From assembly GCA_022605425.2 (NCBI GenBank), contig CM061254.1, positions 62,001 to 126,000 of the forward strand: a stretch of DNA of 64,000 bases. The letters run 5' to 3'. Under the pieces are notes generated by a model. That model worked only from the letters and a program-made list of their open reading frames with translations, ran no database searches and was not told where the DNA came from. The DNA comes from Hamiltosporidium tvaerminnensis FI-OER-3-3. Taxonomy: Eukaryota; Fungi; Microsporidia. Below, one piece after another: positions 1 through 64,000 of the stretch. The translations under genes were made by a program, and so were the position numbers. Each line of letters begins with the position of its first letter. Position 1 is the stretch's first letter.

Positions 1-485
1 CCCCCCCCTGGGCTCCCCCAAGACTATGCAGCATTCCCACTTACTCTACACTTTCTGAACCCAATAAACTTCTAGCTAAGATATATTTCAGAGATTTACA
101 TGGGGTCCACCTAGACAGTGCAATGTCATACCAACAGGTATACCCAGCAACTTAGCGTTCCCGGCTTATAATGGTTTTTAATCTTCTTTGTTAAGTCTTC
201 TAACCTGAGTGAGCACGGCTTGTTTTTATGCTTTTACATGGTAATTACCTACATGTTCAGCTGCGGTCTGCAATCTGGTAACATAAAAAACTACAAATTA
301 ATTCTAGAAAATTTTTCTCCATTTCTTAGACCTCTCCTCTTCATAACAACTCCCATGGAACAACCGAAGATTTAGTGTGGTTTAATTCCCACTAAAAATC
401 CAAACAATGATCTTCACACCAGTTTCACACACTCATTGCCAAGCAGAAAGTTTTTTATGTGTTTATCCTCTCTCCTCAACTGCAT
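1..485 (-). repeat. Partial copy (cut by window edge) of ~690-bp non-coding dispersed element
   Basis: Reverse complement aligns along its length with 49432-49921 (e.g. 1-60 is the reverse complement of gttcagaaagtgtagagtaagtgggaatgctgcatagtcttgggggagcccaggggggg). Confidence 0.9.
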
Positions 486-1822
486 TAAAATAAAATAAAT
501 AATTTATTTCAATTTTTTATAATATTTATGTGAATAGAATATTATTTTATGTTTTTTTTTATTAAAATAAAGGTATTTTCGTTTGCCAAATATTATTTAT
601 TTTACCTTTGATTCTACTTTTTTTTCCTTTTTATCTCAAATATAATTTTTTTATTCTTTCATGAATATATAAGTCATATATACTTATACAGCCATACATA
701 CTTATTCAACCATAAGTATTTATACAGCCATTAGCAAATTTATTTCAATGTTTTATATTTCTTATGAATAACTTTTATTTTTCTTTGGTTTTTTTATTTT
801 ATATTACAAATCTACAAATCCACAAATCAAAATTTCTTAATTTTTTAATTTAAATATTTTTTATCATTTTGTTGTTATTTTTTTTGATCATTTTTCTGCC
901 ATTTTTTTAATTTTATAACTGTCAATCAGTAGTCTTAAAAGGGATATATTATTTAATTAAAAACCGTTATAAAAAAAGAGAGGTATTTTTATAATTGGAT
1001 TTGGATTTCTGCGATTTGAGTTAGATTTATAGAGATAATATTTATATTTTTAAAATTTGATTTATATTTCTGCGATTTTATTTAGATTTAGAATTTGATT
1101 GTATTTTTATAATTTTATTTATATTTATGGGATTTTATTTATATTTTTATAATTTAATTGTATATTTAGAATTTGATTTAGATTTCTGTAATTTGATTTA
1201 TATTTTTACGATGAAATTCATATTTAGAATTTGTTTATAGGTTTGCAATTTAATTGTATTTTTCTAATTTAAAGTTGCATTTTTATTCAAATTTGTGTTT
1301 TTAAGATTTTTATTTATAAGTATCAAGTTTCTTTAGGAAATTAAAAAAATAATTTTATAGTTCAAATCAAAATAAATAAATAAATTTGTATAAATTTAAC
1401 TCAAATTTAAAAATATATCTATTTTAGTAAAAAAAAATATATTATTATTATATACAAATTTTAAAATTTTTATTATTTTTACTTTTTTTGGTAAAAAAAT
1501 ATTTTTTTTTACTAAAATAGATATATTTTATTTATTGTTCCAGTTTATTTCTATATTCTTTTATAGATAAAAGAATTTTAAAGAAGATCTACTGATTAAT
1601 CTTAAATTATTTTTTTTAATTAAAAATATAAAATTTTATTTAAAGATACAAGTCAAGATAAATTTTGACTTTACAAAATATATTTTGAATGATAAATAAT
1701 CTGATTGGTTACTAGAAAAGTATTTTTTTTTCCTTTTTTATATTTTTTATATAAATTTATTTACCGTTTAGTATTTTTTAATTTAATTTTATATTTTTAT
1801 ATCAAATTAGATATCAGAGGGT

Positions 1823-3046
1823 ATGGAAAGTAAAGAAAATATAAAAATATCCAAAATACCGACACACCTACCTAAAAGTAATATTTTAGTATTGATATGG
1901 CAAGATGTAGGTAGTTTATATTCCATTTTTGGAGATCATAAAAAATCAATACATTCTTATGAACGCGCATTGCAACAGAATGAAAGAAATGCTATCATCT
2001 GGTATAAAATTAGTGTCGAATATATTATTTTGTCTAATTATGAATTGGCAATCAAAAATTCTTATCGTTTAAAAGAATTTGATAGCAATGGTTTATATTT
2101 TAATACAATTATTGGACATATTTACCTTAAAAAGGGTGATATAAAAAAATCATATCTCTCTTTTGAGGCAGCTGTTCTTTCAAAAAATGAGATTGATCCT
2201 TTTCTTGCTTATAGTATTGGTTTGTTTTATGAATCAGTTGGTTTATTTGATATTGCTCTTAAATTGTTTTCAAAATCACTCAAAAAGTATTTTTATCACG
2301 ATTTTATAGTTGATCTTGTTTATAGAACAGGTGTGATGGTTAAGGTTACGAACAGTGGATATTCTATCAGAGTATTTAGTGTCTTATTAAGGGAAAGGTT
2401 TTATAGTCGGTTAGAAAAGAAGTCAATAAAAATACAAATTGCTCATCTCTTGGTTTTGATAGGAAAATATAAGGATGCTTTGGATTTAATCACTGATATT
2501 CTAAAAATAGATCAACGATATATATTTGCTTTGCGGTTAAGATGTTATATTTTCTATAAAATGAATGACTTGGTGAATGCTGAACATTCTTGTGTGTTTA
2601 CTATACGAGATCTTGGTGTGGGTGATGCATATATTTGGTATATTTTAGGACTTTGTAAAAGAGAGTCCGGTAATTTTGAGGCAGCTCTTGATCATTTGGT
2701 GATGTCTTCTAGAAAAGATACGAATAATTGGTGGTTATGGAATACTCTGGGTATTCTTTATAGCAAGATTGGACAATACTCTGAGGCAGAGAAAAGTTTT
2801 AATTCCGCGATTAAAACAAACCCACTGTTCTCAGAGGCAGATTATAATCTTAACATTCTTAGAACGGGTAATATGGCTTCGGGTGATATGATAGATTTGT
2901 TTGCAGATATAAGTGAAACATCTTTTTTATCTGCACCCGCGGTATTTGACTATCCCACTCACTATCATTTACGATATAAATACTACAACGGTAGTAACAA
3001 AGTTCTAACCGAATATATGCCTTTTGAAAGCTACTTTCGTACCTGA
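1823..3046 (+). CDS. TPR-repeat protein, Ssn6/Cyc8-like corepressor subunit
   Basis: 407-aa ORF with TPR-like helices. The C-terminal WYILG...WLWNTLGILYSKIGQYSEAEKSFNSAIKTNPLFSEA resembles Ssn6 TPRs. GGG motif just before the ATG. Confidence 0.65.
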   Translation: MESKENIKISKIPTHLPKSNILVLIWQDVGSLYSIFGDHKKSIHSYERALQQNERNAIIWYKISVEYIILSNYELAIKNSYRLKEFDSNGLYFNTIIGHIYLKKGDIKKSYLSFEAAVLSKNEIDPFLAYSIGLFYESVGLFDIALKLFSKSLKKYFYHDFIVDLVYRTGVMVKVTNSGYSIRVFSVLLRERFYSRLEKKSIKIQIAHLLVLIGKYKDALDLITDILKIDQRYIFALRLRCYIFYKMNDLVNAEHSCVFTIRDLGVGDAYIWYILGLCKRESGNFEAALDHLVMSSRKDTNNWWLWNTLGILYSKIGQYSEAEKSFNSAIKTNPLFSEADYNLNILRTGNMASGDMIDLFADISETSFLSAPAVFDYPTHYHLRYKYYNGSNKVLTEYMPFESYFRT

Positions 3047-5109
3047 AAAAAAGATTTAAACCTAAAAATCTTTATAAATCTGTTCTATACACTTTCTATA
3101 TTTATAATTCATCTTTCATTGTAAGTTTCTAGTGTATCCTCATACATTTTTTAATAATTTAAAGTACTTATGTATCGTATGTATATATTATGTTTCTATT
3201 TATTATTATTAATTTTGTTACAAATATAGTAAAATGTATAAAATTTTTTCATCATTTTAATAGAGTAAAAATATTACGTTAGTTAAATAGAAATAAATTG
3301 ATTGTACAAAAATAGCAAATTATTAAATTATTTAGATTTATTGTAATACTTTATGATTGTGACTCAATATTGTAGAAAAAAATACAAAGCTCGTTAAAAA
3401 ACATGTGATTCATTTATCTACAATAATTTTCAAATATTTTTATAATTTTACAATTAAATATGATAGATTCGAGAAAGTTTAATCGAGATGAAAAAAGAAA
3501 ATTATAAGATTATTTTATACAATTATGTTTTATAACATATATAAGATCGATATTCTGTAATAAAAAAATTAGAAGACTATTCTATAAATCAAGACTAATA
3601 ATAACTTGTCATAATACAGTAGAGCTATTAAAAATAATTTTTTTAAATCAAATATGTGTAAATAGATAAATAAATCAAATATCTTTCTTTTCAATAAAAA
3701 ACCTAAAGAGAATTAAAAAAAATTTTCAACGAAATTTGGTTGAGTTTATTAATAAATTATTTCGTATTGCATTTAAAAAATATTCACAAAAAAAATGGTA
3801 TTTCCAACGGTTTTTATTCTTCTAAATTCACTGCAATTGTAATTTTTTTAGATATTAATGTTTTATACTTTTTAAACAAAATATTTATATTGCAATTTTA
3901 TAAGAATTATTTTTGATATTCAAATACATTTTCCAATTTACAGGTCGCTAAACTTATTAGCTCATGAATCATCTTGCCTTCTAAAAAAAGTCCCAGGTCA
4001 AACACTCCATAGATTTTATATCAAATTACAAAAAAGTCTTTTTGAATGTTTAAATAACATCTTTGTATCGAATGATAAAAGTTTTAAACATATGTTTAAA
4101 AAATAAAAAATCATCTTGACAATATTCTTAAAGAAAAATATTCAACTTAATTTCTGGAATTATATGAGTCTTCCAACCACTGAATTCAATAACATTCATA
4201 AATTTAAGTGTGATTTTTTTTCCTGATTTTGGCCCTAATCTCACCGTGTGAACAAACATTTTCTAAAATAGAATACAAAAAAAATATTTACAGATCCAAA
4301 TTAACATAAAAGCACTTGAAGTGGTTATTGATAGTTTCTAGTAGTAAATTAAACACACATTTTCAAAAAATAAAGAGTTGAAAATTTCCAATTGCACCGA
4401 TCTCATATAAAAAATTATGCCTCACTTTTTTTTGTTATCGCAGTTTGTTTTTAAGTATAAAATGATAAAAAATAAGATTTTTGACTTAAAAAAATGTTGA
4501 AAACTAAATAATTTCTTTGTATTATACCTCAATTGAAAATGTTTATACTCTTCTTTTTGTTTAATTTATTTAAAGTTTTTTATTGTATTTTTCTGTTAAA
4601 AAACACCTACTCTACAAAAAAATTACCGGCGGTAAGATAAAATATCTTCGTGGCCTTGGTTTGAAACTCTTGTTGTAAATAATAATTGTACTTCTGAAAG
4701 TGTGAAGAAATAAATCGTAAATTTTTTTAAGTACTAAAAATCAGTTGAACAATAATAAAATTTATCCGAAAAACATATTTTAAGGATTGATATATAGATG
4801 ATTAAAAAGATATTATAGAATAATCTAAGGTTTAAAAAAAACTGGATGGAATTCTATAAACAATAGCGTGTCTTATAATATATATTGTTTTAAGAAGTAT
4901 TAATTCAATAGAAACCAGATTTAATTTTATAATCAACTAGTAGTTTGGTTTCTACTATTTAATATTATTGCCTGGATAAATATTACATCGATTTGATGTA
5001 TAATTTTAATTTTTACATTTGTAAACAAAATATTGATTAACTATAGCTATAAAAACGGAATATAAATTATGGCAAAAAATATAGGCACTTTTGCCTACAA
5101 ACTAATGAA

Positions 5110-5360
5110 TTCCCCCCTCCATGACAAAATAAGAATTGGCTTGGTGTGTTCTCTGCTTGTTGTAAAACGCGACTAAAAGGGACTGGTCCGCAAGATTTGG
5201 TTAGGGTGTTGGGCTGATAACCCACCTTTTAAAACCACCCTGTTTCGAAACCCGAAAAAGTAAACGAACTCATCAGAAAGAGACTGGTAGGCGGTATTAC
5301 CAAGGGAATCCAAGGATCCTGCGGAGCTTCATTGCGAGGATTAATGAACGAATTAATGTA
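5110..5360 (+). mobile_element. Short RTE-related non-autonomous retroposon-like element
   Basis: GC-richer island. ctgcttgttgtaaaacgcgactaaaagg and ggtgttgggctgataacccacc resemble, from memory, invertebrate RTE-associated 5' motifs. Ends in an atgaacgaattaatg-like tail. No ORF. Confidence 0.4.
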
Positions 5361-7089
5361 TTTTCTATTATTGAAATTAACTACGAATTACCAATCTGGC
5401 CAATAAAGTATACGAAGAAAGGCAAATATAATTATTCAAACAATTAAAAGACTCAAGATCATAAAGCCTTATTTTTATTTAACTGAAATTTCACAATCCA
5501 GATGTTTACAATTACAAAAAAAATTGAAGAAATTGACCAAAGCTATTTAAAAAACCAATATAGTTTAAATATGTCTTTTAATATTTCATAAGAAGAAAAT
5601 ATCTCAAATTTACACGTAATAAATCTAAATAAAATATTGCAAATGCAATCATAGGAAATGTATGAAAAACGTTTATCTAGAATAATATCTGATTCTTTTA
5701 TACAAATTTTTAGTTAATCTTATAAATTATCTCGTTCTTTACGCATTTTTTATACCTATAAAAACCAAAGAATCGTATGTTTTAACTATAAAACTTTACC
5801 GAAATTTTATTTGTCTATTTTCTTCGAAAAAAATAGATTTTTCAAAATTATTGCTATGACAGCAGCCAAAATTCTGTAATTTTTTCTATAAAACATATGC
5901 AGGTTACTTATAATTTGCACAAATAAATAAAAGCTTTGTATTATGTAGGTGACTAGATATTATATAAAGAGAAATATTTACGCTAATTAAATATACTCTA
6001 AGAAAATACTGATCGTATTCGACTCTCATATGATATTTAAAAACATTTTGTAAATAGATTCAGTATTTTTTTCAATTAAATTCTAAGAAAAGATAAGGTA
6101 CTGGTTATCCTCATATCCCGCAATCATTTTTTCATAAAGATAGATACATTTTAAAATTCGAATACATGAATATTTTAAGATTCTAATTAAATAAAAAAGC
6201 CAATCTTTATAACTACACACTATGCGGTTTTGAGTAGAAACCAAGACAAATTTAAAACAAAAAAAATATTTGAACATGTATTCTCGTTTCTTGTATTTAA
6301 AAACCATATTTTTAGTATTTCTAACCATCTAGAAGAAATATCAAACCTACTCAAGGAAGTTATAATAAAAAAACAAAACATTTAGACTTTTAAATAAACA
6401 ACTAAAAAATATTTCCTAATTCCGATTTATTTAGATTATAATCATATATTCGACATATTTAATCAGTAAATCAAATATTTAAGTTAAATGTAGTCAAGAA
6501 TATTAGAATTTATATATTTTTGTTCAAAGAAATATTTATTTAATAAATGAGTCATAATTGTTTTCCTTCTGTGTTTAATTAAAAATTCCTAAAATTAATT
6601 ACAATAATTTCTTGATTAAAACAAAAATACTATTAAACAATACAGAATAATTAGTTATCACATTTAAAATTGATGAGTGATTTAATCTAATATACAGGAA
6701 TATCAAGATAATTAAACCAAAACCAGTATGTCAGTTGACATAAATTATCAAACTGTGAATTTTTAAAACATCAGAAATTAAAATATAAATAAAAATGTTA
6801 TAAATTGTATATGAAAAATGCTACACGACAGTGAAAAGATTTATTAGAAATTTTTATGTACAATTTCTATACAAATAAATTGGAAATTTATTTTTTTTTT
6901 ATGAATTAAAACTTTTTTCGAAATTTATTTTTTTTTCAATTACGATCTAAAACTTTTTTCGAAATTTATTTTAATATTTTTAACTTCATTTTTTTTAATT
7001 CCATATTTGTAAATTTATGGTAATTTATTAAGAAATTTATAATTGTTTTTTAAGAAATAAATGAATAAACGAATGTTTTTACTATTTTC

Positions 7090-7578
7090 TCATAAAATTA
7101 TGCAATCTGATTCTTCAAGATATTCCTCTATTTTTCGATGATTTTTATTGAATCTTTTTGGAAATTCCTCGTCTGTTAAATTCTCAGGTTCGAAAGTTGG
7201 ATTACCAGTTGAAGCTCTCGATGAAGAAATTTCGGAGCTAGTTTGTTTACTGGATCCATTTTCTGTAGTGCCCACGGCACCTGAATATTCCGAAGCAGCA
7301 GAATTCGAACTGTTACGAGATCCCCGCTTGGATTTTTTCACTTGTGCTTTTTTATTAGAACTTGACTTTTTTCGTGAAGCTCTTTCCGTAGTCTCCTCGC
7401 TTCTAATACACCCTCTATTTTCTCCATCTTTACGTGCTTTTTCCTCCAATTCCTGGAAACCTTTTAATAATTCGTCCTGCATTTTAAGAAAATCTTCTTG
7501 CTCCTTCGCGCTGATACTTTCCTTTGAAATTGCAATTAAACACATTATTACTGCTGATATCCTCCATAAAAATTTCAT
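7090..7578 (-). CDS. Small secreted-type orphan protein with basic/Ser-rich middle and C-terminal CaaX (CIIL)
   Basis: ATG start, hydrophobic N-terminus MKFLWRISAVIMCLIAIS, RKKSSSNKKAQVKKSKR, ends CIIL-stop. Confidence 0.75.
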   Translation of the reverse strand: MKFLWRISAVIMCLIAISKESISAKEQEDFLKMQDELLKGFQELEEKARKDGENRGCIRSEETTERASRKKSSSNKKAQVKKSKRGSRNSSNSAASEYSGAVGTTENGSSKQTSSEISSSRASTGNPTFEPENLTDEEFPKRFNKNHRKIEEYLEESDCIIL

Positions 7579-8063
7579 GATTAAAATAAAACTTAAGACT
7601 TAAATAGTTTTAAAATGATTTTATTAATTATATCTTTTTAGAAAATTTCCAAAAAAAATATATTTTTTTATTTCTGTTTGAACTTAGAATTTATTAAAAA
7701 AGGAAAAAAAATGATTATTTTGTCCTAAAAAAGCCGGTAATTTCAAAAAACAAGTATTTATGGCAAATAAATTTATGATTTTGATCAAATTAAAGTCAAC
7801 TTAAAATTTATGACAGTTTTCTGATATCAGTTTTTTTATAAAAATGTAATTTAAATCAACTAAAATCATTTTTCTTTAATTTACCGAATATTAAAATATT
7901 TCTTTAAAAAAAGATATTCTGTTAAAAAAATGTTTGAGAATATTTATTTTTTTAAAAAAACATTTTTTTATTTCTTTTTTATCATAGAATTAAAGATAAT
8001 GAATTTACTATTTTTTTTAAAAAATTTTATTCGAAAAATTATAGTTTAATATAGAAATAATAT

Positions 8064-8165
8064 TCTTTACTACTTTTAAATATCTTTACCACTTTTAAAT
8101 ATCTTTACTACTTTTAAATATCTTTACTACTTTTAAATATCTTTACTACTTTTAAATATCTTTAC
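8064..8165. repeat. 19-bp tandem repeat (TCTTTACTACTTTTAAATA) x ~5
   Basis: Directly visible tandem units with one substitution. Confidence 0.9.
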
Positions 8166-8522
8166 TTTTTTTTATTCTCTTTACTACTTTTACTTCTTTT
8201 TAATATTTTCAGTAACTCTAAGATTTAAAGGATTGAGACTAAGATTGAATTTTATTATTTGTAAATAAAGCAATTACCAAGATGTTATACAAATATTTAT
8301 GTATTACCTTATACGATGTATTGCAGTTGTTTTAAAATGTGTAGTTTATAATATTTTATAGATTATATTCTACTTATTATATTGTTAGTCTAAATTTTTT
8401 TATTTAATAAAGAAATTTGAATATTTTGTTCGTTTTATATATTTCTACATAAAAATACGTTTTTAAATAGCAATTTTTCTGTAAAATTATTTTTAAAAGT
8501 TTTATTTGGATAAATATTTATA

Positions 8523-8670
8523 TTTAAGTATTTTTTTAGTGTTTTTATTGTTTCTTAATCTTTAATAATGTTGAAGTCGTAAGATTAGAAATATTTTTAA
8601 GTATTTTTTTAGTGTTTTTATTGTTTCTTAATCTTTAATAGTGTTGAAGTCTTAAGATTAGAAATATTTT
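8523..8670. repeat. ~70-bp tandem duplication
   Basis: tttaagtatttttttagtg...taagattagaaatatttt is present twice with few mismatches. Confidence 0.85.
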
Positions 8671-9023
8671 TGTAAGTTGAAAGGAACTGAAAACATTTTG
8701 ATATTAATCTTGATTATTACTTTATTAGTAAAACAATCAGAGAGAAGATTGACATTACAATATTGATTTAATATATAAGAAGAAAATTATAAATTGAAAA
8801 TATGAACCAATAATCATTTAAATAAATTCATTACTATTAAAAGAAAACAAAATATAATCGATAAATGTAATTTATTTTTAATTTGTACAAAGAAGAATTT
8901 CAGTTTTATACTAATGATTTATCAAACATAATCCGGATTATTTCTTTTATTGTATTTTCTTCTTATAGTTGTACAAATTATAATTTCAATACATAAAATT
9001 TACACGTATCATGTCTCTGATAT

Positions 9024-9218
9024 TACTACTACACTAATTGGCGCCACATTTCTTAAAGAACCTAGGTCTTTTAAAGATTTTTATAATTTATATTATTTCG
9101 TATCGGTTGAGTAACAATATGGTTTTGTGAGATACAAATGTTAGCCCTATGTGCAACCCTCCTACTTTATCCGGGCTCAGAATCAGCAGAGCAGAACTTA
9201 TCGTATCTCTGGCGACGT
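9024..9218 (-). mobile_element. 195-bp RTE-type retroposon fragment with 15-bp target-site duplication
   Basis: TCATGTCTCTGATAT at 9009-9023 and 9219-9233 flanks the insert. (GTA)n-like tail on the minus strand. ggcgccaca...gaacctagg and caaccctcctactttatccgggct resemble RTE 3' regions. Confidence 0.7.
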
Positions 9219-12200
9219 TCATGTCTCTGATATAAAACAAGTTAATCTTACTTCTTACTTGGCTCGGTGTTTGGTTTAAATATCAAAAATACCTTTGATG
9301 CCAATATAACGACCACTAAATATTTTTGGTAAAATCTTTATTTTAAACAATACTTAAATCAATGTAAATAAAAAAAGTTTGAAATAAAAGTAAGAAGAAT
9401 GAGGACTAATTATTAAGATATTTTTGTAATACTTAATTTGTTTTAAGATTTGAATTTTTGGCTGAGCAGCATTAAGTAGTTCCTAAAATATTTAATTTAT
9501 TTACTCAAAAGTAAAATTTTAAAATTATATAATTTACTTATTGCAAGTCAAATTAAATTATTAGCTAACTCTGCGGCGCTACAGTCTTCAGAGAACTCGT
9601 GCCTTATTGTCAATTTATTAAATTATCTTTACAAAAAAAATATAAAGTGTTTAGAACATTTCGACATATGTTTTTATTCTGGTGCTTACTCATTTTTCAA
9701 GAATTTTTTTGAACAGAATGACTCCTAATTCGTTTTGAAGACTCAAATTTATTTTATCTGCTAAAGAAAGTATAAAAAAAATCTTTTATACAGACTTAGA
9801 GTCTATACTTCTACAAACAAAAGACAAATTAATCTGTTTTGTTTGCAGGGTATAATTTAGTAAGATTTTATTTATTAAAAAAATTATTTTTCTAATTTTT
9901 AAAATTATACTATATTGATTCAAAAGATAATTTCAGAACATTAATATATGATATTCCAATAGAATATAATTTGAAATATTGATTAAAACCTAATCTAATA
10001 TATGATAGAGTAATTTTTTTATGGAGACTCATTTCGAAATGTTTAATTATTTCAAAAAATGTATAACTCCGAATACCAGTGTTCGTTTAAGAATAGAATA
10101 CTAGTGATTTGTTTATAAATACTATTAATCAATAGCACCATACAGAAATATTACATTAATCCTTTCTCAATCGTTTTTTAATTTAAAGAATCTTTTTACA
10201 TATTTTTTTTAAATATAATTTCTAGATATAGAAAACATGACATATAAAATGATCATTTTTTATTTTTATCAATTTTTTCGTTTTTTTTTTAAAAAAGATT
10301 AATTCTAGTCATTTTTTTCTAAGAATTTTTACTGATACATAAATACTATAGGTTAATCTGTTCTTTTGATATTCTTATCTTTAATTTATTAATATCTTTT
10401 GTGATAATTTTATGAAGTATTCGTTTCTTAAGTGGTTTCCTTGAATTTTATATCTCATTAAATCAAAGATTATCAATAAAATTATAAGAAAATATACAAC
10501 AAATGGATCAATCAATACATCATGAAAGAGAGAAAAATGTTTTTTTTAGAAAATAAACGTTTACGCAGAGAAATTCCAAAAAAGCCTAAGCAGAATGCCA
10601 TAGAAACGAATAAAAAATTTTAAAGAAAATACAGGTAAAAAGAGCTATCATTCTCAAACTTTTATAACAACTAGAATAGAACTCTATATATAAGCAGTTT
10701 GAAAAAAAAGCCTTCATTTTTAGAACAAAATAGCTCAAGAATGGCTAAGTACTCAGATATGTAAAGACAAAAAATATACTAAAAAAAGATATAGAAGTTA
10801 TAAAATCCTACATAACAACCTTAAGAAATTATAACATACAAATGAAGATTAGACAGATAATATACTTTGTATTCTTTTTGAATGTATAATCATTTTGTTT
10901 CAACAAACATAAAAGTTATTAATTTTGTAAATATGGAGCTTATTTAATAAAATATTTCCGATTTTTGACCTACTGAACATTTCATAATAATTAGCTAATT
11001 GATATTATATTAAGTAAGTTTTAAAATTTTATACACTCTGATAGAATATGCGGCCTTGGGAATTCCGATAATTCATATTTGGAATTCTCAAGAATTTATT
11101 TTTTTAAAAAATATTTGGAGGTTTCATTTCCAAATTAAGTAGTAAAGCGTATCGAGTAGATATATTGCGCTAAAGTATTACTATTAAAATCTCTGAGTTT
11201 ATTATAATTCAATAAATTTCAGTTCGGGTGTATCAGAAGAAAAGAGTTCTTGAATATAGTTCCCTATTAATACTGTCTTAAGCAGTAAGTGATAAAAACA
11301 CTAGTAGTTTATTAAAATAATCTGTTGATGAATATCTGTACAACATTTTAAATCAATTTATATACTCCAAAAATATTATAATAGAATAATTAAGAATATT
11401 GTAAATAAACTTTTAGCTATTTATTAATTTATTTGAAATTAAAATATAATATATTTTCATCTATAAATAGATAATTTAATATATAAGATTATAATATTAT
11501 AAGTTTCACAAACTTGTAAAAAAATATTTTAATGGAAAATTTTCATGCTTTTTTAATATAAAAATACAAAACGTAAGCTTGGAAACAAACTTAATTTGAG
11601 TTTAAACAAAAAAATAACAGAATATGTAAATTAATCTCGTTAAAATTCTCTAAACCTGTCATAATTTCTTGATATTTTTAAGATGTATTTAATACCCTCG
11701 CCACGGCTGTTACCCGTACATTTTTTTGTTTTTTAGATCTGCATTTTAATCCTTCCCCGACCATTTCCATAAAATTTTAGGCGGTTTTAATCAAATAATT
11801 TTCTTCATCTTTGTTCAATTTTTTCTAAAACTTTAACTTAATACTTTCTGTTTTTTGTTCCTGTTCTTATCATTATTTATTGCATTTCGTTTTTTCTTTT
11901 TTCGTGTGCATTCATTCATACAAAGCTTTTGATTTTTCCCAAAAAACCTTTTGTTCCTTATGGTATATCAGCTCATATAATTTGTATGCAACTTTCTAAT
12001 TCTTTTAATTGAATCTTTTAATTTCGTCAAGTATAAAATTCTATAATATTATTAGTAAAAGTTTTTTTATTGAATTATTGTAGAAGATATATATAAATGA
12101 ACACATAAAAAGTTTCAAAAAATTATTCTAATGTATTTTTTATGTATTAGCAATGCTTTAGAAATAAAAGCTATAATAATAGGTTTAACTTAAACCTTAT

Positions 12201-13037
12201 TTTAAGAAAAATTAAAAAAATAAACTTTTAAAGCTATTCTTACACAGAATACACAATCTAGAAAGGTTTTTATTACAATTTTAAGGCAAATATTGTTTTG
12301 AATCAATTAAACATTTTGAGGTTGTATATGTTATAATACTATCACTATTATCGGTTATATAAGGTTTATTAATAAACCAGAAGAATCATGTTCTTATCAG
12401 AAGTTATGTTATTGGTGTCTTACTTTTTTTAAACCAATTAGCAATTGATAGTGGATCGCCATTGAGACATTAATCGATTATATGAACGAAAGAAATTTCG
12501 AGTATATATGGCGAACAGATTACGATGGTAGAGAGAGTGTAACCATATTAAATTCTATCTGTTTGGGTTGAGTGGATAGAATTGGTGTGATAATCATTGT
12601 TAATATTTTTGGAGAAATAAAAATCAAGATGAATCTGTAGGCCAATCAAGTATAATTTCGGGTTCTAACAGATTAGAAGAGGTATGCATATGTAAGTAAG
12701 TATAAACTACGATATTATTCAAATTAAAAACCCGATATATTAATGATTTATTTAATATATAGTATAATATTTAGAATTAAATCGATGGAAAAGGATACGA
12801 AGCATAAAAATTTAATAAATACAAGTATGATTCATACATTTATGGAATATTTCTTTTTTTTAATATAAAATTTAAACATATTTTTTCAATTAATATTAAA
12901 TCAATAATCAAGTTTTTAGTTTAAATATAATAATGTAAACATATTCTCGATTATTTCACAAATTTTGTTTTAATATATAATTCTTAAGACTATAAATATG
13001 ATTGTAAATATTTTTTTGTTAAATTATAAATATTATT

Positions 13038-13979
13038 CTATATAAATAAGAAATATGAGCCTTCGTATTTTTTAGAACAAATTTTCTTTCTTTTTGCACT
13101 GTAAAATCGACTTACGAACATTTTATTCAAAATAAAATGTTCAGTTTTTTTATTGATTTTTTTTACGAATTTTTGATTCTGAACTAGAATTAGAAATTCA
13201 ATCAATTTGCAAAATCTTTTAGAAGCAATCAAACTATTTTTATTTCTATTTGAATCTTCTATATCTTTAAGTATTATTTCTAAAGGTGGAATAAAGAAAG
13301 ACTTTTTTTGAAAACAAATATCCAATAATTGTCTGATTTGAAAATATGTTTTACATTTATCAAATACTTTGGAAACCGAGTCTAATTCTTTAGAATTTAG
13401 TTTATGTGTTCGTATACCGTTGAGTATGGAATTTAAAGAGTTGTAATTTTCCAAAAGAAGTAATTTTTTTGAAATTTTCAAGAATTTGTAAATTGAGTTT
13501 CTATTTTTAGAAATTTCATAGGAAATATAATTTTTCAAACAATTGTTTTTAGATTTGAGTTGTGACAGTGTGGGACACTTACTTTCAGACTCTTTACTTC
13601 CGTCATAGAACAATAGCTCAGATGGTTGTATGGATTTTACCATTTCAAAATCAATAATTGTCAATATTTTTGCTAAAGAATTTGATTTGAAATCCATTAT
13701 TGTTCGCTGACATATTTTTTCCATTTTTAATTTCCATTTAGATTCATTGACACCTTTTTTCAAAATAATTTGATACCTCGATAACGGTAATATATCAGTA
13801 GACCATAAAAATGTTATTTTACTTGCTTCTTCATCCATTTTTTTATCATTTTCTTCTTCATTTACATCCACTTTTATATTTTTCAATTCTTCAAATGTCT
13901 TATACGGTACGATAGTTGTCTCGCCGTATTTACAATATACAGAGATATATTTCATAAAATTATCTACTTTTTCATTCAT
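13038..13979 (-). CDS. RasGEF (CDC25-homology) domain protein
   Basis: LAKILTIIDFEMVKSIQPSELL, LLLENYNSLNSILNGI and FIPPLEIILKDI match the conserved CDC25 regions in order. Confidence 0.75.
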   Translation of the reverse strand: MNEKVDNFMKYISVYCKYGETTIVPYKTFEELKNIKVDVNEEENDKKMDEEASKITFLWSTDILPLSRYQIILKKGVNESKWKLKMEKICQRTIMDFKSNSLAKILTIIDFEMVKSIQPSELLFYDGSKESESKCPTLSQLKSKNNCLKNYISYEISKNRNSIYKFLKISKKLLLLENYNSLNSILNGIRTHKLNSKELDSVSKVFDKCKTYFQIRQLLDICFQKKSFFIPPLEIILKDIEDSNRNKNSLIASKRFCKLIEFLILVQNQKFVKKINKKTEHFILNKMFVSRFYSAKRKKICSKKYEGSYFLFI

Positions 13980-14447
13980 TAAGACTTTAATCTTCTGTCT
14001 TTTCTCTTACTTTAAATATTTATGAAAAATCCAATAAAAAATACGAATGTGAAACATTTCTATATAAAGATGTCAATCTAAACAATTTTAGAAAATCAAT
14101 AATTGGTTATCCACTATTTTTTTATTAATCATTTTTTATCTTTTTACACTCATTGGTATTTTTACTGATCAAAAATACTGCAAAAATTGTGATAAGAAAA
14201 AAAGAAGAAATTTCAAATATATTTTTAATTTAATTAATAAATTTATACAACGAATGTATTGAAGTTAAAGATAAAATACAAATTCATATTCTTATAGTTC
14301 ATCCTGTTTGAATATGAGTTATAAATGTATTTTCATATGTTACTAAGAAACTTTAAAATTGATTTTAAAATATTCTATCAAATGAACTATTTTTTTTAAC
14401 GGACAAAAAATAAGGTGAATATATTTTTTTAAAATTGACCCTAATCA

Positions 14448-14948
14448 ATGTTAAACCGAATGAAATGGATATTATATGTGTTATTGCCAAATATAACTAG
14501 TACAGGGATTTCAAGTGAGCGAAAAGCCTATAAAAGAACCTGTGAACAAATCAAGAGACAACAACAAAACAATGAAAGATCTCAAAATTATATTATTTCT
14601 TATTCTAAACAAGGAGAAACGGTAAATTTTGGACCAAATAACAAGAGGAACAAATCAAGAGTTTATAAAAAAGTAAAGCATGGTAAAAATGATAATGCAA
14701 GTACTGAATCTGAACAAGAAGGAAACAAAAAAGAAAGAAAGAGAAACAGAAAACTGCGTAAGAAGGAAGATTCAAAATCCAAAAACGATCCATTAAATAA
14801 ATATTTGACAAGTAGCAGAATATTGAAGGATGATCCCACTTTCGATACTATTCCCAAAGATGAAAAGATGGATGGATCAGGGCAGTCTTCGCATTCTTGT
14901 GTTACAAGCGAAGATTATTTTGCTGATACATCTGATTTTTGTGATTAA
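14448..14948 (+). CDS. Small secreted-type basic orphan protein with NLS-like tract
   Basis: CCC motif before the ATG, hydrophobic MKWILYVLLP segment, KKERKRNRKLRKK, and AATAAA downstream. Confidence 0.7.
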   Translation: MLNRMKWILYVLLPNITSTGISSERKAYKRTCEQIKRQQQNNERSQNYIISYSKQGETVNFGPNNKRNKSRVYKKVKHGKNDNASTESEQEGNKKERKRNRKLRKKEDSKSKNDPLNKYLTSSRILKDDPTFDTIPKDEKMDGSGQSSHSCVTSEDYFADTSDFCD

Positions 14949-15239
14949 AAAATTAATAATCAGTTTAAAATAAATTTTTCAGGAATTTTGTTCTCTTGTT
15001 TTAAAGAAGTTGTTTTTCATTCATTTTTTTAAAAAATTAAATAATTTTCTAAAAATGTAATTCTGAAGTATTCTAAGATCAAATTTTAAAATTCTTATTT
15101 TCTTAAGACAATTATTCAAATAAAAAAGCTCGAAACATTTCCTTAATTTAGCTTAAAAAAATTCTAAGATTAAAGTTACATATCTTTTATAAATTTTCAA
15201 TTTGATAATTTTGTATAAAAAAAATAATAAAACGATTTT

Positions 15240-16208
15240 TTATTTACTTTTCTTAAAAAGAAATTTGACAGCACTCAATCCTGCTATACAGCCAGAAGCG
15301 GCAGCGGTTATAGCTTGCTTGTATTTCTTGTCTTGAACATCTCCTGCCGCTAGTAAACCTTCAATAGATGTATGCATATATTCATCTGCAACTAAATATC
15401 CATCCTTGTCACATTTTACTTCTTCCTTATTTATAAAAAATGTATTTGGATCGTGTCCGATTCCAAAGAACAAACCTTCTACTTCCAATCGAAGAATTTC
15501 ATTGGTTTTTACATTTTTTAAAATTAAAAACTCCAAAAATTCGTTTCCACCAGCAGATTCTAAAACATAATTTTTTAAAATTTCAACTTTCGGATTATTT
15601 TCAATTTTCTGCAACAAATCTTTTCGAGCTCTAAAATTTTCACTTCGATGTATTAAATACACTTTACTGCCAATATTTGATAAATATCCAGCTTCTTCCA
15701 TCGCAGAATCACCTCCCCCAATGACAGCTATATTCCTGTTTCTATAAGCCCATCCGTCACAAACAGCACATGAACTTACACCCTTCTGCCAATACTCATC
15801 ATCATTGGTACCAGGAACAAACAATCTCCTAGCCTGTGCCCCTGTAGCCACAATAACACATTCGCTGTACCATACTTTACTCCCACATTTTATTACAAAC
15901 CACCCCTCTTCTTTACCCAATTCAGTCACCGTCTCACTCACTATTTCTATTTTTCCACTTTTCATTACCTGTCTCTGCATCCCCATAACCAATTCATTTC
16001 CCATTATCTTATCAGGAAACCCAGGATAGTTATCCACAGCTGTAGTAGTAGTTAACTGACCCCCAGGTCCATTGTTACCTATAACTTTACCTTCAAATAG
16101 TAAAGGACAGTACTCCTGTGTATAAAGACATGCACTATATGCAGCAGGACCAGATCCTATAACACACAATTTATATATTTTCTTATCATCTGTCTTATTA
16201 TCAATCAT
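15240..16208 (-). CDS. TRR1: Thioredoxin reductase (low-molecular-weight, fungal/bacterial type)
   Basis: GSGPAA FAD motif, GGQLTTT, CAVC redox centre, GGGDSAMEEA NADPH motif, AAGDV and QAITAA. Confidence 0.97.
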   Translation of the reverse strand: MIDNKTDDKKIYKLCVIGSGPAAYSACLYTQEYCPLLFEGKVIGNNGPGGQLTTTTAVDNYPGFPDKIMGNELVMGMQRQVMKSGKIEIVSETVTELGKEEGWFVIKCGSKVWYSECVIVATGAQARRLFVPGTNDDEYWQKGVSSCAVCDGWAYRNRNIAVIGGGDSAMEEAGYLSNIGSKVYLIHRSENFRARKDLLQKIENNPKVEILKNYVLESAGGNEFLEFLILKNVKTNEILRLEVEGLFFGIGHDPNTFFINKEEVKCDKDGYLVADEYMHTSIEGLLAAGDVQDKKYKQAITAAASGCIAGLSAVKFLFKKSK

Positions 16209-16564
16209 ATCTTCTAACGGTTTTTATTTCGTTTTTTTTTTTTTATAAATCAAATTACAAAAAAAATTATTTATAAATCTTTCACAATTCTGTAAAATTC
16301 TGTAAAATAAATTATTTTTTTTATTTCACTTAAAAAAAAAGTTTTATACAAACTATTAGAAAATATATTCAAATTATTAGAAAATCTATTTTAATTATTG
16401 TTTACTAAGAAATAAAATTATTTTTTTCTTTTCAGCAAACTATAAAATAGTTCAAGAATTTTTTAGAATTATAATTTATAAATATTTTTATGGCGTTTAA
16501 TGAAATAAAAGTTTCTTTTAAAAAAATTTATTTAAATTATTTTTAAATAATCTTTTTATGCATA

Positions 16565-17240
16565 AATAGTTAAGAGAGAATAACCAAATAAAAAAATTAT
16601 CTTCTTTAGACTAGTTATGTGGAATTTTTGTGAGAATAAGTATCCGATTTTTAGTGGTATGAAAATAAACTATATTTTAAATTTATGAATATGAATATTT
16701 TCAAAGAAAAGTTTGTCTACTGAGTGTAGAGAATTTTTCTAAAAAAAGGTGTAACTTCATATTTAACTATATTGTACAACACAGCAAATTTTATAGGTAA
16801 TTAAACTGTTAAAGTATGAAAACTTAAGCTTTCTCACTCGGTTTATAAAATAAGAAAAATTTTACCCTTTAAAAAGCCATAGAATGCAAAGATGCAGGCT
16901 ATACCGTTTGAAGGCATAAAAAAGTTTATGCACCGCCGTATAAGCCACCTAAATATAACTAACTGTTTGTTTATTGGGTTCAGAAAGAGTAGAGTAATAA
17001 AATGCTGTTTATCTCGGGTTGAAAAGGCGAGTTTTGACTTGCAATCACACTTAAAGAAATAGAAATTAACTTACAGTGGACAATTCCCATAGTCATTATT
17101 TAGGTTCTACATTCGTTTTAAATCAAAATATTTTGACTTTATGTATGGTAGAGTATTTAGATCGAGTACGAGGAACCGAACCACTTAAATATGTTAAACC
17201 AAGAACTACGTTTATGTTATGAAAACAATATAAAACACTC
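16565..17240 (+). repeat. Degenerate full-length copy of the ~690-bp non-coding element
   Basis: Colinear anchors with 49432-50125: gatttttagtgg, taggtaatt, ctcactcgg, gcaggctatacc, gtttattgggttcagaaag, atcacactt, taggttctaca, atgttaaacc, tgaaaacaa. Confidence 0.75.
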
Positions 17241-19151
17241 TAGTCTTCAAAATATGTGAGATATAATGAATAAACACAATGGAAGGTTAAAATTATTTTT
17301 AATGTAAAATAAAAATCTAAACTTATCAAAAACTTTATTGAAAAATTATACGGAAAGATGGTTGGTGAAATTTAATTTGAATTCTTTATTGATTAGTTTA
17401 TTTAGACATTATATTAAACGATATTTATCTTCGTTTAAGTAACAATATAACCTTCAAAAGATACAACTAATATATGAACCATTCATATTATATTCTCTTC
17501 TTAGTAGAAGAACAACGAGCCAAAAGAAATATAATTATAAATTTAGAGACAAATAAAAAGAATTCATAAGAAGAAAAAAGAATTTAAAGTATTAAAAAAT
17601 TAACTTTAGAAGTAAAAAATTTTATTTTTTTTAAGTAGAAACTATAAAAGAAAATCTTTCAAATGAAATAATATTAAAGCTCTTGAATTGTTTGGGAGAA
17701 CCTTAAGTTTTCGACTTATAATTTAATAGAATAATTAACTTATAAGACATTATAAAATTCTATTTAGTTTAAAACCGATTTATTCAAAATGGAAACATAA
17801 TTTAAATTGTATTTATAAAGCTTATTCAAAAAAATATTTTTTTTAAGAATTCTAAATTTTGATAAAATGAAAAATTGATATATCAATAGAGCCTGAAAAA
17901 TTAGAAACAATGAGATCTAGAGAATATTTGAACAAGAAAAACTTTTCTCGGACCATTCTATTAATTTGAGTAACATATCGGAATAAAAATATTACATATT
18001 TTATAAAGAATTATTGTTTTAGTTAGACACAAATTCCAATAAATAGGTTTTTTTTTATATTTTAGAAAATCTAATGAAAAGACCTATTCATTTAAAGCAT
18101 ACGTATATTTAAATGAAAACGACAAAATAACAAACTATTTTAATGTAATTTCAGATATGTCAATGTGTATATCATCATGGTGTAATTATATAATATAATA
18201 ACCATTTGATTAGCTTCTTAATACATATAGAGCAATATAAAAACCAATAAAAAATTTAACATTCAAATCCTTCAACAAACTTATAAAATATAAATTATTA
18301 GGGACTTTAAACCAAAATCCTAATTGTTTGAGTTTATCAGAATAAATATAAAAACATTATTATTTAAATTTAATTGACTTATAAATCAATAATTCATAGG
18401 ATTTGATTCAATTAAAGGCAAAATATTTTAAAATGTATAAATTCTATTAAAATACCAATTAAATATTTGTAAATCAGACACCTTTAAAGCATAGAAACAT
18501 GAAAAAAGCTTAACAGAAAGGCAATTTAAATATGGGTGAACTAAAAACTTAAAATAAATAATTAGAAATATAAACATATGAAGGTCTTCTAAATATAAAC
18601 CTTAATATAAACATTTCCTCAATTAAGTACTACGATTCTGTAAAAAGTATGGATTCTTAATACTTATAAGAGTATTTCATAATCTATAATACAACATTTT
18701 TTTAATATCTACTAGTGCTTTAAAGGCGAATGAATACCTTGGCGTTTTTTTGTTCACTTCTATGCTCCGAGAAGCAAAAGAGCACTAGAATAAGTACGTA
18801 AGTATAATTTTAATAAATTAAAAATACTTTAGAATTTTAGATTTTGAAAAAAGACAACCAACAAGCTTAAAAATCATTTATAGAATATCTTGAAATACAA
18901 TTTACAAATTTAAAAGAACTATGAGTGTTTTAGAAATATTCATAGTGAAATAAATGTATTATAAGAAGCTTAGCACATATAGAATTGTTTTTAAAAAGAA
19001 CAAAAGAGAAAATTAAAGAGTAAACTGATAAAGCAGAAAATTTATTTCATCTTTTTTTGTAGAGAAACCAGTATAGCATTATAAATATCCCAGAAAAAAA
19101 CTAAGATCAGTAAAAAAATGCAAAGAATGATTTCTCTGGGCCCAAACCATC

Positions 19152-20731
19152 TTACTTTTTTGACTCTGAATCGGTGTTTGGGCTTTCAGGTGCAGAAGAA
19201 CAAAAGAGAAGTTTAAGTTCTTCAGAAGGGAGGGTTAAAATTTCCTGTTCAAATATATGTTTTAAATAACTTTCCTTTATCTTGCTATCCTTTGCGGTAA
19301 TCTTCGTTTTTTCATTTATTCGTTTGTCTAAAAACGTTTTAAAACTATCATTAGAAAACAACTCCACAAAACAATATATTTCCATTAAAATTGTTATTTT
19401 TGGTACTTTATGACAATCTAAATAGTCTCCGTCTTGGGTTTTAACATATTCAATCTTTTTTGTATCGAATATTTGTTTATAACTATCAATGCGCTCTTTT
19501 CTTAATTTTTTTATAATTTCGATTTTTTCAGTCTTTTCAGATTCCGTTTTTAAAACATCTGCAAGGAACAAAAATTCCATAATAATTCTTGGAATATTAT
19601 TTTTGATTAAAGTTTCTTCTCTGAGACATAAAGCATTTAAGCATAATACAGCAGAAATATATTTATGATATTGTTCTGTTGTTTTTTCCTTCAGAAAATC
19701 ATATAAAGCTTTTATAAAAATCACATCACTTTCTTCACATAAAAGTTGTAGGAATACAAGAGGGAAGTTGGGATCTTCTGGTTTATTTTGAAAATTGCTT
19801 ATATTTTTCTCGAAATCAAATATTTCATCAAATCCGTTTGGGTTTTTGAAAACCTTTGCCTAAATTTCTCTGAAATAAATTTAAATACCTTTATATAGTG
19901 TTGATCAGTGAATTTAGCATTCACATCACTACTTAAGGATTTAATTTCTTGTTTTATAGTTCCTACAAGGAAATCTCCGTTCACAATGCAAATCATTTGT
20001 CGCGAATTGTGGTAAGATGTATCAGCAGAGTAAGAACCTATATAATTATAAAAATATCTCCATTTAAAGTATAAAAAAAAAACGAAAAGTTGTTCAAATG
20101 TGGCACTTGATAAGAAATCGCCTAAAGTAGATGATTTTAGACCTTCCATAAATTGTATTTTTATGTCTCGTAATATGATTAGATCAGTTGCATCCTCTTT
20201 GTTGAAGCTCTTTGATATCACTGACTTCATTTCCTTTTCTTTCATTTTTAAATTAAGAAGATTCTTCGAAATCTTAACTTTATTTGTTACAAACTTAATG
20301 AATACATCTTGCACAATTTTTTTAATATCTTCATTTTCTTTAGACATCTCAAGAAATTTCCCAAAGCAAATCATATTAAAAAGAAGTTCGGGTTGATATG
20401 CTTTAAAATCCTTTTCATTATAATCATTATAAACAATGATACAAATCAAAGTTGTAAAATGAATCAAGAATGGATGAAGTTCTTCTTTGACATAATCTCT
20501 TAGTTCGTTAAAATAAAAACTTGCAATTTTGAGCATTTGATCTTTTTTATTGATATTTATTTTGTTTAAAATTTCGGAAATACGTTTTTTGGCTTCTTTG
20601 TTATCCACTTGTATGTCATCATACGAAGTTTTCATATGCATTTTATTTATAATTGTAGGATCTTCCAAAATAACTCTAGAGCTATTTTCTGGTGGTAATG
20701 CTGCTTTACAAAGAAAAATATAAAAAAACAT
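19152..20731 (-). CDS. Secreted-type orphan protein, probably one ~516-aa gene (ORFs 19799-20731 and 19152-19724 joined)
   Basis: MFFYIFLCKA hydrophobic start. The downstream frame is open from 19859. Removing the 29-nt GT..AG segment 19860-19888 fuses the two frames. Confidence 0.6.
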
Positions 20732-21359
20732 AGGATTCTTTTTTTCTTACATTATATATTCAGAAATTTACCAAAACAAGATAGATTAATTTGAAAAAGT
20801 TGTTGCGCTACCTTTTAAAGTAAATTATCATTTTTTTTTCATTGTTCATTTGAAAAAAATATCAAATTGTTTCTTAATTTTGATCAATAGAATTAGATTT
20901 TCATTTTTTTTTGTATTTTTCGAAGAATGAAAAACTATCTAAACCAATAAATTTATATATTCCTATATTCTTCTAAAAAAACGATATTCTAAAAAAAAGC
21001 AAAAATACGCGTTTAGATGTATTCATACTACAGTTATACACCAACAAGAAGAATTTAAAAACAAATGACTTAAAAAAACCAACCTATTTATTCCTATGAA
21101 ATTATCAGAATGATGGATACACTCTATTACAAAATAAATGAAAAAAACTTGAATATCAATAATATCACTTAAAAAAGAAGCCACAAAAAATAAATTAAGT
21201 ATGAAACCGAACAAAAGACAAAATAAATATATTAAACTCAATCATTAGATATCTTTAACAGATAAAGTAATAGAAACCTTAAAAAAATAACAAATGCTAA
21301 CATTAAATAAGTATTCTTTTACAATTCAAACCCGTTTGTGACAATCAAAAATTAAAAGT

Positions 21360-21555
21360 TCATAAGATTAAAAAAGTTTAAATCCAATATTTTTTTTATT
21401 GAGTTTAAGATTTAACAGATGATTTTCTGAGTTTTAATTAAAATTAAAAGAAAAACTTTAAATCCAATCTTTTTTTTATTGAGTTTAAGATTTAACAGTT
21501 GATTTTAGGAGTTTTAAACAAAATTTAAAGAAAAAAATTAAATCCAATATTTTTA
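21360..21555. repeat. ~80-bp tandem repeat x ~2.3
   Basis: taaatccaat..ttttttattgagtttaagatttaacag is repeated. Confidence 0.75.
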
Positions 21556-21619
21556 TTTGACAAAGAGGTTTATAAAAGTCAATTCTTTAAATTAAACATA
21601 TCTTTTATTTATAAAAAAA

Positions 21620-21940
21620 CTAGTTTCCCACCGCGTGTTGCTGTGATTATGAATGAACTTATATTCAAGTATAATAAAAACAGAAAATACATTATTTTAC
21701 TAATTTGATTAGTATTTATATATTTTTTTAAATGCTTTTAAACAATAAATTCGTTGTTTTTTTTGTTTTAACCAAAGAAATAGAAAAGATTTCCATAAAT
21801 GAATCGGCTAGACAGAGTTATCATGTTAAAAGCACATTTTAACCAAGTCTACTCTCCATATTGCATCGTTTACATTTGTGCGTTTTATTGTTTCTATAAA
21901 AATGAGTGGTAAAGAAATTCACACTTTTAAATAACTTTTC
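21620..21940 (-). mobile_element. Helitron 3'-end remnant (decayed Pif1-type helicase C-terminus, hairpin, CTAG)
   Basis: The minus strand gives broken TIK.AQ..TMQY.GVDLVKMCF*H and KTTN, resembling TINKAQGQT..GLDL..CFSHGQLY. An imperfect hairpin cacagcaacacgcggtg is followed by CTAG and then T. Confidence 0.55.
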
Positions 21941-23405
21941 CGTTGGAACCGTTGAAATGTGTGGAAAAAGTAAAATACCCATTTAATAATACTTTTCAGT
22001 TATTAATACCCTTTAGAGTATCACACCCTCAAATCACACCCTATTCTTATTTCCTTTTATATTGACAACCTTTAAAATATCTCAATTCATATTATCAGTC
22101 ATAACCCAATATAAATGTAATGCCGTAAGTCCTTTAACAAATTTGAATTTACTATAAATTATAAAATAGTTTAAAAACTATCATAGAAAGAGCCAGGAAA
22201 ATTAACAATGAAAATATCAGATTATAATAAAAAAAGATATATTTTTCATGGTTTTGATATTTTTTCATTTCTACTTTCTTACAATAGAATTTACCAGACA
22301 AAATTTTTTTTTTAATTCTAAAAGACCTTTCTTTTGCAGTATCCCAAAAGAAAGCCTTTAAAATTACTTAAAGCTTAACAATAGAAAAATCTGTTTTTAA
22401 TTCAAAAGCCAAACAAGTATTTTTTAGTAAAATATAAATAATTATCTAAAGTAAATCATTAAAGGTGTTTTCAATGTTTTTTTAAATTTATTTAAGTTTC
22501 AAACTTCATAGTGAAAGTATTAGAAATATAAATCGGTTTTTAAAAAAGCAGTAAATATTCGAATATATTACTTTAAAAAAATTATCCAAATAATCTTAGC
22601 AATAAACAAAGAAGAACTTTTATAAGAAAAAAAGACAAATTTATTTTGTTATAATTGACGATCTTTTGCAATAAAAATTCAGATATGGTCTAAAAAAAGA
22701 GCTGTTTTTGAGTTAAAACCGAAAAATATTTGAATTGTTCGCAATAAATAGAAAGTTTCAGATTATCTCAAAGCAAATAAAAGAGTAGATATTGCCTATA
22801 AAAACATTTAGTACTCCATTACAAATTTTCAAGGCACTTGTGAAAAAATGTGAAGCCTGTTTGAGATATAACAGTCTAAATGCTATTCAAGACATACATG
22901 TACATACATGTATGTACAATATGATAGATATAATATGATAGATATATTATGTATTGCGTAGATATGAGGCGGTATTTAGAACACAATGATGGGTATTCAT
23001 GGATTTTAAACGTTATAGACACAATCTAAGTTTTTATAGCCATTAAATTTCCCGATTAAGTGCTTAATCATCTAAAAAAGTTATCGGAATAATATATATG
23101 AATTTTGGTGTGCCTATATCAATTAAAGCAGATAATACTAAAGAATTTTCGAAGGAACTGTTGCGTCAATTTTCATGGAAATCTAAATATAAGCATCTTG
23201 TACTCAAGAAATAGAAATCCATGCGCTTAGGTCATATTCGATAGCTATTTAAACTTTAAAAGATGGTTATCTAAAATTCTTATGGGAAATATAGAGAAAA
23301 AATGGATTGATACTTTACAATCAATAATCCATACACAAACACTCTTATTACTAAAGCCACAAATCATTCTTCTTTTAAGTTGTTTCATAGAGAAGTTTAT
23401 ACAAT

Positions 23406-23800
23406 ACTCAAATATAAAATTTTGATATTTTCTAAAATGATGAAGTGGTATTAGAAAATAAATATAACGGGTGGACATTAGACTCAAATTTAAAATTTTG
23501 ATATTTTCTAAAATGATGAAGTGGTATTAGAAAATAAATACAATGGTTGGACATTAGACTCAAATATAAAATTTTGATATTTTCTAAAATGATGAAGTGG
23601 TATTAGAAAATAAATACAATGGTTGGACATTAGACTCAAATATAAAATTTTGATATTTTCTAAAATGATGAAGTGATATTAGAAAATAAATATAACGGGT
23701 GGACATTAGAAGAAAAATATAAAATTTTGATATTTTCTAAAATGATGAAGTGGTATTAGAAAATAAATACAATGGTTGGACATTAGAAGAAAAATATAAA
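23406..23800. repeat. 76-bp tandem repeat x5 with internal 10-bp inverted repeat
   Basis: Units start at 23406, 23482, 23558, 23634 and 23710. Each contains TATTTTCTAA-15 nt-TTAGAAAATA. Confidence 0.92.
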
Positions 23801-24025
23801 AGTTAATTAAGATAAAATCTACATGATCGTGTAATAAATCTTTTTTCTTGCTTTAGAAGAGAAATGATTGCAAATAGCAACTCAAATGCAATTAAAAATA
23901 CTTTAAATATAAGTAATTATGTTTTGTTTAAAAAATAATTCTTTACTACAACAACCCGAATAAATGTTTTTGATGTAAATTTTATTTAAGAATATATTTA
24001 GATGTATATTTTTTTATGAAATATT

Positions 24026-27000
24026 TTATTTAATAAAATTCTGGGTTAACAAATTTTTCTTTTTAAATAATTCTTTCCACCATTTCAACCACTTCTATCT
24101 CTTCCTCCAACTCCAACTCTTCATTTGTATTAGTTGTTGGTTCCTTTGCTGTGGTTATGCCATCCAAAATAAGGGGTAAAATATTTTTTGTATTTTCCGT
24201 TTTAACATCATCTTTCTCGTTGTCTACTTGCTTTAAAGGGGGTATTGGTTGTTTATGCATCTCAGCTCCTAAGATAACACTTAATGATGCTCTCTCCCAG
24301 CTCTCCTCGGCATTTGGACCAGACTCAAATCCTCTTCGTCGATCAAAAGAAATTGTTTCGACTGTCTTCTTGAGTACTATGGATTGTATATATGCCTCTA
24401 CATTCATGGGTATTTGCAGTCTCTTAACATACGTCTTATGGTATTTTGTCACAATACCGTCCCAGGTCATCACATAAGGAATTATCTCTACATTGCATTT
24501 ATAAATAAGACCTAACTCATTTGCTAATAGGTCATACTTCCTAAGCTTCTCTGTTTCAACTATTTGGAGAGAGTCTTGGGATGTGATTCCTACTTCAATG
24601 AGGGTTATCCTATTCTGTCTCTTGTCTAAAATAAATATATCTGGTCTGTTACACCGAATCTTGACATCAGTTTTTATTCTGGTGTCCACTCTTATCTCTG
24701 CATATTCGTTATCAAGAATTTCTTGAACTGAGTGGCTTCTAATTCGTTTCGAAGACTTAAACTTATATTTATTCAGCAAGAGTAAATGTATACATCGTAC
24801 CACTTCATTATGTCGTCTAGTATAGTCATGACCAAGCATTTTTTCACATCTCGTTGCTAAGTGATCAACAGTTTTCCTAGACTGGTTGCAGTGTTGACAC
24901 ATACCTTCTGCACCCCAGAATACATTTCTATCCTGGATATAACAGAACACTGCTTCATCACGTGGTCTTACACTTCCTTTCTTTAACCATCTTGAGGAGT
25001 CATTTACACTTACCAGCTCGTTATTTCTAGCGCTATATAACTTTGAATGTAGTTTTCGGTTTTTGATTTCGTTATATAGGTTAGCTAGTTGAGCTTCTTC
25101 CAATTTCTTTTTTGTGACTTCCTCTTCCAACCCGTATTTTATTTTTAAAAAGTTTTTAATTAGTGAAAGGTGGGTTTTATTATTATTCTCAACCTTTAGG
25201 ATTGCTGCTCTTCTGGTCGATGTATCTTTATGTTTTTCCAGACAATCCAAGAGTTGCAAAAGCATATGTTCGCTTTTGAACTCGACACTATGTAAACCTC
25301 TTCCAAGTTCTTTACGTGGAAGGTATAGACGTTCTTTGCATCCTGGGCGTAGATGTATTTTGTTCTTTACTAACACTGCACGCACCGCATCATCTAACTT
25401 AGAGAAGTCAGCCGGTTCAAGTCGGAGTACACCTATATGATAGTTTAGTAAAGAAATCGCATGTTGATTAATGGCTTGAAATAAATTTCTTGCATTTAAT
25501 CTCGTGCGACAAAGTCTTTCTACTCGTGCTATAAGTTTAGTCTGTACTTCCTCAAACGACTTACTTGTTGGAATTCCTCTGCTATCTTCTATAATTCCAA
25601 GGTATTTATAAACACCTATTCCTTCAAGAAGAGTAGCAGTATCTTCACAACATGGATCATTAGTGGCTGACTTCTCTTTGTTAATTTCCAATCCTATATT
25701 ATTCATAAACTTTTTAACCTCCTCTGCCATTTCTTCCAATGTTTGTCCATCTTCGGCAAGAAGCTTAAGATCATCAATAAACAAGAGATGATTAGTCGCG
25801 TGGGATTCTGCATCTGTCTTTATTGTCACTTTTGTGTATTTCTCATTAAGCTTTCGGCTCAATGGATCCATACACAACACAAACAATAATGGTGACAAAC
25901 TATCTCCTTGCAGAATCCCTCTATCAATCTTCTTGCTCATGATTTTTTCAGGCCCTACTGATATATCAATTTTCCATTTTGATATAATTACCTTAATAAA
26001 TTTCAGGATCCAATCAGGTAAATTAAGGTTTTCAATGCATTGAGTCAAATAAGCATGATCTATTGAATCATAAGCTTTTTTGACATCAATCCATGTTGCC
26101 TTAAGATTGTTTCCGTACTCTTTATTAATGGCAATATTCAATAGGGCCTGTTCTTTCGCTCCTTGCACTCCTCTTACTGCTCCCAACTGATTTTCTGAAA
26201 GTAATCCTCGTCTTTCCACCTCAATCTGTACCACTTTAGTAACACATTTTGTAGTTAGTTTATACAGATTTGACATACAGGTTATTGGCCTGTAATCAGA
26301 GCCAGTCTTTGGTGTACCTTTAGGTATCAGATAAGTAAGTCCACAATAATACCAATCGGCTTGAGGCGTTCCTTCTAAACATATGGCTTTCACAATATCG
26401 TAAAGATATTTATGAAGGCTCGTAAGTTTCTTGATGTAAAAGTTATAAATACCATCAATTCCAGCGGCTTTCTAGTTAGGCAGCCAATTGATGATATCTA
26501 TAAACTCTTCAAGTAAAGGAAACGTGGTCTGGTGCGTATCTGACACGAAAGGTATTAAATACTCATCATATGTAACTACTTTATCATTTTTATTCCACAT
26601 TGTAGACCAAAATTCTGAAATTTCGTCACGATAAACCACATGCTCGGATTCAACGCGCTCAGATAACCCTCGATAGAATCGACCTCGGAATAACTCAAAC
26701 ATACGATTCTCTTTTCGAAATTTTCTCCTACTATCATACATCGTAATTTTTTTCTCGTACACATTCAAAGCCTCATTCTTCTTAACCAAAGCCTCAGAGA
26801 GATCATTTATTTTGCTTAAGTCTAAATTAAACTCTCGCATAATTTTTCTGAGACTTTTCGTTTCCGAAGTAGAGAGCTTTTCCTGCTTGCGAGCCTTCTC
26901 GAGGAGATCTTTGGAAAGTACTAACTTAGAAATTTTACATTCTATGTTTTCCTTCCAAGCGGATCTAGGTTTCTCCTTACGTGTTTCCTCGTCATAACAT

Positions 27001-27817
27001 ACCTGGGCCGCCTGGATGATTCGAGCTGCATCACTAACATTCTTAGGCACGTGAGATTCAGCATATTCACCTGTGATCCGATTTATGAGTTCCAAAACTT
27101 TACTATCAACCAATTCACTTGGAAGTTTTCTAGTTCGGACCACTACATCTCCGATTTCCTTCTCCGAGAGTTCCTTGATTTTGCACAAGAACTTTTCTCT
27201 CAGGTTCATATAGAGTGTAGTGTCAGTTAAAGAACATGGCTCGGCGAGACAAGTGGCGATTCTACGTCGCTCTCCATTCTCTTCTTGCCTTATTTCTCTT
27301 TCTGCCTCATTATGTGTTAATTTTTTTAACACATCGATATCGACAGTTCGACCAAATTTCCTATTATAGTACCTAAGAATTGCAGACCAGCCATTTCTAG
27401 GCATTCTCTCAAACCTTTTTTGCACTGCTGAAATAGCAGATCTAGGCCATTCCTGCTCTACGGCTGTGACAGAGTCAAGTATTGAATGCAATACCATCAG
27501 TCGATTTACTTCTGGAATGACAGGGGCATTGAGGTTTTCCATTGTGTTGGCTGGTCTACGCGCAGACGAATCGGGACAGGAAGAAGGGAGTGCGGAATCG
27601 AGCAGGCTGATTGGAGTAGCCTGAAACGTATTGCTCGATGAGGAGTGGGTGTTATTATAGATGGTCGGTTGTGGTGGAAGCGTCTCGGATATAGTTACTA
27701 CATCCCTATCACACGTTTTTATCTCTTTAAAACTAATTTCCGAGTTGTTTACAGCATTTATTTCATCATTTTTTATATTTTCGCTGTCAACTTTTTTTCT
27801 TCTACCCATTAGAAATA
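24026..27817 (-). mobile_element. Non-LTR retrotransposon copy A (RT + REL endonuclease, R4/Dong-like), one premature stop
   Basis: Single frame 27809-24063 (1249 codons) broken only by TGG>TAG at 26472. RT motifs QGDSLSP and LFIDD, CQHC..HLATRC knuckle, RHN, RPD..D, IEVG, KLRKY. Confidence 0.92.
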
Positions 27818-27892
27818 TTTTATGAAATATTATAATAAAAATTCTATATGGAAAATTTTATGATATAAAAACGCATTTAAGAACAGATTGAA

Positions 27893-30800
27893 TTATTTAA
27901 TAAAATTCTGGGTTAAAATATTTTTTACCATTTTTATATGTTTTCTTCTACCTCTTTAACCACTATTGTCTCTTCTTCCAAATCCGACTCTTCATTTATG
28001 TTATTGGTCGGTTCCTCTAAAGTGGTTCCTCCTTGTGAAATAAGGGGTGTATTATTTTTTGGTTTAAAATTTTTGGCACCATCTTCCTCTGTTTTCGCTT
28101 CTTTTAAAGGGGGTATTGGTTTCTCATGCATCTCTGATCTCATAATAACACCCATTGACGCTCTTTCCCAGCTCTCTTCGGCATTTAGTCCTGACTCAAG
28201 TCCTGTTCGTCGATCAAAAGAAATTGTTTCGACTGTCTTCTTAAGTACTATAGACTGAATGTATGCCTCTACATTTGTGGGTATTTCTAGTCTTTTAAGA
28301 TGAGATTTATGGTATTTTGTCACAATACCGTCCCAGGTCATCACATAAGGGATTATCTCAACACTACACTTATAAATAAGACCCAACTCATTGGCTAGCA
28401 GGTCATACTTCCTAAGTTTTTCAGTTTCAACTATTTGAAGTGAATCTTGGGAAGAGATTCCTACTTCAATGAGTGTTATCTTATTCTTCTTCTTATCTAA
28501 AATAAATATGTCGGGTCTGTTATTCCGAATTTTAACATCAGTTTTTATTCTGGTGTCCACTCTTATCTCTGCGTACTCATTATCAAGAATTTCTTGAACT
28601 GAGTGACTCCTTATTCGTTTGGAAGACTTAAACTTATATCTATTTAGAAGAAGTAGGTGTAGGCATCTAACCACTTCATTATGCCGTCTAGTGTAATCAC
28701 GGCCTAGCATTTTTTAACATCTAGTTGCTAGATGATCTACAGTCTTACCAGACTTCCCACAATGTTGACACATACTATCTGCACCCCAGAATACATTTCT
28801 ATCCTGGATATAGCAGAACACAGCTTCATTTCGTGGCCTAATATTTCCTCTCTTTAGCCATCTTGAAGAGTCACTAACACTTACAAGCTCATTTTTTCTT
28901 GCATTATATAACTTTGAATGGAGTTTTCGTTTTTCTATTTCGTTATATAGTTTTGCAAGTTGAGCTTCTTCTAAACTTTTCTTAGTGACTTCTTCTACCA
29001 ACCTGTACTTTACTTTTAAGAAGCCTTTTATTAGTGCAAGATGGGTTTTATTATTATTCTCCACCTTGAGGATTGCTGCTCGTCTAGTTGATATTTCTTT
29101 ACTTTTTTCCAGACAATCCAAGAGTTGCAGAAGCATATGTTCGCTTCGCAACTCTACACTATGTAAGCCTCTTCCAAGTTCTGTTCTAGGAAGGTATAAA
29201 CGCTCTTTACATCCTGGGCGGAGATGTATCTTATTCTTCACCAACACCGCACGCACTGCATCATCTAACTTAGAGAAGTCAGCCGGTTCAAGTCGAAGTA
29301 CTCCTATGTGGTAGTTGATTAACGATATCGCATGTTGATTGATTGCAGAAAATAAATTTTTTGCATTTAATCTAGTGTGACAAAGTCTTTCAACTCTTGA
29401 TATAAGTTTGCTCTGTACTTCTTCAAATGAGCTACGTGTTGGGATTCCTCTGCTATCTTCTATTATTCCTTAATATTTGTAAACACTAACACCTTCTAGA
29501 AGAGTAGCAGTATCTTCACAACACGTATCATTTGTGGCTGACTTCTCTTTGTTAATCTCTAAGCCAATCACCTCTAAAAATTCCTTTGCCTCGCCTGTCA
29601 TAGCACTCAATGTGGAGCTGTCTTTTGCAAGGAGCTTAAGATCATCAATAAACAAGAGATGATTAGTAGAATGGGATTCTGCATCTGTTTGTACTGTCAC
29701 TTTTGTGTATTTTTCATTAAGCTTTCGGCTTAATGGATCCATACACAACACAAACAACAATGGTGACAAACTATCTCCTTGCAGAATCCCTCTATCAATC
29801 TTCTTGCTCATGATTTTTTCAGGCCCTACTGATATATCAATTTTCCATTTTGATATAATTACCTTAATAAATTTCAGGATCCAATCAGGTAAATTAAGGT
29901 TTTCAATGCATTGAGTTAAATAAGCATGATCTATTGAATCATAAGCTTTTTTAACATCAATCCATGTTTCCTTAAGATTATTTCCATACTCTTTATTTAA
30001 GGCAATATTCAGTAGAGCCTGCTCTTTCGCTCCCTGCACACCTCTTACCGCCCCTAATTGATTCTCTGCAAGCAACCCTCGCCTTTCCACTTCAAGTTGA
30101 ACGACTTTCGTTACACACTTTGTCGTTAACTTATAGAGGTTGGACATACAAGTGATTGGCCTGTAGTCAGAGCCTCTTCGTGGAATTCCTTTCGGTATCA
30201 AATACGTAAGCCCGCAGTAAAACCAATCAGCTTGAGGTGTTCCTTCTAAACATATAACTTTCACAATATCATAAATATATTTGTGAAGAGTTGTAAGTTT
30301 CTTAATGAAAAAATTGTAAATACCATCAATTCCAGCAGCTTTCCAATTGGGAAGCCAATTAATGATATTTACAAATTCATCAAGTGAAGGAAACGTGGTC
30401 GGATGATTATCTGATACAAATGGAATCAAATAATCATCGTACGTGACTGTGTCATCATTTTTGTTCCACATTGTAGACCAAAAACTCACAATTTCATCAC
30501 GGCTAACCACATGCTCGGATTCTACACGCTCAGATAACCCACGATAAAATCGACCTCGGAAAAGCTCAAACATACGATTCTCTTTTCGGAATTGCTTCCT
30601 ACTTTCATGCATCGTAATTTTTTTCTCGTAAACATTCAAAGACTCATTCTTCTTAACTAAAGCCTCAGAAAGATCAGTTACACTGCTCAAGTTTAAATTA
30701 AACTCTCGCATGATTTTCTTAAGGCTCTTCGTTTCCGAAGTGGAGAGCTTTTCCTGCTTACGAGCCTTCTCGAGAAGATCTTTGGAAAGTACTAACTTAG

Positions 30801-31749
30801 AAATTTTACTTTCTATGTTTTCCTTCCAAGCGGATCTAGGCTTCTCTTTACGTGTTGCCTCGTCATAGCATACCTGCGCAGCTTGCATGATATACGCGGC
30901 TTCCGTAATTGACTCAGGTACATGAGCTCCTGCATATTCACCGACTACTCGATTAATGAGATCCAGAACTTTACTATCAACCAGTTCATTTGGATGTTTT
31001 CTAGTTCGGACCACCACTTTTCCAATTTCCTTCTCCGAGATTTCTTTGATTTTACTCAAGAATTTATCTCTCAGGTTTATGTACTCCGTGGTGTCGTTCA
31101 AGGTGCATGTATCAGCGAGACAAGTGGCGATTCTACGTCGCTCTCCATTCTCTTCTGATTTTACATCCTTTCCCATCTCACTTTGTGCCAATTTTTTTAA
31201 CACTTCGAGAGTTTCAGTGCAGCCGAATTTCTCATTATAGTACCTGTGAAGCTCTGTCCAGCCATTTCTTGGCATTCTTTCAAACCTTGTCTGTACTGCA
31301 AAAAAAACAATTCGAGGCCATTCCTTCGGGTCGGCTGTTACGGAATCGAATATAGTCCGCAATGCCATTAGCCTGTTACCTTCCGGAATAGCTAGAGTAC
31401 AGGGGCTTGTCATGTCGTACGATGGCTCGCACGCAGAGACTTCAACCGAAGAGGGAACTGGTGCATTAGGCGAAGGTAAGGTGTCAAGCCCACTATTTTG
31501 CATTTTACTGCATGTTTGGCTTGGTGGTGGAGGTGTTATTGTTGTGTAGGAGGAGGAAGGTAGGGGAATCGCCGGTGGGTGTAGCTTACATTTTTGTACC
31601 TCACTATCACTCTTCTTCACCTCATCAGCGTCGTTCGCAGCCTTTGTTTTGGTATTATTCGATATTTCGCTGCTAACATTTTTCTTTCTACCCATTCCAA
31701 GTAAATTCATACAAATATGTATTTTTAAAAAGCTAAATCTTATTAACAC
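27893..31749 (-). mobile_element. Non-LTR retrotransposon copy B, head-to-tail with A, two in-frame stops
   Basis: ORFs 29470-31749, 28714-29256 and 27934-28710 share one frame, with TAA at 29470 and 28714. The likely true start is MGRKK at 31695 (cf. MGRRKK in A). Confidence 0.92.
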
Positions 31750-32229
31750 ATTTGATATAATTTCTAAAATGTATTTAGCAGATAGTTTTTAAAATGCATA
31801 TTTAAATATAGAATAAGTATTATAAAAAGAAGAATACTGAAAAAAACTAAAAGTGAAGAAATAAATATAAAAAAAATATAAATAAAATTTGGTTAAAACT
31901 TCTTTATGACTTTTATAAATTTCTTTTCATCTTGATATAATTAAAAGTAATTTTATATCTTTTATTTTATTTTTTTTTATTTTTTTTTATTTTATTTTGT
32001 TGGTATTATAGAGATTTTATATATTTCCAAGAAAAATTGATTCCTTTCCTAAAAAAAAGCTTAAATATCAATATTTTTTTGGAAACCAATAGATTTTTAG
32101 ATGAGAAGATCAGTAGATATAATCTTTGAGAAAAAAAAAATTAAATAATCAAAGAAAGGGGGGTGTTAGTATAGATATGAAAACCTTTTATAGAATATTT
32201 TTATAATGAGGGGTGTTATGTCATGTCAG

Positions 32230-32730
32230 ATTGAATAACACCTCTTACCATAGTACACTATATAATAACACCCCTTTAACGCACTACACTAGATAATAAC
32301 ACCCTCTTCTTTACAATCCTTACATTAACACCCTTTAACACAGTAATTATAAAATAACACCCCTTTAACATACTACACTATATAATAACACCCTTTAACA
32401 TACTACACTATATAATAACACCCTCTTCTTTACAATCCTTTACATTAACACCCTTTAACACACTAAATTATTAAATAAACCTTTTAACATACTACACTAT
32501 ATAATAACACCCCTTAACACACTACACTATATAATAACACCCTCTTCTTTACAACCCTTTACATTAACACCCTTTAACACACATCACTATATAATAACAC
32601 CCTCTTCTTTACAACCCTTTACATTAACACCCTTTAACACAATAAATTATTAAATAACACCCCTTTAACATACTACACTATATAATAACACCCTTTAACA
32701 CACATCACTATACAATACCACCCTTTATGA
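32230..32730. repeat. TAACACCC-based degenerate satellite downstream of poly(A) polymerase
   Basis: Units of ~30 bp such as ctatataataacacccctttaacatactaca, with higher-order repeats. Confidence 0.9.
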
Positions 32731-32938
32731 TAAATCCAGTAATAAACCCTTTAGTTGATATAACTTTACAATTAAAAAAATAACCTTTTATTTACAGTTT
32801 AAATCATACATTAATTTTTATAATAGAAATATGTTTTAAATAATATTTTAAACATTAAAAATCTTCTTTTATTTTTAAAAATTTAAATTTCCTTCATTCT
32901 CACTAATTTTATAATTAAAACCCTTTTTATATTCAAAT

Positions 32939-35900
32939 TCATTTTTTAATTCTTTTATTTTCATTTAAATCTTTATTTATATTTCTTAACATATTAACAC
33001 CCTGTTGTTTATTAGTACTGGTAATAACAGGGTGTTGTTCATTATTACCCGTAGTAAGACCCTTTTGTTTATTAGTTCTGGTAATAACAGGGTGTTGTTC
33101 ATTATTACTCGTAGTAAGACCCTTTTGTTTATTACTACTGGTAATAACAGGGTGTTGTTCCATATCCCTATTACTAATACCCTGTTGTTCATTAGTACTG
33201 GTAATAACAGGGTGTTGTTCCATATCCTTATTACTAATACCCTGTTGTTCATTAGTACTGGTAATAACAGGGTGTTGTTCCATATCCTTATTACTAATAC
33301 CCTGTTGTTTATTAGTACTGGTAATAACACCCTTTTGTTTATTAGTACTAGTAGTAAGACCCTTTTGTTCATTAGTACTGGTAATAACAGGGTGTTGTTC
33401 CATATCCCTATTACTAACACCCTGTTGTTCATTAGTACTGTTACTAACAGGGTGTTGTTCCATATCCCTATTACTAACACCTTGTTGTTCCTTAGTACTG
33501 GTAATAACAGGGTGTTGTTCCATATCCCTATTACTAATACCCTGTTGTTCATTAGTACTGTTACTAACACCCTCATCTATACCTCTACTGATATTAACAC
33601 CCCCTACATCCCTACCTCTGTTACTAACACCCCCTTCACTACCCTTACTGTTACTAACACCCCTCTCTTTAGTATAAGCCCTCATAAAAACACCAACCTC
33701 ACTTCTCTTAACAACCTTAACACTAACACCCCCATCCCCACATTCTTTACCATTTTCTTTTAAATACTCAATAAATTCTTTAACCTGTTTATCTACAAAT
33801 ATTCTTTTCCCAGGAACTCTAAACTCATTTAATTGTAACCCTATAAAGAATACAGACACATCTTCATTAACACTACTTACAAATAAAGGATAATCCTTTC
33901 TACAACTACACTCCAACCCACAAATATTTTTATTAAAAAGTTTTTCAAAATTTTTATTTAATTTATTATTACTGTTACTAAGAGGGTGTAAGTTATTAGA
34001 TAGATTGTTACTAAGATCCTGTTGTTTATTATTACTATTGTTAAGAGGGTGTAAGTTGTTAGTACTGTTATTAAGACCCTGTTGTTTACTACTATTGTTA
34101 TTAAGACCCTGTTGTTTATTAGTACTGTTATTAAGACCCTGTTGTTTACTACTACTATTATTAAGACCCTGTTGTTTATTAGATAGATTACTAAGACCCT
34201 GTTGTTTATTACTACTATTATTAACACCCTCTAATTTACCTATACTGTTATTAACACCCTCTAATTTACCTCTACTATCCCTAACACCCCCTTCACTACC
34301 CTCACCCTTTACACCCCCTTCACTACCCTCACCCTTTACACCCTCTATATTCTTTACATTCTCTACCTTATTACACCACTTAACCCTAAACACCTTAGGA
34401 TATGGAATAACACCCCCAAACTCTTCTAACACCTCCATACGTTGACACAACACTCTAATCTTACTTTCTACATAACCTTCCCATACTTCAATATCCATAG
34501 AATTACATATAACAGTCATATAAAATCTATAACGTGTAAAAAAATCAGAAGGAGCAAACAACTTAGACCATAGTGTTACTTCATCTTTATTTAAAGGGTG
34601 TTGTTTATTATTATTGGTATTAACAGGACGTAAGGTATTATTACTTATATTTAAAGGGTGTAAGGTATTAGTACCTATATTAAGACCCGGTACACCACAA
34701 GTACCTATATTAACACCCCCTCCTTTATCACTAACACCCCATGCCATACTCTTATCACTAACACCCCCTCCTTTATCACCCCCTAAAATCTCACTAACAC
34801 CCCCTCCTTTATCACCCCCTCCTATCTCACTATCACCCCCTCCTATCTCACTATCACCCCCTCCTATCTCACTAACACCCCTTACATACTCATCTATTAT
34901 ATTACTTGCTTTCTTCATTTCCTCTACAATAACACCCAACGTACTACTACTTACATTATGCGTAGAACACATATAAGGATAAGCAGGTGTAATAACAGGC
35001 ATCTTATGAAACCTATCACCCGGACAACTCTTAGGATCCCATACCTTAAGATTTAACCCACATTCCTCATACTCCCTTATAATAACAGGTACAGGCCATT
35101 TCCATTCACTAAAAATTTTAAAAAATTTTTTTAATAAATAAAAAGCATTTCCATTCGGATAAAGTAAACATATTTTAGCAACACATATTGCATAACTAAC
35201 ACCCCCCATATACCCATATACATTACCATATAACCCTTTACGTTTAGCCCATAATTTAACACCCTTTAAACATACTCTAAAATTCTCTTTATTATTAACA
35301 CCCTCTAATATTATATCAGTTACTCTACTACCATTAACACTTAATATACATTTCTCATCCATACCCTTTAAAATATTATTATTTAGTAAACATAACCCTT
35401 TATCTATAAACATAGTATTTAACCTACAAAATACTAAATCTATATTTATATTAGAAATACGTAATTTTATAAGAGGAACATAAGCATGTTCAACAACAGC
35501 AATAACAAGGATATTATTATTATTTGTATTTATTTCTTTATTATTATTTGTATTATTTATTTCTTTATTTGTATTTATATTAGTATTTGTATTATGTGTA
35601 TTTATATTAGTATTTATTTCTTTATTTGTATTACTACTACTAATATAATCTTTACCCTTACTACTACTAATATTATTATTATTATTACTATTTATATTAC
35701 CCTCACTACTAATATTATTATTACCCTTACTACTATCTAATTCCTTATAATCTCTACTACTACTAATATTATTATCTAATTCCTTATAATCTCTACTACT
35801 AATATTACCGTTACATCTTAGATAATCTACAAATGTGGTAAAGAAATCAGTTCTTGTAATAAATCGAGGAAACAATACTAAAGTATCTATATCAGAATAT

Positions 35901-36172
35901 TGTGAATTAACACCTAATCTATAAGATCCAAATGTATAAATAAGTGATGTGTAATTTCTAGGGGGGAGATTTTTTTGGGTGGCTATGTGTTTAGTGTATT
36001 TGAGAGTTAAAATGTGTAAAAGTGAAAGTACTTTTTCGTGGGTGTGTTGTAGGTGTGGGGGTTTTGTGTAGTAGGTGGTGTTTAGGTGGTGGGAGAGTGA
36101 TTTTGATAGTTTTATGTCGAGAGGTGATGGTTTTTTAAGGGAGAGGGGTGTTGTTGGTGTGTTGTGTTGCAT
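32939..36172 (-). CDS. PAP1: Poly(A) polymerase with large in-frame repeat insertions
   Basis: FGSYRLGV..SDIDTL, VPLIKL..NIDL, SVNGSRV, KLWAKRKGLYGNVYGYMGGVSYA, WKWPVPV, MPVITPAYPYMCSTHNV and GYVESKIR, in one 1077-aa uninterrupted frame. Confidence 0.95.
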   Translation of the reverse strand: MQHNTPTTPLSLKKPSPLDIKLSKSLSHHLNTTYYTKPPHLQHTHEKVLSLLHILTLKYTKHIATQKNLPPRNYTSLIYTFGSYRLGVNSQYSDIDTLVLFPRFITRTDFFTTFVDYLRCNGNISSRDYKELDNNISSSRDYKELDSSKGNNNISSEGNINSNNNNNISSSKGKDYISSSNTNKEINTNINTHNTNTNINTNKEINNTNNNKEINTNNNNILVIAVVEHAYVPLIKLRISNINIDLVFCRLNTMFIDKGLCLLNNNILKGMDEKCILSVNGSRVTDIILEGVNNKENFRVCLKGVKLWAKRKGLYGNVYGYMGGVSYAICVAKICLLYPNGNAFYLLKKFFKIFSEWKWPVPVIIREYEECGLNLKVWDPKSCPGDRFHKMPVITPAYPYMCSTHNVSSSTLGVIVEEMKKASNIIDEYVRGVSEIGGGDSEIGGGDSEIGGGDKGGGVSEILGGDKGGGVSDKSMAWGVSDKGGGVNIGTCGVPGLNIGTNTLHPLNISNNTLRPVNTNNNKQHPLNKDEVTLWSKLFAPSDFFTRYRFYMTVICNSMDIEVWEGYVESKIRVLCQRMEVLEEFGGVIPYPKVFRVKWCNKVENVKNIEGVKGEGSEGGVKGEGSEGGVRDSRGKLEGVNNSIGKLEGVNNSSNKQQGLSNLSNKQQGLNNSSSKQQGLNNSTNKQQGLNNNSSKQQGLNNSTNNLHPLNNSNNKQQDLSNNLSNNLHPLSNSNNKLNKNFEKLFNKNICGLECSCRKDYPLFVSSVNEDVSVFFIGLQLNEFRVPGKRIFVDKQVKEFIEYLKENGKECGDGGVSVKVVKRSEVGVFMRAYTKERGVSNSKGSEGGVSNRGRDVGGVNISRGIDEGVSNSTNEQQGISNRDMEQHPVITSTKEQQGVSNRDMEQHPVSNSTNEQQGVSNRDMEQHPVITSTNEQKGLTTSTNKQKGVITSTNKQQGISNKDMEQHPVITSTNEQQGISNKDMEQHPVITSTNEQQGISNRDMEQHPVITSSNKQKGLTTSNNEQHPVITRTNKQKGLTTGNNEQHPVITSTNKQQGVNMLRNINKDLNENKRIKK

Positions 36173-36185
36173 GTGAGGGGTATAA
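36173..36185 (-). promoter_or_regulatory. Microsporidian CCC-like motif upstream of the start codon
   Basis: The sense strand reads tatacccctcacATG. Similar CCC/GGG motifs precede the ATGs at 1823, 14448, 37608, 44525 and 58672. Confidence 0.55.
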
Positions 36186-37320
36186 TGTGGGGTAGGGATA
36201 TAAGGGGTAGGGATATAAGGGGTGGGGATATAAGGAGTAGGGATATAAGGGGTAGGGATATAAGGGGGTGTAAAGTATTAGTAGATGAATAGGGTGTTAG
36301 TATATAGTAAGGATGTGTTAGAGGGTGTTAGTAATAATGAGTAGGGATATAAGGGGGTGTTAAGTATTAGTAGATTATTGTAAGGGTGTTAGTATATAGT
36401 AGATGATTGTAAGGGTGTTAGTGATAAGGAGTAGGGATATAAGGGGGTGTTAAGTATTAGTAGATGATTGTAAGGGTGTTAGTAATAATGAGTATAGTTA
36501 AGAGGGTGTTAGTAATAAGGAGTATAGTTAAGAGGGTGTTAGTGATAAGGAGTATAGTTATAGGGTGTTAGTGATAAGGAGTATAGTTAAGAGGGTGTTA
36601 GTGATAAGGAGTATGGTTATGAGGAGTATAGTTAAGAGGGTGTAAAGTAATAAGGAGTAGGGATATAAGGGGGTGTAAAGTATATACTAAGGATGTGTTA
36701 GAGGGTGTTAGTATATAGTAGATTATTGTAAGGGTGTTAGTGATAAGGAGTAGGGATATAAGGGGTGTTAGTAATAGTAGATTATTGTAAGGGTGTTAGT
36801 ATATAGTAAGGATGTGTTAGAGGGTGTTAGTAATAATGAGTATAGTTAAGAGGGTGTTAGTAATAAAGAGTATGGTTATAAACGTAAAGTATTAATAGAT
36901 GATTATAAGGGTGTTGGTTTAGAGTAAGGATGTGTTAGAGGGTGTAAAGTATTAGTAGATTATTATGAGGGTGTTAGTGATAAGGGTAGTAAGTTAAAGG
37001 GTGTTAGTAATAAGGAGTATAGTTATAGGGGTGTTAGTAGTAATGAGTATAGTTATAGGGGTGTTAGTAATAAAGGAGTATGGTTAAGAGGGTGTTAGTA
37101 ATAAGGAGTATAGTTAAGAGGGTGTAAAGTAATAAGGAGTAGGGATATAAGGGGGTGTAAAGTATATACTAAGGATGTGTTAGAGGGTGTTAGTAATAAG
37201 GAGTATAGTTATAAGGGTGTTAGTAATAAGGAGTATAGTTAAGAGGGTGTAAAGTATTAGTAGATGATTGTAAGGGTGTTAGTTTAGAGTACTAATGAGT
37301 AAGAGGGTGTTAGTATGTGT
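36186..37320. repeat. AGGGTGTTAG-based G-rich satellite in the divergent intergenic region
   Basis: Many agggtgttagt/agggtgtaaagt cores at ~30-bp spacing. It begins with 15-bp GGGGTAGGGATATAA units. Confidence 0.92.
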
Positions 37321-37607
37321 ACTATATACTAACACCCTTTAACCATACATTTTATCCTTTCCTCCACTCCCTCTATTATAATAATACCCCTTACCCCTCT
37401 ACAACCTTTATATAATAATTCTATTACAACCCCTTATATATGTCAACCTTTATATAATAATTCTATTATAAACCCTTCTATTATAATTCTACAACCTTTA
37501 TATAATAATTCTAACTTAAACCCCTTATATATGTCACTCCTCTATCATAATTCTATTATAACAACTCTACAACCCTTATATAATAATTCTATTACAACCC
37601 CTTATAT

Positions 37608-38384
37608 ATGTCAACCAAGCTATTTAAAACTTACAACCTTTCTCTTATAATAGAAAACCTTTCTTCTTTAAAAAATTTAAATAAAATAAAAAAAAATCGT
37701 ATTTGTATAAAAGGAGGTGTTAAAGATATGAAAATTAAAATATTAAAAAATACTTTAAATTTTTTAATTTTTAAATATAAAGAAATAGAAAAAAATATAT
37801 TTCAAAGTAATTTTAGTGTTAAAAGGTATAAAGAAGTTATTAATATTTATAAGGGTGTTAGTTATAAGATAGAAAGTGTTAATACAAGTATTTTAAATGA
37901 AATTTATAAATTGTTTTATAGAAGAATAGGAAGAGAGTGTAATGTATATAATGGTATTACTATATATGAATGTGGTAATAAGGATAGTAATATAGGGCAA
38001 GTGGATATTAATTTGGATATTAATTTGGATACTAATTTGGATACTAATAATATAGATAGGAATATAGATAGGAATATAGATAGGAATCTAATTAGGAATA
38101 TAGAAAAGAGTGTAGATAGGAATATAGAAAGGAGTATAGATAGGAATATAGAAAGGAATATAGATAGGAATATAGAGGGTAATATAGAAAGGAGTATAGA
38201 AAGGAGTGTAGATAGGAATATAGAGGATAATAAATATATCACTAATGAAGATTATAACATAGAAAGGAGTATAGAGGATATAACAGAATGTAATATTGAC
38301 TTTAATAGGTTTGTAGAGTTTGATGTAAATGATGAAGAATTAAAGGTATTGGAAAGGATATATGATTTTATAGATAGGGGGTGA
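37608..38384 (+). CDS. Hypothetical protein with NI(D/E)R tetrapeptide repeat
   Basis: 258-aa ORF with a CCC motif before the ATG and 12-bp repeats at ~38045-38225. No family recognised. Confidence 0.6.
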   Translation: MSTKLFKTYNLSLIIENLSSLKNLNKIKKNRICIKGGVKDMKIKILKNTLNFLIFKYKEIEKNIFQSNFSVKRYKEVINIYKGVSYKIESVNTSILNEIYKLFYRRIGRECNVYNGITIYECGNKDSNIGQVDINLDINLDTNLDTNNIDRNIDRNIDRNLIRNIEKSVDRNIERSIDRNIERNIDRNIEGNIERSIERSVDRNIEDNKYITNEDYNIERSIEDITECNIDFNRFVEFDVNDEELKVLERIYDFIDRG

Positions 38385-38389
38385 TAATA

Positions 38390-38940
38390 AGAGTAGGATA
38401 TAGGGTGATAGTAATAAGGAGTATAGTTAAGAGGGTGTTAGTAATAAGTAGTAAGGAAGAGGGTGTTAATAAAAGTAGTAAGGAAGAGGGTGCTAGTAAT
38501 AAGTAGGATAGAGGGTGTTAACATAAGTACTTATGATCAAAAGGGTGTTAGTAATTAGTACTATGACTAAGAGGGTGATAATAAGGGATATCTTATTAAG
38601 AGGGTGTTAGTAATACTGTAGTCAATAAGAGGGTGTTAATGATAAGTACTAATGAGTAAGAGGGTGTTAGTAATAAGACATATGTTATTAAGAGGGTGTT
38701 AACATAAGTACTTATGATCAAAAGGGTGTTAGTAATTAGTACTATGACTAAGAGGGTGATAATAAGGGATATCTTATTAAGAGGGTGTTAGTAATACTGT
38801 AGTCAATAAGAGTGTGTTAGTAATAAGACATATCTTATTAAAAGGGTGTTAGTAAAAGTGGTAATAAATAAGAGGGTGTTAATGATAAGTACTAATGATT
38901 AAGAGGGTGTTAGTAATTAGTACTAATAATTAAAAGGGTT
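38390..38940. repeat. AGGGTGTTA-based satellite with internal ~180-bp duplication
   Basis: Same core as 36186-37320. The block acataagtacttatgatcaaaagggtgtt...gtagtcaataaga occurs twice. Confidence 0.9.
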
Positions 38941-39324
38941 ATTTATCCTAATTATATTAAAAGCTTTTAATCTTTTACAAATTTGTATTTTAAATTCTTA
39001 AAAAATAAATTATTAGTTTATTTGGTATATTAAAGCTTTAGAAAAGATAAATAAAATAAAAATTATTTGGTTGGTGTTAGACCATGTAGAATTTATAATA
39101 CATTGTATTTTAAGGTAGGTAATGATAATGTGTATAAATTTCTAGAAATTTTTCTAGTAAAAATATATAAAAAATAGAAAATTATTTTGTAGTTTTTCCT
39201 ATCACTGTATCATACACTATGATTCTATAAATAATATATTTTAATTTAAAAGCTTAGAAACCTTACTTACTTGGGTTAGAAGTCTTAAGTGATAATTAAA
39301 GAATATGTTTTAAAAATATTGTAA

Positions 39325-42300
39325 TTTTATTTAATAAAATTCTGGGTTAAAATATTTTTTCCCATTTTTATATGTTTTATTCTACCTCTTTAACCACTAT
39401 TGTCTCTTCTTCCAAATCCGACTCTTCATTTATGTTATTGGTCGGTTCCTCCAAAGTAGTTCCTCCTTGTGAAATAAGAGGTGTATTATTTTTTGGTTTT
39501 AAAATTTTAACACCATCTTCCTCTCTTTTCTCTTCTTTTAAAGGGGGTATTGGTTCCTCATGCATCTCTGATCTCATAATAACACCCATTGACGCTCTCT
39601 CCCATCTCTCTTCGGCATTTAGTCCTGACTCAAGTCCTCTTCGTCGATCAAAGGAAATTGTTTCGACTGTTTTCTTAAGTACTATAGACTGAATGTATGC
39701 CTCTACATTCATGGGTATTTCTAGTCTTTTAAGATGAGATTAATGGTATTTTGTCACAATACCGTCCCAGGTCATCACATAAGGGATTATCTCAACACTA
39801 CACTTATAAATAAGACCCAACTCATTGGCTAGCAGGTCATACTTCCTAAGTTTTTCAGTTTCAACTATTTGAAGTGAATCTTGGGAAGTGATTCCTACTT
39901 CAATAAGCGTTATCTTATTTTTCTTCTTATCTAAAATAAATATATCGGGTCTGTTATTCCGAATTTTAACATCAGTTTTAATTCTGGTGTCCACTCTTAT
40001 CTCTGCATACTCATTATCAAGAATTTCTTGAACTGAGTGACTCCTAATTCGTTTTGAAGACTTAAACTTATATCTATTTAGGAGAAGTAAGTGTAGGCAT
40101 CTAACCACTTCATTATGCCGTCTGGTGTAGTCATGACCTAGCATTTTTTCACATCGAGTTGCTAGATGATCTACAGTTTTACCAGACTTGCCGCAATGTT
40201 GGCACACTCCATCTGCTCCCCAGAATACATTTCTATCCTGGATATAGCAGAACACTGCTTCATTTCGTGGCTTGATATTCCCTCTCTTTAGCCATCTTGA
40301 AGAGTCACTAACACTCACAAGCTCATTTTTTCTTGCATTATATAACTTTGAATGAAGTTTTCGTTTTTCTATTTCGTTATATAGTTTTGCAAGTTGAGCT
40401 TCTTCTAAACTTTTCTTAGTGACTTCTTCTACTAACCTGTACTTAACTTTTAAGAAGCCTTTTATTAGTGCAAGATGGGTTTTATTATTATTCTCCACCT
40501 TGAGGATTGCTGCTCGTCTAGTTGATATTTCTTTACTTTTTTCCAGACAATCCAAGAGTTGCATAAGCATATGTTCGCTTCGCAACTCAACACTATGTAG
40601 GCCTCTTCCAAGTTCTGTTCTAGGAAGGCAAACGCTCTTTACATACTGGGCGGAAATGTATCTTATTCTTCACTAACACCGCACGCACTGCATCATCTAA
40701 CTTAGAGAAGTCAGCCGGTTCAAGTCGAAGTACTCCTATGTAGTAGTTGATTAACGATATCGCATGTTGATTAATTGCAGAAAATAAATTTTTTGCATTT
40801 AATCTAGTGTGACAAAGTCTTTCAACTCTTGATATAAGTTTGCTTTGTACTTCTTCAAATGAGCTACGTGTCGGGATTCCTCTGCTATCTTCTATTATTC
40901 CTAAATATTTGTAAACACTAACACCTTCTAGAAGAGTAGCAGTATCTTCACAACACGTATCATTTGTGGCTGACTTCTCTTTGTTAATCTCTAACCCAAT
41001 CACCTCTAAAAATTCCTTTGCCTCACCTGTCATAGCACTCAATGTAGAGCTATCTTTCGCAAGGAGCTTAAGATCATCAATAAACAAGAGGTGATTAGTA
41101 GAGTGAAATTCTGCATCTGTTTGTACTGTCACTTTTGTGTATTTTTCACTAAGCTTTCGGCTTAATGGATCCATACACAATACAAACAACAATGTTGACA
41201 AACTATCTCCTTGTAGAATCCCTCTCTCAATCTTCTTGCTCATGATTTTTTCAGGCCCTACTGATATATCAATTTTCCATTTTGATATAATTACCTTAAT
41301 AAATTTCAGGATCCAATCAGGTAAATTAAGGTTTTCAATGCATTGAGTTAGATAAGCATGATCTATTGAATCATAAGCTTTTTTAACATCAATCCATGTT
41401 GCCTTAAGATTGTTTCCGTACTCTTTGTTAATGGCAATATTCAGTAGAGCCTGCTCTTTTGCTCCCTGCACACCTCTTACCGCCCCTAACTGGTTCTCTG
41501 CAAGCAACCCTCGCCTTTCCACTTCAATTTAAACGACTTCGTTACACACTTTGTCGTTAACTTATAGAGGTTGGACATACAAGTGATTGGCCTGTAGTCA
41601 GAGCCTCTTCGTGGAATTCCTTTCGGTATCACATACGTAAGCCCGCAGTAAAACCAATCAGCTTGAGGTGTTCCTTCTAAACATATAACTTTCACAGTAT
41701 CATAAAGATATTTGTGAAGAGTTGTAAGTTTCTTAATGAAAAAATTGTAAATACCATCAATTCCAGCAGCTTTCCAATTGGGAAGCCAATTAATGATATT
41801 TACAAATTCATCAAGTGAAGGAAACGTGGTCGGATGATTATCTGATACAAATGGAATCAAATAATCATCGTACGTGACTGCGTCATCATTTTTGTTCCAC
41901 ATTGTAGACCAAAAACTCACAATTTCATCACGACTGACCACATGCTCGGATTCTACACGCTCAGATAACCCACGATAAAATCGACCTCGGAAAAGCTCAA
42001 ACATACGATTCTCTTTTCGGAATTGCTTCCTACTTTCATGCATCGTAATTTTTTTCTCGTAAATATTCAAAGACTCATTCTTCTTGACTAAAGCCTCAGA
42101 AAGATCAGTTACGCTGCTCAAGTTTAAATTAAACTCTCGCATGATTTTCTTAAGGCTCTTTGTTTCCAAAGTGGAGAGCTTTTCCTGCTTACGAGCCTTC
42201 TCAAGAAGATCTTTGCAAAGTATTAACTTAGAAATTTTACTTTCTATATTTTCCTTCCAAGCGGATCTAGGCTTTTATTTGCGTGTTGCCTCGTCATAGC

Positions 42301-43030
42301 ATACCTGGGCTGCTTGGATTATCCGTGCCACTGCAGTTATCGTCATCGCCACACAAGAATCAGCATACTCACCGATAATTCAATTAATAAGGTCCAAAAC
42401 TTTACTGTCAAACAATTCACTTGTAAGCTTTCGAGTTCGAACCACCACTTTTCCAATTTCCTTCTCCGAGATTTCTTTGATTTTATTCAAAAATTTATCT
42501 CTCAGGTTTATGTACTCTGTGGTGTCAGTCAGGGTGCATGGCTCAGTGAGACAAGTGGCGATTCTACGTCGCTCTCCATTCTCTTCTTGCCTTATTTCCC
42601 TTTTCTGCTTCATTTTGTGCGAGTTTTTTAAACGCATCGATATCTAGTGTGCAGCTAAATTTCTCATTATAGTACCCTAGCGTAGCGGCCAGCCATTTCT
42701 GGGCATTCTCTTAAACCTCTTTTGCACTGCTAGAATAGCAGATCTAGGCCATTCCTGTTCTACGACTGTGACAGAGTCAAGTATTGAAGGCAATACCATC
42801 AGTCGATTTCCTTCTAAAATGGCATCTGTATTGAGGTTTTTCATGCCGTTGGCTGGTCCACACGCAGTCGCATCGGTACTAGAAGACGAAGGTATGGTGT
42901 CAACCAAGCAGACTGGACTAGTCTGGCTACTACTGCTTGCTTGGTGGTTGGTGGGGGGTGTTATGGAAGGTCGGTAGAGGTAATTGTCTCTCGGATAACA
43001 TTGCTACATCTATATAACACATCAAAATCT
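39325..43030 (-). mobile_element. Non-LTR retrotransposon copy C, 5'-truncated, frameshifted
   Basis: Six ORF fragments between 39377 and 42907 are colinear with A/B. Same 3' UTR (ttaacccagaattttattaaataa). Similarity to A ends near 43030, before the ATG. Confidence 0.92.
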
Positions 43031-43847
43031 CCCCCGCGCCGTTCTTCAAGATATTATACAAATATTAGAGTTAATTACATAAAATAGGTTCATAATCTTG
43101 GAATTGTATCAATTTTACGATTAATTAAAAAATAAGGAATATAGAAGAAGAGCCAGAATTATACAAATTACTTAAGTGAGCATTGGTTGAGTAATCCTAT
43201 TTTCAATTTTCATCAATAATATCCTTAAAAAACGTATCTATCTTGTGTTATAGTTATGGAAATAAATTCAAAGATAAATTTATATTCATATATTTATAAC
43301 CACTGTATTAAATCTAAACATTATTCGATATCAAAAAAATGTAATCGCACTACGTTATTCAGGAAATTTGGCTGAAAGTATATCTTTCGAAATAAAAAAT
43401 CTACCAAAGTCGGAGTAATGGCAATGTAAAATTTTTTATTAATATAGTTGAATTTCCGAAGTTTTGGTAGAAAATTGAAAGATATTAGATAGAGTTCTAT
43501 ATTACATTTTTTGATACAGATTATCTTTAGAATCAATGCATATCAGAAAAAAAAGCAATCTAAAATTTTCTTTCAGCATCTTTGCTTATTTTTGTTCTTA
43601 ATTCTATATCTATATTTATAAAAATGAACTATGCGTAGGTGCTTGTTTAATGTCTGAGAATAAAGTGTGTTATTTTTCTAAGAAGTGGTATCGTTTTAAT
43701 CATGAAAGTAGATTAACTTTAAAGGTAATGAGGAGATTTTTATTAAAAGGTGTTAATAGCACAGGGTGAATTCCAATGGTGTTAATATATAACGTAGTAA
43801 GTTACAGGGTGTTTACTTATGGTAATAGGTTAATGAGTGTTAACCCT

Positions 43848-43982
43848 TTGCATTCGTATGTCGCCGTATATGCGACAGAGTATGTTTTACCGTTGCACTC
43901 GTATGTCGCCGTATAGGCGACACACTATGTTTTACTGTTGCGCTCATATGTCGCCGTATAAGCGACATAATACATTTTACCA
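43848..43982. repeat. 3 x 45-bp subterminal repeats with TGTCGC-N7-GCGACA palindrome
   Basis: Directly visible at the left end of the piggyBac. Confidence 0.9.
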
Positions 43983-44524
43983 TAAAAGTGAAATGCAATA
44001 ATAATATATAATATGCGTTTATCTTTTGCTCTTTGGTCTGCTGAGGAGATATTTATATGAAATTAAGTAAATAAATATAATACAGAGCTGAAAAGGAATT
44101 AAATAGAAGGGAAAACCAAACAAAAGTCTAATCACATCAGAAAAAAATCCCTTCTCTGTTCTTGTAAAAGAAATTTCGAGTCAAAATCAACAATGAGCCA
44201 GCCCCAGGATGACAATAAAAAGGGATTAGTCTCTCCCTAGCTTGTGAACAAACAGACTTGGCTTTTTTTCTGTGCAGTAGTTAATTTTTAAAAACTTATA
44301 ATTCGTTCGACTCATCATAACTTATATAAACTAAATTTCTAGTCTTTGTTTACCTTATCCCATTGTTGTTTCTAATCTAGCCGCTTAGAGTGATTGTTTC
44401 TTTTTCCGTAATTTTTTGTAAACATGCCCTAGCTAAGTCAGTATTGTCCGTGCTTCCGATCTATCTACATCGGCATAGTGTGCGTTAATTTTTACTAAAC
44501 TTTAGAATATTTTATACCCTTAAA

Positions 44525-46337
44525 ATGTCGAAAAAGGATTCACGAGGTGAGATTTTGAATCAGATAGACAGTAACGATGATGAGTTTTTTATGGACTCAT
44601 TTGGTGATAAAGAAGAATGCGATAAAAACAGTTTCACTAACTTCGAGGATGATAATCAAAACGAAGAAAATGATAATGACTTTAGTAGTGATAGTGATGT
44701 CATAGGGAACAAAAGAAGAAGAATAATACCATTGCCATCAACTTCAAGCAGTGAAGAGGATGTAAGCGAAACCAGAGACAATCGGCCATGGAAGGATGTT
44801 ACCATCGAAGATAATCCACCAAAGAGGTTTGATTTTATTTCTGGTGTTAGAAATGAAGGGCCACAAATCCATGATGACTGACCTAAACCTCTAGATTTTT
44901 TTAAATTGTTCTTCACCGATGAACTTATTGAAAAAATAGTAACTGAGACAAATTGGTGTGCACGAAATAAAATTACCCAAAAAAGACTCTCAAAAAGATC
45001 TACGTGGCACTCGTGGGTCGATGTTACCGTGGAGGAATTTCGGGCTTTCCTTGGAGTTGTGTTGAATATGGCACAATAACACTTGCAAATATCCAAGAAT
45101 ATTGGACCAAAAATTTTAATGCTAAAATACCTTTCTTTGGTAATATCTTAAAGAGAGAAAGGTTTTTGCAAATATTCTGGATGCTCCATTTAAATAAAAA
45201 TAATCCAAACGACAAAAGCCTTCGAGCCCGAACTCAAAAAGTGCGAGATTATTTAGACTTCTTGGATGAGTGGTTCAAGGAACATTTTGTTCCATCTCGA
45301 GAAATATCTGTGGACGAGTCGGTAGTCGGATTCAAAGGAAAAATAAGTTTCTTGACATACAATCCCAATAAACCCACCAAATGGGGAATAAGGATGTATG
45401 TCATGGCAGAAGCAAACACTGGGTAAGTTTATTATATTTTGCCGTATTATGGAAGCTTGACCTCAGAAGATTTGATACGACCCGATCTTCCAGTAAGTAC
45501 TAGAATTGTACTAGAATTATGCAATAAATTACTAGATAGTAATCCTGGAAGTACGGGATACCATATTTTTACTGACAGGTATTACACAAGCTTGCCACTT
45601 GCTCAGGAACTGTTGAAGTTAAATATTTATTTTACGGGCACAATACAGAGTAACAGGAAGTTTCTACCTGATTCCATAAAAAAACCAAGATTTTCTAAAA
45701 TTATACGTTTGCGTGTCGGTCAGGAAATATATTATTATCAGCATGGAAAGATAAAAGAATTGTCCTCGCACTATCCAGCTGGGATGTTTCGGGAACTGAA
45801 CCGGTAAATCGTCGAGTACGAGGAGGCATTATCCAAGTCATACACAAACCACATATTATTGTAAATTATAATAAATACATGGGAGGCGTAGATCGGGCTG
45901 ATTCCTATGCAACATCCTATTGCTTTCTTGGGAAATCATTGAGGTGGTGGCGCAAATTATTTTTTTGGGGATTAGAGGCATCTAACGTTAACGCGTATTT
46001 ACTTTATAAAATTGTCCAAACTCGTCAAAACAAAAGACCTATAAATCACTTCAAATTCGTAAGGGAAATTGTGGACGGATTGACTCAAAATTATAGAGAG
46101 GGGTCTAAGACCCATGGAAGACCTTCCACAACAGACAAAGAAGAACTTTTGAACGGAAAATTACACATCATGCGTCAAAATGAAAGGAAAAAGGACTGCT
46201 TGGTGTGCTCTAATCGTAAAGTGCCAGGTGGAAGGCATGAAACAAGTTACATTTGCAGCACATGCACTCGAAAACCAGGACTTCACATAGGTGACTGTTT
46301 TGAACGGTACCACACATTACAGAATTATAAACTATAA
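44525..46337 (+). pseudogene. piggyBac (PGBD4-like) transposase pseudogene
   Basis: SVDES, FTDRYY and MGGVD catalytic triad, KPTKWGI, WWRKLFFW and a Cys-rich tail. Stops at 44879 and 45424, frameshifts near 45060 and 45700. Confidence 0.92.
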
Positions 46338-47605
46338 TGTTTAATTTTTTGAAATAGCTTACTCATGTTTATTTAGCTTTAAGTAATAAATAGATGTATT
46401 TGGATAGGCATTATTATATAAAGATTTTACCCACACACAATATTTTATGTTTGTATCTATATTTTTAGATTATTTTTTTTCAAACAAATTTCACGTTCAT
46501 TATCTTTTTTTTACATGTCGGTTTCTCATTATTTTTGTATTAACTAAATTATTTTTTCATTTTTTTATAGTTCTTAAAAAAAAGTTATTGTATTACATAC
46601 AGTACAGACTCTTATTTCTCTTGATAAACCTCTATAGCCTAATATAAAAAAAAATAATTATATCTTTTTTTAGTGAATATATATGTTTTATTGAAATGTA
46701 TTACTATAAAAATGTTTTTGTTTTGATAGAATGTAAAAAAAAAATCCGAGTTGATACGTAACTTACCTAAATATTAATACGAGTACGGTGTAATACAAGC
46801 GCCATCAATATACGAGTGCAAAGCGTTAATAAATTTATATTTGGTTAACGGGTTGTTAATATAGATTGTTTTATATTAAAGGATGTTAGTGATAAGAAGA
46901 AATATGTAATACGTTGTTAATTGAGTGTGTAAGGTACTAAAGAGGGTTAATAATATACATGTATTATTAAAGAGGGGATTTACTGTTCCCACGTATTACA
47001 CCGATGCCAAAGGATAATCCATTTAAAAGTGTAAGCTTCTTTACGACTAACTTTTGGAAGGACAATAAAACGTACAAGAGTAAACGAAGCTTGTGTAGAA
47101 TAGTTTGGTTAAAACGTGTTTTCAAATCACAACCATATATAGCCAGTTCATTCGTGGAAATCTCTTCGGATTTTTTCTTTTAAACAGAAACAGAATCAAA
47201 AAAATATTAATTTTCAAACGCACTCGAAAAAATAAATACATACTAATTGAATTAATGAACTAATATATGTTTTTTTTTATTTTTGCTATATAAATGAATC
47301 TACTTTCTTTTATTATCACAGCAACACTCAAGGGGTAAAATCTAATCTAAAATATGTCAAAAGTATCAACATATAATTTACCATATCCGATCATATATAT
47401 TTCACTCTTGATTTTTTAAATTGATATAAATGACATTTCGTTTTGGTTTACATTTAAATATAATAAAAAAATTTAATCTATCAATGATCGAAAAAAAGTT
47501 GAAAATATTTCATCTAAATTAAAATTTAGTGACATTTTATTTACTAAAATGGAAAATTATTTTAAAAATAAAACTATATAAATATTTTTTCAATAGAAAA
47601 TTTAT

Positions 47606-49252
47606 ATGAGGGGAACATTGTTCATAATAGGTTTACTATCTTTGATGATATCTTATACAAATTGTATTTCGAATATTAATGTAAGTTGGATTACGATGCA
47701 TCTGATGGGCAGAATTGTTTACGGAGCGATGAAGAAAGGAAGTGAACTAAGGAAGGAATGGGAAGAAGATTTAAATGATTCTCTGAAAAAAGCTTGTATT
47801 CTAGATTGTATGAGTAATCCCGTAAACCCATTCATGCAACCGAAAACTAAAAATTTTCGTTTTATTACTACGAATTCTATGCAAGATTTTTTTGATTTTT
47901 ATTTTATTTTCGAACCCGGATTTAGACTTGTTAAAGAATCCATCTTCGATACAATTGATTTTCTCAATGCAGATAAGTTTATTGAAGATGTCAATAAACA
48001 AACCAAAGAGAGTTTATTAAAGGAAAAGATAAAAAGAGACGAATTTGTCGATAAAGTAATTTCTAAGTTTAGCTCGCTAGTAATTGAAAAGTGTAAATGT
48101 TTATTAGAAAATAAATTTTCTAAAGCTAAACAATGTGACGACAACAATTCTATGATTTTAGATGAAACTTACGAGGTTCTGGCTCAAGAAATGAACAAGT
48201 TATGTGATAAATTTAAAGATAAAAATAAGAAGGAATTAGCTAAAGCAGTTGAAGATAATACAAAAGAGGCAATTGTTCTAAATATACTTGAAGTTATAAA
48301 ATCTAAGTTTTTTTTATTAGATTGTGGGGAAATTTTTATTTCTAAATTCTATCAGCTTTTATATATAAAATTTAAGAAAGACTTATACTTTAAATTTTTT
48401 GGAAAAACAAAGGATGAATGCATAGCAGAAGAGAAAGAAAAAAACAATGTTTATAAAAGATTACAATATATGAGACAAAAATTGGAATATAATGATAATC
48501 TTGATAATATTTTTGAACCATTTTTGAAGGAATATACATCTTCACAGTATATGAAATTATTTTTCGTATTTTGCTCGAGTACAGCAGAATTTCGTACTTG
48601 TTTAGAAAAAGGAAAGTCAAACCATACTTTCTTTTTCTCTACGATTCTTTCGGATGAATTAAAAATGTTTCAACCAGCATTTTTGTTTTCAGAAAGTATA
48701 TTATATTTCGCAGAAGGGTTTTCCGAAAAAATTCAAAGTGATTTTATAGATTATGCGGGCCTTAATAAAAGTCGAGTAGTTCATATTTCTTTTATCGATT
48801 TGAAGCCCTTTTTGCCCGAGTTTTTATTGAATTATTCTGAACAGTTAATAATTTCTGAGAATAAACATAATTTATGTGAAATCATTAGAAAAGAATACGA
48901 ATCTATTTCGGATAATACAAAGGAAATAATCAAAAAAACATCATCTAACGGAAATATTTGGGTAGGTTTTTTGCACGATATATTCAAGGTTTATTATGTG
49001 AAATCAAAGCTTTTCAAAAGTGAATTGATCATTTACGCCTTTGATATTTCGTTAGATTCTTTCCAAGAAATATATTCCAAATTTTTGGATGAACTGAAAG
49101 AAGAAACTGAAATATTCTTAATTGATCAAGAAGAAATGGAGAAATGTCGTGACTTCTTTTTGAAATGCATTTTATTTAAAATAAAAAGCATAACCGATAT
49201 TTTTAACCATGAAAACCTATTAAGCATTGAGGTTACAACTATTAAAGAGTAG
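47606..49252 (+). CDS. Secreted-type hypothetical protein (548 aa)
   Basis: Long ORF with signal-peptide-like MRGTLFIIGLLSLMISYTNC. No recognised domain. Confidence 0.8.
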   Translation: MRGTLFIIGLLSLMISYTNCISNINVSWITMHLMGRIVYGAMKKGSELRKEWEEDLNDSLKKACILDCMSNPVNPFMQPKTKNFRFITTNSMQDFFDFYFIFEPGFRLVKESIFDTIDFLNADKFIEDVNKQTKESLLKEKIKRDEFVDKVISKFSSLVIEKCKCLLENKFSKAKQCDDNNSMILDETYEVLAQEMNKLCDKFKDKNKKELAKAVEDNTKEAIVLNILEVIKSKFFLLDCGEIFISKFYQLLYIKFKKDLYFKFFGKTKDECIAEEKEKNNVYKRLQYMRQKLEYNDNLDNIFEPFLKEYTSSQYMKLFFVFCSSTAEFRTCLEKGKSNHTFFFSTILSDELKMFQPAFLFSESILYFAEGFSEKIQSDFIDYAGLNKSRVVHISFIDLKPFLPEFLLNYSEQLIISENKHNLCEIIRKEYESISDNTKEIIKKTSSNGNIWVGFLHDIFKVYYVKSKLFKSELIIYAFDISLDSFQEIYSKFLDELKEETEIFLIDQEEMEKCRDFFLKCILFKIKSITDIFNHENLLSIEVTTIKE

Positions 49253-49431
49253 TTGGTTTCTAAATTTCATTAAAATATTAGTTATAAACAATTTTGTTTA
49301 CCATTTTCACAGTATAAAAAATATTTATTTAGATGAATTGGTCTTTATGACCATTCTCTTATAAGTTAGTCAAATATCATTCGAATCAAAATAGACAGAA
49401 CAAATATAAAAAATTAATCCTTTTTCTAACT

Positions 49432-50125
49432 TTGATGCGGAGGAAGGATTACCACATAAAAATCTTTCTGCTTGGCAATAAGTGTCTGAAACTGGTGTAA
49501 AGATAATTGTTTGATTTTTGGTGGGAATAAAACTACACTAAATCTTCGGTTGTTCCATGGGAGTTGTTATGAGAAGGAACGGTCTAAGAAATGAGAAAAT
49601 TTTTCTACAAATTTATTTGTAGTTTTTTATGTAACCAGATTACAGACCGCATCTGAACATGTAGGTAATTGCCATGTAAAAGCATGGAAACTTAGCCTTG
49701 CTCACTCGGGTTAGAAGACTTAGCGCCTGGGAGATATAAAAATAAAACTCATTAAAAGCCGGGAGAGCTAAGTAGCAGGTTATACCTGTTGGTATGACAT
49801 TGCACTGTCTAGGTGGACCCCATGTAAGTCTCTGAAATAGATCTTAGCTAGAAGTTTATTGGGTTCAGAAAGTGTAGAGTAAGTGGGAATGCTGCATAGT
49901 CTTGGGGGAGCCCAGGGGGGGCTTCGGCCTTCGATCACACTTCATGCAACGGACATTAACGAACTCCGGGCAACTTCCTCGCCTATTAATTAGGTTCTAC
50001 ACACCTGGTAGATGAAAGGCTTTGGGACGTAGGTATCGCAGGGGTTACCGATGGAGTGTTGGGTAGCAGTCATTTATGTTAAACCTAGAACTGCGTTAAT
50101 GTCATGAAAACAAATATAACACTTG
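49432..50125 (+). repeat. ~690-bp non-coding dispersed element, best-preserved full copy
   Basis: Matches 1-485 (inverted) and 16565-17240. GC-richer than its flanks. No ORF in the track. Confidence 0.85.
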
Positions 50126-51449
50126 CCACTATTGTAAAAAAGATGTGATACTTTTAAATAAATAATTATTTTCACTTGACCCCTATTATATTTAGAAACG
50201 AAATACCTCATATTTTTAATTCGGGATGCTTAAACATGAATGAATGGAAAATAAAGGGGGCTATAAATATATTGAAAATTATACGTGGGGGTAGGGGGAG
50301 GTAGTAGAAATAACGGGGGCACAAAGTACATGGGGGGTGGCATTATAGACCGCGACATTAAATAAAGTGAATATAATTTTACATGATTTTATTAAATTAA
50401 AATCAAATTGACAAAAAAGAGGTTAAAATAAAAAAATTTTGACCCCTAAAATATTTTCATTTTCCTCCTGGCTTTCATCGAAAGTCTAACCTAAATTTAT
50501 GTTTTCAAACCATAATACAGTACATTTACCTTTTTAAAAACTGTTTTGCCACAATGCAACAGACTCTTTGAATATTTTAAAGTAAATATAAATCATCTAC
50601 TACACAGGTTGGACCTTTCTTGTTTGACGAATTTTATTTTGCTTCTTTTTATGCTTAATTTGTGCCGTAGTTTATATGAGCTATCTTTTCTAAGTTAGAG
50701 GTGAACGTTGAATTAGTAGTTTTTTTCGACTTTCCGGTTCAATGATTTTCGCGTTTGCACTTTCTACACATTATAACTCCTATGTACTTATAAGTAATAA
50801 TATTATTCGTTTTTATAGCTCCGAGCTGCCTTAAAAACAACCAGAATGGTCTTTTCAGCTCTCATCGGCACTTAGTCATAAAAAAAAACGTTTTATCGAG
50901 CGAAAGAAATTACCCACTTTATTTTTTGGTATTTTGGACAATTTTTAGTTTTCACTACAATCGTACCGAGGTCCTATATATAGGATTGTCTCTCACTTAA
51001 ATGAAAAAATTTCCTGATGCATTAGCTAAAAAGTGCAGGTTCTAATCTCTTGGTTTCTAGTCTTAAAATATTCATGTGAAGTATCTTGGGTTCTAGTTAG
51101 TGTAATAATTGCATAGTGGAGCAAAGAAAACAACGTTTCAGACCATCTGGATGGCATTGAGTGCGTGGAAGTGGAGTGAAAATCATTGTTGCTATTTTGA
51201 AGAGATATAAACCACATTAGATCTATAGACCAAGCTTCTAAATTTCAAGATACAACAGATTAAAAAAAGCGATTTGAAGATTTAATTAGTTATCTTAGCT
51301 ACCGAGAGGTAAAGGAGGAATAGAATAAATAAATAATAGTTGATAATTTCTACCTAAAAAAATATTGCATATATTTTCTCAAAATGCAATTTTTATTTCA
51401 GATTTAGTTTCGAAGATTATTTTAAAATACTTTTTTTTACAAAGTTTAG

Positions 51450-54050
51450 CGAATTGGTTGAATAAAATTTGTACAGAGGTCTGATATAGTATTCGTATAG
51501 AAACACAATGTAGACAAAAAGCCGATTTTTAGGGCGGTTAATATATTCGTAAATCAACTTTGGCTCTTTTTGTCGCAAATATTTGCTAATTTGAATCGAA
51601 TCCACAATCCTAAATTTTCTGTCTATACCATTAAAAAATTATTTAGTAAAAGTAAACGAAGAATGCTTACATGCGACTTAATTTTAAATTATTTATTCGG
51701 TATAAGAAGTCACCAACATTTATAATTTTCAAATTTAAAAAATAAGATACATTTAAAGGTAATTTTTTGAAATCTAATGTTATAAGTATTTTTTGAAAAA
51801 TTATTTCTACAAATTTCTTATTATAACATTTATCAACCATATTTTACCTTATATAATGCTTTTTACCCATGAATCATATATATTTAGCATTTTTTTTCTT
51901 CTCAATGAATAGCTGCTATATTAAGAGATATTTTTTCTCCTCGAATCCAAGAGTTTCAAAAAAATATTTTCGCTTCACTAATTGACCGTCTGAAACATCT
52001 TTAAAAGCCAATATCTAGGTTATACTAGCTTCTTTTAAATCTTATCATTCTCAAGATATTTTCAGAACATATCCCGCCTAATACCATCAAACTCGAATAA
52101 ATCAATTATGGCGAAGTTGTATTGTTCCAAATGAAATTTCATTTACAATATAGAATGTTCTCAAATTACATTACATATATTTTAATAAGTTAATTAAATA
52201 TGAAAATAGTTTTATAATATTCGATGAATACTTTCTTAGTTCAACACGAGCCATTAATTTGGCTTACCTCGCTATTTTATACTTTTTTGTACTTTTTTCA
52301 ATAACTCTTTCAAAAGCAGAGGTGGCCTCTTTACAACATATGTTCCTTTTTTGGATCCCTTCTGTGTAATTATCGACTTACCATAAACGAGAAAGCTAGT
52401 ATTAATTTTAATGAAGCTGCCGATTATACATTATATGTAACAAGCTTATGATTTTATTTAAAAAAATAATTGGTATTGAGCGACTCCGATCGAGATTTTA
52501 CTCACGATCGTAATTTATAATTGAGATCACAATTTAAAGAATCTATTAATAATACAAAACGTAGAGCTTTTAGAAAATCTCTTTTAGATATTTTTATCAT
52601 GCCATTTTAGGTTTTACCAATATATTTTTTTTTGTTATAATGTCTTTTAACTTGTTCCTTTCCTTACGGAATGAACAGAAAACACAAGTGAATTAAAGCC
52701 TTTTCAGATTACAGGCATTTTACAATCTTTTTTAAAATGAATAGTTAGTTTTCAGCATAAAAAAACCTTCTTTGTTCGAAGGATAAAGAGTTACCGTGAA
52801 GATCTAACCCGGTTCTTCGAAGTAAATTCGATATCCTTACCATTAGATTAAAAGCACATTTTGATATTTTCGCCTAAATGAATTTTGGAGTTTCATATAT
52901 AAAGTCTATGCTTTCGAGGCAGAAGAAAAATAAGCATACTCAGCTAAATATTTTTTTCTGAAATTACCCTCCTTGCCTTATAATTTTTTCAATACTTTTT
53001 ATTTAGAGGTACGCTCAGAAAGACATATTCACTTGCTATTGCCAATGTCTAACTGCTCCCAATACGTTCAATTATGTTCTCTTTTTTCAACTACAAGTTT
53101 AAGAACTTTTGTAAAACGTTGAAAGTAATCCCAGAGATTTGACATACCTTTGGCAAGTCCAATTGTCATAGTCTCTGTGCGGCATATATTTTTGGATCAA
53201 AAATATAAGCCAATAATAAAATTATTAATATGAAGTACAGGTACTAAAAGCACATCTTATAAAGCATAAGGAAGTTATATAAGGGTATGTTGAAAGCAAA
53301 AAACCAATCAGCCTGGCAGATTTTCTGTTAGAAATCTGAGACAAGAAATTCATAATTCAATCGTGTAAATTAAGATTTATTTGATATAAGAAGCTAGTAT
53401 ACCTATTATATTCTATAGTTTCATTATTACGGTGGCATAATTTTAACCAAAATCTTACAGGTTCATTTCGATGATATATACTCGGATTAAAAACAAATTT
53501 ATTAATTGACACCAAACCCTACTTCAAAATGACATGAACGCAAAATTTCTTTCTCAATTACCGGCTACTTTCATGATTGGTAAGTTGTCAGTCTAAAAAT
53601 CTAAATTTCATTGAATTAAATCAAACCACAAAAGAAATCTTTATCGCTTAGATGTATTTAGTCTCTATCATGATTTTTCTATGACTATTTATTTCTCGAA
53701 CAGACAGTTTTCTGGCCCGATGTCTTATCGAAAAGATCCTTAGGAGGGAATGGCTTTAAAAATTTCTTTCTATATCCAATCCAATTTAATTAAGATCGCT
53801 GGCGTGTTTCTTTTGTCATGTTATACCTGTGCTATCTGGATTATTCCTAAACGCGTCATTTACCGCGTAGCCTTCATTAAATTTATAATATTCACCGGTT
53901 TTTCATCTTAAAAAGTATAAGTTTCATTTTCAACACATAAGCATAGCTTTAATCTTAGAACCACCGCGTTATGACTTCACCTTCCGAGTGTTCCAGAATT
54001 TTATTAAGTATTTATCTCTCAAGTCAAAATACAGTGTAGTATCAAGTAAA
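51450..54050 (-). pseudogene. Heavily decayed relative of the RT-REL retrotransposon
   Basis: Colinear peptide remnants on the minus strand: IIQIAQV*HD (~53830), NRKSAR (~53320), MSNL..TKVLKLVVEKR (~53120), NVLGAVRHWQ (~53055), ISLL (~52445), EHML (~52340). Confidence 0.75.
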
Positions 54051-56059
54051 AAATATCGGGATGTGAAATAAAGCGCTATAAATCACTCTGCACACATTTT
54101 TTGTTTTATTTCTCTTTCTGACAATCTTGTGTGATCTTTGCCACATCATCTATATTAACACAGAAATCCAAATTCTGAATATATTTTTATGAAATTATAA
54201 AATTTTATTTCATTCCAAAAAATCTTTTTTGTACCGCTGGATGCAGATCCAAGGCCATTATTTCTAAATTTATTTGGCAGAGTCTATAATAGAGCGCAAT
54301 ATTATCCGTTTGAGGCTTTCTTGAGTGAATATAACTTGAGATATGTCTTAGTATATGTTGATCTACAGAAAGAGAGTTTGGAACAGAAAGAAATTTGATG
54401 ATGTCAATAAAACAAGTTCGACTACTAATACAAATATGTATTATAATAGGATACGGGATTTTTAGATGAGTTGGTGGAAGTCAAGATCTTTGAAATATCG
54501 TATACAGCTTAACACACAATTTTTATCCAAGCCTTCATATTATTATTCAAAGAAGTTTTTTTAATTTTGAGATTATGCTATCAATTTTTTTCTTTCTACT
54601 CATTTTTTTGAGCTTTTTTAAATAAACTTTATAAAATATAAAGAATTCAAAAGATTTTGCAATTGCCAAATTAAATGAAGATTTTCAATCAAACAAATGT
54701 AAATCAATAAACATTTACATTAATAAAAATCGGCCAGAATGCAAGAAAAACATTAGATAGGTTTTATTAAGAAAGTGTATTTAAAACAAAAGAGAATATG
54801 AAGGTCCGAAAAAAAAACAATAGTAGCAAAACTTTTTGAAGCCATAAATATATACAAGCGAGAAAAAGAAATGTGAACATATTTTATACCAATCTACAAG
54901 AAAAGACATAATTATCGAAAACAAATTAAATATAAACTATGATCACAATCTTCGCTTTAACAGATGAATCTCGAAACTACGGCCTTCGACAGCGGCCTAA
55001 TAATTACCAAAGTCTGACTGAGGACGAAAATTTTTTTGATTACTTGTTTCATTAAATAAACTAAAAATTATAAATAGATTTTACAAAGAAAATTACAATT
55101 AAAGATAATTTTTTCTAGGCTTATATTAAAGAATATCTATTCTGGTGTCAAATCTTAACTTATATTTTGATTATTTTATACTAGAAAGACAAATAAAATA
55201 AAAAAAAATGTGTGGCACAATTGATTATTAATTAGATTGATGTAGTTGGGTGTTTCCTCATAATTTCTCGAAATCGTAGATCTATTTACTAAAAAAAACA
55301 ATAAGACTTCAATTGCGTATCTGATATTTAATCTATGCATAATTTTTTGTATTTTATTTTGAGAATATATTTTCACATAGTTAGGTAGTGCCGAAATCGA
55401 ATTAAAACTATCGTTAAATTTATTTGTGTTATTGACTTTGAAGGCAGATACCTCTTATGAAATTACTGTAATTAATTTAAATATTTCTCAAAAAAATTTT
55501 TTAAAATACATTTTCGGTTTTTTGAACATATCCATTGAAGTTCTAACATTTCCGCTCAAGATTTTAATAAAAATAATTAAGCGAATGGTTTTCCGTACGT
55601 TGATATTAGAGATGAGTAGTTCTTGTCTCGAGAATTTTTTAAAAGTAATTATGGCCCGCGAACTTTGCTTTAAAGAGAATTTTATAATTATTTTACCTTT
55701 TAATTGATTTTTACACTACCGAATAGTAGTTTAACCGTTATTTCACTTTGTTTTAGACACATAGAAAAATACAGCAGAGTACTTTTTTAAGAAAAAAAAC
55801 AATCTATTTGATTAAGAAAAAAATATATTTTGCATGATAATTATTGTTTTTAGAATAATATATGAACCAATTCTTCTTCCGGAATTTTATGCCAAAAGCA
55901 ATCATAACATATAACATCTTAGTTTTATAATTATAATTCAAAAGTTGTTCTAAATTCAAATACATTAATATACATGTAAAAAAGCAGTCTGAAAGCTAAT
56001 AAAAGATTTCAAAGAATATATAAACTTAAAATATATTTTAATACATCAAAATAAGAGAT

Positions 56060-58738
56060 TTATTGAACTATAACCGTAATTTCATATATTATCAAGTCTT
56101 CAAATTTTCTCATATTATCAGAAGAAATACTTGGATTTATTAAAACAATATGATTCAGGTGCTTCAACGATGAAGTAATTGAAATTGAAGAAAAATAGAT
56201 CTCGAAAGTGCAGTCTTTGAAATGAAGGTGTGTTAATAAATATTGTTGATTTATGAATTGAAATATTTCGTAAGTGACAACTGTTTTTGTTAGAATCAAT
56301 GTGTTTAGTTTTGTAAAAAACATTAGATTGTTCTCTTTAGGAGAATTTCTAAAAATTGAATTTTCTAACGTAATAGAGAGATATTCAAGATTTTTAATCT
56401 GACTTAACAAATAAAAATCCTCCTTACCAAACTGATTTCCAGAGATATCTAATTTTTCTAATGAAGAATACAGAGAATTGATTAAAATGATACTCATAAA
56501 ACCTTCTTTAAGATTACATCTAGCGAGTATTAACTCCTTAAGAAATTCAAATTGATTCAAGAATACAATATCAGCTGCTAAAAACTTAGTGTCGGATATA
56601 TCAATTGAGATTAAATGTTCTCTGAAAGGATATTCTTCATCTAAACTCACGTCTTCCACCCTAAGTGAGCCAGAGAGTTTTATACTTTCTAAAATTTGAA
56701 ATTTCTTTAAACATTCAATGATAAACGAATTAAGACAGCATTTACTTAGATCCAGTGCTTTCGTGGATACGTGCAAAGAATCTAAAGTTAGCATTTCTAG
56801 TAAATCCTCCCAATTCAAACCCTGCATTGACAAACTTATGACTTTAAAATTGCTAGAATAGAAATTCATAAAAGAACTGTTCAAAACACACTGAGAAATG
56901 TCTAAGAAACGATATTTTTTTTGCAACAATGAAAAGTTTGGCGTACTGCGAATATACAAAAAATTAATATTTTTCAAACTCAAAAATTCCAATCTACTGG
57001 ATTTTACTAAAAACCTTATTACATTATAACCCAAACAAGAATTATCTAGTTTTAACTCACATAATGTATTAATTCCATCAGAAGATTCTAAGTCTTTACT
57101 TTTGGTGTCATTAAACGTAGACCATGAAAGATCCAAAGATTCTATTTTCAAATTTAATAAAGATTTAAAGAACGCAGTTGTCAAAAGAGCATAATTGATT
57201 TTAAGTGATTTCAGGTTTGGAAATAAAAAATCTAGCTGGCCTAAGAATAAACTATAAGCAGGTATTTTGCAATTATAGAACACTAAGAATTCTATTTTGA
57301 CAAATTTTCTTATATAAGATAAAAAATATTTTGATATATTTACTCTTTCTAGTTCTAAAAATTTTATTTCCTCATTATTACGCGAAATGATCGATTCCAA
57401 TATTTGTAATTCACACAGTTGTAATTCACAAGAGGGTAATTCTTGTGCTATATTTTCATATTTACAATCTTTAGCCTTTTCCTGACATTCCGAATAATAT
57501 ATATTATCATGAGATATTTTTATACCCGATATCTTAAATAGCGACATAAGCCAATAGAATATAGTAAGATTATGTTTAGATTCTGTTTCCAAAAGAATAA
57601 TTACTTCGGGTGTAAGCCGTATGTAAATATCAACAATTTCATTTTTTTCGAATAAAAATAAGTTGATTTTACTTTCTCTCTTCAGAAACGATAATTCATT
57701 GGTATTTTTATTAAATTTTACTTCGACTTTATCAAAAAGAACATTTAAAAACGGTAAAAACAAATATTTTTCCATTGATAATATATTTTTTGGTGTTTCA
57801 ATGTGAATATAAATCGAAATATCGTTCATGAAAATAATTAAGCATGTAAGTAGACTTTTATAAAAATTAAGTATCACATCTGTTTCCGCGTAACAATGTA
57901 AATCATAAAATAGATGTAAAAAGGTGATGAAACCGTCGAATTTTAAATTCATACACTTCTTATCATAGCCAAAACGTAAAACGAAAAGAAAAATTTCAAA
58001 TGTTTTAGCATCAACATTTGTTTTTGTCAAATCAGTAATATTATATTTTACATGGTTCAATTCCAAATCAATATATTTATTAAAATATTTATTTTGGATT
58101 AGAAACTTATCCGAATATTCAAATATTATACTTGTATGAGTTCTTTTTATCCATTCTTTATTTTCAAATTCACTTAAATCAGTAGTTTTTTGTTTTTTCT
58201 TAGAGCTTAGATCCAACGGTTGCATTTCTTCATCATAAGAAATTCTTTCATTATAGGTTTCACACTGACCTGATATACCATACAGAGTAGTTTTTATTGC
58301 GTCTGATTCTGGCAAAAACCAATCTTGCTTTCTTTTTTCGCCTGAGATCTCGATATCAATACGATTTGTTCCGAAAGCCTCATTTCGATTATTTTCAGTT
58401 GAAAGAGCGCCATGCACAGCAGTATCATTCTGGCTTCCTCGAAGATTCGTTTCCGGTTTCAATACCGTAGCTAGTTTATGATATACACAGGTGTCACAAG
58501 ATTTATCAATATTTTCAACGGTTGTATTGCACCTGTCACAAAAATGTTCGGCTTCGTTTAAAAAAGAAATTTCGATTTGCAAGCATGTACATTTTCGCAA
58601 CAAAATAGAAGGATATATATATATTAGACATAGTTTTATTATGGTAAAACTATAAATTATCTCTATTTTCATAACTTCTCTATGGGCTATTTTATTTCTA
58701 CGAAATTTACAGAAAATTGCTTCATCAATTCTTGCCAT
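56060..58738 (-). CDS. Leucine-rich-repeat protein, secreted type, with PLDLS motif and possible BTB-like domain
   Basis: C-terminal LRRs (LKSLKIN, IESLDLSWS, LCELKLDNS, LEKLDISGN, LEYLSI). A hydrophobic segment follows Met23 (58672), which is preceded by a CCC motif. Confidence 0.85.
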   Translation of the reverse strand: MARIDEAIFCKFRRNKIAHREVMKIEIIYSFTIIKLCLIYIYPSILLRKCTCLQIEISFLNEAEHFCDRCNTTVENIDKSCDTCVYHKLATVLKPETNLRGSQNDTAVHGALSTENNRNEAFGTNRIDIEISGEKRKQDWFLPESDAIKTTLYGISGQCETYNERISYDEEMQPLDLSSKKKQKTTDLSEFENKEWIKRTHTSIIFEYSDKFLIQNKYFNKYIDLELNHVKYNITDLTKTNVDAKTFEIFLFVLRFGYDKKCMNLKFDGFITFLHLFYDLHCYAETDVILNFYKSLLTCLIIFMNDISIYIHIETPKNILSMEKYLFLPFLNVLFDKVEVKFNKNTNELSFLKRESKINLFLFEKNEIVDIYIRLTPEVIILLETESKHNLTIFYWLMSLFKISGIKISHDNIYYSECQEKAKDCKYENIAQELPSCELQLCELQILESIISRNNEEIKFLELERVNISKYFLSYIRKFVKIEFLVFYNCKIPAYSLFLGQLDFLFPNLKSLKINYALLTTAFFKSLLNLKIESLDLSWSTFNDTKSKDLESSDGINTLCELKLDNSCLGYNVIRFLVKSSRLEFLSLKNINFLYIRSTPNFSLLQKKYRFLDISQCVLNSSFMNFYSSNFKVISLSMQGLNWEDLLEMLTLDSLHVSTKALDLSKCCLNSFIIECLKKFQILESIKLSGSLRVEDVSLDEEYPFREHLISIDISDTKFLAADIVFLNQFEFLKELILARCNLKEGFMSIILINSLYSSLEKLDISGNQFGKEDFYLLSQIKNLEYLSITLENSIFRNSPKENNLMFFTKLNTLILTKTVVTYEIFQFINQQYLLTHLHFKDCTFEIYFSSISITSSLKHLNHIVLINPSISSDNMRKFEDLIIYEITVIVQ

Positions 58739-60352
58739 CAGTTATTTTTTTCTTGTAGATAATATATTAGAATGAGATAAGAAGATTCTTTCAAACGATA
58801 AAAAAGTAAAAATAAATCATTTTCTTAAATTACATTTAATTAATTTATGAATATATAAGTTTTCTTCTGTTTGTTTGACCACTGCAAAGTAGATTTAAAT
58901 TTTTTTAAGAAATGAAGTATTGTATGTATAACCAAATTTGATTGATAATTTTTAACGAATAAATATCAAATTTTTTAAAAAAGAGACTTATGTTATAATG
59001 TTTATAAATTAATGCAGTTCTATGTTTAACATAGATAAAAAGTTTCTTAGAACTTCATCTATGTCTCTTAGATATCTATATCCTAATGAATGCATCTGAA
59101 ACCAGGGTTTAATCATTTAATACAAAGGAGCCGCCGAGAGGTGGATAGTGTCAAATACTGGATTTAAAATTGCACGCCCAAACCACTTTGGGTACCTTTA
59201 CGGCTGTAAGCATTTTTACTTAATCCCGCTTTTGGAAAAAAATGAACTACAGGCTATAATATATCTCAATTACACTCATGAAATCTATATATACAATGCA
59301 GATACTTGCCAAAATGCTAGTTTACAGTTAGGTTTATATAGCTTTAAGTGCTATTTTGTATTTCTAGTGGCAAGTCTTTCAAACGGAATGAACATCGTAA
59401 ACTTCTATGCTTTGCTTTATAAATTGCCTACAAGTATAATCTTTGTTTAATATCTAGTAACACAAAAAGATACAAACCAATTGTATTAAAATATTCAATA
59501 TTTTTAGACTTACTTCTATATTAGACCATGAAATCACCGAAAAATTTGAGTTTCATCTCATACTCAAACCTAAAATATTTTTCCTTAGTTGGCTATCTTT
59601 TTTCGACCAATTAATGAAAAAAAATTAAACAACTCAATTGAATTTAAGATATTCAAAACCAAAGTAGTTTATTTGACTGAAATTATGTTTAGCTATTTTT
59701 TAAAATTATATCTCTTTTCCTTTTCAACAATTATAACGTAAAAATATTTATTATCTAATTAAGCCAATTTTAAATTTTTTACTTAAATAAGTATCAAACA
59801 CAAACAAAACATAGTTAAGACAGTCGTTCCGGCCTAAAACACCATAAAATTCAAAAATTTTATATATTAGTTGCTATTGAAGTAAATTTTAATGATTTTT
59901 TATTGAAGCAAATTAAACCTATACAGATTAGATTAAGTCAATATAAAAAAATTTGCTACTGTTGAAAAAAAAATGAGCCATAATTTACATTTAGAACACA
60001 TGATGGTTTCTGTATACAACATATCAACTCACCAAAGTAATATAATGCTGTTTCAAATTTAAAAATAATTTTATATCTTTTTTTAATCTAAGGTACATTT
60101 CAAAAATATTTTTAAGAATCCAATCAACTTTTTAAACTTAAAAATCAAATTTTAAATCCAAAAATATTATGTTTATCTACATTAAAATTAAAACCTAATT
60201 TTTTTTTATTTTCAATCACATTTTTTTAATTAAAGTTCTGAGATAAAAGTACTGACAAATTATTTTTTCATTAATAAAATATTTTTTTAAATTTGATTTG
60301 AATGTAATTTACGACTTTTAAAGTATAAATAAGTAGAACAAGCCACAAAAAT

Positions 60353-60649
60353 ATGATGTGTTCGTTTGTATTTTACATATTATATTGCTGTGTCTTATGC
60401 ACAACCGATTACAATATTAATACTACTGCTAATGCCCATGTTAATTCTAATGTAAATGTTAATGATATGTATAAATTAGAAAAGTTTATTTCCTTGTGTG
60501 ATAATAGTGTTTATCAATCTTTTTTTGATATTAGTACTGTGCCAAAGTGGGCTGTTATAGAAAAAATCGCTTATGTAGCTACGAATCCAACGCCCCGGGA
60601 AAGTAATATAAATGATCAAATTGAGGAATACGGTAATCAATTTAATTGA
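60353..60649 (+). CDS. Small secreted-type hypothetical protein
   Basis: ATG start, hydrophobic/Cys N-terminus MMCSFVFYILYCCVLC, and tataaat upstream. Confidence 0.5.
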   Translation: MMCSFVFYILYCCVLCTTDYNINTTANAHVNSNVNVNDMYKLEKFISLCDNSVYQSFFDISTVPKWAVIEKIAYVATNPTPRESNINDQIEEYGNQFN

Positions 60650-62683
60650 GCATAGACTAAAAAAGAGAGCAATTCATAAGAATTTGCAGCTTAGAAAGGT
60701 ATATATGGAACAATGATTTAGTAAATAAATAAAAGTCTATTGATTTATTTTATAAAGATTTTAAATTCAGTGTGTCTATTTGACTCAATAATTTATAAGT
60801 ATTTTTTAAGAAAATTTTTGATAATTAATAGCAGAATAAATCGATAAAAAAATTGATTTGATGATTTATTTTTTTCTATTTTTTTTTATCCAAATCAGTA
60901 GTAAATTTACCGATTAGGTCTTTATAAATTTATATTTTGTATAAAATATTCTGTCCCAAAAAAATATCGCCTTTCAAATATTTTTCATTTTGATGTTTAC
61001 CACTATATTCTAAAAACTCTTTCAAAAGACAGTTGAGTATAATGACGCTTAAGTTGTATTACTGAAATAATTACACTATATTAGGAAATAAAGCTTTTAG
61101 TATCTAGAGATTTAGTGAATAAATATATTAAAATTATATAAAGAGTTTTTTCTTCTATTTCACACAAAAAAATTTAGCTTTTAAAATTAAAATAGCAGAT
61201 TATTCATTTACTTTTTACATATTAACTATATTTTATAAATTAATATTTCAAATAACTTAAATGAAGTAAAAAGCTGGTAACTTTAAAAACTTGTTATCTA
61301 AATGTATTTATTATTGAAAATAATAAGAAACCTTAAATTTTTAAGAATAAAATGTTAAAATTGCTTTAGAAGCTTATTTCATAAACAATTTGTGTTAAAA
61401 AATGTCTTAACTTCTGTTAAGACACACATGTTTAATAGTATTGCTTATAACTACTGTAAATCTATAGTTGAATGCCATAAAACTTTTTTAGATATATAGG
61501 TTTATAAAGACTATTATTCTTGGCTTCGAGACTTTTTTCTAAGTTGTAGTTCTTTTTTATTATAAAGTATTTTTTATATTGCTTCATAGTAGGACAAAAT
61601 AAAGTATTATATTTGGCAAGGTAATGATATACATATATGTGTTTAGCTAAAGAACATTTCCTCGATTTAAATTTTTTTTAGGATAAAGCTCTTGTATCGA
61701 TATAAGATATCCTTTTATTGAATTTAAACCAATGAATCAAATTAAATATTTTAAATTTTTGAAGTATATCCGATGTTTTAATTTAATTTATACGGTAATA
61801 AGAATTATATTTAAAAGTAAAAAAAACATTTGGAACATGTTTTACCGTTTTTTATTAATTAATTTGGTTAAATTTTCTACAGAACGCATGGAACTATAAG
61901 ATGAAGAAATTTTTGAAGGATAAATTAGGCAAATAAATGTCTATAATTAATCTTTAGTCATTGTATTTACCTTTATTTTTCTTTAGAATTTTAAATGTTT
62001 GTTTTTACCATAAACTTAAACATAGAACTATAACTTAATAATCAAATTATAGCTTTTTTGGCCAATCAAATTATTAAGCGATTTTTATATAATTTTATAA
62101 GACTTAATGTCAGAAAATAAGATGTAATTAGCTTTTTTGAATGTCTAGAGAATAAGTTGGCTTTTTTTCTTAAACATGGCTTTATTATTCTTGAATTGAA
62201 ATATTTATCGATTATATAAAAGCTAGTAATTCGTTTGAATTTTTAAGCTTAAGTGACTTATTTTATGATCTATAATATTGTATCGGTGGAAAAAATCGTT
62301 AAAAATATTTTTAACCGAATTTTGAAATGATTTACATCTAATACCCTTAGTATGATAAGATTTAATACTCCCTAAATACCCAAATTAAATTTCTTACATT
62401 TTACTTGTTTAGAAACAATTTATTCCTTTGGTTTTTACTCTATTATTTCAGCTCTAATGTTTTTATTGAAATTCCTTCTCACAAGAATATTGACTAAAAA
62501 AAGAAATTTAATTCAAAATATAATATAATCAAATTAGATCTACAACCATAGACCTTATTTTTATAATAAAAAAATCTTTTTAATATTTTTTAGATCATTT
62601 ATTTCTCTTTTTAGAATTTATTAATTAATAATTAAATTTTTACTACAATCATTCTAATATATAACCGATATAGTAGAATAGAA

Positions 62684-63199
62684 ATGATTTTGAAGCATTT
62701 TTTGGTTTTTTTTATGATTCTCAGATGTAAACCTTGTTTTTTTAATAAAAAAATAAAAAAAACGCCATTTAAAGTAAATCGAAATACCAATGATGACACA
62801 TATATCAAATTTGATACAGTTGATGACGATATTTCGTTCATTTCTCATGAAGAAAAGAATTTTAGATCTTTATGTAACAAGAGTAACGATGAACGAGCTT
62901 TATATCATGATAGCGTCTGTACAAATGAGTATAAAGGAAAATCATATAATCTTCAAGATAAATCCACACAGAAAGCCTTGTCCACCATATATGAAGAAAA
63001 GGAACTTAAAGATAAAACTGAAAGATCTGAAAATAAACCGGGAATGAGCAGTGTTGGCGAATATTTAAATAATATACACGATAGTTGTAAAGATGCATCT
63101 AATGATAGGCTTACAGATATTCTGCCTGATGCGTCTATAATTAGTGTAAATGATAACGACATTGATGAAAATGATATTCCATTTTATTCAAAGCTATAA
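62684..63199 (+). CDS. Small secreted-type orphan protein ending in SKL
   Basis: MILKHFLVFFMILRC hydrophobic start, hydrophilic body, ends FYSKL-stop. Confidence 0.7.
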   Translation: MILKHFLVFFMILRCKPCFFNKKIKKTPFKVNRNTNDDTYIKFDTVDDDISFISHEEKNFRSLCNKSNDERALYHDSVCTNEYKGKSYNLQDKSTQKALSTIYEEKELKDKTERSENKPGMSSVGEYLNNIHDSCKDASNDRLTDILPDASIISVNDNDIDENDIPFYSKL

Positions 63200-64000
63200 A
63201 TTTATATTAAGAAAACGAACCTACAGATAGTGAAAATAAAGCTGTATATTATAGAGAATGAATTATTCAAAAAACAAAAGTTAAATTATTTGCAATTATA
63301 TCTGATCATTTAATCTATATATTAAAAGACTTTCTAGTATATTTTCTAGAATTAAATATTATATTAAATCTTTGTATTTGTAATATAAGTTGATTATTCT
63401 TTTTAGATTATACATACAAACGATACACAAATTATATTTGCAAGTTTATCATCGAAATTAAACTATAAAAATAAAAAATTAGGATTAAGAAAATGCTACC
63501 TATATTCATCACACCAAAGTATAAATTATAACATAAAAAAGATCTTTTAAATTATCTTAATATGATATTAGCGATTGATATAATATCTAATAAATCAAAC
63601 TTTTTAGATTTTATTATATCAAAATTTATAAATAGAAGTAGATTCTATTTATTAAGTTATAAAAGATTAGTCTCAAATAAATATTTATCTTTCCAATATT
63701 TTTTAAAATATATTTTTTCTATATCTGATGTAGATGTGTTCTCTCATATTATTTTCTAATGAAAAAAAATATTAAAATGATTTAATTACAATTAAACAGA
63801 TAATTTTCCAGTATTTCTAAATAAAATATAAGTGAATATTAAATTAAATAGATAAATAAATATTTTTAAGTCAAAATATTTTCTATTTAGTCAATAAAAA
63901 TATATAGGAATTATAGATATATGGCAATTATCAATTGACTAGATACTTTTCTATTTTTAAAATCGTGCCTAAATTTTTCAAGTTCATATGATAAAAAACT

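Follow-up and report, generated by a model that had tools for sequence, protein, structure and literature searches.

A conserved QPLDLS(S/C)KKKxK peptide in a clade of Hamiltosporidium leucine-rich-repeat proteins is a candidate mimic of the CtBP docking motif

To date, mimicry of the docking motif for the transcriptional corepressor CtBP has been described in DNA tumour viruses. For the corresponding ELM class, LIG_CtBP_PxDLS_1, we take the core to be P-x-D-L-S and the pattern to be P[LVIPME][DENS][LM][VASTRG]; in general, matches to PxDLS-like peptides are often false positives. For microsporidian effectors, a host target is known in very few cases. Expanded lineage-specific leucine-rich-repeat (LRR) and host-exposed families occur in Trachipleistophora, Spraguea and Nematocida. 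Hamiltosporidium tvaerminnensis is a microsporidian parasite of Daphnia magna, and Daphnia-Hamiltosporidium is a classic system for studies of coevolution and of vertical and horizontal transmission.

In adenovirus E1A, the C-terminus reads QPLDLSCKRPRP, with PxDLS embedded in a nuclear localization signal (NLS) (PMC5930299), as an earlier, sequence-only reading of the locus described here had stated. The consensus for the Drosophila protein, dCtBP, is P-DLS-K (PMC3640014), and a Daphnia magna sequence is among the arthropod CtBP C-terminal domains aligned in PMC9907507. CtBP itself is a bilaterian invention, and fungi have only dehydrogenases of ~30% identity (PMC9907507). Among eukaryotic parasites, Toxoplasma gondii secretes an effector, TgIST, that moves into the nucleus of its host and co-purifies with NuRD and CtBP1/2; the PxDLS motif is not named in that paper (0 occurrences; PMC4995087).

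We analysed a window of 64,000 nucleotides of H. tvaerminnensis FI-OER-3-3 DNA, in which an open reading frame on the minus strand (56060-58738) encodes 892 amino acids plus stop. The translated protein is identical to the NCBI hypothetical protein CWI37_0437p0020 of H. tvaerminnensis, and the gene has a genomic match of 100% (G000:C9:118063-120738). All features given below lie on the same strand. Reverse-complementing 58205-58219 yields CCG TTG GAT CTA AGC, or PLDLS at residues 174-178, preceded by Q173 (58220-58222) and followed by S179 (58202-58204) and by KKKQK at residues 180-184 (AAG AAA AAA CAA AAA, 58187-58201), which confirms the peptide as first read. PLDLS matches the ELM pattern as we take it to be, and sequence and alignment delimit the complete island to residues 173-184 (QPLDLSSKKKQK; 58187-58222). 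Contigs of run X4 covering this stretch showed no difference inside 58187-58222 among the differences listed.

Comparison with E1A revealed a likeness that extends beyond the core. Conserved region CR4 of E1A contains QPLDLSCK followed by a basic cluster; these eight consecutive residues are identical in two paralogue lineages of the window gene (B and C, see below), and seven of the eight in the window gene itself. In both systems the peptide lies in a disordered region, a second basic cluster stands upstream, and the carrier belongs to an obligate intracellular parasite of animals. The two differ in that the E1A motif is C-terminal, whereas that of the window gene is internal (residue 174 of 892), in the spacing of the upstream basic island (about 35-45 residues in the window protein versus 21 in E1A), and in the carrier, which is a small viral hub protein in one case and, in the other, a large LRR protein carrying a signal-like segment near its N-terminus. 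Because no similarity to E1A was found beyond the motif, the likeness is best regarded as convergent, and the comparison indicates mimicry or convergence and not family membership.

The peptide also resembles those of Knirps and Snail, two short-range repressors of Drosophila. A basic residue stands two positions past the core in the window gene (PLDLS-S-K) and in lineages B and C (PLDLS-C-K), and both forms fit P-DLS-K exactly; the host is an arthropod here too. While Knirps and Snail are DNA-binding proteins of the host, the window gene encodes a parasite protein in which a domain search detected no DNA-binding domain. One paralogue, L002, has PLDLR-T-N, which still fits the presumed ELM-type pattern and lacks the lysine at position +2. 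TgIST likewise comes from a eukaryotic intracellular parasite, and nuclear CtBP of the host is its proposed partner. It is, however, experimentally shown, apicomplexan and unrelated in sequence, whereas the Hamiltosporidium candidate is microsporidian. The idea of the sequence-only reading, a eukaryotic parasite effector directed at host CtBP, has a precedent in TgIST, which co-purifies with CtBP (PMC4995087), and would be new for microsporidia. Our literature search returned no functional link between microsporidia and CtBP and none of Hamiltosporidium to this LRR family, and no microsporidian report of a CtBP-type motif or of a BTB-like domain in expanded LRR families.

From the amino acid composition of the family, 0.012 PxDLS and 0.0015 PLDLS peptides are expected per 892-aa protein. 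A single PLDLS is uncommon, and could still arise by chance in a scan of many windows. We weighed a chance match without function, its conservation being due to recent ancestry or gene conversion. Lysine, leucine, aspartate and serine are common in this AT-rich genome, and PLDL[ST]xK peptides occur elsewhere, in L031 and in an ankyrin repeat of L041. However, QPLDLS(S/C)KKKxK is kept in three paralogue lineages, A, B and C, which are mutually 35-40% identical. Lineage A comprises the window gene, its orthologues from strains and from H. magnivora (PLDLSFKKKQK, PLDLSSKKKQK) and a 62%-identical paralogue (QPLDLRTNKKQK); the peptide is QPLDLSCKKKFK in lineage B and QPLDLSCKKKIK/FK in lineage C. 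Since the same peptide occupies the same linker position in lineages this divergent, the motif goes beyond chance.

The codons of the motif differ among the three lineages (P, CCG/CCT/CCA; first L, TTG/TTA/CTC; second L, CTA/CTG/TTA; S, AGC/TCT/TCT), and such differing synonymous codons argue for selection on the peptide and against gene conversion. Across residues 173-184, 10 of 12 positions are identical in all three lineages, compared with 15% over the linker, making this stretch the second most conserved 12-mer of the entire protein; the binomial probability of finding 10 of 12 identical in any 12-residue stretch is <1e-8 at an estimated three-way background of about 5% for the remaining linker, and about 3e-5 at 15%. 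The motif has been held across about 2 substitutions per site. These comparisons show purifying selection on the motif within its clade while the remaining linker diverged, and leave the chance-match reading, to which we assign a very low probability, close to refuted.

All carriers fall into one clade (SH-aLRT 99), within which the motif was lost twice, once in a stop-interrupted copy; this distribution indicates that the motif arose once, in one clade of the family. PLDLS was absent from the other family members examined, outside this clade. Together with L004, an intact clade member without the motif, this absence suggests that the motif is not needed for the core function of the family. 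Conservation and enrichment of the motif had been named as checks on the sequence-only reading; conservation held in three lineages, and enrichment across the family or the genome was rejected, the motif being confined to one clade. A genome scan for PLDLSxK-type codons gave 16 matches versus 5 in the control, of which only the clade copies and two unrelated open reading frames lie in long frames.

Two further candidate carriers were considered and rejected. L031, an unrelated signal-peptide protein with PLDLT, has lost the motif in its 92%- and 63%-identical relatives. As the peptide is gone in such close relatives, L031 serves as a negative control, and decay at 92% identity adds to the evidence against a chance match in the window gene, where the peptide was kept. 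In L041, which is OSBP-like, PLDLS lies inside an ankyrin-repeat consensus and hence in a structural context.

The island is embedded in a fast-evolving linker of ~135 aa (residues 60-195; 58154-58561), identified by AlphaFold2 pLDDT and the three-way alignment. Residues 63-194 all have pLDDT <50, in line with the hydrophilic linker originally proposed, and at the motif itself (residues 170-190) pLDDT is about 26. This model supports an accessible motif in a disordered linker, and gives no sign of the burial in a fold that would have told against the sequence-only reading. The 15% three-way identity of the linker comes mostly from two islands, residues 173-184 and an upstream, NLS-like KRKxD island, KRKQD in the window gene (residues 135-139; 58322-58336; from sequence and alignment). 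KKKQK contains the cluster of a classical monopartite NLS, K-K/R-x-K/R, as KKQK in the exposed region. Basic clusters are enriched in the linkers of the family, in 14 of 23 members versus 1.8 expected and in 15 of 23 versus 3.3 expected (shuffles). Related K[KR]xKxD clusters are found in many family members.

Such basic clusters bear on a second explanation, in which the island is a functional linear motif that is not for CtBP, namely a nuclear-import or sorting signal driven by the lysine cluster, a docking site for another host or parasite protein, or a processing site whose cleavage would release the BTB-like/LRR body from its N-terminal anchor. Conservation shows constraint and not the identity of the partner, and basic clusters are a family-wide linker feature. 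With KRKxD as a second island about 35-45 residues upstream, the whole region might act as an extended bipartite import signal, such as E1A has (PMC5930299). An NLS, however, leaves the invariance of Q-P-L-D-L-S unexplained, as there is no basic residue in it, and keeping six residues unchanged over about 2 substitutions per site demands a specific pocket. To our knowledge, the CtBP cleft is the only described reader of PLDLS-x-K. Restriction of the motif to one clade further argues against a general export or processing signal of the family. On balance, we regard a motif for something other than CtBP as doubtful, though well worth keeping in view, and consider the peptide a good candidate for host mimicry of CtBP docking.

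At the N-terminus, residues 1-22 are conserved as protein across lineages (M.R.N...YCKF.K.K), and Met1 is for this reason the most likely translation start. Met23, from which the sequence-only reading had proposed a signal-peptide check, was rejected because the upstream residues are protein-conserved, as was Met172, which is itself not conserved. A start at Met1 places a long basic n-region in front of the hydrophobic segment. In the lineage alignment, this basic flank spans residues 1-26 (58661-58738) with a net charge of +3, and it is followed by a hydrophobic segment at residues 27-47 (58598-58660; hydropathy and AlphaFold2), which combines a hydrophobic core with a positive n-region and may be either the core of a signal peptide or a type II signal anchor. 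The best 17-residue Kyte-Doolittle score is 1.96, from residue 31, and all 31 family members examined have a similar segment. In the AlphaFold2 model, residues 16-46 are helical. Cleaved signal peptides rarely have an n-region of this length, and 17-mers of similar hydrophobicity also occur inside the LRR part.

Downstream of this segment, a conserved cysteine is followed by the β-strand LQIEISF (residues 52-59; 58562-58585; alignment and AlphaFold2). The family pattern Cxx[IV]x[IVLM]xF is found in 28 of 31 members, with C52 and F59 invariant in a 19-member alignment, and strand 53-58 was modelled with a pLDDT of about 80. A signal-peptidase cut after C52 is possible. C50 and C52 are small residues at -3/-1 before L53, which is no more than suggestive of cleavage. 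Across the 31 members, net charge ranges from +1 to +11 before the hydrophobic segment and from -6 to +2 after it. From this positive-inside distribution, translocation of the linker and domains to the non-cytosolic side of the membrane is predicted.

The remainder of the protein consists of an α/β domain and an LRR solenoid. Residues 196-345 (57704-58153; VIA-align and Pfam) show weak similarity to a BTB/POZ (+3-box)-like fold: VIA-align returned NPR1, SPOP, KLHL22, KEAP1, KLHL11, BTBD6, BCL6 and others at Z 4-6, within the noise range of the tool, with weak yet coherent BTB rows over domain-model residues 1-113 to 1-144. Pfam BTB was matched by 1 of 19 members (E 0.0056), and residues 196-345 had no match by Foldseek (PDB) or in the ESM atlas, nor did a PDB profile search return BTB. 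Residues 346-892 (56063-57703; Foldseek and AlphaFold2) form an RNI/NLR-type solenoid, with Foldseek E-values of 1e-10 to 1e-7 against NLRP, TLR, ribonuclease inhibitor and internalins. The family profile matches thousands of LRR proteins, and Pfam LRR_4 and LRR_6 were sub-threshold.

This architecture raises a third explanation, that the protein stays in the parasite, anchored in a membrane or in the nucleus, as a BTB-like/LRR adaptor of the parasite's own ubiquitin or signalling machinery, with a parasite protein as the partner of the motif. RNI-type LRR and BTB/Skp1-like folds are characteristic of ligase adaptors that act inside cells, the parasite genome contains at least one weak cullin-like open frame, and secretion is a prediction from hydropathy and charge. 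Yet, by charge distribution, the linker and domains of all 31 members lie on the non-cytosolic side, and the family, confined to one genus, has many copies, evolves fast and is in part pseudogenised, which is the usual profile of host-exposed proteins, unlike that of core machinery. A CtBP-type partner was also not found in the parasite: a six-frame search of its genome for 2-Hacid_dh_C, the CtBP-type dehydrogenase domain, was negative, while 14 of 14 control genomes were positive. The host, in contrast, has CtBP. The bilaterian origin of CtBP (PMC9907507) supports the statement of the sequence-only reading that CtBP corepressors are not known in fungi. Retention in the parasite thus appears unlikely.

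The mechanism that we favour starts from an exported protein. After translocation out of the parasite cytosol, it would reach the host cell, where PLDLS-x-K would dock in the PxDLS cleft of the host CtBP corepressor, and nuclear import would be the task of the lysine cluster next to it and of the KRKxD island upstream, in an arrangement like that of the E1A C-terminus. That the clade-specific linker motif docks host CtBP and the lysines import the protein into the nucleus has, in our estimate, a probability approaching but not reaching an even chance. The LRR and BTB-like body might supply CtBP complexes with a further activity or partner, or might titrate CtBP from its repressors. More tentatively, an exported BTB-like/LRR scaffold may carry a convergent E1A-type module (PLDLS-x-K with an NLS) that captures arthropod CtBP in the nucleus; in the boldest version, the BTB-like domain would link CtBP to a ligase of the cullin type, and CtBP-dependent repression would thereby be degraded or rewired. 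The earlier proposal of an exported effector that recruits or sequesters host CtBP in the nucleus thus remains plausible.

If true, Microsporidia would have their first described case of linear-motif mimicry directed at a transcriptional corepressor, and this in a model system for coevolution of host and parasite; CtBP docking-motif mimicry would then reach beyond DNA tumour viruses to include a eukaryotic parasite. A 12-residue peptide demonstrably under selection, one obvious candidate receptor (host CtBP) and a clean PLASS control for loss of function together make a testable hypothesis, and would turn a "hypothetical LRR protein" into a testable idea on how a parasite reprograms host transcription.

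The family has at least 51 genomic matches, in Hamiltosporidium only, and no significant relatives outside the genus were found beyond generic LRR proteins; broken paralogues were taken as they stand, without mending or joining. It is like the families of Trachipleistophora, Spraguea and Nematocida in being genus-restricted and multi-copy, with an N-terminal signal-like segment and an LRR body, and differs from them in that a search gave no sequence relatives outside Hamiltosporidium. Three 2026 RNA runs labelled as the related species contained neither parasite reads nor reads of the locus. Intact copies apparently differ between strains, either in reality or as an assembly artefact; if real, these differences could bear on strain-specific virulence.

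The PLDLS-bearing leucine-rich repeat (LRR) protein is encoded on the minus strand of the window by a single long open reading frame of 892 aa (56060-58738), and its product was identical in a database match to a 'hypothetical protein' of Hamiltosporidium tvaerminnensis, a microsporidian that parasitises Daphnia magna. Reverse-complement reading of 58205-58219 gave the codons CCG TTG GAT CTA AGC for residues 174-178, directly preceded by Q173 and followed, after S179, by KKKQK (58187-58201, minus strand), so that the placement of both elements in the sequence-only reading was correct to the base. Given the family composition, 0.012 occurrences of PxDLS and 0.0015 of PLDLS would be expected per 892 residues; PLDLS is rare by composition, yet such cases turn up when many windows are scanned. 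No motif differences were among the differences listed in contigs of X4, one further run that holds the stretch and whose library kind is unrecorded, and parasite reads were absent from the three RNA runs examined.

We compared the peptide across three paralogue lineages, termed A (the window gene and its close relatives), B and C. In lineage A, the orthologue from another strain reads PLDLSFKKKQK and that of H. magnivora PLDLSSKKKQK, while a neighbour of the window gene on its contig, 62% identical to it, carries QPLDLRTNKKQK/RK. Lineage B (proteins P0006, P0007 and relatives, both species) has QPLDLSCKKKFK, and lineage C (P0023 and relatives, both species) has QPLDLSCKKKIK or FK. Full-length identity among the lineages is only 35-40% and their linkers are otherwise barely alignable: a three-way comparison of linker residues 60-195 left 15% identical columns (20 positions), ten of which fall in residues 173-184 and four in a KRKxD island at 135-139. 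Among 12-residue segments, the one from 173, identical at 10/12 positions, ranks second behind the GIKISHDNIYYSE block in the folded part. Codons differ across lineages (P, CCG/CCT/CCA; L, TTG/TTA/CTC; L, CTA/CTG/TTA; S, AGC/TCT/TCT) with the amino acids unchanged, which points to purifying selection on the peptide rather than gene conversion. A chance match is very improbable, because the motif was kept in all three lineages at this divergence and with differing codons; this conservation is the decisive point against it.

All motif carriers fall into one clade (SH-aLRT 99 in a quick maximum-likelihood tree). Within this clade the motif was lost twice, in the intact locus L004 and in a stop-interrupted copy, where it decayed to KPIEQY, and the other family members examined had nothing comparable at the motif position. 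A genome-wide pattern scan for motif-like peptides served as control. It returned PLDLTAK in an unrelated 329-aa frame that couples a textbook signal peptide to a body rich in Asn and Ser (L031:1030-2016; contig C1 of the H. tvaerminnensis assembly G000, about 1764199-1765185), which was rejected as a conserved motif since the peptide is already gone in 92%- and 63%-identical relatives. These relatives are ~160-200 aa longer C-terminally, so the L031 copy may be truncated. PLDLSIK of an OSBP-like protein (L041), also rejected, sits within an ankyrin repeat.

A six-frame search found at least 51 family matches in the parasite's own genome, many intact and many with stops. Profile searches of 1.84 billion representative proteins returned ~40 strong relatives, and every cluster looked up for them held H. 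tvaerminnensis or H. magnivora proteins only; outside Hamiltosporidium, matches were generic LRR proteins such as NLRC5-like ones. Alignment of 19 full-length members together with an AlphaFold2 model (mean pLDDT 72) revealed how the members are built. A basic flank at the N-terminus leads into a hydrophobic helix (residues 16-46); then come an invariant C52 and after it a confident β-strand (53-58), residues 63-194 with pLDDT values under 50, an α/β domain (196-345) and, C-terminal to it, an LRR solenoid (Foldseek E 1e-10 to 1e-7 against NLRP, TLR, ribonuclease-inhibitor and internalin structures). The analysis shows the peptide to be a clade-specific, selected and exposed linear motif that matches the CtBP consensus, with an NLS-type cluster on its C-terminal side. 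The Cys and alternating β-strand (residues 52-59; 58562-58585) rank among the family's best-conserved features, with Cxx[IV]x[IVLM]xF following the hydrophobic segment at about residue 52 in 28/31 members, and reach a pLDDT of about 80 though ~135 disordered residues from the folded body.

In each of the 31 family members examined, a hydrophobic segment lies near the N-terminus; its upstream flank carries a net charge of +1 to +11 and its downstream flank one of -6 to +2. Under the positive-inside rule, such a distribution leads to translocation of the downstream part; the linker and domains are thus predicted to be translocated, with the segment either cleaved off close to the conserved Cys or retained as a type II anchor. 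Hydropathy scores comparable to those of this segment also occur inside the LRR. The start at Met23 assumed earlier gives way to Met1, the most likely start judging from the conservation of residues 1-22 as protein among lineages, which makes the n-region unusually long. Basic clusters were strongly enriched in the linkers: stretches of five residues with four or more basic ones occurred in 14/23 members (1.8 expected from shuffles) and K[KR]x[KR] in 15/23 (3.3 expected), both counts being inflated by relatedness of the members. We infer export, nuclear import and CtBP docking: the exported protein would enter the host nucleus, where PLDLS would dock host CtBP, its access to host CtBP being the weakest step of this reading.

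PxDLS mimicry is a strategy already known from E1A and established for other DNA tumour-virus proteins; what would be new here is the scaffold and the phylum. The peptide fits the CtBP docking consensus by sequence, which for Drosophila is written P-DLS-K (PMC3640014). Adenovirus E1A ends in QPLDLSCKRPRP, with PxDLS embedded in a nuclear-import signal (PMC5930299), which bears out its description as motif plus NLS. E1A has eight consecutive residues (QPLDLSCK) in common with lineages B and C and shares seven with the window gene. Docking of host CtBP is the leading, though tentative, candidate function; that the same motif does another job, such as import signal, processing signal or ligand of a different partner, is possible but somewhat less likely. 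CtBP originated in bilaterians and fungi have only ~30%-identical dehydrogenases (PMC9907507), in agreement with the earlier statement that CtBP corepressors are not known in fungi. The host has CtBP, a Daphnia magna sequence being included in an arthropod alignment of its C-terminal domains (PMC9907507), and none was found in the parasite genome: a six-frame search detected no 2-Hacid_dh_C domain there and matched it in 14/14 control genomes. If CtBP reads the motif, it must therefore be the host's. A purely parasite-internal role of the protein is unlikely. Another eukaryotic parasite offers a precedent, as the Toxoplasma effector TgIST co-purifies with CtBP1/2, in a paper that names no PxDLS motif (PMC4995087). 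Our literature search found no paper tying microsporidia functionally to CtBP. Given the E1A and TgIST precedents, CtBP docking would extend a known strategy to a scaffold and a phylum new to it, with neither a new principle nor homology to E1A.

Folded alone, the α/β domain had no match in Foldseek or in an atlas search. Exhaustive VIA-align comparison placed NPR1, SPOP, KLHL22, KEAP1, KLHL11, BTBD6, BCL6 and other BTB chains among the best rows (Z 4-6), and Pfam BTB matched 1/19 family members (E 0.0056). On these grounds we call the domain 'weakly BTB-like' and withhold the label BTB. Coupling of CtBP to a cullin ligase through a BTB-like domain would be attractive, with a weak fold call beneath it; the parasite genome yielded one weak cullin-like frame only.

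Broken paralogues were read unrepaired and with no spliced model. In the present assembly, the copy of lineage C (L040, G000:C14:298069-298089, minus strand; together with L005, G000:C14:296021-298072) reads QPLDLSCKK and then departs from the frame of the intact other-strain orthologues P0023, P0156 and P0160, with a stop eight codons past the lysines. The break lies at the lysine-codon run; the copy may be a genuine pseudogene, or long-read assembly may have introduced a homopolymer error. The lineage B copy (L007/L032, G000:C3:689836-691962) keeps the motif in a 555-aa frame, its remainder containing three TGA and three TAA stops, while intact versions of 855-867 aa occur in other strains and in H. 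magnivora. Unless these are assembly errors, intact motif-bearing copies would thus vary between strains. In comparisons with P0192 and P0195, the protein encoded in the window shared 95.6% identity with one from H. magnivora but only 90.9% with that of another H. tvaerminnensis strain, which at this locus suggests fast diversification, hidden paralogy or trans-species polymorphism. Many family members are clustered, on C9 (118-182 kb), C17 (31-104 kb), C8 (26-39 kb) and C7 (136-144 kb). These clusters all lie in the initial 200 kb of the respective contig, a hint of subtelomeric arrays.

The window corresponds to G000:C9:62001-126000 of the 21.6-Mb, 17-contig assembly, has a G+C content of ~25% and also encodes a TPR/Cdc23-like protein, a RasGEF, a pyridine-nucleotide disulphide oxidoreductase and a poly(A) polymerase. 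Two reverse-transcriptase frames of 776 and 759 aa (24063-31749, minus strand; RVT_1 E 1e-29 and 2e-26) are probably two tandem retrotransposon copies; G+C rises to 36-37% in this block versus ~24% around it. Strand composition is extreme over 32001-40000: across 32-36 kb the GC skew is about -0.43 to -0.46, and across 36-40 kb it flips to +0.67 and +0.32. The 1077-aa poly(A) polymerase frame lies within the 32-36 kb skew stretch and has long insertions between its Pfam domains.
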